Of a stretch of 64,000 bases of DNA, positions 1 through 64,000 are shown piece after piece. The first letter of the stretch is position 1, and each line of letters opens with the position of its first letter. The notes under the pieces were generated by a model, which saw nothing but the letters and a program-made list of their open reading frames with translations, had not been told where the DNA came from and made no database searches. The position numbers were made by a program, and so were the translations under genes. This DNA is from Candidatus Moraniibacteriota bacterium (lineage in GTDB: Bacteria > Patescibacteriota > Minisyncoccia > Moranbacterales > UBA1568), in the NCBI GenBank assembly GCA_016182385.1, contig JACPGV010000007.1, positions 12,147 through 76,146 of the forward strand. The letters are read 5' to 3'.

Positions 1-1050
1 CAAGCTCCACGCGGCGCTTATCTTTTGTATCGGTTGTGGAGGGACAATATTTTCCTTCAACTGTCCATCAGGATTAAAAATACCATCCACAAAAAATTTT
101 CGTACCACGCCATCATTCACATCCAATAATCCATAACTTCCGATAAAGCCGCCGGTCGCGCGCAGTTCATGATTGTTTTGTAAAAGAAACAAATATTTCC
201 GCGGTCCATTTCCACCCAAAAGCTCTTCCAAGAGCGTTTCATTGTTTTCAATTTTTTTGGCGAGCGTCATGACCAGAGGCAACTGTTCGCGCGCCAAAAG
301 AAACATCTGTTGTTTATCAGTCGGGATATCATCCACACGCACGCGAGCAAGGGCTTCATTCCCTTGTTCAAGTGCCGTAATTGTTTTTCCGAGCGACCCG
401 TCAATACGCTGAAAAAACTCCAAAAAAGAAATCTGTTCGCCCGAAACGTATGCCTCTTTAGAAGAAGAAACTTCTTCGGCGATGGAAGAAAGCGGTATTC
501 CGGCGGCGGCAAAATGAGCGCCCGCCTTGAGCGCGTACTTTCCCGATATCGCCTGCGACAAACCAGGAATATAAGTAAAGACATCACATACGCGCCATCT
601 CAAGAAAGAAAGATTTTTTTCTCCCTCCGCAAAAAATTGTTCGGCTCGACGAAAATGAAGAAGCGACTCATCAAAGCGCCCATTTTTCATATCTTCCGCC
701 GCTATCACAAGCTCCCGAAACCCCTCCTCGCCATTTCGCGTAAGAGCATCTTTCATCGCTCTTACTTCTCGCGTTACCACCATGCCTCCAATCAGTATAC
801 AAATGACCACAGGAAGAATAAAAAACGGGTGCCGCAAACGTGAAAAAAGGCGCTCTTTTTTTTGTTCGTTATCCATTTTTTTTCCTCTGATTTCATGAGG
901 ATACCGAGAAGACTCTTCCTCTTCGGGAAACATTTCTTCAGAAAGAACAAAAGCGTGGTATGCCGATGAAGCACGCTCATCCGTCTCTTTGGTTACAGAG
1001 TCAGACGATTGAAGACGAATATCAGAAATGAAACGTTTATGTTGATTCAT
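1..1050 (-). CDS. DUF4012-domain membrane protein; 3' end runs off the window edge
   Basis: I reverse-complemented positions 1-1050 by hand and found one open frame with no stop, absent from the ORF track because no stop falls inside the window. The motif YLFLLQNNHELRATGGFIGSYG is the DUF4012 hallmark, and a TM helix FFILPVVICILIGGMVV lies near the N-terminus. The start could be ATG at 1050 or the internal MDNEQ at about 876. Confidence 0.65.
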   Translation of the reverse strand, partial: MNQHKRFISDIRLQSSDSVTKETDERASSAYHAFVLSEEMFPEEEESSRYPHEIRGKKMDNEQKKERLFSRLRHPFFILPVVICILIGGMVVTREVRAMKDALTRNGEEGFRELVIAAEDMKNGRFDESLLHFRRAEQFFAEGEKNLSFLRWRVCDVFTYIPGLSQAISGKYALKAGAHFAAAGIPLSSIAEEVSSSKEAYVSGEQISFLEFFQRIDGSLGKTITALEQGNEALARVRVDDIPTDKQQMFLLAREQLPLVMTLAKKIENNETLLEELLGGNGPRKYLFLLQNNHELRATGGFIGSYGLLDVNDGVVRKFFVDGIFNPDGQLKENIVPPQPIQKISAAWSL

Positions 1051-2269
1051 TATTCTTGTATTTTTTTGTTTGAACGACGCTCTCATACAAGAGGCGTGTT
1101 TTTTTTGCCATATCACTCCAATGATACAGGGCCACTTGTTCATGACCGCGTTTCCTCAGTTGCTCTCGTGTTTCCGAAGTCTCAAGGAGATCGCGCAAAC
1201 GCTGCGTGAACATCTGCGTATTATCCGGATCGGCGTATAAAGCCGCGGCACCCAAAATCTCAGGAAGCGATGCTCTATCAGAAGCAAGCACCGGCGTTCC
1301 ATAATTCATCGCCTCAAGTGGCGGCAAGCCAAATCCTTCATACAAAGAAGGGAAAACATAGCAAGAAGCAAAACGATACAAAGAACCAAGTTCGCTATCA
1401 TCGACAAAACCGGAAAAAATAATATTCCGCACTGCGCGCCGTGTTACTTGTCGTTCCAAGCGGCGATAAAAATAATCCTCCTTACCGACCAAAACAAATT
1501 GATATTCGGGAAAACAGGAAGCGATATCCAAAAAAATCTCCAAATTTTTATGCGGATACGCGTTACCGACATACAAACAATACGGCTTCAGTATATCATG
1601 AACAAGCCTGTCTGATTTATTCTCCGAGCTTTTTTCGTCTTTTACTATCAAACCTAAACGCTGAAACAAAACACGCGTCTTCCGCGGTGTCGGCATGAAA
1701 CAAAAATCATCAACCGCTTCATACGTCACTTCGATTTTGTGACACACAAAAGGATAGCGCTCCACAATATCACGCTTGGCGAAATGCGATACCGTGATGA
1801 CCTTGGCCGCCCGACGCAAAGCACAAAAAATCACCAAACGGTACGCTCCATACTTGATCCAATAAAAAAGTACCGAGCGCGTCGTTCCGCGAAGCGTCGG
1901 GTGACGCAACAAAATAAGATCATGAAGTGTCACCACAAATACCCCCGGATACAGTATCGGCACATTAAAATGAGGGAAGTGCACTACCCGGAGACGATAC
2001 TTGAGTAGCAAAAATGGAAAAAGAAGCTGTTCCGCCCATCCGTACCATGGATACTGTGCCAACACTTTATGAAAACGGGGATTACGAGGTTGATATTCAG
2101 AAAAATTTTCCCGGCGCAAAAAAACAACATACTCATTTTCCGTATCGAGTATTTCCAGATGTTCTATCAATTTTTGCGTGTACCGTCCGAGCCCCTTACC
2201 CACCGAACCATAAAAACGAGCGTCAATACCGATGCGCATACGATTAAACATTGGTTGTCTTCCTTCCAT
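1037..2269 (-). CDS. glycosyltransferase family 1 (GT4)
   Basis: C-terminal EGFGLPPLEAMNYGTPVLASD motif typical of group 1 glycosyltransferases, with a GT-B fold layout. Confidence 0.85.
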   Translation of the reverse strand: MEGRQPMFNRMRIGIDARFYGSVGKGLGRYTQKLIEHLEILDTENEYVVFLRRENFSEYQPRNPRFHKVLAQYPWYGWAEQLLFPFLLLKYRLRVVHFPHFNVPILYPGVFVVTLHDLILLRHPTLRGTTRSVLFYWIKYGAYRLVIFCALRRAAKVITVSHFAKRDIVERYPFVCHKIEVTYEAVDDFCFMPTPRKTRVLFQRLGLIVKDEKSSENKSDRLVHDILKPYCLYVGNAYPHKNLEIFLDIASCFPEYQFVLVGKEDYFYRRLERQVTRRAVRNIIFSGFVDDSELGSLYRFASCYVFPSLYEGFGLPPLEAMNYGTPVLASDRASLPEILGAAALYADPDNTQMFTQRLRDLLETSETREQLRKRGHEQVALYHWSDMAKKTRLLYESVVQTKKYKNNEST

Positions 2270-2305
2270 ATTCTCCCACGGGAAGAAAAAAAAGTATACG
2301 GCTGT

Positions 2306-3028
2306 TCACTCCACCACCAAAAGGAGTTTTTTACGCTCCTCCTCGACACAATACAAAAACAATGCCTGAGAAGCCAATACCTTGAAAATCTCTACATCTT
2401 CAATATGATTAACTTTTTTGGGGAAAACAACAAAAGCAACAATCCCACCGGCATCATGCGGTGAACGAATCATAGCGCATCCATTTTCCTCGGCAGATAA
2501 TTTGTTCGAATGAAGCAAAGTATTGGCTCCAAAAAAAGAAAAATTACGGCGACGATCGTCCTCAACTACCTTTTCAAGCTTACGCTCTTTCAGATTCACA
2601 AAACGAAGAGAGACCGTCTCGGTACGAGCGAGCAAACGCGCCGCCACAATCACCGGTCGATACATACCGGCGCCGCGCTTTTCCTCCCGTTTAAATCCCT
2701 CCAAAGTATCTTTCGGCAAACGAAAAGCAAGCTCCTTGATAATATCCAACTTCCTATTGATTTCTCCTATGTACGAATACGAATCGGAGAGGTCTCTCGT
2801 AATCGTATTGGCGCGTTTTTGCAAACGAAGTCTTTCCCGAAAAGAAGACAGGAGTGCTTTTTCTTTGGCGAGATATGTCATAAAACCAAGCATGCCAAAA
2901 CAAAGGATAAGAAAAGCCTCGACGTCTTCCTCTCCCAGAAACAATACGTCGCGATTGACCACTTCAGGGATAAAAACCGCTATCAAAAACAAAGAAAGAT
3001 ACACCCAATACATATTTTTATTCTTCAC
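2306..3028 (-). CDS. hypothetical membrane protein
   Basis: Long ORF with N-terminal hydrophobic helices. No family recognised. Confidence 0.4.
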   Translation of the reverse strand: MKNKNMYWVYLSLFLIAVFIPEVVNRDVLFLGEEDVEAFLILCFGMLGFMTYLAKEKALLSSFRERLRLQKRANTITRDLSDSYSYIGEINRKLDIIKELAFRLPKDTLEGFKREEKRGAGMYRPVIVAARLLARTETVSLRFVNLKERKLEKVVEDDRRRNFSFFGANTLLHSNKLSAEENGCAMIRSPHDAGGIVAFVVFPKKVNHIEDVEIFKVLASQALFLYCVEEERKKLLLVVE

Positions 3029-3055
3029 CGAGTCATTCTTTCTCTGTCGTTCTCC

Positions 3056-3946
3056 TTATGACAGAGATAGTCCTTTCAAATAAGATCGCAATTTCTCACC
3101 TACTTCCGGATGCTTAAGACCCAAATGAATGGTCGCTTGTAAAAAATTGAACTTATCGCCCGTATCGAGCCACATCCCCTCAAGCATTCGTCCGTACATC
3201 GGTCGCTTTTTCTCAAGCATGAGATCAAAAGCATCCGCCAATCTGATTTCGCCCGACTTACCGGAATCCATCGACGCGAGTGTCTCAAATACTTCACGCG
3301 TAATAATATATTTTCCTACCGCTACCGCCCGACTGGGGGCATTTTCCGGCTTCGGTTTTTCCACGATATGCGTCACTTTCCAGTCGCGTCCGGTCATCTG
3401 TTCGCCGCCGATCACGCCGAATTTTGATACATCTTCAAACGCTACCTCAGACAATCCGATGATCGGCGCTTGATGTTCTTCGTATGCCTCAATAAGCTGT
3501 TTGGCTGCCGGTACCACGCTATCATAAATACAATCACCAAAAATCACGAGAACCGATTCATCATCATCAACGAGATGCGCTGCTTGAAGAAGTGCGTGTC
3601 CGTCACCAAGCGGAACGGGCTGACGCACATAAGAAAACCTCGCCAATCCGGAAATCCTCTGAACTGTTTCAAGCAAATCATGCTTGTTTTTTTCAACCAA
3701 TGTCTCTTCAAGCTCGTAAGAAACATCAAAATGATCCTCGATGGCGCGTTTTCCACGACCGGTGACAAAAATAATTTCTTCAATACCCGATGCCACTGCT
3801 TCCTCTACCAAATATTGCACCACCGGTTTATCAACGACTGGCAACATCTCTTTTGGTTGCGCCTTGGTAGCCGGTAAAAAACGCGTGCCAAAACCCGCGA
3901 CTGGCAAAATAGCTTTTTTGATTTTTCTCGGTTGACTGCTTTGCAT
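3056..3946 (-). CDS. galU: UTP-glucose-1-phosphate uridylyltransferase
   Basis: KAILPVAGFGTRFLPATKAQPKEMLPVVDKP motif. Start placed at MQSSQPRKIKK to avoid overlap with rfbA. Confidence 0.9.
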   Translation of the reverse strand: MQSSQPRKIKKAILPVAGFGTRFLPATKAQPKEMLPVVDKPVVQYLVEEAVASGIEEIIFVTGRGKRAIEDHFDVSYELEETLVEKNKHDLLETVQRISGLARFSYVRQPVPLGDGHALLQAAHLVDDDESVLVIFGDCIYDSVVPAAKQLIEAYEEHQAPIIGLSEVAFEDVSKFGVIGGEQMTGRDWKVTHIVEKPKPENAPSRAVAVGKYIITREVFETLASMDSGKSGEIRLADAFDLMLEKKRPMYGRMLEGMWLDTGDKFNFLQATIHLGLKHPEVGEKLRSYLKGLSLS

Positions 3947-3962
3947 ATGTTTTTTCAAAAAA

Positions 3963-4757
3963 TTATTTTTTAAGAGAAATGATTTTCTTGAATTCTCCAG
4001 TAAACTCCACAATAGCCTCATTGATGCGCGAATCAAAACGCTCGGAAAAACGATGTTCTCTCACATACGCACTCGCCTCAAAAAGTGATTCGTGCGTCCC
4101 GGTATCAAAATAAGCGCCGGTAATCACGCGTACATCAAGCATCTCTTTAGCGAGATAGTGACGATGCAAATCAGTGATCTCGAGCTCTCCTCGTTCCGAC
4201 GGCACAAGCCCTTTGGCTATCTCCACCACGCTCGAATCGAAAATATAAATACCGGGAATAGCAAAATGACTTTTTGGTTGCGCGGGTTTTTCTTCAATCG
4301 AAATCGCTTTTCCCTTTGTGTCAAACTCCACTACGCCGAAACGCTCCGGATCCGGCACTTCCTTGGCAAAAATACGCCCGCCCTTCTCAAATGTCCGAAT
4401 AGCCTCGGTGAAATCGTCCTCAAAAATATTGTCACCAAGCACTAGTGTCGTCGCCTCGCCATCGATGAAATCCTCCGCAAGAATGAATGCTTCCGCGAGT
4501 CCCCGCGGCGATTTTTGGACGACGAACGAGAGATTGATACCAAATTTCCGGAACATCGAACCGAGCAAATTCAAAAAATGTCCCGAATGATCCGGCGCCA
4601 CGATGATGAGGATGTCCGTGATCCCCGCTTGAATGAGTGTGTTGAGCGGATAAAAGATCATCGGTCGATCATAGACCGGTAGCAATTGCTTGGAAGTGAT
4701 GGCGGTGAGCGGCAGGAGCCGCGTACCGGTTCCGCCGGCGAGAATGATTCCTTTCAT
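3963..4757 (-). CDS. rfbA: glucose-1-phosphate thymidylyltransferase
   Basis: MKGIILAGGTGTRLLPLT N-terminal nucleotidyltransferase signature. Part of the dTDP-rhamnose pathway together with rfbBCD nearby. Confidence 0.9.
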   Translation of the reverse strand: MKGIILAGGTGTRLLPLTAITSKQLLPVYDRPMIFYPLNTLIQAGITDILIIVAPDHSGHFLNLLGSMFRKFGINLSFVVQKSPRGLAEAFILAEDFIDGEATTLVLGDNIFEDDFTEAIRTFEKGGRIFAKEVPDPERFGVVEFDTKGKAISIEEKPAQPKSHFAIPGIYIFDSSVVEIAKGLVPSERGELEITDLHRHYLAKEMLDVRVITGAYFDTGTHESLFEASAYVREHRFSERFDSRINEAIVEFTGEFKKIISLKK

Positions 4758-4761
4758 ACGT

Positions 4762-6000
4762 TTATTTTTTATACACTGGAAATCGTTTACAAAGACTTTT
4801 CACCTCTTTTCGGATGTTTCCCAATACTTTCTTGTCACCGTTTGAACGCAATGTCTCCTCAATAAAACCCGCGAGTATCTTCATTTCTTTTTCTTTCATC
4901 CCCCGTGTCGTGACAGCCGGCACACCGATACGCACACCCGAAGGGTCGAGCGGACCCCGTGGATCATCCGGAATGACGTTTTTGTTGATCGTAATCCCGA
5001 CTTCATCCAAAAGTTTTTCCGCTTCTTTGCCTGTGATTCCGTAACTCTTCACCGTATCGATGACCAACATATGATTTTCGGTCGTCCCACCAAAAAGAAT
5101 TATCACGCCACATTTGGCTAATTTTTTTTCAAGCGTTTTGGCATTTTTTAAAATCTGTCTGGCATATTTTTTGAAATCAGAACGAAGCGCTTCGCCAAAC
5201 GCTACGGCTTTCGCGGCGATTGTATGCATATGTGGGCCACCTTGCGTTCCCGGAAAAACCGCCTTATCGATCGCTTTGGCATACTGCTCGCGGCACAAAA
5301 TCAATCCCCCGCGCGGACCACGCAAAGTCTTGTGTGTCGTCGCCGTCACGATATCGAAATATGGTACCGGATTCGGAAGCACACCCCCGGCAACAAGACC
5401 AGCAATATGTGCCATATCCATCATCGAGAGCGCACCTACCTTTCTTGCGATTGCCGTAAATTTCTCATAATCGATCTGTCGCGTATACGAGGAAAACCCC
5501 GCGAGCATCAACTTCGGTTTCGTTTCTTTCGCTAATTTTTCCAATTTCTTATAATCAATCGTCCCGTCCGCTTCGGTCTTGTACCGAACGAAGTTATACA
5601 CTTTCGCCGGAAGCGTCACCGGATGCCCGTGCGTCAAATGTCCACCGTGCGAGAGATCCATCCCGAGCACCGTGTCATCTGGTTCGAGAAGCGCCGCATA
5701 AACGGCCAAGTTGGCCTGTGCCCCCGAATGTGGCTGGACATTCGCGTGTTCCGCGCCAAAAAGTTTTTTCGCCCGATCGATAGCCAAAGTCTCCACGACA
5801 TCCGTCCATTCCTGTCCGCCGTAATAACGCCGACCTGGATACCCTTCGGAATACTTGTTCGTAAAAACCGTCCCGAGCGCCTCGAGCACCGCTTTCGACA
5901 CGTAATTTTCCGATGCTATCATTTCCAGACCTTCTTCCTGTCGCTTCTCTTCACCAAGAATCGCGCGCCACACTTCTTTATCATTTTTTTTATGCGCCAT
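4762..6000 (-). CDS. glyA: serine hydroxymethyltransferase
   Basis: [11 protein letters not shown] and the PLP-lysine region ([12 protein letters not shown]) are present. Start chosen at MAHKK by alignment to canonical GlyA N-termini. Confidence 0.95.
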
Positions 6001-6077
6001 AAATAAAGCAAAAATATCCGTCATGGAGATTACAAATATATTTTTATCCTAGCAAAAAAAGCCACCCACCGCACCAT

Positions 6078-6106
6078 TGACAGAATGTCAAAAAAGGTGT
6101 ATAATT
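6078..6106 (+). promoter_or_regulatory. sigma70-type promoter TTGACA-17-TATAAT
   Basis: Exact consensus -35 and -10 hexamers with a 17-nt spacer, upstream of the GC-rich ORF. Confidence 0.5.
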
Positions 6107-6175
6107 AACGTTTCAGAATGCACCACATTCTGGGCATGTACCTGAACAATTTTTTTTTTTTGATCCGTAGAAGTT

Positions 6176-7177
6176 TTGCGGATCGATGAAGTTTTGCCCT
6201 GCGGCATCGGGCGTGAAGAAAGTAGGCGTACCAGCGCCTTCAAATCCAAACATTCCTGCGTGCCTGGCATTGCACGTGGGAAAAGGAATCAAATGAAAAA
6301 AGTAACAATTGAACGCGGCCGCACGGTTGCGTTTGAAGATCTTCCCGCAAGGTCGATCGCCCTGGACGGGTATTGTCAAGGACCCGATGTCGACGTTGAG
6401 AACCAGCGGTTCTCGTTTGACCACCATGACAAGTGCCTTCGTCTTGTGACGAAGGCCACTTGCGAACAGGTCCTGGATGCACTCCTCCTAGGGCTCGATC
6501 CGACCGCGTTCACGATTTTCGTGAACGATGTTGACGGCGACACCGTTCTTTCGGTGTGGTTACTCCGCAACTCAAAGCGGGCCGCCGAAAAAACGGTGCG
6601 AGAGCTGGTTGCAACCGTGGGCGGTATCGATGCTCACGGCCCGGCCTACCCGGCAATCGACAATGCTCTGGCGGAGAAATTCTTCCAGGGCGTTATGAAG
6701 CCCGAGCTCGATCTGCGGCGCACGAAACAGTACGCAACGTGCGATCTCCAGACGCTCCTCGAACAATGCGTCGAAAATATCGACGCGTTACTCGCGGGAA
6801 AAATCGAGCTCGCCTCGAAAATGGAGCGTCATTTTGAAACCACTCACTGCGGTAGCGGCTGGGTGATGGCAAAGTCGGACGACTTCATTTTCGATCTCTT
6901 GTACGCGGAGGGGTACACTCGTGCCATTGCGTACAAGATTCTTCCCGACGGATCAGTGAACTATACCGTCGGCAAGAAATCCGAGCTGGTCGGCAAATTT
7001 CCCGTCGGCCCCGGTTCCAAGGTGAACTCCATCCTCTACGCGCTCAATGAGCGGGAAACGGGATGGGGAGGCGGTTCAACGATCGGTGGCTCCCCGCGCA
7101 ATGCGGATGGTTCCCGATCACGCCTTACCCCCGACGAGGTTTTTGAAATCGTCGAGAGAGTGGTGATGGAGGGATAA
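6176..7177 (+). CDS. hypothetical protein; GC-rich, likely horizontally acquired
   Basis: ORF with visibly higher GC than its neighbours. Alternative ATG start at 6293. Contains DHH-like and GGGS motifs in a non-canonical order, so no confident family call. Confidence 0.55.
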   Translation: MRIDEVLPCGIGREESRRTSAFKSKHSCVPGIARGKRNQMKKVTIERGRTVAFEDLPARSIALDGYCQGPDVDVENQRFSFDHHDKCLRLVTKATCEQVLDALLLGLDPTAFTIFVNDVDGDTVLSVWLLRNSKRAAEKTVRELVATVGGIDAHGPAYPAIDNALAEKFFQGVMKPELDLRRTKQYATCDLQTLLEQCVENIDALLAGKIELASKMERHFETTHCGSGWVMAKSDDFIFDLLYAEGYTRAIAYKILPDGSVNYTVGKKSELVGKFPVGPGSKVNSILYALNERETGWGGGSTIGGSPRNADGSRSRLTPDEVFEIVERVVMEG

Positions 7178-7254
7178 ATAAAGTCACCACACCGCCCAAC
7201 CTATCGGCTAATCACGATAGTGACTAGTCGACTGATGAATTAAGGAACTCATTA

Positions 7255-7316
7255 CCGCCACGCGGATACCCTGCGCAACACGCATCGGTATCCCGGGGCG
7301 GTTTTCTTTTTTTTAA
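7255..7316 (+). terminator. rho-independent terminator
   Basis: Long GC hairpin ccgccacgcggatacc...ggtatcccggggcgg followed by a T-run. Confidence 0.6.
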
Positions 7317-7353
7317 TTTCATCCCCCACTCATTTTTTAATCAAAACCACTTA

Positions 7354-7380
7354 TCTTACTATTTTCGCGATTGCGTAAAT
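7354..7380. repeat. left arm of a perfect 27-bp inverted repeat
   Basis: tcttactattttcgcgattgcgtaaat. Its exact reverse complement lies at 8157-8183. Confidence 0.85.
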
Positions 7381-7441
7381 AGTAAGACTTTTATATACTC
7401 TAAATATAATATACTTTTCATCTATATAGACACGAAAAGAT

Positions 7442-8128
7442 ATGGCACGATCTACGAATCATACAAAGAAACAGGTGTCCCGCAATAAAAAGAAAGTTCA
7501 GCTCCCGAAAAAATTTCTCGAACGAGCGGATGATTTCCTGCTTTCCGATACGCTATCGGCTACAGCGACGAAGTTTTTCCTCGTTCTCCTTACTCTGGGT
7601 GGAGTAGCATTTCTCGGAGCAACAGTTCCTGGTCTCATAAAAGCTGCTGACATTTTCAGACATCGTCGAGGAAGCAGACGAAAAACTGACAATGATTTTT
7701 CAAAGCGATCGATTACCAATTCCATCGCCTACATGAAGAAGCATAAACTCGTCAAAATATTGAAAGATGCTCACGGTAAGACCACGATAGTCCTGACAAA
7801 CAAAGGAAGACGTCGGGTAGCGGAATATTCTCTCGAGATGGTAGAAATTAAGAAGCCGACGCGTTGGGACGGAAAATGGCGGGTGCTCATATTCGATATC
7901 CCATCCAATTCAAAAGTAAACACATATGCCCGTGATGCCTTGCGGAACAAAATCAAGGAACTCGGCTTCTGCCAAATCCAAAAAAGTGTCTGGGCTCATC
8001 CTTATGATTGTGAGAATGAAATCCTTTTCATTGCTGAAATGTTCGGGATACAGAAATATATAGAAATCCTCACTGTAGAACGGATGCTCCACGAAAAGTT
8101 AGTTCGTGAAAGATTTCCAAAACTTTAG
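7442..8128 (+). CDS. PaaX-like transcriptional regulator with an N-terminal TM helix
   Basis: Basic N-terminus, TM helix FFLVLLTLGGVAFLGATV, a winged-helix-like segment, and a C-terminal WDGKWRVLIFDIPSNSKVNTYARDALRNKIKELGFCQIQKSVWAHP resembling PaaX_C/Cas2-like folds. A TATAAT -10 element lies upstream. Confidence 0.5.
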   Translation: MARSTNHTKKQVSRNKKKVQLPKKFLERADDFLLSDTLSATATKFFLVLLTLGGVAFLGATVPGLIKAADIFRHRRGSRRKTDNDFSKRSITNSIAYMKKHKLVKILKDAHGKTTIVLTNKGRRRVAEYSLEMVEIKKPTRWDGKWRVLIFDIPSNSKVNTYARDALRNKIKELGFCQIQKSVWAHPYDCENEILFIAEMFGIQKYIEILTVERMLHEKLVRERFPKL

Positions 8129-8156
8129 ATTCTCAGTGTTTTAAAAAAATCTTACA

Positions 8157-8183
8157 ATTTACGCAATCGCGAAAATAGTAAGA
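8157..8183. repeat. right arm of the 27-bp inverted repeat
   Basis: atttacgcaatcgcgaaaatagtaaga is the exact reverse complement of 7354-7380. It lies between the convergent ends of the regulator gene and rfbD. Confidence 0.85.
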
Positions 8184-8212
8184 CTATAAACAAACTGATC
8201 GCAAACCAGGTC

Positions 8213-9097
8213 TTAAGAAAACAAAGACTCCGTACCTCCCTTCAAAAACTTCTCCAGCGCTTCTTGATACGGACGGAGCGGAATAAATTTGGTATTGCGG
8301 AGCGTCGAATATTTGGGTCGCTTGGCGGGGCGAGGAAATGCATCGGCTGAAACCGGTTTTACAACGATATCCATCTCCGCCAACCGGAACAATTCCTGTG
8401 CCGCCCCGTACCATGTCGCAACACCCTCGTTCACCAAATGATAGATACCGTACGGCTTCTGATACATCTCGAGCACCTTGCTCGCGAGCGCCAGATCCGG
8501 CGCGTACGTGAAACAACTCTTCTCGTCATCGACGACCGTCACTTCTTTTTTGTCCTTCGCCACTTCAAGCATTTTCTCGAAAAAACTCTTCTTCCCGACC
8601 GCGGACGACGCCGGCTTGCCGAACAATTTCGACAAACGAATAAGATAATATTTTTCACCTTCCGCAATGACGTTTTTCTCCCCTTCCCATTTGCTTCTGC
8701 CATACCGAGAGATCGGTCGCGGTTCGGCATCCTCGGCATAACCGTCCGCATTCTCGCCATCAAAGACATAGTCCGAAGAATAATGAACGAACGTCCTATC
8801 GAGCTCTTTTGCCAGTCGCGCAAGAAATCCCGGAACATCGGCATTGAGCTTGATCGCCTTCGCGTATTCCTCCTCGTTTTCCTCGCACTGATCAACCGCG
8901 TTGTACGCCACAGCGTTTATAATAACCGCTGGCGCATACTCGCGGATCTTTTTTTCCGCCACAGAAAAATCCGTAAGATCAATCTCCTCATAGTCCCAGC
9001 CCGCGACCTCATATCCTTCGTCCTCACGGTAAACACGCACGAGCTCCTGCCCGAGCATTCCCTTCGCTCCGAGAATCAAGACTTTCCTCTTTTCCAT
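8213..9097 (-). CDS. rfbD: dTDP-4-dehydrorhamnose reductase
   Basis: MEKRKVLILGAKGMLGQ Rossmann N-terminus. RmlD family by length and context. Confidence 0.9.
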   Translation of the reverse strand: MEKRKVLILGAKGMLGQELVRVYREDEGYEVAGWDYEEIDLTDFSVAEKKIREYAPAVIINAVAYNAVDQCEENEEEYAKAIKLNADVPGFLARLAKELDRTFVHYSSDYVFDGENADGYAEDAEPRPISRYGRSKWEGEKNVIAEGEKYYLIRLSKLFGKPASSAVGKKSFFEKMLEVAKDKKEVTVVDDEKSCFTYAPDLALASKVLEMYQKPYGIYHLVNEGVATWYGAAQELFRLAEMDIVVKPVSADAFPRPAKRPKYSTLRNTKFIPLRPYQEALEKFLKGGTESLFS

Positions 9098-9100
9098 AGA

Positions 9101-10105
9101 CTAACGTTTCTGATACTGCTTTTCATAATACTTTTCATATTCGCCGCTCTTCATATTCTTCCACCAGACTTCGTTTTCTTTGAACCAAGCCACCGTATTC
9201 TTAAGACCTTCTTCGAGCGTGACGGACGGACGCCAACCAAGCTCTCGTTCTATTTTCGAAAAATCAATGGCGTAGCGGCGATCGTGACCCGCGCGATCCT
9301 TCACATATTCGATGGAACTTTCATCCTTGCCAAGCGCCGAAAGGAGCTGTTTCACAATCCAGATATTCGGTCGCTCACCATTCCCGCCTACGCAGTAGGT
9401 TTCACCGATCTTCCCCTGCCTAAGGACAAGATCGATCGCCCGACAATGATCCGATACATACAGCCAATCGCGTACCTGCATACCATCGCCATAGACCGGC
9501 ACTTTCTTTCCCTCAAAAAGATTGGTAATAATCAATGGTATAAATTTTTCTGGACAAGCATATGGCCCGTAATTATTTGAGCAATTAGAAATAGTGACCG
9601 GCAGATTATAGGTATGGAAATACGCGCGCACGAGATGATCCGACGAGGCTTTCGATGCACTATACGGGCTCCGCGGATCATACGGCGTCCTCTCATTGAA
9701 GGGCGCGTCATCCAAACCGAGACTGCCAAAAACCTCATCGGTCGAAACGTGATGAAAACGCTTGCCGTGTTTTTTTGCCGCCTCAAGTAAAACGTACGTC
9801 CCCCGCACATTGGTTTCGATAAAAGCGCTCGGATCAAGAATGGAGCGATCGACATGAGACTCGGCCGCAAAATGGACGATCGCATCGCACTCGGCCACGA
9901 GCGGCTCGACAAGAGCGGCGTCCGTGATACTGCCCTTCACGAAGCGATACCGTGGATCATCTTTCCACACCGCGAGATTCTCGAGGTTGCTCGCGTAGGT
10001 CAGGAGATCGAGATTGATCACCTCGTCCTTTGGATACGTTCCAAGGATAAAATGAATAAAATTGCTCCCGATAAATCCCGCTCCGCCAGTAACAAGTATT
10101 TTCAT
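9101..10105 (-). CDS. rfbB: dTDP-glucose 4,6-dehydratase
   Basis: MKILVTGGAGFIGSNF. SDR-type dehydratase with a YxxxK catalytic region. Confidence 0.95.
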   Translation of the reverse strand: MKILVTGGAGFIGSNFIHFILGTYPKDEVINLDLLTYASNLENLAVWKDDPRYRFVKGSITDAALVEPLVAECDAIVHFAAESHVDRSILDPSAFIETNVRGTYVLLEAAKKHGKRFHHVSTDEVFGSLGLDDAPFNERTPYDPRSPYSASKASSDHLVRAYFHTYNLPVTISNCSNNYGPYACPEKFIPLIITNLFEGKKVPVYGDGMQVRDWLYVSDHCRAIDLVLRQGKIGETYCVGGNGERPNIWIVKQLLSALGKDESSIEYVKDRAGHDRRYAIDFSKIERELGWRPSVTLEEGLKNTVAWFKENEVWWKNMKSGEYEKYYEKQYQKR

Positions 10106-10282
10106 AATTTGTTCTAATTTTATAAATCTCTCTTTTCATTCAGCCAGCAACCTTTCGAAGAATCACTCGTAAGACCCGACACGTCTTATTCGTTACGCTT
10201 TCGTCCTCGCTCTCTGCAATGAATCCATTGCAGAACCGTGCCCGCTCGAACTCCAGAGTTTCTTTGAAAAGGTTCTAGTTTC

Positions 10283-10348
10283 AGAAAAAAAATTGGTAAT
10301 AAAAAGCCGCGACCCTTCCAGTATACCAGATACCGGAAAAGCCGCGGC
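10283..10348 (-). terminator. probable intrinsic terminator downstream of rfbC
   Basis: Imperfect GC hairpin gccgcggc...gtcgcggc followed by a T-run on the minus strand. Confidence 0.4.
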
Positions 10349-10356
10349 CAGAAGCG

Positions 10357-10923
10357 TTAGTGTTCCTCGTTGTAAACAAATGCGTCAACAATCTCGCTCA
10401 AAGGTGGTGACGCCGCATCTTTCGAAGAAACTATCGGGGTGACATCTTTCGGCCAGGCGATATCCAAAGCCGGATCATTCCAAAGAATACCTCGATCCGA
10501 TTCTTTGTGATACAGGCCGGTCACTTTGTACGTGAAAATAGTATTATCGACAAGTGACATAAAGGCATGCGCGAATCCGGCCGGAATCCAGAATTGCTTA
10601 TGATTCACCCCTGAAAGTTCCACCATCACGTGCCTGCCGTATGTCGGCGAACCGACACGGATGTCTACCGCCACATCAAGCACGCGCCCACACAAAACTT
10701 GCACGAGTTTTCCTTGTTCAAAGGGCCTTGCCTGATAATGAAGCCCGCGCACGACGCCCCGTTTCGACTTGGAAACGTTGTCTTGGACGAAACGATCAGC
10801 CGGAATACCAAGTTTTTGGTATCGCTCCACGCTAAAAGATTCGAAAAAACAACCACGATCATCGATAAAAACTTCTGGCTGTAAAAGAACAGGTCCATCA
10901 ATAAAAAAGCGTTTTGTTTCCAT
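10357..10923 (-). CDS. rfbC: dTDP-4-dehydrorhamnose 3,5-epimerase
   Basis: RGLHYQ motif, cupin fold. Start chosen at METKRFF. Confidence 0.9.
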   Translation of the reverse strand: METKRFFIDGPVLLQPEVFIDDRGCFFESFSVERYQKLGIPADRFVQDNVSKSKRGVVRGLHYQARPFEQGKLVQVLCGRVLDVAVDIRVGSPTYGRHVMVELSGVNHKQFWIPAGFAHAFMSLVDNTIFTYKVTGLYHKESDRGILWNDPALDIAWPKDVTPIVSSKDAASPPLSEIVDAFVYNEEH

Positions 10924-11018
10924 AGCTTTCTCCTCCAAAAAATTACGGAATGGCATTATCCTATCACGCCACCCAAAAAAAACAAGACCCCGGAACAACC
11001 GGGGTCTTTCTGTATCAA

Positions 11019-11345
11019 TCAAATCTGGATGTCATTCATGACATCATCAAGAGTCTTTTTTTCCTCTGTCGCCGGACGCTCTTCACGTGGCGGACGCTCT
11101 GAACCTTCCGGTTCATTGATTTTCAAATTTACTCGGGCGTTGTTACGAGCACCAATAACACGCAAAAGTGTACGGAGCGCCTTGGCAGTCATACCCTCAC
11201 GGCCAATCACCATACCCATATCTTTTGGGTTCACATCAAGGGTAATCAACACTCCCATCTCATCAATCTTTCTTTCGACCTTCACATCATCCGGATTATC
11301 AACGAGCATTTTTACGACATACTCGATAAAATCCCTATCCTTCAT
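11019..11345 (-). CDS. KH-domain RNA-binding protein (KhpA-like)
   Basis: GMVIGREGMTAKALRTLLRV KH motif, with a charged C-terminal tail. Confidence 0.7.
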   Translation of the reverse strand: MKDRDFIEYVVKMLVDNPDDVKVERKIDEMGVLITLDVNPKDMGMVIGREGMTAKALRTLLRVIGARNNARVNLKINEPEGSERPPREERPATEEKKTLDDVMNDIQI

Positions 11346-11434
11346 ATTGTCTGTCATAAGACAAAACGTCACCGATTATCTGAATTAACCGAAGAAGTCT
11401 TCGCTCCCTCTATATTTGATTATACATTTTTTTT

Positions 11435-12373
11435 CTATACTGACAAGGTATTGTCAAGAAGAAGTTTCTGCCGGGAAAGATGAAAAAAATAGCCGATAAT
11501 AAAGAACGTGATGGCCGGAGCAAACCATTCGGGTATATGAAGGCCAAACGCATGACCCGTCATCACCAATCCGAGGAAAAAAATAGAATACATCGCTCCA
11601 TTTTTGAGAAATACATATTTTTTCACCCGATCGATATTAGAAATGGTTAATTGCCGCACTACCACGGCACCGATACCGTTACCGAGCAAAATAAGTGGTA
11701 CCGAAAGCGTAAAGGCGAACGCGCCAAGTACACCATCGATGGAAAAGCTCATATCAATCACTTCAAGAAAAAGGATTTTGCTGATATCAGACATGCCGCC
11801 ACTCATCAAACGACGTTCGGTTTCCTCGGCATGCTGACGAAATCCATGCGTGATAAAAAATGCCGTCGACCCGACTACCGCGCCAAAAGCAAGCATCGGG
11901 CTTTCTTTAAGAGCGTACCACACGATTACAGCAAGCGCGACCGAAACAAGAGCATAAAACCACGCTCCCTGATTGAGAAAAAAACATTCCGCGCGCAATC
12001 CGAAATGCTTGGGTTCGAGAAAAAGCCAGTGCAGAAAAAGAAATAAAAGAAACACTCCTCCCCCCAAAAGCAATATCGGTGCCGAGGATTGTATTGCCTG
12101 CCCCACCGCCGGATCATTGGAAAACGTCGCCAGAAACGAACCGACAAAACCGAGGTGTGGCACCGTCAAAAAGACGATGACCCATGGCAGGAGTCCGCGC
12201 ACGACGAACACCGCAAAAAAAATTCCCCATGTAATGAAAAAGCGACGCGCCTTCGCTCCCATCGTCGAAAGCACTTCGGCATTGATGACGGCATTATCGA
12301 TACTGGAAACGGTTTCAAACACCACCAGCCCGACAACAATAAACAACACAGAAAAAAAATCCATATCTTTCAA
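11435..12373 (-). CDS. TerC/DUF475-like integral membrane protein
   Basis: Multi-pass membrane protein with two SIDNA/SIDG repeats. Confidence 0.55.
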   Translation of the reverse strand: MKDMDFFSVLFIVVGLVVFETVSSIDNAVINAEVLSTMGAKARRFFITWGIFFAVFVVRGLLPWVIVFLTVPHLGFVGSFLATFSNDPAVGQAIQSSAPILLLGGGVFLLFLFLHWLFLEPKHFGLRAECFFLNQGAWFYALVSVALAVIVWYALKESPMLAFGAVVGSTAFFITHGFRQHAEETERRLMSGGMSDISKILFLEVIDMSFSIDGVLGAFAFTLSVPLILLGNGIGAVVVRQLTISNIDRVKKYVFLKNGAMYSIFFLGLVMTGHAFGLHIPEWFAPAITFFIIGYFFHLSRQKLLLDNTLSV

Positions 12374-12400
12374 TAAAAATATCAGAAATATTCTCGCATG

Positions 12401-13735
12401 TTATATTTTTTCTGTCCACTCTTCTGGCGGAGCAAACGGCTTGTCACGCCATTCAGGCGATTGACAACACAAAACATTTCGAGCGCTCGCGGGGTCGGCA
12501 AGCAAAATTTCCGTCATCTTTTCCATTCGCATACCGCGTGATCCTTTAATAAGAACAAGATCTCCCATTCGTAAAAAACCACACGCCACATCAAAAGCTG
12601 AAAACACGTCAGGAAACCAAAAAACCTGTTTCCGGGAAAACCCCCGATTGAGAAGTTCTTCAAAAAGAAAATGCATATGCTGTCCCACAAGAATAGCGAC
12701 GTGCACATCTCCGGCAATAATTTTTTCAGCAAGCGCCCGGTGCTCATTTTCCGCGTCGCCCCCCAATTCAAGCATATCACCCAGTATAACAACTCGCCGA
12801 GGAGCCATAAGCTCTTTCATAGTTTCAAGAGCTGCTGTTACTGATGCCGGAGACGCGTTGTACGTATCATCAAGCAAACTGCTACCTTCTCTTCCGGAAA
12901 GCAATTGCAATCGTCCCGGTAGTGGCGCAAAAGCTTCCAACGCTTGAGCTATTTCCACCAAGTTCATTTTCATAACAATACCACACCCCACGGCCCCCAA
13001 AACAGCGCTTATATGATGTCGGCCCACGATAAGTGGTAAACGCACAGGGATACTCTTGCCGGCATAATTCAACTTAAAACTAAATCCATCGATGTTTCTG
13101 ATATCTCGGTGAAATAAAAGATTATCCACATGCACCATTGCACCATCATCAAAACCATACGTCATCACCTGCGCCTTGGTTTTTTCCGCCATCTTTCTCA
13201 CTCGGGGATCATCATAATTAAGAATAACGTGTCCTTGCGCCGGTACAGCTAAAGGAAGTTTTCCCTTTTCTTTCGCGATCGCTTGTATCGAACCAAAAAA
13301 AGCAACGTGACTCAATGACACTTGCGTAACCACTGCCACGTCAATAGGAATAAAAGAAAGAAGATATTCCATATCTTTCGGTCGATCAATACCCATTTCC
13401 AAAACAAGTATTTTCGGATACCGTACGGGAAAAAGTATTGCGATACACCATCGCCCAAAGACACAAAGCCATCCCCACAAAGAATGCCCCCCGCTTCGGG
13501 CGCCTATGATAGTAAGAGGAATACCAATCTCATTGTTATAATTCCCTTCCGTTTTTCGCACATCATAAACCGACGACAATACATGAGCAATAGCTTCTTT
13601 TGTCGAACTTTTTCCCACCGAACCGGTAATACCAATCACCGTTGGCTTGTACTTCATAAGAAGCATCCTGGCACACCAACGAAGAAAAATCTGAAGAAAC
13701 GTTTTTTTTGTCATACAATTACTCTTTGGAGACAA
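12401..13735 (-). CDS. murF: UDP-N-acetylmuramoyl-tripeptide--D-alanyl-D-alanine ligase
   Basis: KPTVIGITGSVGKSSTKE P-loop and Mur ligase middle and C domains. The N-terminal domain is shortened. Confidence 0.9.
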   Translation of the reverse strand: MSPKSNCMTKKTFLQIFLRWCARMLLMKYKPTVIGITGSVGKSSTKEAIAHVLSSVYDVRKTEGNYNNEIGIPLTIIGARSGGHSLWGWLCVFGRWCIAILFPVRYPKILVLEMGIDRPKDMEYLLSFIPIDVAVVTQVSLSHVAFFGSIQAIAKEKGKLPLAVPAQGHVILNYDDPRVRKMAEKTKAQVMTYGFDDGAMVHVDNLLFHRDIRNIDGFSFKLNYAGKSIPVRLPLIVGRHHISAVLGAVGCGIVMKMNLVEIAQALEAFAPLPGRLQLLSGREGSSLLDDTYNASPASVTAALETMKELMAPRRVVILGDMLELGGDAENEHRALAEKIIAGDVHVAILVGQHMHFLFEELLNRGFSRKQVFWFPDVFSAFDVACGFLRMGDLVLIKGSRGMRMEKMTEILLADPASARNVLCCQSPEWRDKPFAPPEEWTEKI

Positions 13736-15500
13736 CAGACTCCGTCGGTTTTATCTTAGCGTATTCAAGTAAAAATTTCATTATGCGACCAAAAGTTGGC
13801 GCGGCGCTTGACTCCGCCCATTGAACGTCTTTTGGATTATCTATCTTCACCAACACAACAAAACGAGGATCATCTATGGGAGCATACCCGACAAATGAAC
13901 CAATGGTCAATCCTTCTTCATATCCCAAACTATTACTTTTCGCCACCTGAGCCGTACCGGTTTTGCCACCAACACGATATCCCGACACCTGTGCACGCTT
14001 CCCGTGACCGCGCACCACGACACTTTCAAGCATTTCTCCAATGCTCTCACTTGTTTCTTTGCTTACTACCCGCCGCACTTCTTCCGGTACCATCTTTTCT
14101 TTCGTTCCGTCAGGATATATCAGGGAATCAATAATGGCTGGTTTATATAATATTCCCCCATTGGCAAGCGCGGCATAGGCCATCACCATTTGAAGAGGTG
14201 TCACCGTAACGCCCTGTCCAAAAGAAGCGGTAAAAAATTGAATATCCGAACGAAGATTGCTCAAATTGCGCGTATCACCAGCAAGTTCTGCCGGCAACGC
14301 CACAGAAGTTTTTTTACCAAAACCAAAACGTTCAAAATAATCACGAAATGTTTGATTCCCAACAAGTTTTTCGACAAAGATAACTCCCGTATTGATCGAT
14401 TCTTCAAGTACCTTCATCATCGTGCTTCGGCCGTACACTTTATTTTCCGAATTACGAATATCATATCCGCTTATTTTCACCACTCCGGTATCAACATATT
14501 CGGTATGCGGCGATATCTTTTTTTCTTCAATGCCAATCGCCAAAGTAATCGGTTTCATGATTGATCCCGGCTCATACGAAAGACTGACGGCCGGATTAAG
14601 AAAAACTGAATAATCTTCTACCTTGGAATATTCATTGGGATCAAACTGTGGTAAAGAAGCCATCGCGAGAAGAGCGCCCGTTTTCGGATCGACAACAATT
14701 GCCGTCGCCCGATCGGCCTTATGTTTCTCCATTGCTTCACGAAGAATTTTCTCCGTCTCATACTGAATGACACGATCAAGTGTCAACACAACATCCGCCC
14801 CATGGCGAGGAGCAACAATCTCCCGATCAGACAAAGCGATCCAGCGTCCTCCCGCGTCTTTTTCTTGAGAAACCATACCGGTTTCACCACGCAAACGATT
14901 ATCTTGAGAGGATTCAATACCGTACCCACCCGCACCACCGTCTTCGCCAAGACTGGCAAAACCAACCACCTGAGCTCCCAATTCACCAGCCGGATAATAA
15001 CGATATTTCTCCGGCAAAAATGCCACTCCTGTTAAATGGGCCGAGCGGATACGTTCCTCCTCATCTTCCGTCAAACGTTTTTTGATAATTTCAAAAGGAT
15101 CATCAGGACGATTCACCTTCCCACGAATCTCTTCAATATCAATACCGACAATAGCGGAAAGCTCGGCGGCAACACGTTCTTTTTCCGTAACATCCTTGGG
15201 TACCACGTACGCCATTTTATACTCCCGATTGACCGCCAGCGGATACCAACCGTCACCATCACGCATAAAAATTTCTCCTCTTTCAGCAGAAAGTTCTTGA
15301 AAAACGTTGTGCTGATCTTCAGCAATAGATTTCCATTTTTTATGATCAACAATCTGAACATAGTACAACCGCCCTATAAGCGACACGCCAACCAATAAAA
15401 CACACAAAAAGAGACCTCTCATGCGCCACTCATCTCCAAAAGAGATCTTTTCCCGTTTCTTCATTTTTGGTCGTATGATTTCCGCACCGTGTGCTCTCAT
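13719..15500 (-). CDS. ftsI: peptidoglycan D,D-transpeptidase (PBP2/FtsI class)
   Basis: SIMKP (SxxK), KTGTA and SGYRVGGKTGTAQV motifs, with an N-terminal TM anchor. Confidence 0.9.
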   Translation of the reverse strand: MRAHGAEIIRPKMKKREKISFGDEWRMRGLFLCVLLVGVSLIGRLYYVQIVDHKKWKSIAEDQHNVFQELSAERGEIFMRDGDGWYPLAVNREYKMAYVVPKDVTEKERVAAELSAIVGIDIEEIRGKVNRPDDPFEIIKKRLTEDEEERIRSAHLTGVAFLPEKYRYYPAGELGAQVVGFASLGEDGGAGGYGIESSQDNRLRGETGMVSQEKDAGGRWIALSDREIVAPRHGADVVLTLDRVIQYETEKILREAMEKHKADRATAIVVDPKTGALLAMASLPQFDPNEYSKVEDYSVFLNPAVSLSYEPGSIMKPITLAIGIEEKKISPHTEYVDTGVVKISGYDIRNSENKVYGRSTMMKVLEESINTGVIFVEKLVGNQTFRDYFERFGFGKKTSVALPAELAGDTRNLSNLRSDIQFFTASFGQGVTVTPLQMVMAYAALANGGILYKPAIIDSLIYPDGTKEKMVPEEVRRVVSKETSESIGEMLESVVVRGHGKRAQVSGYRVGGKTGTAQVAKSNSLGYEEGLTIGSFVGYAPIDDPRFVVLVKIDNPKDVQWAESSAAPTFGRIMKFLLEYAKIKPTESVVSKE

Positions 15501-15577
15501 AATCGTGCTCTTCTTTCACCTCCACATACCATGACACCGGCGGCGATATATTTTTGGTTTAACAACAAAAATCCCTT

Positions 15578-15979
15578 CTAACGAACCGAGAATCGTGAGG
15601 AAATATCCCTCAAAACCAACGGGTCTTGCTCACGACGTGCTTCAAGATATATTGTTGCCTCCGCCTTCTGCATACGAAGCTCGCTCGTCGAGGCCTCTAT
15701 ACGATGCAATGAACGCAAGTCCGCCTCTCTAATAGCAAGCTCCGTATTTTCTTGTTGCAACGCGTGAAGCTCCTTTTCCAAAGAACGCACTTGATACCCG
15801 TGTACTGCCGTTTGGTTTACAGAATAAAGATACCCTCCTCCCATAACAAAAAGCATAAGCAACACCCCAAGCGCCAACACATCCACCGAACCAGCAAGTC
15901 TGGATTGTTTCTTTTCCCGATCAAATTTCTGCTCTGTCGCGGCAGACCATGTCTTGACGCGACAATATTTCGGTTGCAT
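15578..15979 (-). CDS. ftsL: FtsL-like cell division protein
   Basis: Small bitopic coiled-coil protein sitting between rsmH and ftsI in dcw-cluster order. Confidence 0.6.
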   Translation of the reverse strand: MQPKYCRVKTWSAATEQKFDREKKQSRLAGSVDVLALGVLLMLFVMGGGYLYSVNQTAVHGYQVRSLEKELHALQQENTELAIREADLRSLHRIEASTSELRMQKAEATIYLEARREQDPLVLRDISSRFSVR

Positions 15980-16019
15980 ATTCTTTTTTTGTTTTTTTGT
16001 TTTTGTTTACCGTCCCCTG

Positions 16020-16997
16020 CTATGGATTTTTTTGCGCTATCCGTAACTTGGCGCTTCTCGCTCGCGGATTACGATTCGTTTCATCAACACTCGGAATAAT
16101 CGGCTTCTTGGTGATAATTTTAAGCGACGCCTTTTTTCCGCATCGACAAACTGGGAAACCAAGAGGACATACGCATCCTCGAGACAATTCCTGAAAAAAA
16201 TGCTTGACGATCCTATCCTCTCCGGAGTGAAACGTAATCACTGCCAACCGCCCACCAGGACGCAGATATCGTACACTTTCTTCAAGAAACATCTTCAAAT
16301 GCTCATGCTCTTTATTTACTACGATGCGTAATGCTTGAAACGTTTTTGTTGCTGGATGAATTTTTAATTTTCTTCTTTTGGCGGCTGGATAAACATTTTC
16401 AATAATTTCACGAAGCATCGTCGTTGTTTCTATCGGTCGCTCTTCTCGCGCACGAATAATCGCCCGAGCAATACGAGATGCCTCTTCTTCATCTCCGTAC
16501 TCACGTATAATGTGACGAAGCTCATCGACAGAAGATGAGTGGAGGAGCATCGCTGCCGTCATTTCACTCTCTCTATCGAGTCGCATATCAAGCGGTCCAT
16601 CTTGTAAAAGACCAAAACCTCGCTCGCGATCTTCGATTTGATCGGATGAAAATCCGAGGTCCGCGAAAATAGCATCTACAAAGGCGACACCTTGTTGCTT
16701 GAGCACCCCTCCCAGGTCGGAATAATTTCCGTGCGCAAGCACAAGAGATTCATCTTCAAACATTGTTTGCACATCGGGATTGTCCGAAATTCGGTTACGA
16801 AAACGCTCAAGAGCAGACGCGTCGACATCAAGAGCTATCACTTTCCCGCCAGGGACAACGCCGTGACAAAAAGCAATCAAATGTCCGCCGCCACCTAGGG
16901 TTGCGTCAACAACCGTATTTCCGGATCCGATGGCAAGCATCGCGATCGCTTCATTTAAAAGAACCGGTATGTGCCTCGTCTCTTTCATAATCTTCAT
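16020..16997 (-). CDS. rsmH: 16S rRNA (cytosine1402-N4)-methyltransferase
   Basis: HIPVLLNEAI...DATLGGGGH signature of MraW/RsmH. Confidence 0.95.
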   Translation of the reverse strand: MKIMKETRHIPVLLNEAIAMLAIGSGNTVVDATLGGGGHLIAFCHGVVPGGKVIALDVDASALERFRNRISDNPDVQTMFEDESLVLAHGNYSDLGGVLKQQGVAFVDAIFADLGFSSDQIEDRERGFGLLQDGPLDMRLDRESEMTAAMLLHSSSVDELRHIIREYGDEEEASRIARAIIRAREERPIETTTMLREIIENVYPAAKRRKLKIHPATKTFQALRIVVNKEHEHLKMFLEESVRYLRPGGRLAVITFHSGEDRIVKHFFQELSRGCVCPLGFPVCRCGKKASLKIITKKPIIPSVDETNRNPRARSAKLRIAQKNP

Positions 16998-17079
16998 TCT
17001 CCATTCCTCGTTTTTAATTTCTCCAACACCGTGTACGTATCACCTTCCATGGATTAAAAATCAAAAACGAACAATTGAT

Positions 17080-17514
17080 TTAATAAATTCCCAATTTTCC
17101 AAGATTTTCCGCGATCTTCCCGGTATGTTTTTCCGCTTGCCCTTTATAACGTTTCCACTTCTCCGTGTCCCAAATTTCCAAACGATTGAAAAGACCAACC
17201 ACCGTTACTTCTTTTTTTAATCCACCGTCTTGTTTCAAATACTCAGGCAACAAAATTCTTCCTTGATTATCAAGTTCCACATCGGTCGCGCCGGCAAGCA
17301 TGACACGAATAAAACTCCGCGTACCTGCCTCACCAACCGGCAATGTTCCAAGTTTCGTTGCCAATTCTTCCCACACTTTCATTGGATAAACAAAAAGACA
17401 AGTATCCAATCCACGTGTCACTACCACCTTATTTCCCAATTCACCACGAAACTTCGAAGGAAGCGCTAGGCGCTTCTTGGGATCAATGATGTGTTTGTAT
17501 TCTCCGATGAACAT
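17080..17514 (-). CDS. mraZ: transcriptional regulator MraZ
   Basis: MFIGEYKHIIDPKKRLALPSKFR, a duplicated MraZ domain. Start placed at MFIG. Confidence 0.9.
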   Translation of the reverse strand: MFIGEYKHIIDPKKRLALPSKFRGELGNKVVVTRGLDTCLFVYPMKVWEELATKLGTLPVGEAGTRSFIRVMLAGATDVELDNQGRILLPEYLKQDGGLKKEVTVVGLFNRLEIWDTEKWKRYKGQAEKHTGKIAENLGKLGIY

Positions 17515-17544
17515 AGGCGCACAAAATGACGATAGTGTGAAATT

Positions 17545-17562
17545 CCCCACTTTCACCCACCT
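17545..17562 (-). promoter_or_regulatory. putative MraZ-binding direct repeats (GTGGG-N5-GTGGG)
   Basis: The minus strand reads aGGTGGGtgaaaGTGGGGaattt about 30 nt upstream of the mraZ start, with the 10-bp periodicity seen in E. coli MraZ boxes. Confidence 0.35.
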
Positions 17563-17625
17563 ATCTATAACTAGTCACCATTTTACTCCACATATTGTTC
17601 ACCAGTCAACACAATCACTTATCCA

Positions 17626-17656
17626 CCAAAAAAACGGCTCCTTCAAGCCGTTTTTA
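17626..17656 (-). terminator. intrinsic terminator downstream of pepA
   Basis: aaacggct-ccttca-agccgttt hairpin flanked by A and T runs. Confidence 0.5.
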
Positions 17657-17680
17657 CAATTTCCCTCAAAATTCAATCCT

Positions 17681-19090
17681 TTAAAGTTTTTCCAATACTT
17701 TCAAAAGCAGTTGAATAGACGCGCCAGCAGATCCCTTGGAAAGAAACTCGCTTTGAAGCGTCGTCATTCGTGGAGCAATATCAAGATGCACAAATGGATA
17801 CGCGTGATCAACAAACTGTTTGAGAAATACCGCCGCGGTAATTGCCCCTCCCCAGGGAGTTTTACTCATATTCGCCACATCACCGAACACTCCTTTGATG
17901 TCCTCAGCATATTCATCCCACAAGGGTAATGGCCACACAGGGTCATTACTTTCTTCACCGGCCTCACGAAATAATTTTTCCAAACTTTCATCCTCCGTAA
18001 AAAGAGCGGAAGCCCGTTCACCAAGAGCCACCAAAGCGGCTCCCGTAAGTGTCGCCACATCAACAACAAGTTTTGGTCGATATCGTTTGGCATAATGAAG
18101 CGCGTCAGCAAGAATAATTCTCCCCTCGGCATCAGTGTTGAGTACTTCAATAGTCTTACCGGACATCGATCGCAGAATATCGCCCGGGCGATAACTCGAT
18201 CCGGACGGCATATTTTCTACCGCCGGCACAAGCGCAATAATATTTTTTCGTATACGAAGACGGGCGGCAGCGGCAATCGTATGAATCACGGCCGCGCCAC
18301 CAGACATATCCATATTCATTCCCAAAAGCGCATCACTCGGTTTCAAGTTGATACCCCCCGTATCAAACGTCACACCTTTTCCTACCAACACAATCGGTTG
18401 TTCTTTTTTTGTTGTCCCAAGATATTCAAGAATAATAAAACGGGGCTTCTCATGAGAACCGCTCCCCACACCGACGATCCCTCCCATCTTTTGCCGTTTT
18501 ATTTCCCGTTCGTCAAAGACGGTAACTCGTACCGGCAACCCCTTCACGGATTGTCGTGCATGCTTCGCCAACAATTTTGGTGTCATTTCCCCACCCGGCA
18601 TTGTCGAAATGTAGCGTGATCGATTCACTTCTTCTCCAATAATGATACCTCGCTTAACGCCACTCAAAAAATCTTTTCCTGTGGCGTGCGCGAGAACGAT
18701 CGTGCGTATTTCCAAAAATCCCTCTTTCGGCTGAGACAAAAAATCACGAAAAGAAAAATCTGCCATTAAGAAATTTATAGCAAGCCATTCACCGAGCTCT
18801 CGTTCCGACATAAAAACGGAAGGGAAACGAAATTGCCGCACATCAAACACGATATCCTTACATTTTTTCAAGGCGGCCTCCCGCACCGCCCGACGCGCCA
18901 AAAGCGCTACTGTGCGACGCGTCATACTTTTTTTCTTTCCAGTCACAAAAAAGAGTGTCTCTCGGGTTCCTTTCTCTCGAAAAATTCCTTCGTTTCCTTC
19001 TTCAGAAAAACATATTGGTGTCATTCCTTTGTTTTTCCACCACGAAACCTCTTTTTTTGAAACATCGATATTCATATACATAACGTTCAC
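17681..19090 (-). CDS. pepA: leucyl aminopeptidase (M17)
   Basis: NTDAEGRIILADAL metal-binding signature. Confidence 0.9.
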   Translation of the reverse strand: MNVMYMNIDVSKKEVSWWKNKGMTPICFSEEGNEGIFREKGTRETLFFVTGKKKSMTRRTVALLARRAVREAALKKCKDIVFDVRQFRFPSVFMSERELGEWLAINFLMADFSFRDFLSQPKEGFLEIRTIVLAHATGKDFLSGVKRGIIIGEEVNRSRYISTMPGGEMTPKLLAKHARQSVKGLPVRVTVFDEREIKRQKMGGIVGVGSGSHEKPRFIILEYLGTTKKEQPIVLVGKGVTFDTGGINLKPSDALLGMNMDMSGGAAVIHTIAAAARLRIRKNIIALVPAVENMPSGSSYRPGDILRSMSGKTIEVLNTDAEGRIILADALHYAKRYRPKLVVDVATLTGAALVALGERASALFTEDESLEKLFREAGEESNDPVWPLPLWDEYAEDIKGVFGDVANMSKTPWGGAITAAVFLKQFVDHAYPFVHLDIAPRMTTLQSEFLSKGSAGASIQLLLKVLEKL

Positions 19091-19130
19091 TTATGAAACC
19101 CTATTCTAGCACATTTTCTCTCTTTTTCAA

Positions 19131-19168
19131 GAAAAAAATTCGGCGCAGAGAACTTATTTCCCGCGCCG
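19131..19168 (-). terminator. intrinsic terminator for the small gene
   Basis: cggcgc-N15-gcgccg hairpin followed by a T-run on the minus strand. Confidence 0.5.
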
Positions 19169-19181
19169 ATGATAACCTCCT

Positions 19182-19391
19182 TTATGTTTTTCGTTGCAAC
19201 AACACGCCTATCCCGAGATGAATCTCTCGGTGGCGCGCACACAAATTTACTACTTGTTCTTTATTGTTTTTTTGTTGTGCCCGAAGAACAAGCACACCCA
19301 ATATTTTTTTCATGGAGATAGCAGTAACCGTATCTCCACCAGCGATAGCTTTTTTCGCCCTGTCAAAGACCATATCGGGGCAAATTGACAT
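19182..19391 (-). CDS. small hypothetical protein (69 aa)
   Basis: AGGAGG Shine-Dalgarno 6 nt before the ATG, a candidate promoter upstream and a terminator immediately downstream. Confidence 0.45.
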   Translation of the reverse strand: MSICPDMVFDRAKKAIAGGDTVTAISMKKILGVLVLRAQQKNNKEQVVNLCARHREIHLGIGVLLQRKT

Positions 19392-19457
19392 ATTTTCCTC
19401 CTGTAAAGAACTAAAAAACGACGTGATGTCGCTCGGTTAAAAAAACTGACCAAAATA

Positions 19458-19486
19458 GGATACCGTATTTTTTTATTCTCGTCAAG
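19458..19486 (-). promoter_or_regulatory. candidate promoter TTGACG-17-TATCCT
   Basis: Minus-strand hexamers upstream of the 69-aa ORF. Confidence 0.3.
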
Positions 19487-19504
19487 CAATTATAACTTTC
19501 GATT

Positions 19505-20728
19505 TCAAATGCCATTCTTTTCGCCAAAATCAATATACTTTCTTCCCCTCAAATGCTCGGGAAAATATTCCTGTGCCGCCTCTTCTTCCGTTTTAAAATC
19601 AGGCGTATATTTATATCCCTTGCCATATTCAAGGTCCCTCATTAACTTGGTTGACGCGTTACGCAAATGAAGCGGTACCGACTCATTCGGAAATCTCGCC
19701 ACATCTTCTTTAACTTTTCCGTACGCGACATAAAGCGCGTTTGATTTTTTTGATTTCGCAAGATAAACGACCGCTTGTGCCAAATGCACCTCGCATTCCG
19801 GCATCCCAAGCATCTGACATGACTGAAACGCCGCTACCGCCTGAGGCAACGCGAACGAATTGGCCAATCCGATATCTTCCGATGCAAAACGAACCAATCG
19901 CCTTGCCACATAAAGAGGATCCTCACCTGCTTCAAGCATCCGTCCAAGCCAATAGAGTGCCGCGTCCGCGTCATCACCACGCAAAGATTTATGAAGTGCT
20001 GAAATAATACTATAGTGCTCCTCGCCCCCCTTGTCATAAAGAATATGTGAACGTTTGACAACTGTTTCAACCAAAATCGCATCGATCGGCCTGTTTCTCG
20101 AAACACACGCTTCAAACGTATTGAGCGCCGTACGCGCATCCCCACCAGAAACGGCCGCGATAAAACGGAGCGCTTCATCATCACAAGACACGCTTTTTCC
20201 AAAGTATTTTTTTGCATCCTTTACCGCTTTTTCCAAAAGTGTCACAAGCGCCCCTTCAGAATGTTTTTCCAGTGTAAGCACGCGTGTCCGTGATAAAAGA
20301 GCAGCATTTACTTCAAAACTCGGATTCTCAGTCGTCGCGCCAATAAGGGTTACTCTGCCCTGTTCCACATGAGGTAGAAGTGCATCTTGCTGAGACTTGT
20401 TCCAACGATGGATCTCGTCAATAAAAAGAATGGTCCTTCTGCCGTGTGCTTTATTCGTTTCCGCCTCCGCCAAGAGTGCGCGCAATTCTTTGACGCCACT
20501 TCCAACGGCTGAAAGTTGATAAAACTGAGATTGAGTTTCCTCGGCAATAAGAAGAGCGAGTGTCGTTTTTCCGCTTCCCGGCGGTCCCCAAAAAATAAGT
20601 GACGGCACCACGTCTCCCATAATCGCTTCCCGTAAAAAGGATCCCTCACCAAGCACCTTTTCCTGACCGATAAAATCATCAAGACTTTTCGGACGCATTT
20701 GTTCTGCGAGTGGAACATTTCTCTTCAT
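19505..20728 (-). CDS. rarA: replication-associated recombination protein A (AAA+ ATPase)
   Basis: GPPGSGKTTLA Walker A, ILFIDEIHRWNKSQQD Walker B, and the RarA C-terminal domain. Start placed at MKRNVPLAEQMRPKSLDDFIGQ. Confidence 0.9.
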   Translation of the reverse strand: MKRNVPLAEQMRPKSLDDFIGQEKVLGEGSFLREAIMGDVVPSLIFWGPPGSGKTTLALLIAEETQSQFYQLSAVGSGVKELRALLAEAETNKAHGRRTILFIDEIHRWNKSQQDALLPHVEQGRVTLIGATTENPSFEVNAALLSRTRVLTLEKHSEGALVTLLEKAVKDAKKYFGKSVSCDDEALRFIAAVSGGDARTALNTFEACVSRNRPIDAILVETVVKRSHILYDKGGEEHYSIISALHKSLRGDDADAALYWLGRMLEAGEDPLYVARRLVRFASEDIGLANSFALPQAVAAFQSCQMLGMPECEVHLAQAVVYLAKSKKSNALYVAYGKVKEDVARFPNESVPLHLRNASTKLMRDLEYGKGYKYTPDFKTEEEAAQEYFPEHLRGRKYIDFGEKNGI

Positions 20729-20736
20729 AGTGATCG

Positions 20737-21552
20737 TCATACAGCTATTCGTATTCCTACCGGACAATGATCCGAGCCAAAAACGTCCGGCAAAAGAAAC
20801 GCTTCCTCTATTTTCAAACGAAATTTTTTACTGACCAATACATAATCAATCCGCCAACCGATGTTTCTTTCGCGCGCGCGTTGCCAGTGTGACCACCAAC
20901 TATAAAATCCATTCCCTTGATGAAATAAGCGAAACGTATCGACAAAGCCAGCATCAAGAAAATTCTGAAATCCTTCTCGCTCCTCGTTCGTAAACCCATG
21001 TTTTCCTTTGTTCTCTTTCGGGTGGGCAAGATCATTCTCGGTATGAGCGACATTCAAATCACCACAAAAAATCACCGGTTTTTTTGTTTCCAACTCCCGA
21101 CAGTAGGCAAGAAATGCCGGATCCCACTGGTCATGCCGAAGTTTCAAACGAGAAAGATCTTCTTTCGAATTGGGCGTATAGACCGTCACGATAAAAAAAT
21201 CCTCAAACTCGGCGGTCGTCACGCGACCCTCTTCATTTACATCTCCGTATCCATCATGCTCGAGACGAAATTTTTTTCTTATCGTTTCAGGAAAACCATT
21301 CCGAACGGTGAGTGGTTTTTGCTTGGTGAAAATTGCCGTTCCGGAATATCCCTTCCGTTTTGCTGAGTTCCAATATTCCTCATATTCGGGAAGGTCGATT
21401 TCCGCTTGTCCTGGCAATGCCTTTGTTTCCTGTAAACAAAGAATATCTGGCTGATATTTTTCAATAAAAGGCAAAAACAAATCTTTCCTGTGCACCGCCC
21501 GAATACCGTTCACATTCCACGAAATGAGGGTTGTCGTTCTTTTTTTTGTCAT
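20737..21552 (-). CDS. xth: exodeoxyribonuclease III
   Basis: LISWNVNGIRA...LCLQETK, EEP-fold AP endonuclease. Confidence 0.9.
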   Translation of the reverse strand: MTKKRTTTLISWNVNGIRAVHRKDLFLPFIEKYQPDILCLQETKALPGQAEIDLPEYEEYWNSAKRKGYSGTAIFTKQKPLTVRNGFPETIRKKFRLEHDGYGDVNEEGRVTTAEFEDFFIVTVYTPNSKEDLSRLKLRHDQWDPAFLAYCRELETKKPVIFCGDLNVAHTENDLAHPKENKGKHGFTNEEREGFQNFLDAGFVDTFRLFHQGNGFYSWWSHWQRARERNIGWRIDYVLVSKKFRLKIEEAFLLPDVFGSDHCPVGIRIAV

Positions 21553-21601
21553 AAAAAGTATTTTTTATATTATCACTTTCCCATCAATTTGACCAAAAAC
21601 A

Positions 21602-21645
21602 CATAACTATACTTTTCTTGCAATTGCAAGAAAAGTATAGTTATG
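21602..21645 (-). terminator. 44-bp perfect palindrome; likely terminator of the upstream MTTase gene
   Basis: cataactatacttttcttgcaattgcaagaaaagtatagttatg is exactly self-complementary. On the minus strand it is followed by UGUUUUUGG. Confidence 0.55.
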
Positions 21646-21679
21646 GAGGAACGTAATAAAAAACTAAAAAATCACCAGT

Positions 21680-22834
21680 TTACATTTTCTTCCCGTGGCC
21701 CTTAAACGTCACGGCATCAAGCTCGGCAAAGCGACGTTTTTTTTCTTCAATCGATACGTTGTCCTTCATATTTTTCGTCGCGGCCGTACCAGGCCGAGGA
21801 CTGTACCATGCGATGAAAACCTTATCAAAATCCACACGTTTCACGAGATCAATCGTTTCTTCAAATTGTTCGCGCGTCTCGCCGGGAAATCCAACAATGA
21901 TATCGGTGGTAAACCGCACAGTGGGAATACGCGTACGAATACGATCAACAAGCGCGAGATATTCTTCCCGCGTGTACCAACGATTCATATTCTTCAAAAC
22001 CTCATTACTCCCCGCCTGAATAGGTAAATGAAGCGTGCGATCAATATTTTGATGGCGAGCAACAACGTCGATCAACTCGTCAGAAAAGTCCCAAGGATTG
22101 GACGAAAGAAAAGATATTTTTTTAAAACCGGGAATACTGGCTATTCGTTCCAAAAGATATGGGAAAAGGGTCGGGATACGATGACGATTCAAATGCTTTA
22201 CCATAACAGGCTTTACTTTTTCCCCGTCGGGCAATTCATACGCCTCACCCTCCTTTATTTTTTTCGCGAGAACGTCCGCCCCATAGGAATTGACATTCTG
22301 CCCCAGAAGCAACACCTCTTCATACCCATCTTCAGCGACGCGCTTTGCCTCGATCATGATATCTTGAAACGGTCTTGATTGTTCTTTACCGCGTGAAAAC
22401 GGTACGATACAAAACGCGCAAAAATTATTACATCCATTAGAAATAACAATTGAGGCCGTTTTTCCTTTGGCGCGTTCCGGTACATATTCAAAACCAACAT
22501 CTTCCATCGGCAAAAACTCGACGTCCGGCAAACGAGTAGTCAGTCGTTTCATCATCTTTCCATCAGGCACACGCGCCGCCGCACCGATCAAACAACCCGT
22601 GACAACCATACGCGGCGAAGCGAGCCCCAGACGCTGTCGCAAACTCCTGATCATACCATAGACTTTTTCTTCCGCTCGATCACGGACAACACAAGTATTC
22701 AAAATAAGAACATCGGTTAATTCCATTTTTTTCGCGCGGACAAAACCGCGGGATTCATAAAAACTCGCGAGACGCTCCGAATCCGCCACGTTCTGCTGAC
22801 AACCAAAGGTATGAATGAAATATTTTTGTGCCAT
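21680..22834 (-). CDS. MiaB/RimO-family radical-SAM methylthiotransferase
   Basis: MTTase N-domain (FIHTFGCQQN) and a CxxxCxxC radical-SAM core (CNNFCAFC). Shorter than canonical MiaB. Confidence 0.85.
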   Translation of the reverse strand: MAQKYFIHTFGCQQNVADSERLASFYESRGFVRAKKMELTDVLILNTCVVRDRAEEKVYGMIRSLRQRLGLASPRMVVTGCLIGAAARVPDGKMMKRLTTRLPDVEFLPMEDVGFEYVPERAKGKTASIVISNGCNNFCAFCIVPFSRGKEQSRPFQDIMIEAKRVAEDGYEEVLLLGQNVNSYGADVLAKKIKEGEAYELPDGEKVKPVMVKHLNRHRIPTLFPYLLERIASIPGFKKISFLSSNPWDFSDELIDVVARHQNIDRTLHLPIQAGSNEVLKNMNRWYTREEYLALVDRIRTRIPTVRFTTDIIVGFPGETREQFEETIDLVKRVDFDKVFIAWYSPRPGTAATKNMKDNVSIEEKKRRFAELDAVTFKGHGKKM

Positions 22835-22837
22835 ACT

Positions 22838-23905
22838 TTAAAGAGAATTTTTTTTCACGACAATCAATTGACCACATGCCGCGGCAATATCATCACCCAT
22901 CGTTCTCCGCCTCGTCACATTGACACCGGCTGATCGCAACATCTCTTCAAAACGATCAAATTGCCGAGCGGAGCTATCACGATAGACACTGCCCGTAAAA
23001 TTATACGGGATCAGATTGATACGCGCTTTGCCGACACGACGCGCAAAACGAATGAGTTTTTCCGCGTGCTCCTTGGTATCATTGATATCGGCAAGCATCA
23101 CATATTCAAATGTCAAATGTCGGCGCCGACTATCGAACACCAAAAAATAAGCGTTCGTCCACTCGGCAAGCTCATCAAGAAATCCATCAAACGAACTCGG
23201 CATCATTGCTTTTCTTGTCTCACTATCGGCACTGTGTAGCGATACAGCCAAGCGTACCGGCGGCCACGTCTGGTCCTCGAGTATTGTGCGAAGCATTGGG
23301 AGCAATCCCACTGTCGAGACCGTAATATGCGTCGGGCCAATATCCGTGTAGGTAAGTATTTGCCTCAGGGCTTCTTTGACATTGTCATAATTTGCCAATG
23401 GTTCACCCATTCCCATAAAAACGATATTACTGATGCGACCCTCTCTCTCCGGATGATCATGAAGAAATATTCTCCACAAACGATACTGGTCAACGATTTC
23501 ATCACTTGTGAGATTGCGAGAAAATCCCATTTTTCCGGTCGCGCAAAATGTGCACGCCATCGCGCATCCCACTTGAGCCGAAACACACACCGTCCATTGA
23601 CCTCGCGCGTTGCGCATCAAAACAGTCTCAACGCGTTTGTCATCACTGAGTTTTACGATTGCCTTAAAGGTGTCTTTTTTAACACTTTCGAGAATGTGCG
23701 CTGGATGCACAACAAGCCAAGAAATTTTTTCATCAAGTTTTTGACGTACAACGAGTGGGAGTGTGGAAACATCAGAAAATGATCGCTTCTTCACATCAAA
23801 AAGCGCTTCTTCAATTTGCCGAAAACGAAACGCTGGAAGATCACAAAAAAATGTTTGCACTTGCGCTGTGCGAGAAACAAGATGCATAGAAGAATACTGT
23901 AGCAC
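22838..23905 (-). CDS. rlmN: 23S rRNA (adenine2503-C2)-methyltransferase, radical SAM
   Basis: GCAMACTFCATG radical-SAM motif and RlmN/Cfr family layout. Confidence 0.9.
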   Translation of the reverse strand: MLQYSSMHLVSRTAQVQTFFCDLPAFRFRQIEEALFDVKKRSFSDVSTLPLVVRQKLDEKISWLVVHPAHILESVKKDTFKAIVKLSDDKRVETVLMRNARGQWTVCVSAQVGCAMACTFCATGKMGFSRNLTSDEIVDQYRLWRIFLHDHPEREGRISNIVFMGMGEPLANYDNVKEALRQILTYTDIGPTHITVSTVGLLPMLRTILEDQTWPPVRLAVSLHSADSETRKAMMPSSFDGFLDELAEWTNAYFLVFDSRRRHLTFEYVMLADINDTKEHAEKLIRFARRVGKARINLIPYNFTGSVYRDSSARQFDRFEEMLRSAGVNVTRRRTMGDDIAAACGQLIVVKKNSL

Positions 23906-23984
23906 GTTTTTCTAATAAAATCAACACGTCTCGCCAATGAGGAGACGTGTTGCGTGAAAAAGAGAACAAATTATTTTTCATCTA

Positions 23985-25976
23985 TCAATCTTTTTGCACA
24001 CATCGTTGCTTGAATCTCTCAGCTGAAAAACAACATGTTGTGCCAACACCACAACTTCCGGAAGGAAGAGAACATGTCATTCCAGTAGATGTTTTTACCC
24101 CATATTCATAATCACCCGCGAAAGGATCACACTGTGATCCGACGTCGTGGGGTCTCACGGCACCAATCATTTGATCGGTTGCACTAACCCAACCAGATCC
24201 CAAACTTACCGGTTCAGCCCATTTCCCTGTAATAATAACTCTTCCACAACCCGTGCCCGTCACAGTTGATCCACCGGCAGAAGGAGTGCATGTTGTCATG
24301 GTACCGTTGGGACAACACTGTGCTTTGATAGCGGGATCTCGTAAACACGATCGTGTTCCATCAGGAAGGGTGTCAACATACTCTTGTCTCGCCCAACCAC
24401 AGCTAATTGTTGTATTGTTAGTACCGCCTCCGCCACTACCAGTACCGCCACCCGTACCCTGTCCTTCGTCTGGTTTCCAAAGAACATTAAAGACGGAGCT
24501 TGAGATACAATACTGTGTTACTCTTTGACCATTTCTTCCTATCCATGATACATAATCATCTGTTTCTTGTGCATCCAAACAACGAGTACTTAACTGCTGA
24601 CGATCTTTACGCTTAATTGTATAGTAGTATGTTTTGCCAAATTGCAATGTCGGTTTTTTTGATTGACCATAGTATTCATTTATGGAAACAGTTTTTTCTT
24701 CCGGACCAACATTGTACCACACAGTTGTTGCAGAAGATATCATACTCACAAACACATCTTGAACCGTATCATCTTCACTTGCACAAGGATGATCGGAAAG
24801 TATGCCGATATAATCAGCCTCATCACCTTGTTTATAACTATAGAGTTCAAATTTACCTTCCCCAGTTATGTTTTCTCTGACTCGAAAAGGGAAAACGGCA
24901 ACCGAATGATAGTTCATTCGTTCCAATCCGGGAATATGAGGAAAACGGGAGGCAAAACTATCAATCGGTCCTCCGCTATACGTTACTTCATACGCCTGAC
25001 TTTCCGTAGAAAAAATCTCTCCGTTTTCATTCTTAATCACAATCGTCTTATCAAATCCCGGGCAACTGCCTGAGAAAGGTGTGGTGTTACCCTTGCTACC
25101 TCCACCTGTGCCATTTCCTGTATTCCCACCGCTTGTTGTCACATTGGTACCTGTCTTCACTGTGACATCAACCGTGTTTGTACTGATGGTTTCCTTGTCT
25201 TTGTTTTGCAAAGAAACACTGTAAGATCCCAAGACGATATCTTTGGGAACAGTAAAGGTGATGGAAGTCTTGGAGATATTCGTAAGAGGTATAGTATAGA
25301 CGGTACCAGTACTGGATGTGAGGGAAACTGAAAGATTGTCTTTGTTGAGATTATTTTCACCAAAGAATTCTTCGTATCGATCACCGTAAATGATGAGTCT
25401 TCCTTCGGTAGTAAGCGCGAGAGCTTTGTGGACGAAAGGCAGGAAAGAGCTCGGTGGAGGAGTCGGTACAACAGGAACAGTGACATCAGTATCGGGAGTA
25501 ACGGTCGTTTGAGTCGCTGTTTTGACATTGGAGGTCGTATCACAGCTGAAAGAAAAAGTACCATTGGCGTCCTTTTGTAGGCCCGGGATATTGGCAGAGA
25601 AAATGGAAAGGATGGTACTTACGATAAGCCACGCGGAGAGCATGACGGTCACACCGATGAGAGCGGCAAAGATGCCTCCTTTGGCTGTTTTCATGGTGCT
25701 TTCGTTACCAGAAGAGACAATATACAAAATAGCCATAGCGACAATAACCGCGATGGCGATATAGGTCATGATTTGAAGACCATACGAGATGACACCTTGA
25801 CCGCCAACAATAATATGGCAGGCGGTACAGGGTTTGGATTCATCGATATTTGTAGTTGTTGCATCATCCTGTGAACGACCGCAGGGTACTAAGGCAGCGT
25901 TTGATGTCTCAGGGAGAAGAAAGAAGAATGAAGAGGAGAGAAGAAGCACGAGAGAACACATACGAAGAAAAGACAT
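23985..25976 (-). CDS. large secreted Cys-, Gly- and Thr-rich protein with a TrbC/VirB2-like (T4SS-pilin-like) N-terminal module
   Basis: Signal peptide and a Cys pair (CGRS...CTAC), then two hydrophobic helices, then about 500 aa with G/T-rich linkers and many Cys residues. Confidence 0.5.
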   Translation of the reverse strand: MSFLRMCSLVLLLSSSFFFLLPETSNAALVPCGRSQDDATTTNIDESKPCTACHIIVGGQGVISYGLQIMTYIAIAVIVAMAILYIVSSGNESTMKTAKGGIFAALIGVTVMLSAWLIVSTILSIFSANIPGLQKDANGTFSFSCDTTSNVKTATQTTVTPDTDVTVPVVPTPPPSSFLPFVHKALALTTEGRLIIYGDRYEEFFGENNLNKDNLSVSLTSSTGTVYTIPLTNISKTSITFTVPKDIVLGSYSVSLQNKDKETISTNTVDVTVKTGTNVTTSGGNTGNGTGGGSKGNTTPFSGSCPGFDKTIVIKNENGEIFSTESQAYEVTYSGGPIDSFASRFPHIPGLERMNYHSVAVFPFRVRENITGEGKFELYSYKQGDEADYIGILSDHPCASEDDTVQDVFVSMISSATTVWYNVGPEEKTVSINEYYGQSKKPTLQFGKTYYYTIKRKDRQQLSTRCLDAQETDDYVSWIGRNGQRVTQYCISSSVFNVLWKPDEGQGTGGGTGSGGGGTNNTTISCGWARQEYVDTLPDGTRSCLRDPAIKAQCCPNGTMTTCTPSAGGSTVTGTGCGRVIITGKWAEPVSLGSGWVSATDQMIGAVRPHDVGSQCDPFAGDYEYGVKTSTGMTCSLPSGSCGVGTTCCFSAERFKQRCVQKD

Positions 25977-26025
25977 AAGAAAAGTTTTATTGTTTATGTT
26001 GGTTAGATTGTACCATGTTTTTTTA

Positions 26026-26355
26026 TTATTGGCTACTTTTCCCAGAAAAAATATCCCTCTTCAATACAGGTTGCTTTTCATGATCTATGGCGGCATGTTT
26101 CAATTGATCTACAGCTTCACGAAAACGACTCTCCCGAAAATTGGTTTCTTTAACATAGGAATCCAAAAATTTCTTTTTTTGTTCATCATTCCAACTATAA
26201 CGATGTAAACTATAATACCAAAACCACCCCCCAAAACCAAGTACCACGCAAAAACACAAAAAATAAAGAATTTTATAGTGTTTATACCAAAACACTAATG
26301 GCGCTCTTGATAAGAAAAAATTTTTTATCTGTTCAAATAATGAACGTATTTGCAT
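26026..26355 (-). CDS. small membrane protein, hypothetical
   Basis: One or two TM helices. Sits between the large secreted protein and pilO. Confidence 0.35.
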   Translation of the reverse strand: MQIRSLFEQIKNFFLSRAPLVFWYKHYKILYFLCFCVVLGFGGWFWYYSLHRYSWNDEQKKKFLDSYVKETNFRESRFREAVDQLKHAAIDHEKQPVLKRDIFSGKSSQ

Positions 26356-26360
26356 ACTCG

Positions 26361-27140
26361 TTATTTTTTATCCACATACACCGCTATTTCAAATGCCGCC
26401 TCAAGTGGTGGTCGTTTTTTTGTTTCCGCCTGTTGCTCAGGGGTATCAGTAACCGTCGACTCACCGGAACCAAAAGGAATAAAAGGATTGACTCCGTCTC
26501 CAAAAGAACGACCCGGACGGCCACTACTCTCTTCTTCATCATCGACATGGTGCATTTCTACGGAAAGCATATCCAGAGCAAATGGCAGCGTCTCTATCTT
26601 ATGCAGTAAAGTCACAATGTCAACATACTCTCCTCTCACAACAACAGTAATATGCAAATAACGATGAAACGGGAGATTGTCAATAATATTTTTTACATCT
26701 TTTTTCGTAGAAGACGGCGTATTCTCTTCGCCGATAGCTTCACGTGTTTCGGAAGATTTCTTCGGTTGATCGGGAGAGGCTACGATTTTTTTCTCAATAA
26801 TAGCTTTATCGCTTTTTGCTTCAATAATTATTTCAGTATTTGTTTCTTTGGCAAGTTGTTCAAGTGTTTTTACAAACGTCACGATACGATCTTCGGTCAA
26901 CATAATATCAAGCGTATTTTTTCCCGCCAAAATTTCATCGTATTGTTTTTCAAGCTCTGGCAACTTTTTAATTTGCCGATCACGATTTTCACGACTCGTA
27001 TAATATTTTTGAATATCATCTCTTTTATCAGATATTATTTGACGCAACGGTTTGATGCCAAACCACGCCACAAGTCCGATGAGCACGCATACTCCGACTA
27101 TAGAGAGACCAACTGTTTGTTTTTTGGAAAAAAATTTCAT
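26361..27140 (-). CDS. pilO: type IV pilus assembly protein PilO-like
   Basis: N-terminal TM anchor and coiled coil. Positioned after pilM and pilN. Confidence 0.55.
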   Translation of the reverse strand: MKFFSKKQTVGLSIVGVCVLIGLVAWFGIKPLRQIISDKRDDIQKYYTSRENRDRQIKKLPELEKQYDEILAGKNTLDIMLTEDRIVTFVKTLEQLAKETNTEIIIEAKSDKAIIEKKIVASPDQPKKSSETREAIGEENTPSSTKKDVKNIIDNLPFHRYLHITVVVRGEYVDIVTLLHKIETLPFALDMLSVEMHHVDDEEESSGRPGRSFGDGVNPFIPFGSGESTVTDTPEQQAETKKRPPLEAAFEIAVYVDKK

Positions 27141-27141
27141 A

Positions 27142-27705
27142 CTATTTATTTTTTCTGAGACATTCCATTTTTACGGAAAAATCCATTTCAAAATCAACAT
27201 TTTCCTGTGAAAAAAGATTCGAAATTGGCATATTAACATTCTCAACACAAGCGGCGCTTTTCAACCGGTGTTCAAACGAAAGAAGATCTTCGCGCTGTTT
27301 AGCCATACCGGATAACAAAACCGTATAATTTTTTGTTTGTATTGTATCCACAACAACACCTTCCGGTAACAACGCATCAAGCAAAATAAATACTTGCGTA
27401 AAATATAAGTGAAAATATTGAATTTTCCCTATCACGTCGGTTTTCTCGTTGGTTTCGCGAAAAGACATTTCGTATTCAGACAATTTCTTCTCTTGAGAGT
27501 ACATCGCTGTATCAATTCCGCTATCCACAGACTGATAACTTTTTAATTGAAAATCAAGAATAAAATAGATTCCAAAAAGAATACCAATATAAAAACATTC
27601 CAAAAGAAAAATCAAAAAAAGTTGCCATAACAAAAAACGAACGTGCAATCCTCGACGGATAATCGCTTTTTTTTCTTCTGGCAAAAGATTAAGCAAAGTC
27701 TTCAT
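27142..27705 (-). CDS. pilN: type IV pilus assembly protein PilN-like
   Basis: MKTLLNLLPEEKK (the INLLP motif) followed by a TM helix. Confidence 0.6.
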   Translation of the reverse strand: MKTLLNLLPEEKKAIIRRGLHVRFLLWQLFLIFLLECFYIGILFGIYFILDFQLKSYQSVDSGIDTAMYSQEKKLSEYEMSFRETNEKTDVIGKIQYFHLYFTQVFILLDALLPEGVVVDTIQTKNYTVLLSGMAKQREDLLSFEHRLKSAACVENVNMPISNLFSQENVDFEMDFSVKMECLRKNK

Positions 27706-28783
27706 ATTCGTCGAGGCCACGCAACGCGAGGCCGATAGCAGTTGAGTACTGCACTGAATGATTACGATCAATAAGCGGAATTTCTTTTCCTAACCGCACA
27801 TTCACCCACGGATTGCCAGATTCAACCGCTCGCTCCAAACGACGAGCCATATAGGGTAATAACCCAATCATATTTGATCCACCACCACAAAAGACAATCG
27901 TATCTACGGTATCAGAATAGCGAAGATTATTTAAATAAAAATCAATAGATTTTTCTATTTCCATGGCAATATTTTCCAATACCGGCTGTGCTGCCTTCAG
28001 TACCGGACTTTTGAGCGCAAGTGACCCCAACCCCTGTTTGATTTTTATCTCTTCCGCTTCATCAAAAGAAAGATGAAGTGCTTTGGAAATGGCATCCGTT
28101 ACCATCTGTGAAGAAAGAGGCACGCTCGAAGTAAAACACGGGGTACTACCAATGGCCACAAGAAAACTCGTTCGCCGATCACCAATATCTACGATGAGTG
28201 TCGTTCGTTTGTCATCTTTCTCGGGAAGCAAACTACGTGCCTGAGCAATAGATTCTGTTTCCAAACCGACCACTTCCAAACCAGCGCTTTCCAATACCGA
28301 CTGAAATTGATCGACAACGCTTCTCGCCACAGCCACCACCAAAATACTCATTTTCCCCTTCTCTTGAACCAAATCGGTATTAAGAATCTGCCAATCATAA
28401 TATACTTGATCAAGTGTCAGCGGTATATTGGCTTCCACTTCCCATTTGATTGCCTCTTGCGCTTCTTCTTTCTCCATTTTCGGTAACGTAATAATACGCA
28501 AAAAAGCCTTCGTTTCGGGTAAAGAACAAATCACTTTGCGAGTTTTAATCTTTTTTGGTCCAGCTTTTTCTAAGAGTTTGATTACTGCCTGACGCACCGG
28601 TTCAACATTCATGATTTCACCATCAATAACACTCCCCAGTGGCAAGGGAACAGAACCAAAACTCTCTATAGAATCTTGATTGCCCATACGATCAAGCCAC
28701 ACGGCTTTTATCGAAAGGTCAGAGAGATCCAGTCCAAAAGAATTAGGAAACAAATCAAAAATTTTTTTCTGTAAAATACTCAT
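27689..28783 (-). CDS. pilM: type IV pilus assembly protein PilM
   Basis: Actin-like ATPase fold, FGLDLSDLSIKAV N-terminus. Operon with pilN and pilO. Confidence 0.85.
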   Translation of the reverse strand: MSILQKKIFDLFPNSFGLDLSDLSIKAVWLDRMGNQDSIESFGSVPLPLGSVIDGEIMNVEPVRQAVIKLLEKAGPKKIKTRKVICSLPETKAFLRIITLPKMEKEEAQEAIKWEVEANIPLTLDQVYYDWQILNTDLVQEKGKMSILVVAVARSVVDQFQSVLESAGLEVVGLETESIAQARSLLPEKDDKRTTLIVDIGDRRTSFLVAIGSTPCFTSSVPLSSQMVTDAISKALHLSFDEAEEIKIKQGLGSLALKSPVLKAAQPVLENIAMEIEKSIDFYLNNLRYSDTVDTIVFCGGGSNMIGLLPYMARRLERAVESGNPWVNVRLGKEIPLIDRNHSVQYSTAIGLALRGLDEYEDFA

Positions 28784-28831
28784 TTGTTTTTCTTTTCCTT
28801 ACTATCATAGCATATTTCTTCTTCAAAAAAG

Positions 28832-30244
28832 CTATTTCTCCTCCCAAAGATCCATTTCATACTGTGTACCAGTCGGGAAATACGGTGGCGGACAATACAG
28901 AAGATTATTATCGTAATACAAATTACGTGTTTGATAACCAGTCCCATCCGTCCAAGCGAAACCATATCGTTCATTTGTAGCAATCGCTCCATAAATGGTG
29001 ATGGTACTCTTGGTAGAACCAGCGCCAGTATAATGCTGACGTCCCACACGTCCTTGTTGCGCCAAAAGCGCCGCGTCAATACGCAGATCGTCTTCGCTCC
29101 CCTTATAAATCTCCACGTTTTCTTGTCCAATAATACCGATGATATCAGTACAATCATAATGAGTGTAACGAACATCTTTTCCTATATACACACTTTTCAA
29201 TGATGCCGAGAGAAGATTCGCTGCCACGATAGTTACCCGTCTTCCGTCCACCGTTCCCTCAACCCACACATTATTTTCAACAAAAATCACTCCATCATTA
29301 GGAATCGGGTAATTCTGCCAACTTCCATAATAATTAGTAATTTGATTCGATGAACTACTTCCATTTCCACCATTAAAACTCTGCACTGTTCGGATATCAA
29401 AAGTATCATCACTCTTTAAAATAATATGCCGCCCCTGACGATTATTATCAAAATATAAACTCCCATTCACACCGGATTGCGCCTCACTTTTCATGTAATT
29501 CAAATCGCCTAACACTCCGTTGAAATCCGTGGTAGCCACTGGAAATACTCGTCCCGCCTCAAAAACATCTGTACGCGCGGGCACGGCCGCGGGTGGGAGT
29601 GGATCAGTCGGGCTATCATGCGTATGCACACCAAATTCATTTCCTCCCGTATGATCGGGGTCGTTAAAATCAGAAACCGAACTCGAAATAATATTGTGTG
29701 CCACGCCATCAAAACGAATGCCATAATTAGAATGAATTGGACCGAATGTTTCCGTTCCCGCGCCAAAACGAAGGAAGTCATTGGCTAAAACAATATTTTC
29801 ACTCCATGATGGACGGCGAAAACGCACCTCAAGAGTACGTGTTTCATTGGGATACCGATAAGTCCATCCCGTAGATTTCACGATAACACTTGTCGAGCCG
29901 GAATCAGGTGGCGTCACTTCCAAACGATATTTCCCAATAGCCGAACCGGAAGGATCATTGTATTCCACTTCATACGGCGTTCCCACGCCATACGGACTCC
30001 CCGTTTCCCAAAAATCACTGATCTGCTGAGTCGTTCTCCCTTCTACTTGATGCGCCAAATACCACCGATAAAAATGAATGCCCGACTCGGCAATTTGAAA
30101 AGCCTGTTCGCGACCATGCGTACGCAAAGAATACGTCGTTTGAGAAGATATAAAACCTAAAATAGCCGTCAAAATGACGGAAACGGTCGCCATCATTACA
30201 AGACCATACGCCACCATCGATCCCTTTTGTTTTTTCTTCATCAT
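28832..30244 (-). CDS. pilus-associated protein with a PilX-like N-terminus
   Basis: N-terminal hydrophobic anchor MVAYGLVMMATVSVILTAILGFISS and a large extracellular domain. Confidence 0.45.
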   Translation of the reverse strand: MMKKKQKGSMVAYGLVMMATVSVILTAILGFISSQTTYSLRTHGREQAFQIAESGIHFYRWYLAHQVEGRTTQQISDFWETGSPYGVGTPYEVEYNDPSGSAIGKYRLEVTPPDSGSTSVIVKSTGWTYRYPNETRTLEVRFRRPSWSENIVLANDFLRFGAGTETFGPIHSNYGIRFDGVAHNIISSSVSDFNDPDHTGGNEFGVHTHDSPTDPLPPAAVPARTDVFEAGRVFPVATTDFNGVLGDLNYMKSEAQSGVNGSLYFDNNRQGRHIILKSDDTFDIRTVQSFNGGNGSSSSNQITNYYGSWQNYPIPNDGVIFVENNVWVEGTVDGRRVTIVAANLLSASLKSVYIGKDVRYTHYDCTDIIGIIGQENVEIYKGSEDDLRIDAALLAQQGRVGRQHYTGAGSTKSTITIYGAIATNERYGFAWTDGTGYQTRNLYYDNNLLYCPPPYFPTGTQYEMDLWEEK

Positions 30245-30864
30245 AAAATTTCCAAATTACGTAGATCGGCAAACGATTCGATATTGATATTGTTCGGCGC
30301 GTGCACCGGGTCGATATTTACCAAAAGATGCACTCTTATCAAACGAACACTCTCCACGGCAACTGGCGTCGCGAGTGGGTTGTTTACCGTATCACCGGGA
30401 TAATTTTCATTATAAAAATAAAATACCGGGTCACTGTTTTCATTGACGATAAAATTGGCAAGTACCGTCACCGTATCATCAGAGGCAGGGTACGAAACAG
30501 GACTGGCACCTGTCGGATTGGTAACACCCATCTTAAACTGGTCGTTTGCCAAATCAAGAAAATAATGCACGCGCTCCACCACGCCATCATCATCAATATC
30601 GATATACACTTTCAAATCAAAGTCATCGCCCGATTCAACAGGAAAATCTCCATTATCCGCTTGTCGCACGCTTCGTAAAGTAGCAACAACATCATTTGTT
30701 GCCCGAGATGCGATACTCGAGGCCATTCCTTCCTCCAAGATAAACTTGTTATTATCCCAACTTCTCAAAAAAAGAAGTGTGAAACCTTCCATCGCAATGA
30801 GTGAAATACCCACCGCGATCAACATCTCCATAAGACTCATCCCTTTTCGTGTTCTAGTAATCAT
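30241..30864 (-). CDS. type IV pilin-like protein (minor pilin or pseudopilin)
   Basis: Class III signal peptide RKG|MSLMEMLIAVGI with Glu at +5. Confidence 0.65.
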   Translation of the reverse strand: MITRTRKGMSLMEMLIAVGISLIAMEGFTLLFLRSWDNNKFILEEGMASSIASRATNDVVATLRSVRQADNGDFPVESGDDFDLKVYIDIDDDGVVERVHYFLDLANDQFKMGVTNPTGASPVSYPASDDTVTVLANFIVNENSDPVFYFYNENYPGDTVNNPLATPVAVESVRLIRVHLLVNIDPVHAPNNINIESFADLRNLEIL

Positions 30865-30874
30865 AGGACAAAAA

Positions 30875-32248
30875 TCAACTGGGGTTTAACGCTACTGCTT
30901 CTTCAACCAAGCCACCTCCGATACCAATGGTAGAACTATCGGACTGAAATCCCGTCGCACTCACCTCAAGATCGTACGATCCTGCCACCAAAGCCGGTAA
31001 TGACTCAGGAAAATAGACGTACCCAAAAACATCTGTCGTCAACGTAACATCATACCCGGAAACACTCTCAACAAGATGTACCGTCGCCCCTTGTATCGGC
31101 GTACTGTCGGACTGATTAGTCACTTTGACCCAAAGAGAGTTCACGGCGTCATCAAGCATCACAAGAGAAATATTTTTATCTACTCCCGGAGAAACATCAA
31201 AGCCATCAACGGTTGTGCCGTCCGGAGTAATTTTATAAAAAGTATATCCTGCTTTCGTTACACCGCTTACCGTATACATTCCATAACTCTGATCAGAAAA
31301 ACTTTCTTCTCCGGAACCATCCGTCGTCGTCGTTTGTGAAAAACCATACACGGAAGTCGCTGGACTCACAGTAAGATCCGATCCGAGCACTCTTCCACCA
31401 GAAATGGTAAAAGCGACATCGGAAACAGCGGTACCAAAAGGATCTTCACTTTCTACGTTCATACTCGCGTCCTGATCAATAACCATCGTTACCTGATTCA
31501 AAACATCGGCTACCACGGAAGCGTGCGCGTCCACCGGACTGAAAGAAGCGCTGGGAGCATACGTGATAGCGCCATAATATCCTCCCTTAGAAACCGTCAA
31601 TTCATAACTCTGTGTTCCTGCCGGCGTTCCCGGAAGCATAATATTACCGGTCGAATCCGTTGATGTCGTCACATCAACCCCTGTAGAAGAATTTTCAATA
31701 TGGACCGTTGCTCCCGAAACACCGGAACCGGTAGCATCAATAATGTTGATCGAAAAAACACCTCCCCCCGCCGATGTTTCCACACCATTTGGAGAAAAAT
31801 TCGCAAAAACGGCTATTGATTGATCATCACCACCGCTCCCCCAAGACACCGTCAAACGAACACGCTTATAATCATTAGGAACGGTATCATTCGGGCTTCC
31901 GGACAAAACACCATCAAAAGAATCATCAACATACTGCACGAATGTATGGATATTGTACTGCGACGCATTGACTGATACCGCTTCATCTTCAAGAATATCT
32001 CCCGCTGGTATACCATACACCCACGCGGTCCCATTCCAACGTTTTGTGCCGATGGAATCATATTCGATACTTCTAATAATTTCCATTTTTTGATTGGCGA
32101 GCGCCGTCGCGCCAAGTCGGTTTTTTGACTCAATAATCATCCTTGAACCGGTAATGTACACTTCCAAAAAAGTGAATGAAACAACGGCAAACAGAAAAAG
32201 AAACGTCAAAGCCTCTATCAAAACTATTCCTTTCAGTGTTTTTCGCAT
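30875..32248 (-). CDS. large pilin-like protein with repeated CarboxypepD_reg-like (Ig-like) domains
   Basis: Prepilin-type N-terminus LKG|IVLIEAL. The pattern GATVHxxxSxxGxDVTxTTDxxG occurs twice. Confidence 0.55.
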   Translation of the reverse strand: MRKTLKGIVLIEALTFLFLFAVVSFTFLEVYITGSRMIIESKNRLGATALANQKMEIIRSIEYDSIGTKRWNGTAWVYGIPAGDILEDEAVSVNASQYNIHTFVQYVDDSFDGVLSGSPNDTVPNDYKRVRLTVSWGSGGDDQSIAVFANFSPNGVETSAGGGVFSINIIDATGSGVSGATVHIENSSTGVDVTTSTDSTGNIMLPGTPAGTQSYELTVSKGGYYGAITYAPSASFSPVDAHASVVADVLNQVTMVIDQDASMNVESEDPFGTAVSDVAFTISGGRVLGSDLTVSPATSVYGFSQTTTTDGSGEESFSDQSYGMYTVSGVTKAGYTFYKITPDGTTVDGFDVSPGVDKNISLVMLDDAVNSLWVKVTNQSDSTPIQGATVHLVESVSGYDVTLTTDVFGYVYFPESLPALVAGSYDLEVSATGFQSDSSTIGIGGGLVEEAVALNPS

Positions 32249-32270
32249 CCTCCTTATGCTTGCCATAAAA

Positions 32271-33491
32271 TTATTTGATATTTTCCAATACACTATACAT
32301 CGGCTGGAGCATCGCTACGGCAAAAAATCCGACCGATCCTCCGATAAGAAGCATAAGAATCGGTTCAATGATAGAAGACATGTTTTTGGTGATCTGTGAA
32401 ACTTCTTCTTCGTAAAACTCAGCCAAACGCTGAAGTACTGTTTCTGTTTTTCCCGTTTCCTCTCCCACTTCGAGAATCTGTGGCACGAGTATGGGAAAAA
32501 TGCGAGGATATTTGGAAATAATTTTACTGAGCTCGACACCTTTTTGGATTTCCGCCATAGCATCAGCGAGAGCGTCTTTGTAATACACGTTACTCAGTGT
32601 TTTGGAGACGATTGTCAAAGCGCTAATGACGGAAATACCACTTTTCAAAAGTGAACTATAAATACGAGCAAAACGGGCGCAATTTACTTTAACAACGATA
32701 TTACCAATGATAGGCATATAAATAAACAATAAACCAAAAAAACGCTTGCCAAAAGCCGTGCCGGAAAATATCTTGATCCCAAAGAGAAATCCCACGACAA
32801 CCAATACGCTTATGATGGCATGATTACGAAGAAAATCACTCAAGGCGATAATAAAAAGAGTTGTGGCCGGCAACTGCACCCCCATTTCACCGAAAACACC
32901 GGTGATTTTTGGTAAAATATATGTCAACATCAAAATAGCGATAGCTACCATTGCCAACAAAATCACTGCCGGATAAATAAGCGCGCCACGCACCTTGGAA
33001 AGAAGATCGTGTTCCTTTTCCAATTGAAGCGCCAAAATATCGAGCACTTCTTCAAGATTGCCGCTTACTTCGCCAACACTCACCATATTCACAAAGAGCT
33101 CGCTGAAAACCGATGGGTACTTGGCCAGTCCTTCAGAAAGAGTCTTGCCAGCCTGCACATCGTCATAAACACTGAGAAGAATCTTGTTAAATCGTTTATT
33201 TTTTGTCTGGAAACTGAGATTATGAACGGCTCGCGATACGGTAAGGCCAGACGACACCATAACCGAAAGGTTGCGCGTAAAAATCATTTTTTCCTTAAGC
33301 GGGACTGTGGCAAAACGATCAAAAAATTTGATATCAAGAGATGATGCCGCTTCCAATTCGCGATGTGATGTAAGCAACAACCCCTGCGCCCGCAAATCTT
33401 GCGCCAGTGTTTTCTCGTCTTTTGCTTCCATCTCACCGCCGGATGTTTCTCCGGTAGAGATATTTTTTGCCGTATACAAAAACTTCGGCAT
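32271..33491 (-). CDS. pilC: type IV pilus inner-membrane platform protein (GspF family)
   Basis: Duplicated GspF domains. Start placed at MPKFLYTAKNISTGE. Confidence 0.9.
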   Translation of the reverse strand: MPKFLYTAKNISTGETSGGEMEAKDEKTLAQDLRAQGLLLTSHRELEAASSLDIKFFDRFATVPLKEKMIFTRNLSVMVSSGLTVSRAVHNLSFQTKNKRFNKILLSVYDDVQAGKTLSEGLAKYPSVFSELFVNMVSVGEVSGNLEEVLDILALQLEKEHDLLSKVRGALIYPAVILLAMVAIAILMLTYILPKITGVFGEMGVQLPATTLFIIALSDFLRNHAIISVLVVVGFLFGIKIFSGTAFGKRFFGLLFIYMPIIGNIVVKVNCARFARIYSSLLKSGISVISALTIVSKTLSNVYYKDALADAMAEIQKGVELSKIISKYPRIFPILVPQILEVGEETGKTETVLQRLAEFYEEEVSQITKNMSSIIEPILMLLIGGSVGFFAVAMLQPMYSVLENIK

Positions 33492-33604
33492 AGCCAAAAT
33501 GTATTTTGGTTTTATACTCTTATAATAACACAAAACGCATTTTTCGTCTTTCTTGTTTTGATGAACCTCTTCTTCAGCGCCAAGCAAAAATCTCCTTGGC
33601 TCAC

Positions 33605-33625
33605 AAAACCAACGGCCGTGGTTTT
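33605..33625. repeat. palindromic motif AAAACCAACGGCCGTGGTTTT (copy 1)
   Basis: Near-identical to the perfect palindrome at 51779-51810. Both are intergenic and flanked by A and T runs. Confidence 0.5.
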
Positions 33626-33744
33626 TGGGAGCGAACACTGATTTATACTCTTTAACAAGAGAACATAACGAAAGAAGGTTTTGAAAAAATTATTTTCCCT
33701 GATTTTTTACTATATCACGAATATCTTCCACTCTCTCAAAGGGT

Positions 33745-34674
33745 TCAAATGCTGAGACGGGACTTAAATTTTTCAAATACTTTCGGTCCGCGAGGACAGG
33801 GTAAAAAAATCAGTGCGCGATCATTCGCCTCAATCAAGCTTCCCGAAAGATGCGTTTTGGGGTTACGTTCTATTTTCCGTTTCTGCCAGGAAGCAAGCCA
33901 TTGTTCTTTATCCACATTGTTACACATTCGCTCCAATATCGATTGTATCCGCCGAAAAACACTTGAATCCGCAAGTGTCCAAAAACTCGGCACCAGAGAC
34001 AATTCGAAATTCGGTCGAAACTCCCGAATCCAGAAATTTTTTAATTCAAACTTCTGAAATAAGCCTTGGTTCATCAAAGGGATAAAAAACCGGTATTCAT
34101 GAGCGGAAAAAAAATCCTTCGTGCCAATTTCCAGGTTATTCTCCGTTACAAAATAATTAAGACACACCCGATCCTTTATTTTTTTTCCATGTCGACGTTT
34201 ACCAAGAACATGCAAAAATCCGGTAAGAAGCGTCCGCCCGGTCCAAATCCTACCACTTCGTAAAACAACAAACATATCCCAATCACTTCCCTGATCACCG
34301 TTCTTCATCGCAAGGCTTCCCGTGGCTCCGATCATCCTCACATAAGGCACCATACGTAATATTTTTACTAGAAAATGCATCCGCTTCAATTTGGAAACGG
34401 ACGTTTTTTCCGCCTGAATGCGTGCCGCCACCAAAAAACCGCGTCCCCGCAAAAAATAAAACCCATTGTACGTATCTATTCGAGATACTAACTGTTCCGA
34501 AGTAAGCATGGCAGATACCGCGCCGAGCGTACACGGCTGATCACACAAACGATGTGCCGGCGACCACGACATCAAATGCTTCCATATTTCAAATGCGGTC
34601 AACGGAAAACCCAGAACGTCGTAATACGTAATGGTGGCAAGGATATTTTTTCCCAACTGGTAGGACCCGTGCAT
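33745..34674 (-). CDS. hypothetical protein with a Pol-beta-like nucleotidyltransferase motif
   Basis: IGATGSLAMKNGDQGSDWDMFVV fits the GS-X10-DxD pattern. Confidence 0.35.
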   Translation of the reverse strand: MHGSYQLGKNILATITYYDVLGFPLTAFEIWKHLMSWSPAHRLCDQPCTLGAVSAMLTSEQLVSRIDTYNGFYFLRGRGFLVAARIQAEKTSVSKLKRMHFLVKILRMVPYVRMIGATGSLAMKNGDQGSDWDMFVVLRSGRIWTGRTLLTGFLHVLGKRRHGKKIKDRVCLNYFVTENNLEIGTKDFFSAHEYRFFIPLMNQGLFQKFELKNFWIREFRPNFELSLVPSFWTLADSSVFRRIQSILERMCNNVDKEQWLASWQKRKIERNPKTHLSGSLIEANDRALIFLPCPRGPKVFEKFKSRLSI

Positions 34675-34710
34675 CGCGTTTATTCTCTTTTCACTGCTAA
34701 AATCTTATTT

Positions 34711-37524
34711 TTACAGGTATTTTGCCGTAAAACTTTTCTTGCATGTTTTCAGTTTCTCCGGATGTCCAGAAAAAATCATCTCCCCGCCACTTTCGCCACC
34801 ATCTGGTCCAAGTTCCAATACCCAATCCGCCGCGCGAATAACATCAATGTTGTGTTCTACCACAAGCACGCTGTTTCCTTTATCAACAAGCGCTTCCAAA
34901 ACTTCCAAAAGTCGACGTACATCCTCAAAATGCAATCCGATCGTCGGTTCATCAAGAATATACAGCGTCTTACCGGTCGACTTCCGCGCCAATTCGGTTG
35001 CCAATTTGATACGTTGAGCCTCACCGCCGGAAAGATTGGTTGCCGATTGTCCAAGCACCAAATATCCGAGACCTACCTCATCCAATACGCGAAGTTTCTC
35101 CTCAATCATCGGCTGATCGAGAAAAAACGATCGCGCTTCTGTAACTGTCATTCGGAGCACTTGAGCAATATTCGTTCCACGATATTCAATAGAAAGTGTT
35201 TTTTGATTATAACGCGTTCCCTGACACACTTCACACGGCACATAAACATCAGGCAAAAGATACATTTCTATTTTTTTCAAGCCCCCACCCTGACAAGCCT
35301 CGCACCGACCACCACGCATATTGAAACTGAAATGACTGGCAGAGTATTTTTCTCGTTCCGCTTCTCCTGTCGCCGCAAACAAATCACGGATAAGGCTAAA
35401 AACTCCCGTATAGGTCGCCGCATTAGAACGCGGTGTACGGCCGATCGGGTCTTGATTGACGGAAATAACTTTATCGATATTTCCTAGTCCTTCAATTTTC
35501 TTATATTTCCCCGGCTCCGCCTTGGCATGATAGAAATGTTTGGCAAGCGCACGCGACAAAATATCATGAACGAGACTTGATTTTCCCGATCCAGAAACAC
35601 CAGAAACCGCCACCAACATACCAAGCGGAATTTTCACGTCTATATTTTTCAAATTATGCTCTTTTGCTCCATAGATAGTGATGGCTTCTTTCCCTAACGC
35701 GCGCGCCTTCTTTTTTTCGGACACTTTGCGCTTACCAGAAAGGTATTGTCCCGTAAGCAGAGTAGAGCGCAACAATTTGTCCGGCGTACCAGAAAAAATA
35801 ATTTCACCGCCCTCGCTCCCCGCTCCCGGGCCAAGATCGATAATATAATCCGCCCGTCGCATAATGGCAACATCATGCTCGACAATAACCAGCGAGTTAT
35901 TAGCAGCACGCAAATCCTCCAACGCGTGAATAAGTTTTTCCGTATCACGACTATGAAGGCCCACCGACGGCTCATCAAGAACATAAATAATACCCGACAA
36001 ACCAGACTTCATCTGTACCGACAAACGAATACGTTGAGCCTCGCCACCAGAAAGCGTGTCAGCACTGCGAGAAAGTTCCAAATATCCCAAACCCACTTTT
36101 TCCACGGCGCGCATCCGTGTCTCCATCTCACGAAATAAGGGGTCAACCATGTCCTTTTCCCCTTCTTTCAAAAGTTTTTCTTTCAAAGGTTTCAACGCGA
36201 TAAGAAATTTTTCCACACTCAACGAAACCACTTCATGAAGTGATACGCCGTTTACCAATACCGCGAGAGAAGATTTTTTTAATCGCTTCCCCTCGCAGGC
36301 AGGACAAAGTTTCGTCAGCATATAGGCCTCAATCTCCGCCCGCAGATGATCAGATTTTGTCTCACGATATTTCCGTTCAAGTAAACTGATAACACCAGGA
36401 AAAGCATCCTCTCTCTTCTCTTCTTCACCAAACACGATTGAACGATACTGTTTTGACGATAATTTTTTTATGGGAACATCAAGAGAAAATCTCTGTCGAC
36501 GACTCAAATCACGCAGCCACTGCATCGGACCATGACTGGCTTGTCGGTCGCTATTCATTTTACTCCACGGTCGAATGGCCCCCTCGGCGATTGAAAGGTT
36601 TTTATTCGGAATGATAAGTTCCGGATCAAATTCAAGCGTCACGCCAAGACCGGCACATTTCTCACACGCGCCTTCAGGGCTATTGAAAGAAAAATGACTC
36701 GGCGTAAGCTCGGGAACACCAAGACCACACTCCTCACATCGATATTCTTCATTATAGACGCGTTCTTCCCCGCTTCCATTCACGCGCAAAAAAAGCGTAC
36801 CGCTTCCGACACGAAAAGCCGTTTGCAAAGAATCAATAATGCGCTCCTTATCCGGTCGCGCCAAATCAATAGTCAAACGATCAACGATAACCCCGATATT
36901 GGAAATCTCCGTAGCGGATGCACGTGCCAAAGCTTCAGCCAAAGGAAGAACCTCTCCGTGAAACAAAACACGCACATATCCCCACGCATTCACCAAAGAA
37001 AGTGCTTCCCGTTCAGTTTTTTCTTCCAACGTTTTGCTGTAAGCCAAAAAAATAAGCGGCGTGTTATCAGGAAACGTCAAAAGTTCCTCCAAAATCGCGC
37101 GCACACTTTTTCGTTTGAGCGGTTTGGCGCAAGTAGGACAATGCGGATGTCCCATCTTGGCATACAGAATACGCAAATAATCATACACTTCTGTCATTGT
37201 TCCAACGGTCGAACGCGGGCTTTTGGAAACACTTTTTTGATCAATGGAAATAGCCGGGGAAAGATTATGAATAGCGTCAACTTCCGGCTTCTCAAAACCA
37301 TCAAGAAAATTCCGCGCATACGAAGAAAGCGACTCGACGTATCGTCGATTCGCCTCCGCAAACAATGTATCAAAGGCCAGTGAAGATTTTCCCGATCCGG
37401 AAAGACCCGTCACGACAACGAGCGAATCACGCGGAATATCAACATCCACGTTTTTCAAATTATTCACTCGTGCACCTCTAATTTCAATCACTGATTTTTT
37501 GCCTGGCATAGGGCCACCGCTCAT
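34711..37524 (-). CDS. uvrA: excinuclease ABC subunit A
   Basis: 937 aa. Tandem ABC ATPase modules, LSGGE and Walker motifs, zinc modules. Confidence 0.95.
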
Positions 37525-37584
37525 TCCTACAAAAAGATACGATTGCTTTCCAGCATACTCTCTTTTTCACGTGCTGTAAAGCCG

Positions 37585-38844
37585 TCACCTCGCCGTCAAA
37601 AATTCCTTGTCCCGACGATGACGATGATACGCGATAGCAAAACGATGCGCCTCGCTATTCGCAAGCATGATACTTTCACGGAAATGAGCAAGTTCAACCG
37701 GAAGACCAATAATATCTTTTGGCCGATGATGTTTATCCTTCACGACACCAACCAAAAGAGGAAGCGTCCCACTTTGTGAAAATAATTTTTCCGCTACCTG
37801 ACGTTGCAACCACGCGCCGTCCGTCACCACGATATCAGGCATCCGCCATCGCGTATGTGTCAATCTCCGCCGGACAATTTCTTCCAACGCGGACAAATCA
37901 TTTCCCCGATGATTTTCCCGCAAACGAAACTTTCTGTATTCCTCCTTATTCTCTTTGCCGTTCTCAACGACTGTCATGACCCCAACGCTCGCCTCTCCTT
38001 GCAAGTGTGCCACATCAAAAGCCTCAATACGCACTCCCCAGCGTTTCTCCTCTGTCACCTCTTGATCCTGTCCTTTTATGAGAGCCACGTCCTGAATGTG
38101 TTCCAAAGCAAATACCGTTTTCTTTATCTCTCCCGCTCGTTCAAAATCAAGCTTCTTGGCCGCTTCTCGCATTTCACGTTGCAATTTTTTTATGATAGCT
38201 ATTTTATGTCCTTCAAAAAACAAACGAATATGAGTCACCGTTTGCCCATAGTCGCGCGCGGATACTTCTCCCACGCACACCCCAGGGCAAAGTCCGATCT
38301 GCGCGGAAAAACATTTTTTCGAATTCGGAACACACTTATCACGATACGGGAAAATCTTACGAATGATTTTCATTGCCTCGCGAAGCTGCGTCCCATGCGG
38401 AAATGGTCCAAAAATATATTTGACCGGATCGGTAAATTTTTTCTGTTCGATATCCCGACCACGAACAATAAGTATTCGCGGGAATTTTTCCTTAGTAATG
38501 ATTACATGATTATAGCTTTTGTCATCTTTGGCATCAGTATTATAAGGTGGTTGATATTTTTTGATGAGGCTGGTTTCGAGAATGAGCGCTTCAATGACCG
38601 AATCGGTTTCATGATAGCCGATGGCTCGCACACCCTCAAGCATCCGTGCGATTTTCGGCCCACGTGTTTCCATGATATCGGCTGAAAAATAACTTCTCAC
38701 CCGATCACGCAACACTGTTGCTTTACCGATATAGAGCACTTCTTGTTTCGCTCCCAAGAAAAAATACACTCCCGGAGTTTCCGGTAATGTGTTTTTCTTA
38801 CGAAACGTCGCCAATAATATTTTCTTTTTCCAAGGAAAAGACAT
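37585..38844 (-). CDS. uvrC: excinuclease ABC subunit C; lacks the C-terminal (HhH)2 domain
   Basis: GIY-YIG domain (GVYFF...YIGKA), UvrBC-interaction region and RNase H-like domain (IEAFDVAHLQG). Start placed at MSFPWKKK. Confidence 0.85.
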   Translation of the reverse strand: MSFPWKKKILLATFRKKNTLPETPGVYFFLGAKQEVLYIGKATVLRDRVRSYFSADIMETRGPKIARMLEGVRAIGYHETDSVIEALILETSLIKKYQPPYNTDAKDDKSYNHVIITKEKFPRILIVRGRDIEQKKFTDPVKYIFGPFPHGTQLREAMKIIRKIFPYRDKCVPNSKKCFSAQIGLCPGVCVGEVSARDYGQTVTHIRLFFEGHKIAIIKKLQREMREAAKKLDFERAGEIKKTVFALEHIQDVALIKGQDQEVTEEKRWGVRIEAFDVAHLQGEASVGVMTVVENGKENKEEYRKFRLRENHRGNDLSALEEIVRRRLTHTRWRMPDIVVTDGAWLQRQVAEKLFSQSGTLPLLVGVVKDKHHRPKDIIGLPVELAHFRESIMLANSEAHRFAIAYHRHRRDKEFLTAR

Positions 38845-38896
38845 AAGTAAAAACATTGAAACACTTCCCCAATAGAAAAGCAACTTTTGGCTCTCC

Positions 38897-38930
38897 TGTT
38901 GACTTTTTTTCATTTTGGATGTACAATATA
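38897..38930 (+). promoter_or_regulatory. promoter TTGACT-18-TACAAT
   Basis: Near-consensus hexamers upstream of the 38956 ORF, with a GAGGAG Shine-Dalgarno. Confidence 0.45.
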
Positions 38931-38955
38931 AGAAGTTCATTTTGAGGAGACTCAA

Positions 38956-39213
38956 ATGGAAGTTTCCGATATCTCCAAGCACGTTTTTTCACGCATGGGG
39001 GTACCAAGAAGTTTCTCCCTGGAAGCTTTTCAAAAAGCCTTCAGGGAAGAATTAAGAGCGAGGGGGCTTGGAAAAGACCTTGCTCAATATCGGTACCTTT
39101 TCGGACAAGTGGTCCGAAAGGTAAAGGGGTTTGTAAAAAAACCCCCAAAGAACCTTCCCGAGATACGGAAGGTACCCGATTTCAAAAGGTTAGCCGCTAA
39201 CGACTGCGACTAA
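38956..39213 (+). CDS. small basic ORF (85 aa), or the 5' part of a structured RNA
   Basis: Good promoter and SD, but the coding region is packed with strong hairpins. No family recognised. Confidence 0.3.
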   Translation: MEVSDISKHVFSRMGVPRSFSLEAFQKAFREELRARGLGKDLAQYRYLFGQVVRKVKGFVKKPPKNLPEIRKVPDFKRLAANDCD

Positions 39214-39353
39214 CCAAAACACAAATCCCCGGCCCAAAGGCCTTTCCGGTTTTTCTCCTGTCGTCGGAAACGCCTTATCCCCTGTGGCAGTTCCCCTGCT
39301 GTCGGGCCGGGTCTTCGATGCTAGTGCGCAATGCGTGCTGGCATCTTTTTTTA
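39214..39353 (+). ncRNA. candidate structured RNA segment or 3' UTR
   Basis: GC-rich. The long-range pairing ccccggccc / gggccggg encloses nested hairpins, and the terminator follows directly. Confidence 0.25.
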
Positions 39354-39380
39354 TAAAAAAAGAAGAACGATAGATATCGT
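39354..39380 (+). terminator. intrinsic terminator
   Basis: agaacgata-gat-atcgttct hairpin followed by a T-run. Confidence 0.55.
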
Positions 39381-39389
39381 TCTTTTTCT

Positions 39390-39722
39390 TCAAGTAAGCG
39401 TGAGAGGAGTCAAGACACCTCTTGATTCCGCTCGTCGCAAGAAGAAGCGGCACTCGAAAGTTTTTCCAAAGCGTTTCCGTACTTCCTGCATATACCGCAC
39501 CAACTCAAATGGAGCAATAAAAACGTTTCGTTCCTGTCCATGACGATCATACGCTGTTATTCCTCCTTTTTTCCCGAGCTGTCGTTCCATGAAACGCCTT
39601 GCTTCCAACGTGCACGGCTCAATAAAAAGCGTATATGATGATTGCGGTACCACTGTAGTTTTATTTCGAGGGAAAAATGGAATAACGTTCATTCTTTTCT
39701 CCTTCCTTTTTCTCTTCATCAA
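39390..39722 (-). CDS. hypothetical protein
   Basis: ORF only. No motif recognised. Confidence 0.3.
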   Translation of the reverse strand: MMKRKRKEKRMNVIPFFPRNKTTVVPQSSYTLFIEPCTLEARRFMERQLGKKGGITAYDRHGQERNVFIAPFELVRYMQEVRKRFGKTFECRFFLRRAESRGVLTPLTLT

Positions 39723-39854
39723 TAAAGTACTGCCCTCTCGATCACATCGAAAAAAGTAAGAATTAAATCATTAAACACTCCTTCATGATCTCCTCCACAG
39801 GGTAAAGAACGACCTTCAGGATAACGCTCTTCCTTTTTTTCGTCAATAATACGA

Positions 39855-42455
39855 TTATCTCGTAAGGTGTCGAGATAAAACCCGTTTCAAGTACCGCCCC
39901 GTATGCGAAAGTGCATTCTTCGCCACTTCTTCAGGTGTACCGGAAGCGACAATTTTTCCGCCACCCACTCCTCCCTCAGGACCAATGTCAATAATGTAGT
40001 CAGCCGATTTGATAAGATCCATATTGTGTTCGATAACTAGTACCGTGTTTCCTTTGACCACTAACGTCATAAGAATCTCAATCAATTTCCGCACATCTTC
40101 ATAATGCAGTCCGATCGTCGGTTCATCCAAAAGGTACACCGTGCGCTCAAGCATCGGCCGATACAATTCCGAAGCGATTTTAACACGTTGCGCTTCGCCG
40201 CCGGACAAAGTGGTCGCCGATTGACCAAGTTTCAGATATCCCAACCCGACTTCATTCAGCGTCTTCAAACGATCTGCTATCGCCGGAATATCGGAAAAAA
40301 ATGAAAAGGCTTCCTCAATGGTCATTTCGAGCACTTGATAAATATTCTTCTGTTTGTATTTCACCTCGAGAGTTTCCTTGGTAAAACGCTTTCCATCACA
40401 CACATCACACGGCACGTACACCGTCGGAAGAAAATGCATCTCCACGGCAAGAAATCCATTCCCCTCACATGTCTCGCAACGGCCACCGGGACGATTGAAA
40501 GAAAATCTTCCCACTTTCCAGCCGCGCACTCGCGCCTCTTCCGTCGAAGCAAACAAATCGCGAATATGCGTAAAAGCGCCGGTATACGTCGCCGGATTGG
40601 ATCGTGGCGTCCGACCAATCGGGCTCTGATCGATAAGCACCGCGCGCGACAGATACTCGCTCCCAACAAACGATTGACAATGAAAAACTTCGTTCGAACG
40701 ATAACGACGATCAAAGCGCGCTTGCAAATTTTTATAAACAATTTCGTACAGAAACGTCGATTTTCCTGATCCGGAGACGCCAGTAATAGCCACCAGACGA
40801 CCAAGCGGGATATCAACATTCAAATGAGCTATATTGAACAATCGCGCGCCACGAATTTTTATCGTCCCCTTCTCCTTGCTTCGGCGCGTTACTGGCACAG
40901 AAACCATCTCTTCGCCACGCAAATACCCCAGCGTGAGCGAACGAGAGTGATTTTTTTCCGCCATAAGCAATTCATCAAGGTATCCCGAAACAACCACGTT
41001 TCCGCCATGCACGCCGGCGCCGGGACCAATATCGACAATATAATCGGAAGCGTAAATAGTATCCTCATCATGTTCGACAATGATGATAGTATTGCCAAGA
41101 TCACGAAGCGATTGCAGTGTTTCGATCAAGCGTTCATTATCACGCTGATGCAAACCAATCGTCGGTTCATCAAGAACATAAAGTGCTCCAACCAACTGCG
41201 AACCGAGCTGACTCGCCAAACGAATACGCTGAGCCTCGCCGCCCGAAAGCGTGTTGGCGCGACGATCGAGTGTGAGATACGTCAGACCAACATTCAAAAG
41301 AAATGTAAGTCGCGCGCCAATCTCACGCAAAACAACCGCCGCGATCTGTTCTTCACGCTCAGAAAGCGTCAAAGTTTCGAAGAACGCGCTGGCTTCCTCA
41401 ATGGTCATCATGGAAAGCTCGACGATATTTTTTCCCCCGATACGGATATGCAACGCTTCCTCACGTAATCGCGACCCATGACACTCCCCGCATGGTTCAT
41501 CGCCAAAAAAATGTTTGGTACCAAGACCATTACACGCCGTGCACGCGCCGTACGGTGAATTAAAAGAAAAAAGTCGAGGTTCCACCTCCGGATAAGAAAA
41601 CCCATCATATGGACAAGAAAACTTCGAGGAAAGAACAAACGATTCTTTCCCGATACGAACAGTCACCAGACCACCGCTTTCTTCAAGCGCTCGTTCGACT
41701 GCCTCAGACAATCGTTCTCTCGATGTCTCGGGAAATTTCTCAAACTCCTCAAGTGTCATTTCATCAACGAGAAGATCGATGTCATGTTTCTTGTTTTTTG
41801 AAAGAAGAATTTGCTCTCGTAAACTTTTACGAACGCCGTCGAGAAATATTTCAGCAAACCCGTTGTGCAAAGCGTTGTACAAAAGTTGATAGTATTCCCC
41901 CTTTCGGCCGCGAACGACCGGCGCGGCAATGACGAGGGTTTCCGCCACTTTCTTTTTTCCTTTTTTCGGAAACGCCGCGCGAACACGTTCAGCGACAAGC
42001 AAAAGCATTTCTTCCGTCGACAATTTTTGTATTTCACGATCACACAGCAAACAATGCGGCCGACCAAGACGAGCATAGAACACTCGCAAATAATCATAGA
42101 TCTCCGTCACCGTCGCCACCGTCGAACGCGGATTCCGGCTGGCTGACTTTTGATCAATAGAAATAGCCGGCGACAAACCGACAATCTCATCGACATCGGG
42201 CTTTTGCATGGTATTCAAAAATTGTCGCGCGTACGCAGAAAGAGATTCGACGTATCGTCGTTGTCCTTCGGCAAAAATGGTGTCAAAAGCAAGAGAAGAC
42301 TTTCCCGATCCGGAAAGACCGGTAAACACTATCATCTTGTTTCGCGGCATGCGAACGGTAATATTTTTCAAGTTGTGCGTTCGTGCGCCGCGTACCTCAA
42401 TCCATTCACTGGGATCAATTTTTTTACGGCTAGAACGCTTCTGTTTCAAAAGCAT
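39855..42455 (-). CDS. UvrA paralog (second excinuclease ABC subunit A-like protein)
   Basis: [34 protein letters not shown] and two ABC modules. About 866 aa, shorter than the first uvrA. Confidence 0.9.
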   Translation of the reverse strand: MLLKQKRSSRKKIDPSEWIEVRGARTHNLKNITVRMPRNKMIVFTGLSGSGKSSLAFDTIFAEGQRRYVESLSAYARQFLNTMQKPDVDEIVGLSPAISIDQKSASRNPRSTVATVTEIYDYLRVFYARLGRPHCLLCDREIQKLSTEEMLLLVAERVRAAFPKKGKKKVAETLVIAAPVVRGRKGEYYQLLYNALHNGFAEIFLDGVRKSLREQILLSKNKKHDIDLLVDEMTLEEFEKFPETSRERLSEAVERALEESGGLVTVRIGKESFVLSSKFSCPYDGFSYPEVEPRLFSFNSPYGACTACNGLGTKHFFGDEPCGECHGSRLREEALHIRIGGKNIVELSMMTIEEASAFFETLTLSEREEQIAAVVLREIGARLTFLLNVGLTYLTLDRRANTLSGGEAQRIRLASQLGSQLVGALYVLDEPTIGLHQRDNERLIETLQSLRDLGNTIIIVEHDEDTIYASDYIVDIGPGAGVHGGNVVVSGYLDELLMAEKNHSRSLTLGYLRGEEMVSVPVTRRSKEKGTIKIRGARLFNIAHLNVDIPLGRLVAITGVSGSGKSTFLYEIVYKNLQARFDRRYRSNEVFHCQSFVGSEYLSRAVLIDQSPIGRTPRSNPATYTGAFTHIRDLFASTEEARVRGWKVGRFSFNRPGGRCETCEGNGFLAVEMHFLPTVYVPCDVCDGKRFTKETLEVKYKQKNIYQVLEMTIEEAFSFFSDIPAIADRLKTLNEVGLGYLKLGQSATTLSGGEAQRVKIASELYRPMLERTVYLLDEPTIGLHYEDVRKLIEILMTLVVKGNTVLVIEHNMDLIKSADYIIDIGPEGGVGGGKIVASGTPEEVAKNALSHTGRYLKRVLSRHLTR

Positions 42456-42502
42456 AGAATGACCCTTACGAATGGTCAGTATAGCCCAAAGAGAAGAAAG
42501 AA

Positions 42503-43201
42503 TCAAAGATATTCAAGAAGAGCACGATATTCGTCCTCCCGTTCCGGATGCACGACAAGCTCAATGGGACCCTGAGGGACCTGTTTGGCAAATGCGTTGA
42601 AATCACCAAACCAATCAAAGCTGACAAGATAATCGGATGTTGGCACCGGTTGTTTTTCATATGATGTCTTTGTTTGCTTCCAAAGAAAAGACAAAATATT
42701 TCCTACCAAAGCGCTATGCATATCGGTAAGCATACCCTTCTTTCCGAAACGCACATAACCAATATCATAACGTTTGGCGAGACCAAGAAAAACACGAAAA
42801 AATTTCGGAAAATGATGCACATATTCGTGCGAATTCAAACCATCCGGATATCGTCGGAAGAGTTCGTGAAAACGCTCTATCTGATCCCGCCATTCCGTTT
42901 CCACTTTTTTCGCGGTTAATAATCCAAAAAAATATCGCCACAAAAAGTTCGCTCCGCGCAAAAACGTATTTTCATGCATCTTATATCCGCGCTTGAGCAA
43001 TCCAATAAGCTCAAGATGAAGATCGATTTTTACACCGGTGGCCAGCAATGCTTCGGCCTGTTCGTGAGAAACATAATGAATAAGCACGGACACGCGATCA
43101 ATTTTTCCCTCACGCACCAAACGCAAAATGGGTTCCGCCGTTTGACGGATCCCATAATCATCAGCAACAACGACAAACCTCTCCCGCGTATCTTCTGTCA
43201 T
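42503..43201 (-). CDS. ChbG/YdjC-family carbohydrate deacetylase
   Basis: FVVVADDYGI N-terminal motif of the YdjC family. Confidence 0.7.
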   Translation of the reverse strand: MTEDTRERFVVVADDYGIRQTAEPILRLVREGKIDRVSVLIHYVSHEQAEALLATGVKIDLHLELIGLLKRGYKMHENTFLRGANFLWRYFFGLLTAKKVETEWRDQIERFHELFRRYPDGLNSHEYVHHFPKFFRVFLGLAKRYDIGYVRFGKKGMLTDMHSALVGNILSFLWKQTKTSYEKQPVPTSDYLVSFDWFGDFNAFAKQVPQGPIELVVHPEREDEYRALLEYL

Positions 43202-43310
43202 AGCGGAAACAGCTTTTCTATTACCAAACTATTGTGACAAAAAAATATAAAAAAGACAAGAAAAAATCACCAAAAAATACCATTTGCTTTTTTTTCCTCC
43301 ACCGAGTATT

Positions 43311-43922
43311 ATGTGTTCTGGTCCTTTGAAAGGAGAAAAAGCCGTGAATAAAAGACCGTTGCAAGCCTACGCCGCCATCATGGCGGCTCGCAAAGCTGAA
43401 ACAAGTGATCAGTGCGATCCCTTTACCATACGGGGAGGAACCGAAGAAAAAGATTTTCGGAATCAGATACTCGAATCTTCCCTCACGCCGGTCCAGCTCA
43501 TTATCGCAGAAAACGTCAGCCAAGCACGGGAAAACACCGACCATCTCATGAGCCACGCCCTCCCTGATGGAGGAGGATACCGCAATCAAATTTTTTCTCT
43601 CTCGGATATTTCAAAAAAAATTGACCTCTACCTCAGAACATTGAATGATCCATCTGGAAAAAGAAAACTTTTTTACCTTATCGGCGGATGGATATTTTTT
43701 CAACGAAGTGGAAATCTCTTGTCGGAAAAAAGGCTTCTGGTACAAAGTAGTGTCGGATACTGCCCGGAGGAAGCCGTGGCTGATTTCCTCACTCGCTTTC
43801 ATCATCTCATCGGCATGAAACACGTATTTCAAAACGGATATATCCTCCAATACCAAGAGGTTTCCGTGGAAAGACTTATGACCGACTATATTTCTCTCGT
43901 TCCTTTTGCCGTATGTCACTAA
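43311..43922 (+). CDS. hypothetical protein
   Basis: Plus-strand ORF ending at a bidirectional terminator. Confidence 0.4.
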   Translation: MCSGPLKGEKAVNKRPLQAYAAIMAARKAETSDQCDPFTIRGGTEEKDFRNQILESSLTPVQLIIAENVSQARENTDHLMSHALPDGGGYRNQIFSLSDISKKIDLYLRTLNDPSGKRKLFYLIGGWIFFQRSGNLLSEKRLLVQSSVGYCPEEAVADFLTRFHHLIGMKHVFQNGYILQYQEVSVERLMTDYISLVPFAVCH

Positions 43923-43960
43923 AAACCCCACTCCTCGGAGCGGGGTTTTCTTTTGCTAAA
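43923..43960. terminator. bidirectional terminator between convergent genes
   Basis: aaaaccccactcctcggagcggggtttt hairpin flanked by A and T runs. Confidence 0.45.
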
Positions 43961-43973
43961 AACCTCTCCTCTC

Positions 43974-44822
43974 TCAGTCCTCTTCTTCCGTTCCAAAAAC
44001 CTTTTTCAGCTCTTCACGAGCGGTTTTCATTGTTGCACGAAAATCATCAAACGCTTTTTTTACAGTTGTTCGACGCGTTTCTGCCAATTTTTTCACCTGC
44101 TCGCCGATTTTATCCGCGCTCTGTCGTTCGCTTATAAGCGTTTCGCGAGCAGTGGCCAAATCTTGTTTAAATGTTGATCGAATCGTTTCTGGATCAGCAC
44201 CGTCTTCACAACTTTTTTTCGCTTTTTCGAGAGCAGTTTCTACGGCCTCTTCAAATTTTTTCACCGCGCTCTCCATATCACCTTTCCGACCAACGAGAGC
44301 GGCATCCACACCATCACGAAAAGCCTGAATAGCAGCATCAACCGCCGCACGTCTCGTTTCAACGGCTTTTTCCGCCGTCTCCTGAAAAAGGGCTACAGCA
44401 GCTTTTTCTTCATCAGTATCGGCGCGAGCCTCCAAAGCAGCGTACATCGCCTTACGTCGTTCATCTCCTAAAGAACGCTTCTCATCAAGTTTCTCCTCAC
44501 GATCCTCGCGTTTATCCTCCATTTTACTTGTCCGCTCACTTTTTCGTTCTTCGAACTTCGATCGCCGTTCGGAAAGATTACTTGCTATTTTTTCTGCATG
44601 TTCAGTAAAACGATCACAAAAAGCCTCCTGTCGTTTTTCTTTCATTTCCGCAAGCTTCTCTTCACGTTTTGCTTTCCATTCCTCTGCTTTGGCCTCACGC
44701 TTCTCCTGTCGCTCTTCTGCCTTTGTTTGTTCGTCCGAAGATTCATTGGCAAAAACGCCGACTGGCACAATAAACGAAACAATCACGAATACGCCCACGA
44801 TAATTTTTGTTTTCATATTCAT
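43974..44822 (-). CDS. secreted, highly charged (E/K/R-rich) coiled-coil protein
   Basis: Signal peptide followed by long charged helical repeats. Confidence 0.5.
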   Translation of the reverse strand: MNMKTKIIVGVFVIVSFIVPVGVFANESSDEQTKAEERQEKREAKAEEWKAKREEKLAEMKEKRQEAFCDRFTEHAEKIASNLSERRSKFEERKSERTSKMEDKREDREEKLDEKRSLGDERRKAMYAALEARADTDEEKAAVALFQETAEKAVETRRAAVDAAIQAFRDGVDAALVGRKGDMESAVKKFEEAVETALEKAKKSCEDGADPETIRSTFKQDLATARETLISERQSADKIGEQVKKLAETRRTTVKKAFDDFRATMKTAREELKKVFGTEEED

Positions 44823-44824
44823 AG

Positions 44825-45172
44825 TTAATAATTCTTTTCGTCGTATGTTGTACCAAACTGAACAACGCTTTGACTATCCGATTCTATATCCTCAAGCTCA
44901 GTCCGTTCCTCATCAAAAAGAGCTTCCTCATCAAGAGAGGTTTCCGCGGTAATCTCCACAGTGATATCATCAACGGAAGATGGCACGACGACCATCTCTT
45001 TCCCTGGTGACTTTTTATCAAGTGGTAAAGGTTTTTTTTGAACAACTGTTCGCTCTTCTCCCGGAGTATATTTTTGATCCGCAAACTGACGATACACGGT
45101 CACCAAAACGAGACCGAGCACGATCACTCCAAGCAAAATCACAAGAATGTGTTTATAGGATATCGATTGCAT
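44825..45172 (-). CDS. small membrane-anchored protein, hypothetical
   Basis: N-terminal TM helix and an acidic C-terminus. Confidence 0.4.
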   Translation of the reverse strand: MQSISYKHILVILLGVIVLGLVLVTVYRQFADQKYTPGEERTVVQKKPLPLDKKSPGKEMVVVPSSVDDITVEITAETSLDEEALFDEERTELEDIESDSQSVVQFGTTYDEKNY

Positions 45173-45231
45173 GATAATTATTTATTTTACTTTTTACTTT
45201 CTTCTATTATACCACATTTCAAAAAATCTTG

Positions 45232-45260
45232 CATTGACATCTTTGTTCCCAAAGAGTACG
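45232..45260 (+). promoter_or_regulatory. candidate promoter TTGACA-17-TACGAT
   Basis: Hexamers upstream of the 45301 ORF. Confidence 0.4.
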
Positions 45261-45300
45261 ATGGCAACATCTTGTTCATTCGAAAAAGAAAGGATTCGCC

Positions 45301-45681
45301 ATGTCATGCGTATTACTGCACAAACCGGCACGTCCGGTGGCGTTTATCGTGAGCATCCACATCATTCCCTCAAAAAAAGCATTTTCTTCTTTCCCGAGAC
45401 TCCTTCCAAAGAGAAGTGTCGTCCGACTTTTCAGGGAAGTTATTTCCGCCGAACAAGAAAGTGAGGCTATTCAAGAAGCGCTCAGTCTTTTTTTTGCAGG
45501 GTATCGACCCCTCAAAGGACTTCCGCCAACGACCAAAAATCTTCCAGACTACATGTACGTTGACCCTGTTCCTTTGTACGCGCACGAACTGGAAAGAACA
45601 CTTTCCGGCTTTGTCAGGATATCTAAAGAGCGCTACGACGAAACGCGCGCGCTCCTCAAAAAAATTTCCGAGATGTCATAA
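45301..45681 (+). CDS. hypothetical protein (126 aa)
   Basis: A plus-strand island among minus-strand genes, with its own promoter, an AAGGA Shine-Dalgarno and a terminator. Confidence 0.4.
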   Translation: MSCVLLHKPARPVAFIVSIHIIPSKKAFSSFPRLLPKRSVVRLFREVISAEQESEAIQEALSLFFAGYRPLKGLPPTTKNLPDYMYVDPVPLYAHELERTLSGFVRISKERYDETRALLKKISEMS

Positions 45682-45696
45682 TCTCATCCGTATTCA

Positions 45697-45720
45697 AGTC
45701 CGCTCGTCGGACTTTTTTTC
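45697..45720 (+). terminator. intrinsic terminator
   Basis: agtccg-ctcgt-cggact followed by TTTTTTT. Confidence 0.55.
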
Positions 45721-45798
45721 TTGACAACCGCCATCACGCAACAACCAAAAACACGATTTCTGATCACAATTGTTTCGAAGAATTTTTTAAAAAAATAT

Positions 45799-47871
45799 TT
45801 ACGATTTTTTATTTTCCCGACGTTTTTTCGGAAAACTCTTCGATTCCAAAACGCGTATCTCGTCACGCAAAATCGCCGCCGTTTCAAAATCCAGCACTTT
45901 CACCGCCGCTCGCATTTCTCGCTCCTTAAGACGAATAAGTTTCGCCGGGTCACGCGCGAAAACTTCTTGATCAAGCAAAACATTGGCGCGTACCGCTTTG
46001 TCATGTTCACTTTCCAGCGATTCCGTAATATCGTGGATATTTTTCTTAATGGTTTGCGGTGTAATGTGATGTTTCTCATTATATGCCATCTGAAGTGCGC
46101 GCCGCCGATTGGTTTCATCAAGGGCAAAACGTATCGATCCGGTCATACTCTCGGCATACAGAATAACTCTTCCTTTTACATTACGTGCTGCCCGACCAAT
46201 GATCTGAATAAGCGATGTCTCCGAACGCAAAAAACCCTCCTTGTCCGCGTCAAGAATACCGATAAAGGATACTTCCGGTAAATCAAGGCCTTCTCGCAAC
46301 AAATTCACACCAACCAGACAATCAAACACCCCTTTGCGAAACGCCGTCAAAATCTTGATGCGATCAATCGTTTTGATGTCACTATGCAGGTACTCGGCTC
46401 GTATACCTTTCTCCTTCAAATAATGACTCAGGTCTTCCGCCATTTTTTTGGTGAGTGTCGTAGCAATAACGCGCCCTCTCTCTTCTTTGTTTTTCACCGT
46501 ATCTTTTTTGATTTCTTTTTCCGCTTCACGGATGAAATCTCCAATCTGTCCCGGGTACCCTTCTTTTTCATGAATCGGCCTTACCTCCACAAGCGGATCA
46601 ATAAGTCCCGTCGGGCGAATAACTTGTTCGACAATATTCTTGCTTATTTCACGTTCATATTCATTTGGTGTCGCGGATGTAAAAATAATTGGCCCCACTC
46701 GATCAAAAAATTCCTCAAAGCGAAGCGGCCGGTTATCAAGCGCGCTCGGCAAACGAAAACCATATTCAACAAGGGTTTTCTTACGCGACTGATCACCGGC
46801 ATACATACCGCGAAGTTGAGGCAACGTAACATGTGATTCGTCAACAATGGTAAGAAAGTCAGAACTTCCATCAGCCATATGAGGAAAATATGAAAGTAGC
46901 GTCTCCGGTGGATCGCCCGGTTTTTTTCCTGAAAGATGTCGGGAATAATTTTCGATCCCATTGCAGTAACCGATTTCTTTCATCATCGCGAGATCATAGT
47001 TCGTACGGCGTTTCAAACGTTCCGCTTCAAGAATCTTTCCCTCCGTCGCAAGCGTTTCCAAACGCTCGCCGAGCTCATGGCGAATCGAAGAGAGTGCCCG
47101 CTCTTGTTTCTTTTTATCCGTAACAAAGTGTTTGGCGGGAAACAAAAACACCGCCTTTGGAGTATCAAGTATTTTCTGTGATACTGGATCGATCTTGGTA
47201 ATAGCGTCCAATCGTCCATTATTCATCTCCAAAAGATACGTGATTTTTTCCGACACTGGCATCACCTCGATACGATTACCAAGACTGCGAAATTTCCCGG
47301 GACCGAGATCGGCATTGGTACGTTCGAAAAAGATGGCCACCAGTCGATGCAACAACTCCGTCCGCGTAAGTCGCATACCAATCTCCAGTCGCATATTTTC
47401 CTTTTCATATTCCTCCGGACTCCCCAAACCATAAATACAAGATACCGATGCGACAATAATCACGTCGCGGCGCGTAAGAAGTGACTGCGTGGAAGCATGC
47501 CGCAGACGATCTATTTCTTCATTGATCTGCGCGTCTTTTTCAATGTAAGTATCCGTCATGGGCAAATATGCTTCCGGTTGATAATAATCATAATACGAAA
47601 CAAAATAATGCACGGCCGCGTCAGGAAAAAACTCTTGATATTCCTGCGCCAACTGAGCGGCAAGCGTCTTGTTGTGCGCGATGACAAGTGCCGGCCTCTC
47701 TCCCGATGCGATAACATTCGCGGCGGTAAAAGTTTTTCCCGATCCTGTCACGCCAAGGAGCGTTTGAAAACGCTTCTTCTCGTTCAGCCCTTGGCAAAGC
47801 GAGCGAATAGCTCGCGGCTGATCACCGGTTGGTTGATATTTTGATTGAAGATGAAAAAGAGACATGGGCAT
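45799..47871 (-). CDS. uvrB: excinuclease ABC subunit B
   Basis: Helicase motifs (GVTGSGKTFT), the beta-hairpin region and the C-terminal UvrBC-interaction domain. Confidence 0.95.
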   Translation of the reverse strand: MPMSLFHLQSKYQPTGDQPRAIRSLCQGLNEKKRFQTLLGVTGSGKTFTAANVIASGERPALVIAHNKTLAAQLAQEYQEFFPDAAVHYFVSYYDYYQPEAYLPMTDTYIEKDAQINEEIDRLRHASTQSLLTRRDVIIVASVSCIYGLGSPEEYEKENMRLEIGMRLTRTELLHRLVAIFFERTNADLGPGKFRSLGNRIEVMPVSEKITYLLEMNNGRLDAITKIDPVSQKILDTPKAVFLFPAKHFVTDKKKQERALSSIRHELGERLETLATEGKILEAERLKRRTNYDLAMMKEIGYCNGIENYSRHLSGKKPGDPPETLLSYFPHMADGSSDFLTIVDESHVTLPQLRGMYAGDQSRKKTLVEYGFRLPSALDNRPLRFEEFFDRVGPIIFTSATPNEYEREISKNIVEQVIRPTGLIDPLVEVRPIHEKEGYPGQIGDFIREAEKEIKKDTVKNKEERGRVIATTLTKKMAEDLSHYLKEKGIRAEYLHSDIKTIDRIKILTAFRKGVFDCLVGVNLLREGLDLPEVSFIGILDADKEGFLRSETSLIQIIGRAARNVKGRVILYAESMTGSIRFALDETNRRRALQMAYNEKHHITPQTIKKNIHDITESLESEHDKAVRANVLLDQEVFARDPAKLIRLKEREMRAAVKVLDFETAAILRDEIRVLESKSFPKKRRENKKS

Positions 47872-48554
47872 TATAACCAGCGTTTCAAAAAAATACCGAC
47901 AGCGTTGATGAGTGATTGACCGGCACCACGATAGACATACAAAAAGAAAAGAAACGATACGATAATCACGCCAATCAATATATCTACATTGGGCTTGATG
48001 TGCTCTATGTCACGCCATATTTTCTGTACCGTACCGATGCCAGCATAACCGACATACAAATACGCGAAATCCTTAAAAAAATTACCAGCATACGTCGCGC
48101 AAAGAAATACCCGAATATCCATCTTGATGATTCCGGCGGCAAGCGACACCGGCGTCGTTGGAAACGGCGGTAATAATCGAAGAAGAAATAAAAGCCCCCC
48201 ATCTTTCCAATGATGACCGGTGAATCGTTTACCGAAACTCTCTATTTCTTCGTGACGAATTCCCAAATACTTCGTTATCGGTTTTACCAAAAGATCTTCA
48301 AGTGTATCACCCAAAAAATAATACAACCACGCGCCAAGCGTTTTACCAATATTGCCGAGAAGTGCCAAAAAGAAAAGATACCAGATGGTTTCTCCTTGCA
48401 TCAGTGCAAGTGATCCGGAAAGTCCCATAACGAGTGCTGCTGGAATGGGACTAATGACTTCCTCGAGAAACGATCCGACAAATACAAACACTTCAAGCGG
48501 CATGCTGGTCGCCAAAGCTTTCACATAATAATCAAATGTCTCCAAAGAATACAT
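47871..48554 (-). CDS. DedA/SNARE-associated family membrane protein
   Basis: DedA signature region GxxxGxxxP...LRLLPxFP. Confidence 0.85.
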   Translation of the reverse strand: MYSLETFDYYVKALATSMPLEVFVFVGSFLEEVISPIPAALVMGLSGSLALMQGETIWYLFFLALLGNIGKTLGAWLYYFLGDTLEDLLVKPITKYLGIRHEEIESFGKRFTGHHWKDGGLLFLLRLLPPFPTTPVSLAAGIIKMDIRVFLCATYAGNFFKDFAYLYVGYAGIGTVQKIWRDIEHIKPNVDILIGVIIVSFLFFLYVYRGAGQSLINAVGIFLKRWL

Positions 48555-48635
48555 AGAAAAAATACGGCATTATACAGGCCTCCCTTACAAGGTCTCCTTC
48601 TCTATTATACAAGGATACAAGAAAGCGAGAAATGC

Positions 48636-49844
48636 TCAGTCAACAAACGTCAACGCGTTTCCTTTCTTGTTGCCACGACCGGTACGACCGATACGATGGA
48701 TATAATCTTCATAGTTTTCCGGCAATTCGTAGTTGATAACGTGCGTAACATCCGGAATATCCAATCCACGCGCCGCCACATCGGTTGCCACGAGAATAGT
48801 AATCTCATCCTTACTAAAACGACGCAAAGCGCGCTGGCGTTGTGATTGCGATTTGTCGCCATGGATCGAATCCGCGGAAAATCCTCGTTCTACCAATCGA
48901 TGTGCCAATTTATCGACACCATGCTTCGTGCGTCCGAAAATAAGCACTTTCTGCAATTCCGGCTTGAGGAGGAGATTGTGCAAAACTTCTATCTTTTCCT
49001 CACGCGGATCGACACGAACAATATCCTGATCAACATTTTCCGACGTCGCTCGTGATTTGATAGTTATTGTTACCGGATCATTAAGGAATTTTTTGGCCAA
49101 TTCCGAAATTTCTCGCGGCATAGTTGCCGAAAAAAAGAGTGATTGACGCGGCTCCTTCATCAACGCGACAAGATATTTGATATCTTTGATAAAACCCATA
49201 TCAAGCATTCGATCTACCTCATCAAGCACGATATTATTGAATTCCGCGATGTGAAGTTTTTTGCGCTCGATAAGATCTTTCAAGCGTCCCGGCGTCCCAA
49301 TAACAAAACTGGGATCACGCGCCAGACTACGTAATTGATCATTGATATGCGCCCCACCAATACAAAGTGCTGAGCGGAGTCCCGATCCGGCGGCAAATTT
49401 GCGCAATTCATCCTCGATTTGAAGCGCCAACTCGCGCGTCGGTACGATAATGAGCACTTTTTCCGCCTGATGTTTGAACGTCTTATGAATAAGCGGCAAA
49501 AGAAACGCCGCTGTCTTACCGGTACCGGTATTGGCGATGCCAATAACATCTCGCCCTTTCAAGATATGTGGGATTGCCCCATCTTGAATCGGCGTCGGAT
49601 GCACATAACCAGCAAGAGCAACATTCGCTTTCAGCTTGCTATGCATCTCAAAATCAGCAAAACGATGTCGCGGATTATAGGTTTCCGTTTCCGTGGTCTG
49701 AATAGCCTTCTTTACAAATTGAGTAAAATCAAGCTCGTCCGCCATACCACGCTTCCCGCCACGTCCACTCTTCGAACGCGCGCCAAAACGGTTGCCGCCA
49801 CGAGTACGCTTACTAAAAGTCTTCTTCGGATTCTTTTTAAACAT
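48636..49844 (-). CDS. DEAD-box ATP-dependent RNA helicase
   Basis: Q-motif, ANTGTGKT, DEVDRMLDMGF, SAT and HRIGRTGR motifs. Confidence 0.9.
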   Translation of the reverse strand: MFKKNPKKTFSKRTRGGNRFGARSKSGRGGKRGMADELDFTQFVKKAIQTTETETYNPRHRFADFEMHSKLKANVALAGYVHPTPIQDGAIPHILKGRDVIGIANTGTGKTAAFLLPLIHKTFKHQAEKVLIIVPTRELALQIEDELRKFAAGSGLRSALCIGGAHINDQLRSLARDPSFVIGTPGRLKDLIERKKLHIAEFNNIVLDEVDRMLDMGFIKDIKYLVALMKEPRQSLFFSATMPREISELAKKFLNDPVTITIKSRATSENVDQDIVRVDPREEKIEVLHNLLLKPELQKVLIFGRTKHGVDKLAHRLVERGFSADSIHGDKSQSQRQRALRRFSKDEITILVATDVAARGLDIPDVTHVINYELPENYEDYIHRIGRTGRGNKKGNALTFVD

Positions 49845-49983
49845 TCCGATTATTCTTAATAATTGAAAATCTTCTTTCTCCCCCTCACAGAGAAAGGATT
49901 CTCAAAAGGGTCTAAAGAGTATTCATTAAAACAGAAAAAATATATTCTGTCAATCTTGCTGTTGATATTCTCGAGAAAAATGT

Positions 49984-50535
49984 TCACAAAAGCCTTAATT
50001 CTCGACGAAGGAGAGGATAATCTGGAAATGTTTTTCCGACCAATTGCCAAAACTTCGATGAGTGATTAAATTCAAGCAAATGACATATTTCGTGCACAAT
50101 AACGTACTCTCGCAAATGTTTTGGGAGAAACAAAAGCCGATAATGAAAAGAAAGTGTTCCGTTTCGCGAACAACTACCAAAACGTGTTTTTTGATTACGA
50201 ATAGAAACCTTTGCACAACGCACCCCGTATACTTTCTGAAAATATTCAACGAGTTTCTCGATGGCGATGTGTGCTTCTTCTTTCCGCTCTCGATACTCCT
50301 CCAAAGAACCACGAAAAAGAAAACGTTTTGGGCTTTCTCGCAACACCTTTCTTTTCTCGCGAATCCACTCAAGACGATTTTCTAATAATTGTTTGCCTCT
50401 CTCATAGGAAACGTGCCGCGGAAGCGAAAGTGTCACCGCGCCCTCCGGAGAGAAGATGATGCGCGCGCATTTCGCGTTACGATACTTTCTTACGACGCAC
50501 ACGACATCATCGGCTACGACGATTTCTTGTTTCAC
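49984..50535 (-). CDS. YgjP/DUF45-family metal-dependent hydrolase
   Basis: HEICHLLEFNHSSKFWQLV zinc-binding signature. Confidence 0.75.
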   Translation of the reverse strand: MKQEIVVADDVVCVVRKYRNAKCARIIFSPEGAVTLSLPRHVSYERGKQLLENRLEWIREKRKVLRESPKRFLFRGSLEEYRERKEEAHIAIEKLVEYFQKVYGVRCAKVSIRNQKTRFGSCSRNGTLSFHYRLLFLPKHLREYVIVHEICHLLEFNHSSKFWQLVGKTFPDYPLLRRELRLL

Positions 50536-50536
50536 A

Positions 50537-50830
50537 TTACAAATATTTATTCAAAATATCCTCCAATTTCTCGACATCACGCCGATCAATACCGTCATGA
50601 GGATTGTCACGAAAACTTTTCAAAACAGCATCCACTTCCGATCTGCTGATACCGTTAAAGTTTTTCCCCAAATCCCGATCCATACTCAATTCCAAAATCT
50701 GCACGATCCGTTCACCCTTTGTTCTTCCGAACGCGTCAATAAGCTCATGCCGCGCGCTCTTAAATTCTCTTCCAGAAATATCGCCATCATGAGAAGCTGT
50801 TTTTCCTCCTGATATACCAAAAAATCCCAT
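50537..50830 (-). CDS. hypothetical small protein
   Basis: ORF between the YgjP-like gene and the C39-like gene. No motif recognised. Confidence 0.3.
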   Translation of the reverse strand: MGFFGISGGKTASHDGDISGREFKSARHELIDAFGRTKGERIVQILELSMDRDLGKNFNGISRSEVDAVLKSFRDNPHDGIDRRDVEKLEDILNKYL

Positions 50831-50841
50831 ACTTTTATTGA

Positions 50842-51681
50842 TTACTTCTTTACCTTTTCCAGTATAGCATCTTTTTCCTCATTCGGCGCGATCGTCATCA
50901 TCGCTTTTCGTATCTTTTTGGAAGGTACATGATCACCCGTCGGATAATCCTGAAGCGCCCCATAAAAAACATCTTCATCGTACCGATAGCCTTTACCATT
51001 TTTTGTTCCCGGATCATTGGTAATAAATTGTTTTTTCTTGGTATCGTACCCGATTACGACAAGCATATGTGTTATGGGCCCCGGACGGGTAAAATTCGGA
51101 TTTTTCAACTTTTGTCCATGAGCCGGTACGATGACGAGCTTGCCCTCTCCGAGCGCCCGACGAATATCCCCAAGCTCTATATCATAATGCAACTTAGTTG
51201 CATTATATCCATAATACTCATTGAAAATTCTCTCCGTATCGGCTACCGACGTATCAATAGCGTGCCCAAATTTCTTTTCCGTGAACTTCGCAAGAGACAC
51301 AATTTCTTTCTTCGCGACATCTCCGGTAAGAGCTTCTCTCGTAAGCCAAAACCGCACCATCGTAAGTGACGCCTCCTCACAACCATCTTGAAACATTGGA
51401 TTACTCCATTCACCAAACGGTGCCTGTGACGTAAACGGAACATCTTCCAAAAGAACATCTTTGGGAAGCGATTCTTTTGTTTCCCTCGCAGGTATCTCCT
51501 CGGGAATCACTTGTGACACCTCTTCAGACAGTGCTTCCGACAAAAGCGATTCCTGTCTGACTTCAATTCTTTCTTGATTATCAGAAAAAATATTTTCCGA
51601 TGGAAAGTTTTCATAAAAAAAATATGCTCCCCCGCCCAGAATGATCAAGAAAAGAAAAAAATGTATTTTTCGCATAGTCAT
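50842..51681 (-). CDS. secreted C39-like peptidase-domain protein
   Basis: Signal anchor, then VPFTSQAPFGEWSNPMFQDGCEEASLTM, a C39_2-like papain-fold Cys region. Confidence 0.5.
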   Translation of the reverse strand: MTMRKIHFFLFLIILGGGAYFFYENFPSENIFSDNQERIEVRQESLLSEALSEEVSQVIPEEIPARETKESLPKDVLLEDVPFTSQAPFGEWSNPMFQDGCEEASLTMVRFWLTREALTGDVAKKEIVSLAKFTEKKFGHAIDTSVADTERIFNEYYGYNATKLHYDIELGDIRRALGEGKLVIVPAHGQKLKNPNFTRPGPITHMLVVIGYDTKKKQFITNDPGTKNGKGYRYDEDVFYGALQDYPTGDHVPSKKIRKAMMTIAPNEEKDAILEKVKK

Positions 51682-51778
51682 GCCTTGTCACAAAAAGCAG
51701 AATACTTAAACAAAATTTTTCAAAAGCATTTCTCTATATCCCCAAACACCACTCAAAAAACTCCCACGCTCTCAAAAA

Positions 51779-51810
51779 CCACGGCCGTGGTTTTTGAGAG
51801 CAAGAAAAAA
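51779..51810. repeat. 32-bp perfect palindrome CTCTCAAAAACCACGGCCGTGGTTTTTGAGAG (copy 2); likely a bidirectional terminator
   Basis: Exactly self-complementary. Shares its core with 33605-33625. Confidence 0.55.
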
Positions 51811-51886
51811 TGCCTACTCTAGAGATACCATTTTTTTATTTAATGCAGTATACCATGAAAAATACCCTCTTTATTTCCCAGTAACA

Positions 51887-51921
51887 TTAAAAAAGCCCCG
51901 CTTACTTACGTAGCAGGGCTT
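51887..51921 (-). terminator. intrinsic terminator downstream of nrdG
   Basis: gccccgc...gcagggc hairpin followed by a T-run on the minus strand. Confidence 0.45.
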
Positions 51922-52125
51922 CAACTTTCAACACAACACCTCCGGCAATGACGATCGGCTTTCCCTCCGTCATCAAAAACGAGACCAAGAGATCATCTTT
52001 CTTGATTTCACAGGTAAAGTGTTCGACAACGTACAAAAACTTCTGCACCGGGATTTCTCGTCGTAAATTTCTCTACTCCGGATACGTTCCACCGAGATTG
52101 ACTTGGCCAATATGCTTTAACATCC

Positions 52126-52833
52126 CTATTCTTCCCGGATGTTGACTTCATCAACGCTATCGGAGAAGAGCGTGGCGATATCTCGCATCTCTTCCGGCGA
52201 AAAAGCATGATAATCCTTAAATGAGGGATGAAGAGTGACCCCGTTGCGAAAAGTCTGAAGATACAAACGCTTGGCACCCTGCGTCATCTCTCGCATTGCA
52301 TCGAGAATTTCAGGTGTATGCACTTCCCTGATAAGGGTCGAGCGGAATTCATAATCAACTCGCCCCTCTTTTAAAATATCGATACTCTCCCGAAGTTTCA
52401 TCTCATCTGCCCACTTCCCAACAAGTGCCTGATATGCCGGCAAACTCGTCTTCACGTCCATAGCGATATAATCAACAAGACCTTTATCAATAAGCGCGCG
52501 AAGCACTTCCGGCTTGTTGCCATTAGAATCAAGTTTTACCGCGAATCCGAGATGACGTACATCCATAATAAATGACTCGAGATCAGGCATAATAGTCGGC
52601 TCACCGCCGGTAATCACCACGCCGTCGAGTAAACCTTTTCGTTTTTGTAAAAAATGAAGCGCCGCTTCTTTGGGGATAAAGCTTTTGGAAAGTCTGGCGA
52701 GCTCTTCCGGCAAAACGAATTCTGGATTATGACAAAATCCACAACGATAATTACAACCACCCGTAAAAATAATACAAGAAATCTTTCCCGGAAAATCAAT
52801 CAAAGTAAATTTTTGGATGCCGCTAATGATCAT
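52126..52833 (-). CDS. nrdG: anaerobic ribonucleotide reductase activating protein (radical SAM)
   Basis: FTGGCNYRCGFCHNPE CxxxCxxC motif. Confidence 0.9.
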   Translation of the reverse strand: MIISGIQKFTLIDFPGKISCIIFTGGCNYRCGFCHNPEFVLPEELARLSKSFIPKEAALHFLQKRKGLLDGVVITGGEPTIMPDLESFIMDVRHLGFAVKLDSNGNKPEVLRALIDKGLVDYIAMDVKTSLPAYQALVGKWADEMKLRESIDILKEGRVDYEFRSTLIREVHTPEILDAMREMTQGAKRLYLQTFRNGVTLHPSFKDYHAFSPEEMRDIATLFSDSVDEVNIREE

Positions 52834-53075
52834 ATCAACAATAAAATCAATCCCCTAAAAGGTCGAGGGACTTTTTAAAAAAACTTCCAGCAAGAGAGGT
52901 GTCTTTCCGAAAAACTCTGGGGACCAAACAAACCGATTCTGTTCCATAAAGAATGGAGGCGAAGACAAAACATACTGAGTCTCTCTCGCTTGGACAAACA
53001 AGCAACACAAGAAAAAATTGTTTATCAAACAGGAAGGGGACAACAAAAAAATCCCAAAAAAAACTTACACCTCAC

Positions 53076-53282
53076 CTAGCATGCAACACATTCGTACTTT
53101 TGACAAAACTCGTTGTTCGCGGCGACCGTTTCGGTAAAATGTTTCCGCGAATAATGCTCCGCCTTTTTCCCAATATTGAAATGCGATACCGGACGATGGT
53201 ATCCCATAACGCGCGTCCACACTTCGCAACGTGTTCGTTTGGCATTTACATCCTCCCCTTCTTTCATAATGTTTTCCGACAT
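53076..53282 (-). CDS. NrdD C-terminal glycyl-radical domain, encoded out of frame downstream of nrdD
   Basis: RTRCEVWTRVMGYHRPVSHFNIGKKAEHYSRKHF matches the class III RNR glycyl-radical signature (E. coli TRRVCGYLGSPDARPFNAGKQEEVKRRVKH). Confidence 0.55.
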   Translation of the reverse strand: MSENIMKEGEDVNAKRTRCEVWTRVMGYHRPVSHFNIGKKAEHYSRKHFTETVAANNEFCQKYECVAC

Positions 53283-53322
53283 AGGTATATGTTGGTTAGG
53301 TTGATTATTTTTTATTGAATAA

Positions 53323-55440
53323 TTATTTTGCCGCTTCGGCACTCTGATACTTCTCATGCAACGCCTGATCATATCGCTCACCGTTTTCAATGCCCAATTC
53401 CTGATCACACTTGGGACAATAATCATGTTCTCCTTCGAGATACCCGTGTTTGGGACAAATGGAGAACGTCGGTGTGATCGTGATATACGGCAAACGGAAA
53501 CGAGAAAGAATGCTCCGTACCAATTTACGGCAAGCCTCTCCCGAACTCACTCGTTCGTTCATGTAGCAATGAAGTACTGTTCCACCGGTATACTTCGTCT
53601 GAAGGCTATCCTGTAATTCAAGCACTTCAAAAACATCATCCGTATACCCGACCGGAATCTGTGAGGAATTGGTATAGTACGGCGCTTCTTCGGTGCCCGC
53701 CTGCAAAATACCCTGAAACCGCTTGCGATCTTCTTTGGCAAAACGATAGGTTGTTCCTTCGGCTGGTGTTGCCTCAAGATTGTAAAAATTTCCAGTCTCT
53801 TCTTGATAATCTTTAATTTTCTCACGCATAAAATCAAGCAACTCCTCAGCAAACTTATGTCCTTCAGCGGTCGTGATGTTCTCCTTATCGTTGGTAAAGT
53901 TACGAATAGCCTCGTTGATGCCGTTTATACCAATCGTTGAAAAATGATTCTTAAGATAACCAAGGTAACGCTTCGTGTAAGGGAAAAGTCCCCGATCGAT
54001 CCACTTCTGTATTTCTTGACGCTTAATTTCAAGCGATGTTTTGGCGAGTTCCATCAAATATTCAACACGCTTCATGAATTTTTCCTTATCGCCTTTGCAG
54101 AGGTAGCCAATACGCGCCGCATTGATGGTCACTACACCGATCGAGCCGGTCATCTCCGCTGAACCAAACAATCCGCCGCCACGTTTCCGCAGTTCACGCA
54201 AATCAAGCTGAAGTCTGCAGCACATCGAACGCACGTCGCCGGGATTGAGATCAGAATTAACAAAGTTCTGAAAATATGGTGTGCCATATTTCGCTGTCAT
54301 TTCAAAAAGCGGTAAGTTTTTCGGATCCTCCCAATCAAAATCCTTGGTCACATTGTACGTCGGTATCGGAAAAGTAAAGGTGCGTCCCTTGGCGTCGCCT
54401 TTGGACATCACTTTGATAAAAGCGCTGTTAATAATATCCATCTCGTGTTGAAGCTCACCAAACGTGTACTGAAATGGCTCACCACCGAGAAGGAGACGTT
54501 TCTCACTCATATCCTTCGGACAATCCCAATCAAGCGTGACGTTGGTAAAGGGTGTTTGTGTCCCCCAACGTGACGGAATATTCAGATTGAAAACGAATGA
54601 TTGAACGTTCTGATAAACGTATTCGGAAACCTGCTCGGCGACATATGCCTCTTTTTCCTTTTCTGATGGAAAACGCATTTTATATTTCTCAATATCTGCA
54701 CGCAGTTCCAATTCATACTTCTTCACGAACGGAGCCATATAGGTATCAAAGCTTGAGAACGCTTGCGCACCAGCCCATTCATTTTGTAGCGTACCAAGAA
54801 AATTGACCATCATTGCCACCGCCGAAGAAAGATGTTTGGGCGGAGCGGATTCGATTTTATTTGGTACACCGTTAAATCCTTCTTCAAGGAGCACGCGCAA
54901 ACTCCAACCGGCACAATAACCGGAAAACATATCAAGATCATGAATGTGATAATCACCGTTACGGTGAGCATCACCCACATTCTTGGGATAAATATGAGAG
55001 AGCCAATAATTAGCAATAACACTCCCCGCCGTATTCAAAATCATTCCACCCAAAGAATATCCCTGATTGGAATTGGCATTAACGCGCCAATCAAGTTTTT
55101 CCAAATATTCCGTTACCGTTTTTTGCACTTGCACGACGACGTTTTTCTCTTCGCGTACCTCCCGACGTTTTTCACGATACAAAATATACGCCTTTGCTGT
55201 TTCAGTATATCCATATCTCATGAGAACGTCTTCCACTACATCCTGCACTTCTTCAACTGTCGGGATTTTATCTTCAAATTTTTCTTCCAACCCCGCGTAA
55301 ACGTCCTGTGCAAGAATATAAGAAGTAATATCATCTTTCTTCTCTGTTGCTTCCGCTGCCTTCTCAATAGCCAGCTCAATTTTTTTCAGATCAAAATCAA
55401 CGATACTTCCATTACGCTTCTGGATCTTATATACCGGCAT
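53323..55440 (-). CDS. nrdD: anaerobic ribonucleoside-triphosphate reductase; the ORF ends after the zinc ribbon and lacks the Gly-radical motif
   Basis: ATP-cone N-terminus, class III RNR core, C-terminal CxxH...CxxC ribbon, then a stop. Confidence 0.9.
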   Translation of the reverse strand: MPVYKIQKRNGSIVDFDLKKIELAIEKAAEATEKKDDITSYILAQDVYAGLEEKFEDKIPTVEEVQDVVEDVLMRYGYTETAKAYILYREKRREVREEKNVVVQVQKTVTEYLEKLDWRVNANSNQGYSLGGMILNTAGSVIANYWLSHIYPKNVGDAHRNGDYHIHDLDMFSGYCAGWSLRVLLEEGFNGVPNKIESAPPKHLSSAVAMMVNFLGTLQNEWAGAQAFSSFDTYMAPFVKKYELELRADIEKYKMRFPSEKEKEAYVAEQVSEYVYQNVQSFVFNLNIPSRWGTQTPFTNVTLDWDCPKDMSEKRLLLGGEPFQYTFGELQHEMDIINSAFIKVMSKGDAKGRTFTFPIPTYNVTKDFDWEDPKNLPLFEMTAKYGTPYFQNFVNSDLNPGDVRSMCCRLQLDLRELRKRGGGLFGSAEMTGSIGVVTINAARIGYLCKGDKEKFMKRVEYLMELAKTSLEIKRQEIQKWIDRGLFPYTKRYLGYLKNHFSTIGINGINEAIRNFTNDKENITTAEGHKFAEELLDFMREKIKDYQEETGNFYNLEATPAEGTTYRFAKEDRKRFQGILQAGTEEAPYYTNSSQIPVGYTDDVFEVLELQDSLQTKYTGGTVLHCYMNERVSSGEACRKLVRSILSRFRLPYITITPTFSICPKHGYLEGEHDYCPKCDQELGIENGERYDQALHEKYQSAEAAK

Positions 55441-55590
55441 ATCTCTTTGTTTTATTTACGAATTATCATCGTCTGATCGCTCACCAGAGAAGAAAAAGCG
55501 GCTCCATTCAAAGCCCCCTTCACTTCTTCTTTTTCGTTTCCCATGAAACAAAATATTTTTTGAGTACAAGTGTTACATTTCTCTGACAAC

Positions 55591-55606
55591 ACACTACATA
55601 TAGTGT
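55591..55606. promoter_or_regulatory. NrdR-box-like 16-bp palindrome ACACTACATATAGTGT
   Basis: Matches 15 of 16 positions of the acaCwAtATaTwGtgt consensus. Lies about 150 nt upstream of nrdD. Confidence 0.35.
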
Positions 55607-55816
55607 ATTATTCACTTTTCTTGCGAAAAACGCAATCCCCTCGCTCAGTCTTTTCTCAAGTAAATAATACCATATCAATAAAAAAAGAAGCAACTGTTTT
55701 TTACGTGCCTCAACAAAAGGATTTTTGACCGATACCACAAAGTTATCCACATACCAAAAAAACACTCTCCCTATCACGATCACCACAAAAAACGGTCTGC
55801 CGAACACCTTTCGTCG

Positions 55817-56332
55817 TCATACATGTTTCTTTTCTTTTTCTTCCCGTCCTCTTTTTCTGATAAAAAATGAACCATACAAGACGATGAGTAGAATGACGTT
55901 AGAAACAAAAATAAACGGATTGTTCCACGGAATACCGTACACAACAAAATCAGAAAGTGGCCACAAAAATGGCGTAGGAAAAAAACTCGCATGAGTAGGA
56001 ATATCCAAAAGAATATGAAATCCCCATGCGACAAGAGGAAAAAAGGGCTTGCCCCGTATCAACCAAATGAGCAAAAACACACCAAGAAAAATGACGAGAC
56101 TGTGTGTGTAATCATACAACGTATAAACAAAGAGTGGGATTTGTGAAGCGTCGGGATGCTGGCCAGAACGCCAATCAGGATGATCAAAAAACCCAAACCA
56201 AACACCGAGGAGAAAAAAACCAAAAGACAAAAGATCGGGCGCAACGCCAAACAGAAACGCCATGAAAAAATCGCGACGACTTCGACGACCAAAAATGCCT
56301 GATCCCCACAACCCATGCGAAACGATATCCAT
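55817..56332 (-). CDS. DUF457/YdjM-like membrane-bound metal-dependent hydrolase
   Basis: MDIVSHGLWG N-terminus and multiple TM helices with His residues. Confidence 0.5.
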   Translation of the reverse strand: MDIVSHGLWGSGIFGRRSRRDFFMAFLFGVAPDLLSFGFFLLGVWFGFFDHPDWRSGQHPDASQIPLFVYTLYDYTHSLVIFLGVFLLIWLIRGKPFFPLVAWGFHILLDIPTHASFFPTPFLWPLSDFVVYGIPWNNPFIFVSNVILLIVLYGSFFIRKRGREEKEKKHV

Positions 56333-56350
56333 ACAGAATACTATGCTCAA

Positions 56351-56896
56351 TTATTCTACAATGAGCGTTCCTTGCATCTCACCGTGCCCTTCACCGCAAT
56401 AGACCGCGCAGAAAGACCTAAACGTCCCTTTCTTGCTTGCGACAAATTCCACGACAGCTCCTTCAGGGGGAATATCTTCATTAATGCCAAGATCCGGAAT
56501 GACAATACCATGCTTCACGTCAGCGTTGTGAATCACAAGACGGACAAGCTCGCCCTGCTTCACGCGTAAGACGGCGGGATCCCAAGCATACTGCCGCACC
56601 CCCATATGAATGGTGCGTTCAATCCGGTTGTTCACTTCTTCCACGCTTATTCGCGGATAAGCCCCGGTACCCTGAGAATCCTCGAGACCGTTATTTTCGA
56701 TGACGACTGGTATTTCTTCCAATCTCTTTGTTTCTTTCGATATTATTTGCGATTCCACAACAATCCGCTCTGTCGCCTGCTCCTTATCCGTGGACGAACC
56801 ACTCGTGGGTTTGTCCTGCGCGGTCCGATACACCCACCACGAAATCCCCTCCATAAAGACAAACAGCGTAATAATGAATGCGATAATTTTTTTCAT
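56351..56896 (-). CDS. cupredoxin-domain (plastocyanin-like) copper-binding protein
   Basis: Signal anchor. C-terminal CAVYCGEGHGEMQGTLIV carries Cys/His/Met copper ligands. Confidence 0.6.
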   Translation of the reverse strand: MKKIIAFIITLFVFMEGISWWVYRTAQDKPTSGSSTDKEQATERIVVESQIISKETKRLEEIPVVIENNGLEDSQGTGAYPRISVEEVNNRIERTIHMGVRQYAWDPAVLRVKQGELVRLVIHNADVKHGIVIPDLGINEDIPPEGAVVEFVASKKGTFRSFCAVYCGEGHGEMQGTLIVE

Positions 56897-56921
56897 GGCG
56901 TTTTTTTTCTACAACATCTAT

Positions 56922-59900
56922 CTACGGCGTTCCTCCGACTTTGGATGACCAGAAACTGATGCCATTTGGTTGTTTGCCGACCGTGATGCGAGCAATCTCT
57001 CGATCTTCCCTCGTATCAACCACGGAAACATCCCCACCTAAAAGATTCGTCACATATGCGAATCGTCCATCCGGAGAAACAACGATTCCATGTGCCGCCT
57101 CTCCCACCGGAATGGTTTGTACGACTTCTTTTCCAACGATATCGATCTTATAGAGCATCTTTCCTACCGGCTGGTCAAAATAATATCCTTGATCCGCCAC
57201 ATAGAGAAAGCGACTGTCCGGCGTGGGATAAAGCTGTACCGGCCCCCTCGCTTCTTTTGAAAGAGAAATCTCCTGGATCTTCTGCGTATCTCGCTCCATC
57301 AGAATGATACTTTTTCTATCATAGAGAGAAGCGGCTACCCATTTCCCATCCGGCGTCACTGCTGCTTGAACGCCTTTGCCCTCGCTCACAACTTTTTGGA
57401 TTGTGCCACTAGCAATGTCGAGCGACCAAAAACCGCCTCCGATAAAAGCAATATAGGCTGTCTGATCATCGATTGAAAGTCGCAAACCGTGCGGGCTGCT
57501 TCCTTTCGGCAATGTGATCTCACGCAAAACCTTGAAACTCTTCGCGTCTATCTCATAGACCAAATCGGATGCTTGGGCCGCAACATACGCCCGCTCTCCA
57601 AAACGGCTCATCACGACATGAGCGAGATGCGATTCTGACGCCAAAGAAATACGCTTCATCACCGTATCCGTTTTCGGATCAATAACGATAACTTGATCTT
57701 TTTCACTCATTTCTCCTTTCATGGTATCCGCACGCACTACGGAAATGATACGGCGGAAAATACTCACCTTCTCATCTTTCATAGCGACATTGGCGGTCAC
57801 CCACACGCTTTGCCCGTCCGGAGCGACTTGGATATTATGGGCAGAAAATGAAATTTCTTCATTTCCCATCCGGCGCGTCAAATCGATTTCTCGAATCATT
57901 TTTTTTGTTTCCGGATCAAGCACGACTACCGTACTTTCTCCTTCAAGCGCCACGTACACCTTGTTCTCTATCTGTCCAGCATATGAAGCTGCGTCCTGTA
58001 TATTTTCATCATTCATGGCTATACTGCTCCATCTTGCAAATTGAAAAAACAACAATGAGAAAATAACTACCAGAATCATCGGTGTCATAAGAGACAACCA
58101 GTTTTTCTTTCCCGGACGAAAAAAACGAAGAAACAAAGAATTCGTCACGACCGATACCGACGAAAGTGCCATAGCAAGACCGGCAAGTTCCGGCTTCAAC
58201 ACGAGACCGACATCCGCGAACAATCGTGCGGCGATCGGAATTCCCATCACGTTATACAAAAGCGCGAAAAAGAAATTCTGTTTTATTTTTTGCATCGTCT
58301 CTCGGGAAAGCTCAAACGCTGTCACAACATCGCGCAAATCATTTTTCATAAGAACGATGCCACCAGTCTCCATTGCCACGTCCGTCCCCGCTCCCATCGC
58401 AATACCAAGATCTGCCTGTGCAAGAGCCGGCGCGTCATTGATACCATCGCCGACCATGGCTACTTTTTTTCCGTGAGATTGCAATTCCTTAACCTTAGCG
58501 GATTTTTCTTCCGGGAGCACTCCCGCCAATACGTTCTTGATACCAACCGTTTCCGCAATGGCACGCGCCGTCCGCTCATTGTCGCCCGTAATCATCCATA
58601 CGTTAAGACCAAGCTTTCCGAGTTTTGCCACCGCCTCTTTCGATGTTTCCTTGACGGTATCCGCAACCGCGATTCCGCCAACAGCCCCTTCCGGTGTCGC
58701 CAGGATCATCACGGTCTTGCCTTGTTTTTCCAACTCAAAAATTTTCTCATTCATCTGATGAGGCAATACACCGCTATCGCTCACCAGCTTATAATTCCCA
58801 AAACAATATTCTTTTCCATCTATCTCTCCTCGTACACCACGTCCCGGAATCGCTCGAAAACTCCTCACCTCAAAAAGTTTTAATTTTTTTTCATTCGCAC
58901 GAGCATAAATCGCTTCCGCAAGTGGATGCTCAGAAAGCTTCTCAAGACTTGCAGCAATCGAAAGAATATCATCCTCCGTCATGTCGCAAAAAGAAAAAGT
59001 GTCCGTTACTTCCGGCTTTCCCCGAGTAATAGTTCCTGTCTTGTCAAAAATAATCGTCGTAATCTTTCTCGTCATTTCGAGCGGCTCGCCACCTTTGATA
59101 AGAATACCGTTCTCCGCGCCCTTGCCGGTACCTACCATAAGCGCCGTCGGCGTCGCTAATCCCAAAGCACACGGACACGCGATCACGATCACCGCAGTAA
59201 AAGCCATCAGGGCAAATGATAGATCCGCTCCGAGCAACACGTACCACACACCAAAAGTCAAAAACGCGATACCGATAACGGTCGGCACAAACCACGCGGA
59301 AACTCGATCAGCAAAATCCTGAATCGGCGCTTTGGACCCCTGGGCTTCTTCGATAAGTCGTATAATATTGGCAAGCACTGTCTCACTCCCCACGCGCGTC
59401 GCCTCACACTCAAAGCTGCCGGCCTTGTTCATCGTTCCGCCAATCACGGAGTCACCAACATTTTTTTCCACTGGCAAACTTTCACCGGTAACCATCGATT
59501 CATCAACAGCCGAGACACCACTTCTTATTTTTCCATCAACAGGAATTCTTTCTCCCGGGCGCACGACTACGATATCGCCATGCACCACTTCTCCTATCGG
59601 AACATCTTCTGTCGCGCCCCCGCGCACCACCCGAGCCGTCTTTACCGTAAAATCCATTAATTTTCTCACCGCCTCTGATGTTTTGTTCTTCGTTCTTGTT
59701 TCAAGCCATTTTCCAAGCACTACAAATGTGATCAAAAACGCGGCTGTTTCAAAATACAATTCTGGAATTTTTTCCCCGGCAAGACCGATAAAAGAATCAT
59801 TCTCCCATACATATCGCCCATAATTCGTCACGCTGTACAAAAACGCCGTTGTTGTTCCTAAAGCGATAAGACTATCCATATTAAACATCTTCATCCGAAG

Positions 59901-60347
59901 CGATGACCACGCACCACGATAAAATCCCGCACCGATCCAAAATTGCACCGGGAGAGTAAGAAAAAGCGATACGACCCCGACATACGGCAACAACGTGTCT
60001 TTGCCAAAAACTTGAAAAAAATCAAAGAGCATAAAATAAAACATCGGCATCGAGAATACCAGTCCCCAGATAAATTTCCGCCGATATGTGCCGACCACAA
60101 GCTCTTGTTTCTTTTTTTCATATTCCGTATCTTCAGAATTGATTTCTTCCGCCTCGTATCCGGCCGCCCGTACCGTCTGTTTCAAGACGGCAACAGTGGT
60201 TTGATTATCATCAAACAGCACGGTGACTTTTTCGGTAGCGAAGTTCACGTTTGCCGATTCCACACCGCGTACCTTCTTGAGTGCCCGCTCAATGATGCTC
60301 GCGCATGAAGCACAATGCATCCCCGAAAGAGAAAGTTGCTTTTTCAT
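56922..60347 (-). CDS. copA: copper-translocating P1B-type ATPase fused to a C-terminal YVTN beta-propeller domain
   Basis: HMA domain (GMHCASCA), CPC motif, DKTGTIT and GDGINDAP. After an extra TM helix there are about 390 aa of YVTN repeats ([15 protein letters not shown]). Confidence 0.9.
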
Positions 60348-60365
60348 ATATTTTCAAATTACCTA

Positions 60366-61709
60366 TTACTCTACGACGTTGATCACGCCACGATACATAC
60401 CCATAGAACAACTAAAAGGAATCTGTCCGGTCTTATCCGGCACAAATTCAAAAACGTTTTCACCGGGCGAAAGCACTTTACGAATACCGGCTCTGGGCGC
60501 CACGAAACTCACCGCGCAACTATATGATTCCTGTGAATCAACAATAAGCTTTACCGGTTGACCCTTTTTGACAGTCAATTGATTGGGGAAATATCCATTA
60601 GCTTTTTGCGTAACACGAATGATTTGAGGTTCTTGCAAAAAGGAGTTTTCTCCAGCAATATTTTTTTCTTTCTGTTCGTCGCTTCCAAGTCCTACCAACA
60701 CTTGTCCATTTTGGACATTAAAAACACCCAACAAAACAACAATGATGCCGGCTACTTTGAAGAAAAAACCACGTGTCGCCCCCTTGACTGCCGCCGCCGC
60801 ACCACCGATGCCAAGAAGTCCTGGTGCCGTGCCGAGAGCAAACACTCCCATAACAAGAGCGCCGACGGACGGGCTCCCCTGTGTCACGACAAAAAGTTGC
60901 GCCAATTGCGTAAAACCACAGGGCAGAAAAAATGTCACCACGCCAAGGAATATCGTCCGCGTGTGACTATACTCTTTTTCTGTATGAGACCGAATACCAA
61001 ATATCCGAGCAATACCCTTCGGCAGTGTCAGTTTCCACAAAGATAACCGTGGAAAAAGTTCAAGGAGTTGTACACCGATAAGAACCATCACCGCACCAAC
61101 CGCCACGGTAAGTACGCCTATCAAAAGAGATGAAGGCTGAAATGTCGAACCAAACCATCCCAAAAGCGTGCCCAACACCGTAAATCCTCCGATACGCCCA
61201 AGATTAAAATACACATGTGGCACAAATTTCTGACGAACACCCAACTCAGGATGAAGCTTGTTATACCGCGCAGAAATCGCCAATGTCAATCCGCCAACGA
61301 TCGCCATGCACGTCGACAAGCCAGCCACCAATCCAACCAAAAACACAAACGGCAAACTCTCTAAACGCTCAGGGGAACCGAACGACACGTCAAACAATCC
61401 GAAAAACTTTGCGAAAACAAAAAGCACAAACACAATACCTATCGCGAACAATGTTTCCACCCAAACAGTCACGTCTTTGGAAAACCATGATTGTTCACTG
61501 GCACCACCAATCTTGTATCCGATCTTTTCAACTACTTCTTTGAGTGCATTGAGAGAAGGTGCGGTCTCTTCATATGATATTTCCGCTTTCCCTGTACGAA
61601 AATTCGTTTTTGCCTTTTGTACGCCCGGCACCTCAAGCAAGGCCTCTTCCGTAAGCAACTCACAAGAGCGACAATGCATACCAGAAATCTGAAATGTTTT
61701 TTTCTTCAT
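60366..61709 (-). CDS. HMA-domain protein with a TauE/DsbD_2-like permease and a C-terminal cupredoxin-like domain
   Basis: N-terminal GMHCRSCE metal-binding motif, about 8 TM helices, and a C-terminal beta domain with FSCSMGMYRGV. Confidence 0.6.
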   Translation of the reverse strand: MKKKTFQISGMHCRSCELLTEEALLEVPGVQKAKTNFRTGKAEISYEETAPSLNALKEVVEKIGYKIGGASEQSWFSKDVTVWVETLFAIGIVFVLFVFAKFFGLFDVSFGSPERLESLPFVFLVGLVAGLSTCMAIVGGLTLAISARYNKLHPELGVRQKFVPHVYFNLGRIGGFTVLGTLLGWFGSTFQPSSLLIGVLTVAVGAVMVLIGVQLLELFPRLSLWKLTLPKGIARIFGIRSHTEKEYSHTRTIFLGVVTFFLPCGFTQLAQLFVVTQGSPSVGALVMGVFALGTAPGLLGIGGAAAAVKGATRGFFFKVAGIIVVLLGVFNVQNGQVLVGLGSDEQKEKNIAGENSFLQEPQIIRVTQKANGYFPNQLTVKKGQPVKLIVDSQESYSCAVSFVAPRAGIRKVLSPGENVFEFVPDKTGQIPFSCSMGMYRGVINVVE

Positions 61710-61781
61710 AGGAAAAAATTATATCTTTACACGACAATCAATCTCCCGAAAAAAGGGAGCCTCCAACCACAAAGAAAAAAC

Positions 61782-62207
61782 TCATTCTTTCTTCGGGACG
61801 AATGTTATCATTCCAAGAAGTGGGGGCGATGTATCATCAACACTCATCACATCGCCCAAAATATCATCTTTGAAATTACCGTACCCATTCGTCGTTACCG
61901 CCCCATCTACAATAGAAAAAAAACTGAATTTTTTTGTAACAAGAGCCTCCGGCAAAATATCCGCGCAAGTCAAAGTACATTTATTCAATGTTTTTTCAAT
62001 AGTGTTTCCTGACAAAACATCGTTTCCATGATGGAGAGAAACTTCTGGTCCGTTTTCGTTTTTCTCTTCATTTACTATCGCCCCGTTCATCGTCATCGCA
62101 ACTGACGAAGAAGTAATGGCAAACACATTATACGGACACGTCATACCGGCAAATACCATCAGTATCCCAATAAGACTGCCGATATACATTTTCCTTAAAA
62201 ACTTCAT
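61782..62207 (-). CDS. secreted hypothetical protein
   Basis: Signal peptide. Lies upstream in the copper cluster. Confidence 0.35.
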   Translation of the reverse strand: MKFLRKMYIGSLIGILMVFAGMTCPYNVFAITSSSVAMTMNGAIVNEEKNENGPEVSLHHGNDVLSGNTIEKTLNKCTLTCADILPEALVTKKFSFFSIVDGAVTTNGYGNFKDDILGDVMSVDDTSPPLLGMITFVPKKE

Positions 62208-62213
62208 ATTTCT

Positions 62214-62600
62214 TCAATGTAATACTTCTCGAACATAATCCACCGCTTTCTGCGGATCAGTGAGTGACTTGATAAGATAAAAACGTGTTTCGAATTTTCC
62301 CACTTCGTGAAACGCCTCTTCACTATCCACGTTGCTCAAAATAATCACCGGGATTCGAGAAAGCGCTTCGTCATTCTTCAGCTCCTCCAACACTTCCATA
62401 CCGTCCTTTACCGGCATTTGAAGATCAAGCAAAATAATATCCGGCTTTTTCTCGCGAATAACTTTCAATCCCTCTTCGCCGTTTTTCGCCGCTGACACAT
62501 CAAAACCTTCGAGATTGAATTTCATGATATAAATCTCGCGGATGTTATCGTCATCATCGATAACGCACACTTTCTTTTTTGCCCAAATATCTTCATCCAT
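62214..62600 (-). CDS. standalone response-regulator receiver (REC) domain protein
   Basis: DDDD acidic pocket, the phospho-acceptor Asp in IILLDLQMP, and the conserved Lys region. Confidence 0.8.
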   Translation of the reverse strand: MDEDIWAKKKVCVIDDDDNIREIYIMKFNLEGFDVSAAKNGEEGLKVIREKKPDIILLDLQMPVKDGMEVLEELKNDEALSRIPVIILSNVDSEEAFHEVGKFETRFYLIKSLTDPQKAVDYVREVLH

Positions 62601-62838
62601 ACAGTTTTCTTCTTTTATTCTATTATACCACATCCCTATTGATACCCTCACCAAAAAGCGTTTCATTAAATATGCTATACTGAAAACAAAGCCTTCAGAA
62701 TGGAGAGTGAGGGAGTTGTAAAAAACTCCTCAATTGAAACCCACCTAAAATATCAGGGAAAAATGTAATTTTTTCCGTTACTCTTTTTCAAGGGATTCAG
62801 CCGCTTTCCTGCATTGAGGGCTTTTTGTATCTCAAAAA

Positions 62839-63393
62839 TCAGTGTTCATACGGTTTATCGCCTTGCAAAGAGTAGCGACACCCACAGTACTTCTGCTCAT
62901 AGATACCTCTCTCCTTCACCATTTTCCGCGCTGTCTTTTCCCGTCCCTTTTTTTTCCAATCTTCCGCATAAAAAGATACGCCGTAGCGTCGTGCCGCCAC
63001 TTCACCAATCGGAAAAATAACCTTTGCGCTCTTTCGTCGCCCCATCGTAAGGGTTGTACCAAAAATAAAAAACCCTCGCCCTTTCGCTTCGCGAGCCGTC
63101 TGCATAAGACGCATACCAATACAGGTAAAACAACGTTTTCCTTGCTCCGGTTCATTTTCCAAACCACGAACACGGGCCGCCCACTCTTCTGGAGAATAAT
63201 CCATATCAACCATCGGAATATTCCATTCCGCGCATACGCGCACAACGTCGCTCTTCCGCTTACTATATTCTTCTTCCGGAAAAATATTAGGATTAAAAAA
63301 AAGCGCCGTGAGATCAAACACCTGACGCAACTCATCGATGACGGCGATACTGCATGGAGCACAACACACGTGCAAAAGAAATTTTTCACGCAT
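62839..63393 (-). CDS. queH: epoxyqueuosine reductase QueH (DUF208)
   Basis: LLHVCCAPCS motif. Confidence 0.85.
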   Translation of the reverse strand: MREKFLLHVCCAPCSIAVIDELRQVFDLTALFFNPNIFPEEEYSKRKSDVVRVCAEWNIPMVDMDYSPEEWAARVRGLENEPEQGKRCFTCIGMRLMQTAREAKGRGFFIFGTTLTMGRRKSAKVIFPIGEVAARRYGVSFYAEDWKKKGREKTARKMVKERGIYEQKYCGCRYSLQGDKPYEH

Positions 63394-63982
63394 ACTTCTT
63401 TCTTTCCATAAAATATTTCTTCTCACGCGCATTCATTCGTTCAAGAGCATACCGAAGCGCGGTTCGAGGCATTGTTTTTGCGTATCGCTCAAGAAACATT
63501 TTTTCTTCTTGTAATGAACAACGTTTACCCACCTCACGAAGCATCCAACCAACCGCCTTGTGGATAAGATCCTGTTTGTCATCGATGAGTTTCTCCGCGA
63601 TCGCAAGCGCAGGCGAGGCATCGCCCTGATTCGTAAAATAAAACGTAGCGATCATTGCAATCCGTCGTTCCCAAAGCGATTCTGATCGTGCCAAACGGTC
63701 CAATATCTTCCTCTCTTTTTTCTCAAGATGCGCCCCGACAATGTGGTGTGCCGAAAGATCAACCAAGTCCCAATTATTGATAAAACGAGTATTATCAAGA
63801 TACAGCCGATATATTTTGTTTCGTGTTTTGATGTCGCCGCGCTCATATTGCCGCACAAGGACCAGAAGAGCAAACAAGCGCTCCTCATGAAAGGAAGAAT
63901 GAAGAAATGTTAAAATTTCCTGAACGGAAAGAGCATCATACTGCCGCACCAGTGACCGGATCTGCGGTACCGTTATACCCAA
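63386..63982 (-). CDS. AlkD-like DNA alkylation repair protein (HEAT-like repeats); may extend past the window
   Basis: DNA_alkylation family repeat pattern including the WMLREVGKR region. Confidence 0.65.
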   Translation of the reverse strand: MGITVPQIRSLVRQYDALSVQEILTFLHSSFHEERLFALLVLVRQYERGDIKTRNKIYRLYLDNTRFINNWDLVDLSAHHIVGAHLEKKERKILDRLARSESLWERRIAMIATFYFTNQGDASPALAIAEKLIDDKQDLIHKAVGWMLREVGKRCSLQEEKMFLERYAKTMPRTALRYALERMNAREKKYFMERKKYA

Positions 63983-64000
63983 AAAACGATCTCCTTCAGC

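Follow-up and report, generated by a model that had tools for sequence, protein, structure and literature searches.

How did a gene of clearly deviant composition come to lie between glyA and rmlD (rfbD) in a Candidatus Moraniibacteriota bacterium, from which signals is it expressed, and what does its product do? We addressed these questions in the 64-kb stretch of DNA surrounding the gene (hereafter the window). The gene (positions 6293-7177, plus strand) encodes a 294-aa protein of an unannotated family with a predicted DHH/DHHA1 fold, and is hereafter called the DHH-like gene. The foreign look ascribed to it by the initial annotation, with a GC content above that of the surrounding genes, was borne out on measurement, since the gene is a compositional outlier in both GC and GC3. 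Its GC content of 56.2% compares with a mean of 44.8% (sd 3.2) across 50 long window ORFs (z = 3.5), and its GC3 is 65.8% against 43.4% for the same ORFs (z = 3.9), each the highest value among the ~50 window genes. By segment, GC is 35% in the native leader, 52-56% in the insert, and 27% in the spacer. The GC content of the family gene is also far above that of its own locus in several other hosts.

Together with a PaaX-like gene, the DHH-like gene forms an accessory insertion of ~2.2 kb between glyA and rmlD, as the initial annotation had supposed in describing an island of roughly 2 kb. Relatives with 72-83% identical GlyA lack this insertion and keep the gene order TerC-KH-RmlC-RmlB-RmlD-GlyA-RmlA. 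The question raised earlier, whether glyA directly adjoins rmlD in such genomes, can be answered in the affirmative: RmlD abuts GlyA at a distance of 48-100 nt in six loci of relatives, and neither the DHH-like gene nor the PaaX-like gene lies between rmlD and glyA in any syntenic relative examined. The insertion combines deviant composition with absence from syntenic relatives, the two features by which we recognize a horizontally acquired islet. As for mobility genes and target-site duplications, no integrase or transposase was found between glyA and rmlD, and no direct repeats bracket positions 6169-7250. In two other CPR contigs, homologues follow tRNA-Thr genes at a distance of ~300 nt, and the identical sequence is present in two further independent assemblies. 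We consider it very probable that foreign DNA was inserted here into a native slot.

The expression signals of this slot are conserved separately from its content. The perfect TTGACA-17-TATAAT promoter previously reported is present and matches the sigma-70 consensus at 12 of 12 positions, while its coordinates had been given one base too high: TTGACA occupies 6077-6082 and TATAAT 6100-6105, separated by a 17-nt spacer. The promoter (6077-6105, plus strand) is divergent from glyA and is the sole perfect TTGACA-N17-TATAAT in the 64 kb, where a search allowing one mismatch gave 2 sites against 0.33 expected. Its -35 element, spacer end, and -10 element are kept in seven related loci, two of which have no downstream gene. 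Directly after the promoter, folding predicts a 5' stem-loop of the transcript (6108-6139, plus strand; core CAGAATG/CATTCTG). The stem-loop occurs at the same position in relatives, in which the arms change on both sides (TTCAGAAT/ATTCTGAA, TTCCAGA/TCTGGAA, and TTCGGA/TCCGAA), an apparent covariation judged by eye. The native leader ends at 6138-6168 (plus strand; GC 35%) with the GTACCTGAACAA box, the T12 run, and TTGATCCG, as seen in alignment A2 and the raw sequences; the T12 run noted earlier can be read directly at 6150-6161. In relatives, the promoter, 5' stem-loop, and GTACCTGAACAA box precede unrelated small membrane-protein genes (L094, L095, L097, L141, and L100) or stand without a gene after them (L113 and L096). 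In L095, the GTACCTGAACAA box is followed by ...CCGGAGGGATTGATCCGG, and the homology between the leader of the window and those of relatives ends at ~6168.

A corresponding boundary is found at the 3' end. The strong hairpin terminator of the initial annotation was confirmed by folding as a hairpin at 7255-7301 followed by TTTTCTTTTTTTT at 7302-7314, with a folding energy of -29.9 kcal/mol (z = -4.9 against shuffles); a simple terminator scanner missed this hairpin because the stem is long and interrupted. The terminator (7255-7315, plus strand), with its CCGCC..GGATAC..GTATCC..GGCGGTTTTT arrangement, is also kept in relatives: by alignment with L094, L095, and L097, it shares ancestry with the terminators that close this slot there. 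The view that promoter and terminator belong to the foreign gene thus has to be abandoned, since both are kept in relatives around other small genes. Promoter, terminator, and the initial ~60 nt of the leader are native to the lineage, and since they enclose other cargo in relatives, the foreign DNA comprises only ~6169-7250. The slot cargo differs from one close relative to the next. We propose that an expression slot already existed between glyA and rmlD and that its cargo was exchanged for ~1.1 kb of foreign DNA (6169-7250), so that the imported gene is transcribed from the native promoter and stopped by the native terminator.

The sequences immediately flanking the coding region agree with these limits. 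The distal leader (6169-6292, plus strand) is foreign, with a GC content of 52%, and is unlike the leaders of homologous loci. It forms hairpins, and its ribosome-binding site, AAGGA, precedes the ATG at 6293 by 8 nt. Folding of the whole leader gave z = -2.6. We considered whether the 187-nt leader contains a riboswitch or another known RNA and rejected this as unsupported, as Rfam gave no match on the plus strand at E ≤ 10; across the entire window, no Rfam match reached the gathering score. The leaders of the closest homologues are unrelated to the 187-nt leader, and nhmmer searches with the leader and trailer gave no match in 79 homologous loci. On the other side, the 3' untranslated stretch (7178-7250, plus strand; small hairpin at ~7204-7231 by folding) has no counterpart in relatives and is probably part of the imported DNA. 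The ORF had been proposed to begin at 6176 or 6293 and to end at 7177. The alignment of homologues supports ATG 6293 as the true start of the 294-aa ORF and rejects the longer ORF from TTG 6176: the 48 homologues align from MKKVTIERG onward, and N-terminal extensions vary.

The second gene of the insertion corresponds to the regulator that was said to be adjacent and flanked by inverted repeats. It encodes a PaaX-like protein of 228 aa (7442-8128, plus strand) with a PaaX_M (Cas2-like) domain (Pfam PF20803, 1.8e-19). The 42-nt inverted repeat, 93% complementary with arms at 7354-7395 and 8142-8183, brackets the PaaX-like gene only. Its left arm contains palindrome 1 (7354-7387; TCTTACTATTT-N12-AAATAGTAAGA), which overlaps the -35 region of a putative TATAAT-containing promoter of the PaaX-like gene. 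Palindrome 2, in the right arm (8150-8183), is followed by T7 on the minus strand and lies 30 nt past the rmlD stop; it is probably the rmlD terminator. A single similar palindrome stands directly after rmlD in L094. We rejected the idea of a genome-wide REP-like element, as only two copies of the palindrome occur in the 64 kb, both flanking the PaaX-like gene.

The protein encoded by the DHH-like gene indeed has no obvious family by sequence: Pfam, NCBIfam, PADLOC, PHROGs, and a PDB sequence search returned 0 matches. In Pfam, neither the 294-aa nor the 333-aa version hit any family at E ≤ 1, including DHH (PF01368) and DHHA1 (PF02272); NCBIfam gave 0 families, and no PADLOC Cas or accessory profile matched at E ≤ 1. 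A sequence bridge to DHH proteins was sought with phmmer and hmmsearch against the PDB, both without a match, and with hhalign, which failed. Comparing the 49-sequence family alignment with an NrnA/TM1595 alignment, hhalign gave a probability of 0.09 and E of 0.6; this comparison is weak, the reference consisting of only four sequences (B. subtilis NrnA, S. aureus NrnA, SH1221, and TM1595). On the other hand, the AF2 model (pLDDT 95, pTM 0.89) shows a two-domain DHH + DHHA1 fold, which sequence profiles do not detect. Its fold matches include the PAP phosphatase 8a8k, NrnA, TM1595, Rv2837c, and the NrN structures 9lq9 and 9lqc, and the best viral matches are "DHH superfamily phosphohydrolases". 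We consider the protein quite likely to be a DHH/DHHA1-fold hydrolase.

The motifs from which a DHH-like protein of unusual motif order had been suspected, FDHH(D) at 42-46, NDVDGD at 78-83, and GWGGGS at 257-262, all occur in the protein and are conserved across the family. Canonical DHH/DHHA1 proteins carry motifs I (DxD), II (D), III (DHH), and IV (D) in order plus GGGH. In the window protein, by contrast, the DHH triad (43-45) precedes instead of follows the DxDxD cluster (79-83), and GGGH is replaced; the conserved residues D25, D43-H44-H45, N78-D79-x-D81-x-D83, D113, and GWGGGS..GGxPR form a non-canonical order. Across 20 members, including phage, archaeal, Frankia, and fusion proteins, 19 columns are invariant, and the window protein has 37 of the 37 family-invariant residues of alignment A1. 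In the predicted model, the invariant D25, D43-H44-H45, N78, D79, D81, D83, and D113 of the N-terminal domain are placed at the C-terminal strand ends, in what would be the layout of the two-metal site of DHH phosphoesterases. The invariant glycine-rich loop of the C-terminal domain, GWGGGSxxGGxPR, would be the counterpart of the GGGH loop with which DHHA1 domains bind their substrate. Since the motifs lie outside the canonical I-IV order, the active-site assignment rests on the predicted model.

The family comprises about 815 clusters at 50% identity without database annotation and ranges over Patescibacteria, Myxococcota, Frankia, non-photosynthetic Cyanobacteria, Chlorobi-like bacteria, an archaeon, and large phages. 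The "unknown function" of the initial annotation can now be narrowed, because in other lineages the family is repeatedly associated with genes of type III CRISPR signalling. Adjacency to cas10 or to cyclic-oligoadenylate (cOA)-activated effectors recurs in five independent lineages (Frankia, Sericytochromatia, two Patescibacteria, and Chloroherpetonaceae), counted as raw numbers over a few dozen loci. In Frankia, the family genes belong to type III-D operons, where they stand between cas10 and the CARF effector, with the arrangement CARF-HEPN | DHH-like -> Cas10 -> Cas7/Cas5 in at least six loci and arrays in four. Because shadow ORFs (clusters C1 and C6) mislead longest-ORF calling in the GC-rich loci of Frankia and Myxococcota, contexts there are based on tblastn and PADLOC matches. 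In Sericytochromatia (L072), the family gene is followed by a 16-repeat array and then cas1. A Paceibacterota homologue that is 61% identical to the window protein (L089) is separated by 9 nt from a Csx3-type AAA protein (5e-47), with Csx3 nearby (4e-20); another patescibacterial locus (L077) has the order AAA, Csx3, family gene. In Chloroherpetonaceae (L174), an RT-Cas1, a CARF protein, and Card1 are close by. Upstream of the family gene, L072 and L174 have genes of roughly 400 and 305 aa, respectively, which are unrelated to each other.

The fusion protein P0198 joins a Csx1/Csm6 CARF-HEPN region (residues 7-400, 2.8e-92) to a DHH-like domain with intact motifs (418-705), and is found on five contigs beside CARF-RelE. 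Other longer fusions (P0153, P0157, P0166, P0205, P0234, P0247, and P0255) have N-terminal extensions without a Pfam or PADLOC match; a Lon-protease-like motif was seen by eye in P0153 and P0157. Members also occur on phage-like contigs and mobile elements, counting seven IMG/VR contigs of 131-409 kb plus L176 and L178. Most members stand alone in unrelated contexts, such as Myxococcota copies beside thioredoxin and a membrane protein, or L175, L177, L179, and L180. An operon partner conserved across phyla was sought by neighbour clustering in 79 loci, which gave lineage-specific partners only. The window itself contains no CRISPR array, cas homologue, Cas10, CARF, or Csx3 gene.

As the best overall explanation, with confidence poised midway between acceptance and doubt, we propose a foreign DHH-fold phosphodiesterase that occupies a native slot and acts on oligoadenylates. 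The anatomy of the locus, its foreign origin, the fold, the conserved residues, and the gene contexts are shown by the analysis, whereas we infer the catalysis, metal dependence, and substrate of the product: a horizontally acquired, metal-dependent phosphodiesterase, predicted to be strongly expressed, which may use Mn2+ or Co2+ and act on short adenylate nucleotides. Among these, the cyclic oligoadenylates of type III CRISPR systems or their linear products would be the most likely substrates, because relatives adjoin Cas10, CARF-HEPN, Card1, Csx3, and arrays, one is fused to Csx1, and others are carried by large phages. Judged from these sequence contexts, a substrate in oligoadenylate signalling is plausible but tentatively assigned. 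We regard as possible, with some doubt, the further view that the family is an unrecognized off-switch of type III CRISPR, in the form of a metal-dependent ring nuclease or oligoadenylate phosphodiesterase with a DHH fold, encoded in cells beside CARF effectors and Cas10 and in one case fused to Csx1. Large phages would then use the family protein as an anti-CRISPR, and stand-alone copies, as in this CPR bacterium, may act in trans or on signals made elsewhere. The orphan window copy, with no CRISPR genes in the window, would presumably do the same job as its CRISPR-linked relatives.

Known enzymes offer both likenesses and differences. Proteins of the NrnA, PAP-phosphatase, TM1595, GdpP, and PggH type (PF01368 + PF02272) have no sequence relationship to the window family in Pfam, the PDB profile search, or hhalign, and solved DHH/DHHA1 structures share only 9-16% identity with the window protein. 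Enzymes with a DHH fold have already been described as terminating the nucleotide signals of type III CRISPR systems: NrN is the SAM-AMP phosphodiesterase of CorA-type III-B systems, and MAD is a membrane-associated DHH-DHHA1 cA4 degrader of Sulfolobus (PMC10600005; PMC8284326). The window family differs from both in that it shows no sequence similarity to them, no CorA neighbour or fusion was seen, and it has no membrane anchor. Its partners, CARF-HEPN/Csx1, Card1, Csx3, and the III-D Cas10, point to cOA rather than SAM-AMP. The genomic behaviour is that of the extrinsic ring nucleases (Crn1, Crn2/AcrIII-1, Crn3/Csx3, Csx15/16/20, and Crn4), which likewise adjoin cOA-activated effectors, are fused to Csx1, and occur as stand-alone and phage copies. 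Such behaviour of ring nucleases has been described (PMC12409355, PMC12830947), a Csx1-Crn2 fusion is a precedent for the Csx1 fusion (PMC11317161), and Crn4 was predicted by the same logic of adjacency, fusion, and mobile elements (PMC12830947). P0198 matched the CARF_HEPN_CSX3/16/20 profiles. However, the fold of the window family is unrelated to those of ring nucleases, the protein is about twice their size or more, and it is probably metal-dependent via a DHH-type site. By sequence, it matches none of Crn1-4, Csx15/16/20, or NrN (PADLOC profiles, E ≤ 1), and the 2025 ring-nuclease surveys consulted include no DHH-fold ring nuclease of its kind. The slot, for its part, resembles variable-slot loci and integron platforms in combining a conserved promoter with exchangeable cargo, a likeness that is descriptive only; unlike integron platforms, it has no identified integrase or attC-like sites, and it carries one cargo gene per genome.

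Alternatively, the protein could work like NrnA, as a general nanoRNase or pAp phosphatase for housekeeping clearance of short RNA or pAp, with its occurrence at CRISPR loci and in phages incidental or reflecting downstream clean-up only. The closest solved folds, including 8a8k, NrnA, TM1595, and Rv2837c, are consistent with such a role, as are the prevalence of stand-alone chromosomal genes among family copies and the strong, constitutive-looking promoter before the window copy. However, the gene is patchily distributed, horizontally mobile, and absent at this locus from all close relatives, and fusion to Csx1 or a place between a CARF effector and cas10 in the type III-D operons of Frankia would be surprising for a housekeeping enzyme. 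We consider this alternative rather unlikely.

We find it very unlikely that the protein serves DNA repair or replication as a RecJ/Cdc45-like single-strand nucleic-acid exonuclease or scaffold, since, at 294 residues, it is without the OB, CID, and C-terminal domains that RecJ and Cdc45 carry in addition. A uvr gene is adjacent in one lineage only, where the gene on the other side encodes the Csx3-type AAA protein, and no other repair context was found among the loci examined. It is also conceivable, at a still lower probability, that the gene is a silent or decaying passenger, functionless in this host, which a chance insertion put behind a resident promoter. In favour of this, the gene is an orphan lacking partner genes, its GC is unameliorated, and the different cargo in each relative's slot suggests rapid turnover. 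Nevertheless, the reading frame is intact and retains the complete set of family-invariant residues, a good ribosome-binding site accompanies the consensus promoter and terminator, and two additional assemblies carry the same sequence, all of which argues against decay.

If the preferred reading, an oligoadenylate-acting phosphodiesterase, holds, a widespread unannotated protein family would gain a testable function. A structurally distinct, metal-dependent class would join the enzymes that end cyclic-oligoadenylate signalling, and a new candidate phage anti-CRISPR would be added. The family also illustrates how far the DHH fold can drift: its motif order is rearranged and its profile similarity is gone, and it therefore escapes sequence annotation. 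The native slot, whose cargo changes from one close relative to another, shows in addition that a compositional island can do without expression signals of its own.

Relatives whose GlyA is 72–83% identical conserve the gene order TerC-KH-RmlC-RmlB-RmlD-GlyA-RmlA-NTP-transferase, as seen when the window proteins were mapped onto 80 metagenomic loci that surround close homologues of GlyA. The RmlD-GlyA gap is 2188 nt in the window vs 48–100 nt in loci L099, L101, L102, L103, L108, and L110. Homologues of the 294-aa DHH-like protein or of the neighboring PaaX-like protein were not found in the GlyA-relative loci, even at E 0.01. Since rmlD adjoins glyA in the relatives and both accessory genes are absent there, the accessory insertion proposed in the initial annotation is borne out. 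Per-gene GC values confirmed that the DHH-like gene stands above its surroundings as the compositional extreme of the window, with GC and GC3 of 56.2% and 65.8% vs 44.8 ± 3.2% (z 3.5) and 43.4 ± 5.8% (z 3.9) in 50 long ORFs. The DHH-like gene is a foreign islet, and its homologues in L003, L021, L068, L071, and Frankia also lie 8–14 GC points above their own loci. Neither an integrase nor a target-site duplication was found at the window insertion. In two unrelated CPR contigs, tRNA-Thr genes lie ~200–300 nt upstream of the DHH-like gene (L005 5654–5726; L092 1765–1920), which suggests insertion at a tRNA-Thr site. A protein identical to that of the window is recorded as hypothetical in a MAG named ‘Candidatus Moranbacteria bacterium’. 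Elsewhere in the window, two adjoining low-GC genes at 26361–27705 (−; 39.2% and 33.3%, z −1.7 and −3.5) form a second compositionally deviant patch.

The features ascribed to this foreign-looking gene are all present. A scan matched the promoter at 12/12 positions (+ strand; TTGACA 6077–6082, 17 nt, TATAAT 6100–6105), one base lower than first placed. It is the single perfect site of this kind in 64 kb, and two sites with at most one mismatch occur vs 0.33 expected. The reported T12 run between promoter and ORF was read at 6150–6161. Of the two starts offered for the ORF, ATG 6293, preceded by AAGGA, is retained and 6176 is not, since 48 homologues align from the N-terminus MKKVTIERG and the N-terminal extensions of the few longer homologues are unrelated; the stop at 7177 (+) stands. 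The terminator hairpin (7255–7301, +), followed by TTTTCTTTTTTTT, is as strong as supposed (−29.9 kcal/mol; z = −4.9 vs shuffles). On the + strand, this stretch holds nearly no genes besides the DHH-like and PaaX-like genes.

While the reading as a foreign islet holds, the expression signals proved to be native instead of imported. In L094, L095, L097, L141, and L100, the same gap holds 400–800 nt with differing small membrane or secreted protein genes on the strand opposite glyA, preceded by the promoter found in the window (...CCGCACCATTGACA-17-TATAAT). A 5′ stem-loop follows at an equal distance from the promoter, and its arms vary yet stay complementary across loci (CAGAATG/CATTCTG, TTCAGAAT/ATTCTGAA, TTCCAGA/TCTGGAA, TTCGGA/TCCGAA). 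The box GTACCTGAACAA is common to the leaders of the window and the relatives, and L094, L095, and L097 carry a terminator 3′ of the cargo from the same sequence family as 7255–7315 (CCGCC..GGATAC...GTATCC..GGGGCGGTTTTT). The slot occupies 6025–6168 and 7251–7316 in the window, 6244–7000 in L094, 6195–7000 in L095, 6406–7000 in L097, 6303–7000 in L141, and about 290–560 in L100. Homology between window and relatives ends at ~6168 (TTGATCCG), where GC rises from 35% to 52–56%, to drop again past the terminator. Because the relatives share the signals and homology ends where GC jumps, only 6169–7250 is the foreign segment within a native slot. The promoter and terminator, kept in relatives around other cargo, are features of the host locus and not parts of the foreign gene; ~1.1 kb of foreign DNA took the place of the cargo in a pre-existing expression slot.

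Seen as a slot, the locus has variable cargo, the DHH-like gene in the window and a gene for a small membrane or secreted protein in relatives, and a constant promoter, stem-loop, box, and terminator. In L113 and L096, the cargo gene is missing but the perfect promoter persists and reads directly into the rmlD terminator; on the reverse strand (L113 6795–7000; L096 about 6840–7000), it runs ~20–40 nt into that hairpin. Such a cargo-less promoter could make a tiny RNA or be conserved because it influences the divergent promoter of glyA. L094, L095, L141, and L100 also have a common CCGGAGGGATTGATCCGG hairpin immediately 5′ of the ribosome-binding site.

The PaaX-like gene (7442–8128, +) encodes a PaaX_M (Cas2-like) domain (1.8e-19) and, as annotated, lies inside an inverted repeat of 42 nt that is 93% complementary (7354–7395 and 8142–8183). 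The repeat core is the palindrome TCTTACWATTT-N12-AAATWGTAAGA, of which the window holds these two sites only. Since L094, which has no PaaX-like gene, bears one similar palindrome right after rmlD, the PaaX-like gene seems to have entered at a resident hairpin, duplicating it in inverted form. The right copy lies 30 nt past the rmlD stop and is followed by T7 on the − strand. The left copy could double as an operator because the −35 region of a candidate PaaX-like gene promoter with TATAAT, read from the sequence, overlaps it. Possible roles of the repeat in general are operator, terminator, and recombination site.

The window protein matches nothing in Pfam, NCBIfam, PADLOC, PHROGs, or PDB sequences, even with the family profile. 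The initial statement that it has no obvious family holds for these databases; its homologues form a large, well conserved family, and structure prediction gives a DHH/DHHA1 fold. This family comprises 747 clusters at 90% identity and 815 representatives at 50% identity (E ≤ 1e-3; 580 with E ≤ 1e-10), and members from different phyla are 50–69% identical to the window protein. Hosts among GTDB species representatives are Patescibacteria, Sericytochromatia, Frankia, many Myxococcota, one Elusimicrobia MAG, and one Methanosarcinales MAG. The AlphaFold model from 49 sequences (pLDDT 95, pTM 0.89) has two α/β domains, and all four Foldseek PDB matches at E < 1e-3 are DHH/DHHA1 phosphodiesterases, including PAP phosphatase 8a8k, NrN 9lqc, and TM1595. 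The top named match in a viral structure library is a phage ‘DHH superfamily phosphohydrolase’. The relation does not show in sequence: an hhalign comparison of the family with an alignment of only four sequences (NrnA from two species, SH1221, and TM1595) gave a probability of 0.09. Among 20 very diverse members, D25, G26, G30, F42, H44, H45, R50, Q59, N78, D81, D83, D113, S230, E255, W258, G259, G260, G266, and P268 are invariant and D34, D43, D79, K228, and R269 nearly so. DHH precedes DxDxD in these residues, confirming the non-canonical motif order. In the model, the conserved acidic and His residues follow strands 21–24, 32–34, 39–42, and 74–77 and lie at the end of helix 100–115, and thus appear positioned as the metal ligands of DHH enzymes; the GWGGGSxxGGxPR loop would correspond to the GGGH loop of DHHA1 domains. 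We conclude from the model that the window protein is a highly divergent DHH/DHHA1-fold phosphoesterase, probably catalytically competent; its gene would encode a new, sequence-orphan form of this phosphodiesterase fold.

Some members are longer. P0153 (873 aa), P0157 (962 aa), P0166 (933 aa), P0205, P0234, and P0255 have N-terminal extensions of 290–650 aa with no Pfam or PADLOC match; by eye, those of P0153 and P0157 open with a Lon-protease-like GDS..ALA...TG...K motif, then helical repeats. P0247 (601 aa) looks like a tandem duplication, in which a degenerate N-terminal half of the domain (..NIFVRHCDPDIALSVWLLKNH..) stands ahead of a complete domain.

No neighbor conserved across phyla was found, and the majority of members stand alone in unrelated contexts. 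By raw tally of loci, a type III CRISPR-signalling neighborhood recurs in independent lineages. In at least six Frankia loci, the DHH-like gene has a divergent CARF-HEPN gene (PADLOC CARF_m11, score 1279) on one side and cas10 (3e-96) on the other, then Cas7/Cas5-type III-D fusions, with CRISPR arrays close by in four. In Sericytochromatia L072, a CRISPR array of 16 repeats and cas1 come after it. Paceibacterota L089, whose protein is 61% identical to that of the window, has a Csx3-AAA family AAA gene (5e-47) 9 nt past the DHH-like gene and a Csx3 gene (4e-20) 2.4 kb downstream, and in L077, from another Patescibacteria genome (35% identical), the order is AAA, Csx3, DHH-like gene. Chloroherpetonaceae L174 encodes RT-Cas1, a CARF protein (7e-69), and Card1 immediately upstream. 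P0198, on five contigs, fuses a Csx1/Csm6 CARF-HEPN (residues 7–400, 2.8e-92) to a DHH-like domain (418–705) with all motifs intact, and adjoins CARF-RelE (4.6e-86) and Cas_NE0113 genes. Since its PADLOC matches are the CARF_HEPN_CSX16, _CSX20, and _CSX3 architectures, whose C-terminal partner is a ring nuclease, the DHH-like domain sits at the ring-nuclease position. Homologues also occur on seven IMG/VR contigs (131–409 kb, dense small ORFs) and two more phage- or integrase-bearing contigs. The copy in the 64-kb window is an orphan: CRISPR arrays and homologues of Cas10, Csx3, CARF, and Cas1 are all absent there.

Two of these neighborhoods hold further genes. L072, from a genome of 27% GC, encodes near its DHH-like gene, CRISPR array, and cas1 a patatin-like phospholipase (1801–2994, −) with an N-terminal GGxxxG motif and a weak PADLOC match to ‘Effector, Phospholipase’. 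In L181, tandemly duplicated small ORFs of ~31–37 codons (10400–11500; repeat units of 212 and about 745 nt) adjoin the Csx1-DHH-like fusion and separate the CARF-RelE gene from the Cas_NE0113 gene; they are not a CRISPR array. Three genes downstream of the fusion, a 1245-aa protein (5261–8998), an unusual member of this CARF-rich island, has Pfam RNA_pol_Rpb2_6 as its sole recorded match and none in PADLOC.

DHH-fold removers of type III signals are known, namely MAD for cA4 and NrN for SAM-AMP (PMC8284326, PMC10600005). The DHH-like family has no sequence match to either and lacks a CorA partner and a membrane anchor. It is also absent from the families in the 2025 ring-nuclease survey (PMC12409355). 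Crn4 was predicted from adjacency, fusion, and mobile-element presence and later confirmed as a ring nuclease (PMC12830947), and the same reasoning is applied here; a fusion of Csx1 to Crn2 is already established as an effector that limits itself (PMC11317161). The main rival is a general nanoRNase or pAp-phosphatase role, which the fold fits equally well. In our best reading, the family would be a metal-dependent phosphodiesterase that acts on cyclic oligoadenylates or on the linear products of these. The links of the family to type III CRISPR signalling and phages point to this specific biochemical hypothesis, which is cheaply testable.

Follow-up and report, generated by a model that had tools for sequence, protein, structure and literature searches.

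Two palindromes bracketing the gene for a putatively membrane-anchored PaaX-like protein of Candidatus Moranbacteria: a probable autoregulatory operator pair

The window, the whole 64-kb stretch of DNA analysed here, derives from a Candidatus Moranbacteria MAG and contains a gene for a 228 amino acid PaaX-like protein that is bracketed by two 34-bp palindromes. Judged from sequence comparison, these palindromes are probably the cognate PaaX-type operator pair of the protein encoded between them, giving autoregulation; the preliminary description had offered an autoregulatory operator as a fallback, and it is this reading that the comparative data favour. Such sites are far more than chance would produce; throughout the family they keep their positions, vary in step with the recognition helix and lie over promoters. 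The family-wide, rapidly co-evolving and self-bracketing layout appears to be undescribed, and the literature on PaaX-like proteins and on palindromes of Patescibacteria yielded nothing on this family. The features of the locus are as follows.

7254-7314, plus strand: terminator-like GC-rich hairpin with a T-run, some 40 bp before the left palindrome, read from the sequence
7354-7387, no strand: left palindrome, TCTTACTATTTTCGC-GATT-GCGTAAATAGTAAGA, proposed upstream operator
7371-7399, plus strand: alternative promoter, TTGCGT (7371-7376), 17 nt, TATACT (7394-7399)
7382-7410, plus strand: putative promoter, -35 GTAAGA (7382-7387), 17-nt spacer, -10 TATAAT (7405-7410), read from the sequence
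7442-8128, plus strand: gene for the 228-aa protein (anchor, minimal winged helix, Cas2-like PaaX_M), identical to MAG protein HYV45_02810
7574-7639, plus strand: hydrophobic anchor, residues 45-66, from hydrophobicity and charge statistics
7703-7837, plus strand: minimal winged helix, residues 88-132, from weak MarR-like matches
7859-8125, plus strand: Cas2-like PaaX_M domain, residues 140-228, from Pfam PF20803 and the AF2 model
8143-8149, minus strand: A7 run of the plus strand, on the minus strand a T7 that directly follows the hairpin of the right palindrome
8150-8183, no strand: right palindrome, TCTTACAATTTACGC-AATC-GCGAAAATAGTAAGA, proposed downstream operator

The sequence TCTTACTATTTTCGCGATTGCGTAAAT at 7354-7380 is the exact reverse complement of 8157-8183. 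With up to three mismatches allowed, these are its only two matches in 64 kb, and no match of any kind arose in 100 shuffles; the 27-bp inverted repeat first reported for this locus is thereby borne out, as is the statement that its copies enclose exactly one gene, the single ORF 7442-8128. The 7-bp internal arms assigned to it proved wrong, each copy being a 34-bp near-palindrome with 15-bp arms and a 4-bp centre. The arms of the left copy lie at 7354-7368 and 7373-7387 (15 nt, 93%) around the centre GATT, and the right palindrome begins 21 bp past the stop codon. Because each copy is a near-palindrome the two match in both orientations, and a direct-repeat alignment gives 86% over 37 nt. A direct 12-mer that had been singled out, aaatagtaagac, is indeed present at each copy but is just the right arm of each palindrome. 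The two palindromes, both at gene 7442-8128, have no dispersed copies in the 64 kb, and the window holds neither a second paralogue nor extra half-sites. The window copies are inverted around an asymmetric 4-bp centre, GATT versus AATC. An orphan palindrome is found elsewhere in the window, at 21602-21645.

The encoded protein begins with a basic N-tail and possesses a basic linker between the anchor and the winged helix. At E<=0.01 Pfam returned PaaX_M alone (PF20803; 70 bits against a cut-off of 24, 1.8e-19, residues 140-215), with neither the PaaX N-terminal domain nor PaaX_C, and the protein stops 13 residues past the Cas2-like domain; the PaaX_C domain attributed to it earlier is corrected to PaaX_M, the label "membrane-anchored PaaX-like" being essentially right. 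The AF2 model has pLDDT values above 90 for residues 140-228 and low confidence in the N-terminal third, and the best fold match in the PDB is E. coli PaaX (8a39, E=7e-6). Sequence matches to MarR and Cas2 are weak, and include a MarR-like recognition helix and wing. The full-length score against TIGR02277 (33.6 bits) falls below the equivalog cut-off of 264.55, that against the Cas2 model TIGR01573 (18.6 bits) below the cut-off of 24.5, and the PADLOC and PHROGs libraries gave partial Cas2 and weak matches only. No known transposase or recombinase domain was detected in the protein with Pfam, NCBIfam, PADLOC or PHROGs.

PaaX_M is present in all 83 homologues, and the hydrophobic anchor is kept in all 83 aligned members. 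Across these members the anchor region has an uncharged stretch of 22.9 aa on average with a mean Kyte-Doolittle value of 2.12; in the AF2 model of the window's protein, confidence is low there. Lysine plus arginine average 4.75 in the C-flank against 1.69 in the N-flank, and the C-flank is the more positive in 72 of the 83 members; from these charge statistics an N-out/C-in topology is predicted, with the DNA-binding part in the cytoplasm. D152, which aligns with the Cas2 beta1 active-site Asp ("YDV/FDI" motif), is invariant, and the Cas2-like domain conserves numerous polar residues besides, which hints at a catalytic or ligand function outside the operator model.

The neighbours of the gene are rmlA, glyA, an unknown gene (6293-7177) whose best homologues are at most 69% identical and lie in unrelated contexts, and rmlDBC; no paa genes occur nearby. 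The earlier claim that the gene sits in a GC-discordant insertion fails, the gene GC of 0.429 being normal against the window mean of 0.447 (sd 0.031), with 26% of 700-bp windows as low or lower. It is the neighbours that are high in GC (unknown gene 0.56, rmlD 0.51). No tRNA was found in 1-20 kb, no CRISPR-like or other repeat array in 64 kb and no cas domain among 18 neighbouring proteins.

The overlap of the left copy with the -35 region of a TATAAT promoter, also noted in the preliminary description, is plausible by direct reading, GTAAGA lying inside the right arm of the left palindrome, but this -35 is weak (3/6 consensus positions) and the putative promoter at 7382-7410 was not called by a consensus promoter scan. 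The same promoter geometry is found at locus L004 (TTGACT-17-TAAAAT). The right outer box of the upstream palindrome contains the -35 at Moranbacteria-type loci, its inner right arm does so at L049, L051 and L053, and its left box at L027, L032, L033 and L052, where the -10 falls in the right linker. The upstream palindrome overlaps core promoter elements throughout, in a register that differs by lineage, and such a shifting register is the behaviour expected of a repressor site superimposed on a promoter. To the left, the hairpin at 7254-7314 probably shields the module from incoming transcription; it has a counterpart at the same position (4527-4590) in the non-syntenic locus L081, with one compensatory base-pair change. 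To the right, the palindrome and T7 together resemble a terminator directed towards the convergent rmlD-rmlB-rmlC genes (minus-strand fold of the hairpin, -16.3 kcal/mol, z = -4.4), and the A-run beside it is also present in L081.

The family to which the protein belongs is very large and uncharacterised (1,156 clusters at 50% identity, E<=1e-30), is confined to Patescibacteria and has at least 586 loci in species-representative genomes, the homologues occupying varied housekeeping contexts. Matching palindromes stand on both sides of the gene in 29 of 81 homologous loci. Of the 109 long palindromes counted in a set of 80 such loci, 51 are found no more than 250 bp from an end of the gene, a zone that accounts for about 7% of the sequence. 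A clear palindrome is missing from about one half of the loci, two well-sampled members included, which counts against the operator reading. In the 29 loci the distance from the stop codon to the downstream copy is 3-160 bp, and the relative orientation of the copies is direct in 10, inverted in 5 and, owing to symmetry, undecidable in 14. Distal cognate copies numbered only three in these 29 loci and the 64-kb window, so that the sites are almost confined to the gene flanks; with sites so placed a pure regulator would lack an obvious output, a further point against the operator reading.

The palindromes of the family are 34-46 bp long and share a GC-N4-GC centre, with C at -3 in 25 of 25 lineages and G at -4 in 21 of 25; the centre itself is symmetric in most lineages (ATAT, AATT, GATC). 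The outer boxes are lineage-specific and co-vary with the sequence of the recognition helix. Several paralogue-site pairs occur per genome, and the palindromes of paralogues from one genome differ from each other. In syntenic orthologues the sites keep the same positions as their outer boxes diverge, protein and site co-diverging faster than the flanking genes.

The closest relative of the window locus, L081, encodes a 79% identical homologue in an unrelated neighbourhood and carries the same palindrome on both sides, that equivalent to the left one at 4658-4693. The two loci agree in the outer box GTCTTAC and the inner CGC and differ in the A/T linker. Their DNA homology ends at 8184, exactly at the right palindrome, and reaches about 100 bp beyond the left one. 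An upstream similarity of the form TTGACAGAA...TGTATAAT was considered as part of a larger cassette and rejected, being judged a shared strong-promoter consensus. In one MAG two contigs (L004 and L007) each carry the whole unit, 97% identical over 784 bp with unrelated flanks, one of the two copies being frameshifted; the shared segment starts about 15-25 bp ahead of the left palindrome and stops 3-4 bp past the right one. Contig ends at the palindrome in L002, L010 and L082 were discounted as signs of multiple copies and put down to an assembly-break effect, because long inverted repeats alone break de Bruijn assemblies.

The operator bound by E. coli PaaX is TGATTC-N27-GAATCA, and the protein represses the promoter of its own gene, Px, by occlusion (PMC9493321); TCTTAC-N22-GTAAGA at 7354-7387 fits that operator layout: inverted hexamers, a spacing of about 2.5-3 helical turns and overlap with a promoter. 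For the PaaX-type winged helix no protein-DNA structure is reported in that review. From binding and dimerisation to repression, looping or roadblock, and membrane topology, we infer the following course. The single hydrophobic helix (N-out/C-in) would hold the protein at the inner membrane face, and the Cas2-fold domain would probably mediate dimerisation. The dimer may touch the outer boxes TCTTAC and GTAAGA, 22 bp apart, together with the inner CGC and GCG. Occupation of the upstream site would cover the -35 and repress the gene itself, a negative autoregulation such as that of PaaX at Px. The downstream site would be a second operator, which may pair with the upstream one into a repression loop around the gene of about 800 bp, or alternatively, with T7 on the opposite strand, may block or terminate convergent rmlDBC transcription. 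Simple autoregulation would need no second site, a point against this reading, and both suggested roles are conjectural.

The preliminary description had likened the layout to a tyrosine-recombinase or invertase site or to terminal inverted repeats, readings that the data leave unsupported. A lox-, dif- or hix-like pair, at which a tyrosine or serine recombinase would invert or excise the gene, is extremely improbable and largely refuted. The inverted setting of the window copies around their asymmetric centres would suit it, but the copies in L081 are direct, orientation is mixed across the family, and the centre is fully symmetric in most lineages and so confers no directionality; a scan of genes in the first 24 kb of the window turned up no recombinase or transposase, and two independent assemblies agree on the locus to the last base, with no inverted isoform. 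Quite unlikely, too, is a self-contained mobile cassette, a unit of about 0.8-0.9 kb that would have the palindromes as its termini and move between genomic sites, mobilised either by a host function or by its own winged-helix and Cas2-fold protein acting as a site-specific nuclease or recombination factor. For such a cassette speak the unrelated surroundings of L004 and L007 and of the window and L081, the last pair with its abrupt end of homology at the right palindrome, as well as the invariant Cas2-type Asp and the near-confinement of cognate sites to the gene flanks. However, since the homology of the window and L081 extends past the left palindrome, that palindrome is not a terminus, and no target-site duplication was seen at the window locus, L004/L007 or L081. 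The mixed orientation of the copies and the lack of a known transposase or recombinase domain weigh against it as well. Identical proteins, a palindrome-bearing member (16 contigs) among them, have the same fixed surroundings in 16-24 contigs that come from many samples, the module is retained vertically in syntenic orthologues, and viral contigs are practically devoid of the family, a scan of them giving one distant match. Low GC was rejected as a sign of transfer, since it is typical of the family, whose genes are lower in GC than their flanks at 71 of 78 loci, and since the value for the present gene agrees with the mean of the window. Measured against terminal inverted repeats, insertion sequences and MITEs, the unit has one copy per 64 kb and no transposase, L004/L007 being the single duplicated case.

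Two further explanations concern what the palindromes might do in place. As RNA or DNA structures without a dedicated protein they could be bidirectional terminators, stabilising stem-loops or insulators, kept similar by gene conversion. Each copy does fold stably (-15.8 to -17.6 kcal/mol, z -4.1 to -5.6), T7 follows the right copy on the minus strand, several loci have downstream copies between the stop codon and canonical terminators, and arm mismatches in downstream copies show a weak G.U excess (14 vs 6, not significant). This account is nevertheless very unlikely. The left copy lies over or ahead of the promoter, before the point where transcription likely starts, and so is probably not transcribed from it; the sense strand has no flanking T-runs, the canonical A-run/GC-stem/T-run terminators of the same genomes look different, upstream copies have no G.U bias (7 vs 6), and Rfam gave sub-threshold noise and no family match on 5900-8400. 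It also leaves unexplained the family-wide GC-N4-GC core and the co-variation of the outer boxes with the recognition helix. The module might instead be a locus-specific DNA-membrane tether or centromere-like device, with autoregulation a by-product and the sites remaining gene-linked so as to pass on specificity and target jointly, like parS near parB. The anchor common to all 83 aligned members, charges that place the DNA-binding part in the cytoplasm, targets essentially restricted to the gene's own flanks, several orthogonal paralogue-site pairs in each genome, and faster co-divergence of protein and site than of flanking genes are all in keeping with it. We hold it to be unlikely: the case for it is wholly inferential, no partner such as a partition ATPase is seen beside the gene, detectable sites are missing in many members, and repression is the simpler account of the promoter overlap. 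Also doubtful is a self-specifying unit whose only high-affinity targets would be its own flanking palindromes and which would tether loci to the membrane or, as a selfish duplicating cassette, cleave DNA via the Cas2-type Asp. If true, the tether unit would be a minimal organisation or segregation device in ultra-small Patescibacteria cells, with several orthogonal, fast co-evolving protein-site pairs coexisting per genome.

The operator pair favoured here is best compared with PaaX itself (PDB 8a39, 3l09), the phenylacetyl-CoA-responsive repressor of E. coli and Pseudomonas, which likewise has a winged helix followed by a Cas2-like middle domain and binds widely spaced inverted hexamers (TGATTC-N27-GAATCA, against TCTTAC-N22-GTAAGA here). 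The present protein differs in its length (228 aa against about 305-315), in the hydrophobic anchor before the winged helix and in having neither PaaX_C nor the PaaX N-terminal Pfam domain; further, its operators stand on both sides of the gene, no paa genes are near and it is limited to Patescibacteria. In ToxR, CadC and TcpP a DNA-binding domain on the cytoplasmic face is tethered by a single transmembrane helix, as predicted here. Their order is an N-terminal OmpR-type winged helix, the transmembrane helix and a large periplasmic sensor, whereas here it is reversed (N-tail, anchor, DNA-binding part), with another fold and no sensor domain. The Cas2/VapD ferredoxin-fold nucleases share the fold of residues 140-228 and the invariant beta1-aligned Asp; the sub-cut-off TIGR01573 score, the lack of a CRISPR array and of a neighbouring cas gene, and the fusion to a winged helix and anchor set the protein apart from Cas2. 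REP/RAYT and IS200/IS605 elements also comprise a single gene within near-identical hairpin-forming palindromes, but no HUH/Y1 domain (Y1_Tnp) was found here in Pfam, NCBIfam or PHROGs, the palindromes are undispersed and the context is stable. ParB-parS and Noc-NBS have palindromic sites at or near the gene of the binding protein, and Noc is membrane-associated; the fold here is unrelated, no ParA partner is seen, and the sites measure 34-46 bp against 16 bp.

Patescibacteria (CPR) have tiny genomes with few recognisable regulators, and their transcription control is almost uncharted. Comparative genomics alone here gives a probable DNA target for each member and dozens of candidate natural protein-operator pairs, whose common core and divergent specificity boxes make the recognition code of the PaaX-type winged helix testable. 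The working of a membrane-tethered factor with sites around its own gene becomes testable too, as does whether the Cas2 fold is structural or catalytic. For the window itself, a suspected mobile element or invertible switch is removed from the rhamnose locus. A metagenome scan for close relatives returned only five, at 32-36% identity.

The PaaX-like gene and the features surrounding it in the window are as follows:

3963-4757, minus strand: rmlA
4762-6024, minus strand: glyA
6293-7177, plus strand: conserved gene, no assigned function
7354-7387: left palindrome, a 34-bp near-palindrome (TCTTACTATTTTCGC-GATT-GCGTAAATAGTAAGA) with one arm mismatch
7442-8128, plus strand: PaaX-like gene
8150-8183: right palindrome, a 34-bp near-palindrome (TCTTACAATTTACGC-AATC-GCGAAAATAGTAAGA) with two arm mismatches
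8213-11022, minus strand: rmlD, rmlB and rmlC

Farther from the module lie glycosyltransferase genes and an mraZ-mraW-PBP-Mur cluster. Two nucleotidyl-transferase (RmlA-like) genes adjoin each other (3056-4036 and 3963-4757), and these rhamnose genes are separated from rmlDBC by glyA, the 6293-7177 gene and the PaaX-like gene. The 294 aa product of 6293-7177 has no Pfam, NCBIfam or PHROG matches and 747 homologues at E<=1e-3, some of them outside the CPR (Chlorobiales and Dehalococcoidia records). Its gene has a GC of 0.56 and a GC3 of 0.66, unusually high for the host genome, and the surroundings of one relative, with numerous small ORFs, are phage- or island-like.

A 27-bp repeat with its exact reverse complement around one gene, as reported in the preliminary description, was confirmed. 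Allowing up to three mismatches, the 27-mer at 7354-7380 recurs only once in the 64 kb, at 8157-8183, as its exact reverse complement; 100 dinucleotide-preserving shuffles yielded no match, and the single ORF between the copies is 7442-8128 (plus strand). The inverted 27-mer is thus real, but each copy is better described as a 34-bp near-palindrome, and the "direct 12-mer" noted after each copy is simply the right arm of each palindrome. Their palindromic nature lets the copies align in either orientation, inverted (42 nt, 93%) or direct (37 nt, 86%).

At least 586 relatives were confirmed when one genome per species was scanned, and 80 of their loci were kept and fetched; among 1.84 billion cluster representatives, 1,156 clusters were found at E<=1e-30. 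By record title the kept loci are mostly from Patescibacteria-type MAGs, about 12 of the 80 being labelled otherwise (e.g. 'uncultured Bdellovibrionales', 'uncultured Gammaproteobacteria'), and some genomes carry several family copies. Within the 80 loci, 51 of 109 long palindromes fall no more than 250 bp from the homologue, a zone making up about 7% of the sequence. With the matching criterion applied, the same palindrome occurs both upstream and downstream of the gene in 29 of 81 loci; only three distal copies of cognate sites were seen in these 29 loci and the whole window, and five loci have a tandem pair of upstream copies. Relative orientation across the 29 loci is direct in 10, inverted in 5 and undecidable in 14; therefore it is the symmetric site, and not the orientation, that is conserved. 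The palindromes measure 26-48 bp and vary in sequence by lineage around a common centre, GC-N4-GC, with C at -3 in 25/25 lineages and G at -4 in 21/25. Their linkers are A/T-rich and their outer boxes (-12 to -19) lineage-specific; paralogues within a single genome have different palindromes. A common outer box goes with a near-identical recognition helix; for example, QIQNAVYNLKRRKL-type helices accompany TTAGTCAA, and SI(T/V)NSIAYMKK accompanies GTCTTAC. In three contigs the end falls within a family palindrome or directly at one (L002, end 4678; L010, end 4774; L082, end 2100), most simply through assembly breaks at a long inverted repeat; modules are therefore probably under-represented or truncated in short-read MAGs.

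The closest relative (locus L081, from a JGI metagenome) is 79% identical and neighbours ABC-transporter, NUDIX, PBP and AlaRS genes, with no rml genes. GTCTTAC(A/T)AT.TTCGC-GATT-GCGAATATAGTAAGAC stands on either side of it, the copy centres being in direct orientation as opposed to inverted in the window. DNA homology between the two loci stops on the right exactly at the right palindrome (8184), and leftward it continues beyond the left palindrome and across a GC-rich hairpin that resembles a terminator (window 7254-7314). Since this hairpin lies just upstream of the left palindrome in both, the conserved unit extends from 7254 to 8184, about 930 bp, and so exceeds the stretch from one palindrome to the other. 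The hairpin is three-part with a T-run, about 80% conserved (L081 4527-4590), and includes one compensatory pair between these non-syntenic loci. Near-identical strong promoters, TTGACAGAA-N-AAAA.AGGTGTATAAT, occur at window 6078-6106 and L081 4198-4226 ahead of unrelated genes, and are probably a lineage-typical consensus with an extended -10.

The window protein (228 aa) has the same sequence as a hypothetical protein from a Candidatus Moranbacteria MAG. Its sole Pfam match is the Cas2-like PaaX_M (PF20803; 70 bits; residues 140-215), and it scores far under the cut-offs of the PaaX equivalog and Cas2 models. An AlphaFold2 model built from 83 homologues has very high confidence for residues 140-228, moderate confidence for 88-132, which are modelled as a helix, a beta-hairpin wing and a helix, and poor confidence for the N-terminal third. 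Among solved structures, E. coli PaaX (8a39; E 7e-6; 207 columns) ranks first and numerous Cas2 structures come next. In a profile search the recognition helix and wing weakly matched MarR, and Cas2 was matched weakly too; D152 (FDIP), invariant in the family, lines up with the YDV motif in a Sulfolobus Cas2. Residues 45-66 are hydrophobic and uncharged; in 83 members this segment averages 22.9 residues with a Kyte-Doolittle value of 2.12, and K+R amount to 4.75 in the C-terminal flank versus 1.69 on the N side (C flank more positive in 72/83). By the positive-inside rule, the DNA-binding part would be cytoplasmic. The protein is not an orthologue of PaaX, since three of its four defining features do not hold; at the DNA level it probably works like PaaX.

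In the window, GTAAGA (7382-7387) lies in the right arm of the left palindrome with TATAAT (7405-7410) 17 nt downstream, a geometry shared by locus L004 (TTGACT-17-TAAAAT). In L049, L051 and L053 the -35 (TTGAAA/TTGAAT) is within the inner right arm, 17 nt from TATAAT; in L027, L032, L033 and L052 the left outer box supplies the -35, the -10 (TAGAAT/TAAAAT) is within the right linker, and the start codon comes 0-10 nt further on. Promoter overlap in such shifting registers resembles a repressor operator more than it does a fixed element of the promoter. In E. coli, PaaX occludes its own promoter, Px, and its binding site is TGATTC-N27-GAATCA (PMC9493321); the window site, TCTTAC-N22-GTAAGA, is alike in kind of geometry. 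The most likely explanation, in which we place moderate confidence, is that the palindromes are the cognate operator pair of the putatively membrane-anchored PaaX-like protein and serve negative autoregulation. The autoregulatory operator had been one alternative in the preliminary description, and both the shifting promoter overlap and the outer boxes tracking the recognition helix appear to favour it. The protein on the upstream site would block its own promoter; the downstream site could be a partner in a repression loop, a roadblock or terminator to convergent transcription, or could have a non-regulatory role. No literature description of the family or of this self-bracketing layout was found.

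A recombinase or invertase site, or a mobile cassette, had also been suggested. The mixed copy orientations argue against this, as do two independent assemblies from other sequencing runs, in which the window locus recurs without a single difference for 6,687 bp. Neither a recombinase or transposase nor a tRNA or repeat array turned up among the scanned genes of the first 24 kb of the window. Another palindrome-bearing homologue (P0065; sites at L111 2890-2927 and 3676-3713) is identical, in constant context, in seven places from 16 contigs, and two other members likewise have fixed contexts (20 and 24 contigs). Syntenic orthologues retain the site positions vertically as their outer boxes diverge, and the family hardly occurs in viral contigs. 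A single finding speaks for mobility: two contigs of MAG JAQTLF (L004 3867-4650 and L007 3867-4650) share a palindrome-gene-palindrome unit of 784 bp at 97% identity, with limits near the palindromes and with flanks that are unrelated; in L007 the copy carries a frameshift (117-aa ORF), and an upstream 372-aa ORF extends into its left palindrome. Nor did the supposed GC-discordant insertion hold up: the PaaX-like gene has a GC of 0.429 against a window mean of 0.447 (sd 0.031, 700-bp windows), and it is the two adjoining genes that are unusually GC-rich. The homologue is AT-richer than its own flanks in 71/78 family loci, which is therefore a family property and no mark of recent transfer. A more unusual function, such as a selfish cassette or tethering of the locus to the membrane, seems improbable; the near-restriction of sites to the gene flanks, the invariant Cas2-type Asp and the fast co-divergence of protein and site leave some room for it.

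Both palindrome copies fold well, and the right one is followed by T7 on the minus strand, so that it may well help to stop rmlDBC-derived transcription. The evidence is nevertheless against a purely structural, hairpin role: canonical terminators of these genomes look different, G.U bias is lacking in upstream copies and not significant in downstream ones, and the tracking of the recognition helix by the outer boxes would be left without explanation. A perfect 34-bp palindrome elsewhere in the window (51768-51801; GCTCTCAAAAACCACGGCCGTGGTTTTTGAGAGC), with an A-run, GC stem and T-run, is located upstream of the gene for a 279-aa protein with a hydrophobic N-terminus and looks like a bidirectional intrinsic terminator unrelated to the module.

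At 21602-21645 the window has a perfect 44-bp palindrome (CATAACTATACTTTTCTTGCAATTGCAAGAAAAGTATAGTTATG). Its centre (GCAATTGC) is of the family type, its half-site closely resembles the one in the L001 module, and no PaaX_M gene adjoins it. It lies 50-93 bp upstream of the start codon of xth (exonuclease III; minus strand), toward which a promoter-like stretch, TTGGTC...TGATAAT, directly follows; the palindrome may serve a paralogue encoded beyond the window as an orphan operator. Frequent neighbours of family members (loci L093-L100, which hold protein P0064, and L008, L021, L076 and L081) are TrmB-family regulators and DNA-repair-type genes (endonuclease IV, UDG, NUDIX). The cognate palindrome also stands on both sides (4597-4638 and 5655-5698) of an ORF in L076 that, judged by eye from its sequence, is probably NUDIX-like. 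Together with the xth site, these anecdotal observations hint at a possible link to base-excision repair.

What the first reader, a model, noticed from the sequence alone, without database searches (positions are those of the whole stretch)
23985..25976. 663-aa secreted Cys-rich protein with a TrbC/VirB2-like pilin N-terminal module
The signal peptide, Cys pair and two hydrophobic helices follow a T4SS-pilin-like layout. This is fused to a long C-terminus with Gly/Thr-rich linkers, at least 25 Cys residues and short repeated blocks (GTGGG..., TTCTPS...). The gene sits immediately beside the pilM-pilN-pilO and pilin genes. The protein is a candidate surface appendage or adhesin of unknown type.
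Basis: partly seen in the sequence, partly recalled or inferred. Interest (0 to 1): 0.55.

Follow-up and report, generated by a model that had tools for sequence, protein, structure and literature searches.

The report
Pilin-anchored orphan surface protein in Moranbacteria
This gene from an ultra-small Candidatus Moranbacteria bacterium joins a conserved secretion-system "pilin" membrane module to a 515-residue cysteine-rich outer region that has no relatives outside its own genome, and it is probably a surface or pilus-borne adhesin unrelated to the type IV pilus genes beside it.

Summary
The ORF is real: window 23985-25976, minus strand, 663 aa, from a Candidatus Moranbacteria MAG. Residues 28-149 are a genuine member of the Patescibacteria "T4SS_pilin" family (PF18895). 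The Pfam score is just below threshold, but hhalign against canonical array pilins gives 98.9% probability (E 1.4e-17), and a profile of the module finds 238 relatives, mostly ~150-aa stand-alone pilins. Direct similarity to proteobacterial VirB2/TrbC is not detectable, and fold searches return only generic helical hairpins. The module belongs to a subfamily with an invariant C-x17-CxxCH...C pattern. That subfamily normally leads tandem pilin arrays and sometimes carries a lytic transglycosylase or a beta-propeller. Residues 150-663 (Ig-like domain, orphan beta-rich domain, 12-Cys domain, Gly/Thr linkers) match only one paralogue in the same genome among 1.84 billion representatives. The pilM-N-O adjacency is accidental. 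In 53 related genomes rlmN follows the pilus block directly (median gap 89 bp, against 2,121 bp here), and the gene has its own promoter-like site and terminator. Best reading: a cargo-bearing pilin paralogue displaying a fast-evolving adhesin-like region. It is a new variant of a known kind, of moderate interest.

The parts
26007..26035 (-). Promoter-like site (TAGCCA, 17 nt, TACAAT with TG extended -10) 31 nt upstream of the ATG
   Evidence: Consensus scan, 9 of 12 matches with TG. A consensus match only; 8 such sites were found in the region against 5.8 expected.
25896..25976 (-). Signal peptide, residues 1-27 (MSFLRMCSLVLLLSSSFFFLLPETSNA|A)
   Evidence: Hydropathy; AF2 helix 2-20; small residues at -3 and -1; the family consensus ...AxAA|GLVPCG is conserved. 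Cleavage is inferred, not tested.
25530..25895 (-). PF18895-type (VirB2-like) pilin module, residues 28-149: extracytoplasmic Cys segment, helix 1, short basic loop (SSGNESTMKTAKG), helix 2, then the NGTFSFSCDT motif
   Evidence: Pfam PF18895; profile search with 238 hits; hhalign 98.9% over residues 60-128; local HMM E 1.6e-14; AF2 pLDDT 80.
25815..25829 (-). Invariant C50-T-A-C53-H54 (CxxCH) motif immediately before helix 1
   Evidence: Invariant in 105 aligned sequences; present in 124 of 128 retrieved proteins; absent from the other five pilins of the L001 array. Role unknown.
25443..25529 (-). Thr/Pro/Val-rich linker, residues 150-178
   Evidence: Sequence composition.
25152..25442 (-). 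Ig-like beta-sandwich, residues 179-275, no Cys
   Evidence: AF2 gives seven strands at pLDDT 55-68; weak Pfam MG2 (E 0.0066) and Big_13 (E 0.0099) hits. 52% identical to the paralogue.
25080..25151 (-). Gly/Thr/Asn-rich linker, residues 276-299 (contains GTGGG)
24468..25079 (-). Orphan beta-rich middle domain, residues 300-503, 4 conserved Cys; motifs FSGxCP, PF(K/R)V, LS(D/E)xPC, GKTYY. Duplicated in the paralogue.
   Evidence: Alignment of the three copies; no relatives in the 5.8-billion protein database, in 1.84 billion representatives, in Pfam or in the PDB. The AF2 model is unusable.
24417..24467 (-). Gly-rich linker, residues 504-520 (GQGTGGGTGSGGGGT)
   Evidence: DNA direct repeat D5.
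23988..24416 (-). C-terminal Cys-rich domain, residues 521-663, 12 Cys (10 conserved in the paralogue)
   Evidence: No relatives in Pfam, the PDB or the exhaustive search.
23914..23952 (-). Intrinsic-terminator-like hairpin (23922-23952; a 13-pair stem, 11 pairs contiguous) followed by AUUUUAUU, 33 nt after the TGA stop
   Evidence: RNA fold of the 85-nt segment: -22.4 kcal/mol, z = -3.15 against shuffles. Function is inferred.

Best explanation
The gene encodes a cargo-bearing paralogue of the Patescibacteria T4SS-type (PF18895, VirB2-like) pilin. Proposed steps: (1) Sec export and signal-peptidase cleavage after residue 27 (inferred). (2) The two conserved helices insert as a hairpin, with the short Lys-containing loop in the cytoplasm and both ends outside (inferred from hydropathy, charge, and extracytoplasmic enzymes flanking the same module in relatives). 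(3) The four conserved Cys and the His on the outer face (C32, C50xxC53-H54, C145) tie the N-terminal segment to the segment after helix 2, through disulfides or a metal (inferred). (4) The 515-residue C-terminal region projects outward on flexible Thr/Pro and Gly linkers and acts as an adhesin or host-recognition module. Its order is an Ig-like spacer, an orphan beta-rich domain and a 12-Cys domain (function inferred). The pilin module either keeps the protein at the membrane next to the pilin assembly site or lets it enter the T4SS pilus at low stoichiometry. In a pilus its C-terminus would face outward, as in F-type pilins. The gene is an independent transcription unit inserted in this lineage and is not part of the neighbouring type IV pilus operon.
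For: Family membership of the module. Helical hairpin with a confident model. Very high conservation of the hairpin across unrelated cargoes (54-78% identity, many invariant intramembrane residues) and 82% between the paralogues against 32-33% for the distal domains. This argues that the hairpin makes specific protein contacts while the distal domains evolve fast, as exposed recognition surfaces do. Topology: P0007 has a subtilase before the module and an SLT domain after it, both extracytoplasmic enzymes. There is an even number of Cys in every domain, and 18 of the 20 mature Cys are conserved in the paralogue. Modularity: 78 of 92 family members end 7-10 residues after the conserved Cys and 14 carry tails longer than 30 aa; cargoes include SLT and an NHL/YncE beta-propeller. 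Link to the pilin system: stand-alone and SLT-bearing members of this subfamily are the first gene of tandem PF18895 arrays at a conserved locus. Literature: VirB4 is present in 2,417 of 3,035 Patescibacteria assemblies, VirB2-like pilins are widespread, no PrgB-like adhesin was detected and most genomes lack VirB1 (PMC12102498). A pilin array is essential in Southlakia (PMC10633639; PMC12857230). In F-type pili the extreme C-terminus is surface-exposed and the basic loop lines the lumen (PMC10939261). Independence from the type IV pilus genes: (0 of 53).
Against: No T4SS component and no other PF18895 gene lies in the 64-kb window, and the rest of the MAG could not be examined. No Patescibacteria T4SS pilus has been seen experimentally, so polymerisation of any PF18895 protein is itself an inference. 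A 515-residue cargo on a pilin is sterically hard to fit into a helical polymer other than at the tip or at low frequency. The C-terminal region has no recognisable adhesin domain and its structure could not be predicted (pLDDT 36), so 'adhesin' rests on architecture alone. Direct VirB2 homology is undetectable. The Pfam score is below the gathering threshold.
Confidence: 0.55

Rival explanations
1. Pure membrane anchor. The pilin-like hairpin is never polymerised and has no dealings with a T4SS. It simply tethers extracytoplasmic domains to the cell's own membrane, and the C-terminal region acts on or within the cell's own envelope.
For: SLT cargo on the same module makes most sense acting on the cell's own peptidoglycan. 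No T4SS genes lie in the window. Fused relatives such as P0004 sit among housekeeping genes.
Against: Simple anchors do not usually keep 54-82% identity and invariant intramembrane residues across unrelated cargoes. The subfamily's default position is at the head of pilin arrays, which implies co-function with the other pilins.
Confidence: 0.27
2. Type IV pilus (PilMNO-dependent) accessory protein or tip adhesin, as the gene neighbourhood suggests.
For: It lies 49 bp downstream of the last gene of the pilM-pilN-pilO-orf109 block, on the same strand.
Against: The protein has no prepilin-type N-terminus and no NCBIfam match at all (sequence). In 53 related genomes with the same block, rlmN follows orf109 directly (median gap 89 bp, maximum 580), and none of the 80 loci contains the gene. 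It has its own promoter-like site and terminator. Relatives are never next to type IV pilus genes.
Confidence: 0.05
3. Haem- or metal-binding redox protein. The invariant CxxCH is a c-type haem attachment site (or a Cys/His metal site), making the module an extracytoplasmic electron-transfer or metal-sensing element.
For: CxxCH is invariant in 105 aligned sequences and present in 124 of 128 retrieved. There are faint magnetochrome-domain hits in 6 of 8 members. DsbD/CcdA-type thiol-reductant exporters are present in the window and three genes upstream of one array.
Against: There is a single motif in a short coil with no cytochrome fold. Saccharibacteria, like other Patescibacteria, generally lack a respiratory chain (PMC10633639). 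No haem-lyase gene (CcsBA or Ccm) was seen in any locus examined. Four outward-facing Cys are more simply two disulfides.
Confidence: 0.05
4. Assembly or annotation artefact: a chimeric or frameshift-fused ORF, or a decaying pseudogene.
For: The C-terminal region is an orphan and the gene is unique to this lineage at this site.
Against: The 1,992-nt frame is uninterrupted. A paralogue on another contig has the same domain order, 49% identity and 18 of 20 Cys conserved. G+C is 44.3%, like its neighbours. Other members carry cargo on the same module.
Confidence: 0.03

Closest known systems
Pfam PF18895 T4SS_pilin: VirB2-like pilins of Patescibacteria (Quinonero-Coronel et al. 2025, PMC12102498; essential pilin array of Ca. 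Southlakia epibionticum, Wang et al. 2023, PMC10633639)
   Same: Signal peptide, two hydrophobic helices and the short loop motif Y-[IL]-x-S-x-G-[ND]-E...A-K; hhalign 98.9%. Close relatives head tandem pilin arrays.
   Different: 663 aa instead of about 90-160. Carries a 515-residue orphan extracellular region. Belongs to a subfamily with an extra N-terminal Cys/CxxCH segment and a Cys after helix 2. A solitary gene, not in an array and not near virB4 in this window. Pfam score below threshold.
TrbC/VirB2 (PF04956) and F-type TraA conjugative pilins of diderm T4SSs
   Same: Overall layout: a leader, a hydrophilic N-terminal segment, hydrophobic helix, short basic loop, hydrophobic helix, and a C-terminus that is exposed on the pilus surface (PMC10939261).
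   Different: No detectable sequence similarity (hhalign 1.5%). No specific structural match. No cyclisation or acetylation signals could be assessed. The organism is a monoderm with a Gram-positive-type T4SS.
VirB1-type lytic transglycosylases encoded immediately upstream of virB2
   Same: In relatives the same pilin module is fused to an SLT domain and sits directly upstream of the pilin genes, echoing the virB1-virB2-virB3 order seen in the loci fetched here.
   Different: The target itself has no SLT domain; its cargo is an unrelated orphan region.
Gram-positive T4SS surface adhesins (PrgB type)
   Same: A large, linker-rich surface protein that could mediate cell-cell contact for a monoderm T4SS.
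   Different: No sequence or domain similarity. Anchoring is by a pilin-like hairpin rather than an LPXTG/sortase signal. PrgB-like proteins were not detected in Patescibacteria (PMC12102498).

Membership tests
PF18895 T4SS_pilin (Patescibacteria VirB2-like pilins) | Score at or above the Pfam gathering threshold (26.6 bits) | tested here: not met
   21.9 bits full length and 25.2 bits for the isolated module. Several close relatives pass: P0115 44.2, P0120 30.2, P0029 28.0 bits.
PF18895 T4SS_pilin (Patescibacteria VirB2-like pilins) | Profile-level homology to canonical family members | tested here: met
   hhalign of A2 against array pilins A5: 98.9%, E 1.4e-17, residues 60-128. An HMM of the array pilins hits the target at E 1.6e-14. 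238 relatives were found; most of the 120 listed carry a precomputed PF18895 assignment.
PF18895 T4SS_pilin (Patescibacteria VirB2-like pilins) | Signal peptide plus two hydrophobic helices joined by a short loop with the conserved G-[ND]-E...A-K motif | tested here: met
PF18895 T4SS_pilin (Patescibacteria VirB2-like pilins) | Small protein (about 90-160 aa) encoded in a pilin array and/or near virB4 | tested here: not met
   663 aa. It is the only PF18895-like ORF in the 64-kb window, and Pfam found no T4SS genes there. The rest of the genome was not available.
TrbC/VirB2 (PF04956) | Detectable sequence or profile similarity to VirB2/TrbC | tested here: not met
   No PF04956 hit. hhalign against 5 genuine VirB2/TrbC proteins gives 1.5%. 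Only a transitive, borderline link exists through the array pilins (48%, E 1.9e-4).
TrbC/VirB2 (PF04956) | Structural match to solved conjugative pilins | tested here: inconclusive
TrbC/VirB2 (PF04956) | Polymerises into a T4SS-dependent pilus with bound phospholipid | not testable with these tools
   Requires cryo-EM or cryo-ET, or biochemistry.
Type IV pilin / pseudopilin (prepilin-peptidase substrates) | N-terminal G|(F/M)xxxE cleavage and methylation motif | tested here: not met
   The N-terminus is MSFLRMCSLV...SNA|ALVPCG. The target has no NCBIfam match, so no TIGR02532 hit, whereas the neighbouring ORF 30241-30864 does have one.
c-type cytochrome | CxxCH haem attachment motif | tested here: met
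   C50-T-A-C53-H54 is invariant in the subfamily. The motif alone is not sufficient.
c-type cytochrome | Cytochrome fold or family match, and a haem-maturation system in the genome | tested here: inconclusive
   Only faint magnetochrome hits driven by the motif (E >= 0.05). No maturation genes were seen in the loci examined, but whole genomes could not be scanned.

The most novel reading that the evidence does not exclude
The CxxCH subfamily of PF18895 pilins may be a dedicated cargo-carrier (tip or initiator) pilin of the essential Patescibacteria T4SS pilus. Its C-terminus would be a modular display site carrying a lytic transglycosylase (the 'missing' VirB1), beta-propellers, or, as here, fast-evolving Cys-rich host-recognition domains (the 'missing' adhesin). 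The target would then be a strain-specific host-specificity determinant delivered on a T4SS pilus of a monoderm bacterium.
Probability: 0.3. Interest if true: 0.7.

Novelty: new variant of a known kind. Interest (0 to 1): 0.42.

Why it matters
Patescibacteria depend on host bacteria. Their Gram-positive-type T4SS and its pilin array are essential in the one species tested genetically, yet nobody knows what the pilins build or how host contact is made, and surveys found no T4SS adhesin and usually no VirB1. This analysis shows that one conserved pilin subtype serves as a platform for extracellular cargo: lytic transglycosylase, a beta-propeller, or an orphan Cys-rich region. That gives concrete candidates for those missing functions and a testable handle on host specificity. 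The particular gene, however, is a lineage-restricted orphan whose function remains inferred.

Tried and rejected
1. Solved VirB2/TraA pilins by sequence profile: nothing.
4. Relatives of the C-terminal region: exhaustive phmmer, a 3-copy profile of the middle domain, relaxed Pfam on the sub-domains, PDB profiles and NCBIfam. All were empty apart from weak Ig-like hints.
5. The paralogue's locus: not on record, and the MAG is not among the GTDB representatives, so the rest of the genome (T4SS, pilin array) could not be inspected.
6. Insertion mechanism: no flanking repeats of note and no compositional anomaly.
7. tRNA and Rfam scans of the window: nothing.
8. Lipoprotein reading of 'LVPCG': rejected, because Pro at position -1 does not fit a lipobox (my own knowledge of the lipobox consensus).
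9. Literature searches for cargo-bearing VirB2-like pilins: none found in the searchable library.

Full report
OBSERVATION. The ORF exists exactly at 23985-25976 but on the minus strand (ATG at 25976, TGA at 23985-23987; 663 aa). It is identical to a hypothetical protein of a Candidatus Moranbacteria MAG, locus tag HYV45_02895. Hydropathy shows a signal-like N-terminus (1-27) and two strongly hydrophobic stretches at about 62-90 and 100-130. There are 21 Cys rather than 25 or more: 1 in the signal peptide, 4 in the N-module, 4 in the middle domain and 12 in the C-terminal domain. 'GTGGG' occurs twice, once in each Gly-rich linker. 'TTCTPS' occurs once, so it is not a repeat.

N-TERMINAL MODULE. 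The only Pfam hit of the protein is PF18895 T4SS_pilin, just below the gathering score: 21.9 bits full length and 25.2 bits for the isolated module, against a cut-off of 26.6. The first homologue search showed that residues ~28-150 are shared at 54-61% identity with proteins that otherwise differ completely (SLT transglycosylases, a subtilase+SLT protein, a beta-propeller protein) and at 78% with the in-genome paralogue.

A profile of this module retrieved 238 proteins. Most are stand-alone proteins of about 150-160 aa from Moranbacteria. Most of the 120 listed carry a precomputed PF18895 assignment and three are named 'pilin' by NCBI. Three further tests gave these results:
- hhalign of the 105-sequence alignment against 11 canonical array pilins: 98.9% probability, E 1.4e-17, covering both helices and the loop.
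- An HMM built only from those canonical pilins, searched against the window's ORFs: it hits the target at E 1.6e-14 and nothing else in the 64-kb window.
- AF2 with the deep alignment: a confident helical hairpin, helices 52-87 and 92-129, pLDDT about 90.

Membership in the PF18895 family is therefore established at profile level, although the curated Pfam cut-off is narrowly missed.

The VirB2 relationship thus rests on three things: layout, Pfam's and the literature's classification (PMC12102498), and faint TrbC co-hits in array members. It is a resemblance in how the module is built. Homology was not demonstrated here.

A SUBFAMILY WITH CxxCH. In the 105-sequence alignment C32, C50, T51, C53, H54, Y85, G90, A98, K99 and G108 are invariant, and C145 is nearly so. 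CxxCH occurs in 124 of the 128 retrieved proteins. It is absent from the other five pilins of the array in L001. All four Cys and the His lie on the predicted outer face. I cannot tell whether they form two disulfides, a metal site or, least likely, a haem attachment site.

GENOMIC POSITION OF THE SUBFAMILY. Stand-alone members P0009, P0070 and P0128 are each the first gene of a tandem run of PF18895 genes, followed by 4 to 7 more, at a conserved locus: methyltransferase and a solute-binding protein, plus BipA in two of the three, then the array, then Band_7 on the opposite strand. The SLT-bearing members P0003 and P0005 occupy the same leading position, with three further PF18895 genes after them and, for P0003, BipA immediately upstream. 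This recalls the virB1-virB2-virB3 order of the proteobacterial loci I fetched. P0004, which carries an NHL/YncE propeller, is a solitary gene between murJ and lepA. Of the 92 members in which both motifs could be located, 78 end 7-10 residues after the conserved Cys, 14 have tails longer than 30 aa and 8 have tails longer than 100 aa. The target's tail is the third longest.

C-TERMINAL REGION. Residues 150-663 comprise:
- a Thr/Pro linker;
- an Ig-like beta-sandwich at 179-275 (AF2 pLDDT 55-68; weak MG2 and Big_13 hits);
- a Gly-rich linker;
- a beta-rich domain of about 200 residues with 4 Cys, duplicated in the paralogue;
- a second Gly-rich linker;
- a 143-residue domain with 12 Cys.

An exhaustive phmmer search of 1.84 billion representatives found only the protein itself and the in-genome paralogue P0002. 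A three-copy profile of the middle domain found nothing further. Relaxed Pfam, PDB profiles and NCBIfam were also empty. AF2 at alignment depth 2 failed with pLDDT 36.

Identity to the paralogue falls from the membrane outward: 82% for the pilin module, 52% for the Ig-like domain, and 32-33% for the two distal domains. Eighteen of the 20 mature Cys are conserved. This is the pattern expected of a conserved anchor carrying a rapidly diverging, disulfide-stabilised exposed region.

NEIGHBOURHOOD. Upstream on the same strand lie orf109, a PilO-like protein, PilN, PilM, a 470-aa pseudopilin-like protein, a prepilin-type protein, a CarboxypepD_reg protein and PilC. Downstream lie rlmN, miaB, an ExoIII-like nuclease and mgsA.

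I fetched 80 PilM-anchored loci from species-representative genomes at 53-86% PilM identity. The block orf470-pilM-pilN-pilO-orf109-rlmN-miaB is conserved. In all 53 loci where both flanks are present, rlmN follows orf109 directly, with a median gap of 89 bp and a maximum of 580 bp. The gap here is 2,121 bp. None of the 80 loci contains the target's C-terminal region.

The gene is therefore a lineage-specific insertion next to the pilus cluster. It has no compositional anomaly and no flanking repeats. It has a promoter-like site with a TG-extended -10 just upstream and a hairpin plus U-tract 33 nt after its stop (z = -3.15). Pfam found no T4SS component anywhere in the window.

MECHANISM (inferred). 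The signal peptide directs the N-terminus out. The two helices then return the chain to the outside, with the short K96/K99 loop in the cytoplasm. P0007 supports this topology, because it has a subtilase before the module and an SLT domain after it. In F-type pilins the propilin inserts in the same way. [quoted passage not shown] A C-terminal cargo is thus topologically compatible with display on a pilus.

VirB4 is present in 2,417 of 3,035 Patescibacteria assemblies. No PrgB-like adhesin was detected, and most genomes with VirB2-like pilins lack VirB1 (PMC12102498). The pilin array is essential in Ca. Southlakia (PMC10633639; PMC12857230).

I therefore favour a cargo-bearing pilin paralogue that displays an adhesin-like region, either at the membrane beside the pilin assembly site or at low stoichiometry or at the tip of the T4SS pilus (confidence 0.55). 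The main rival is a pure membrane anchor with no T4SS involvement (0.27). The type IV pilus, haem and artefact readings are each at 0.05 or below.

NOVELTY. The pilin module is a known kind, described in 2023-2025. I did not find a description of cargo-bearing members in the searchable literature. This protein's cargo is an orphan confined to one MAG lineage. I rate it a new variant of a known kind, of moderate interest.

Noticed in passing
window 25815-25829 (-); family alignments A1 and A2: An invariant CxxCH (formally a haem-c attachment motif), plus two further conserved Cys, defines a subfamily of PF18895 pilins. It is absent from the other five pilins of the L001 array. Whether it forms disulfides, a metal site or a haem site is unknown.
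   Followed up: partly
L001 10001-13525; L005 10001-13817; L006 10001-15089; L092 2775-5638; L093 536-3593: Conserved Moranbacteria pilin locus. A CxxCH-type pilin, stand-alone or fused to an SLT lytic transglycosylase, is always the first gene of a tandem run of PF18895 pilins. Some array members are double-module or 300-400 aa long. The SLT fusions may be the 'missing VirB1' of these systems.
   Followed up: partly
proteins P0128, P0037, P0016: Weak NCBIfam hits (best E 2.8e-5, below the cut-off) to NF045849, 'Mbov_0395 family pilin-like conjugal transfer protein' of Mycoplasma ICEs. This is a possible link between Patescibacteria pilins and a monoderm T4SS class said to lack VirB2.
   Followed up: no
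proteins P0029, P0093, P0102, P0116, P0120: Several short-tailed family members end in one or two copies of a ~40-residue six-Cys module (C-G...G-x-C...C...C-x-x-G-x-x-C-C). The target's last 50 residues end in a loosely similar ...C-x6-C-x5-CC pattern. Not analysed further.
   Followed up: no
window 56922-60347 (-), 60366-61709 (-), 56351-56896 (-): A copper-type cluster with unusual fusions: a P-type ATPase (HMA + E1-E2 + hydrolase) carrying a C-terminal YncE-like beta-propeller region (1141 aa), a 447-aa HMA + DsbD_2 + cupredoxin protein, and a separate cupredoxin/COX2-like protein.
   Followed up: no
window 34711-37524 (-), 39855-42506 (-), 37585-38982 (-), 45799-47871 (-): Two UvrA paralogues flank uvrC, with uvrB nearby. 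The second UvrA (883 aa) gave no Pfam hit to the UvrA DNA-binding domain.
   Followed up: no
window 28832-30244 (-), 30241-30864 (-), 30875-32293 (-): The type IV pilus cluster includes a conserved 470-aa protein with a pseudopilin-like hydrophobic N-terminus and no Pfam family (present in all 80 related loci at 35-75% identity), and a 472-aa prepilin-like protein carrying CarboxypepD_reg/SpaA-type beta-sandwich domains. These are candidate minor or tip pilins.
   Followed up: no
window 27689-27771: The listed PilN ORF (TTG start) overlaps pilM by 83 nt. An internal Met (MKTLLNLLPEEKK) is the more likely start.
   Followed up: no
loci L012, L016, L018 and many others: Many of the closest PilM loci come from records titled 'uncultured Bdellovibrionales bacterium', although their gene content and identity (up to 86%) match Moranbacteria. 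This is probably a taxonomic mislabel in those TPA assemblies.
   Followed up: no
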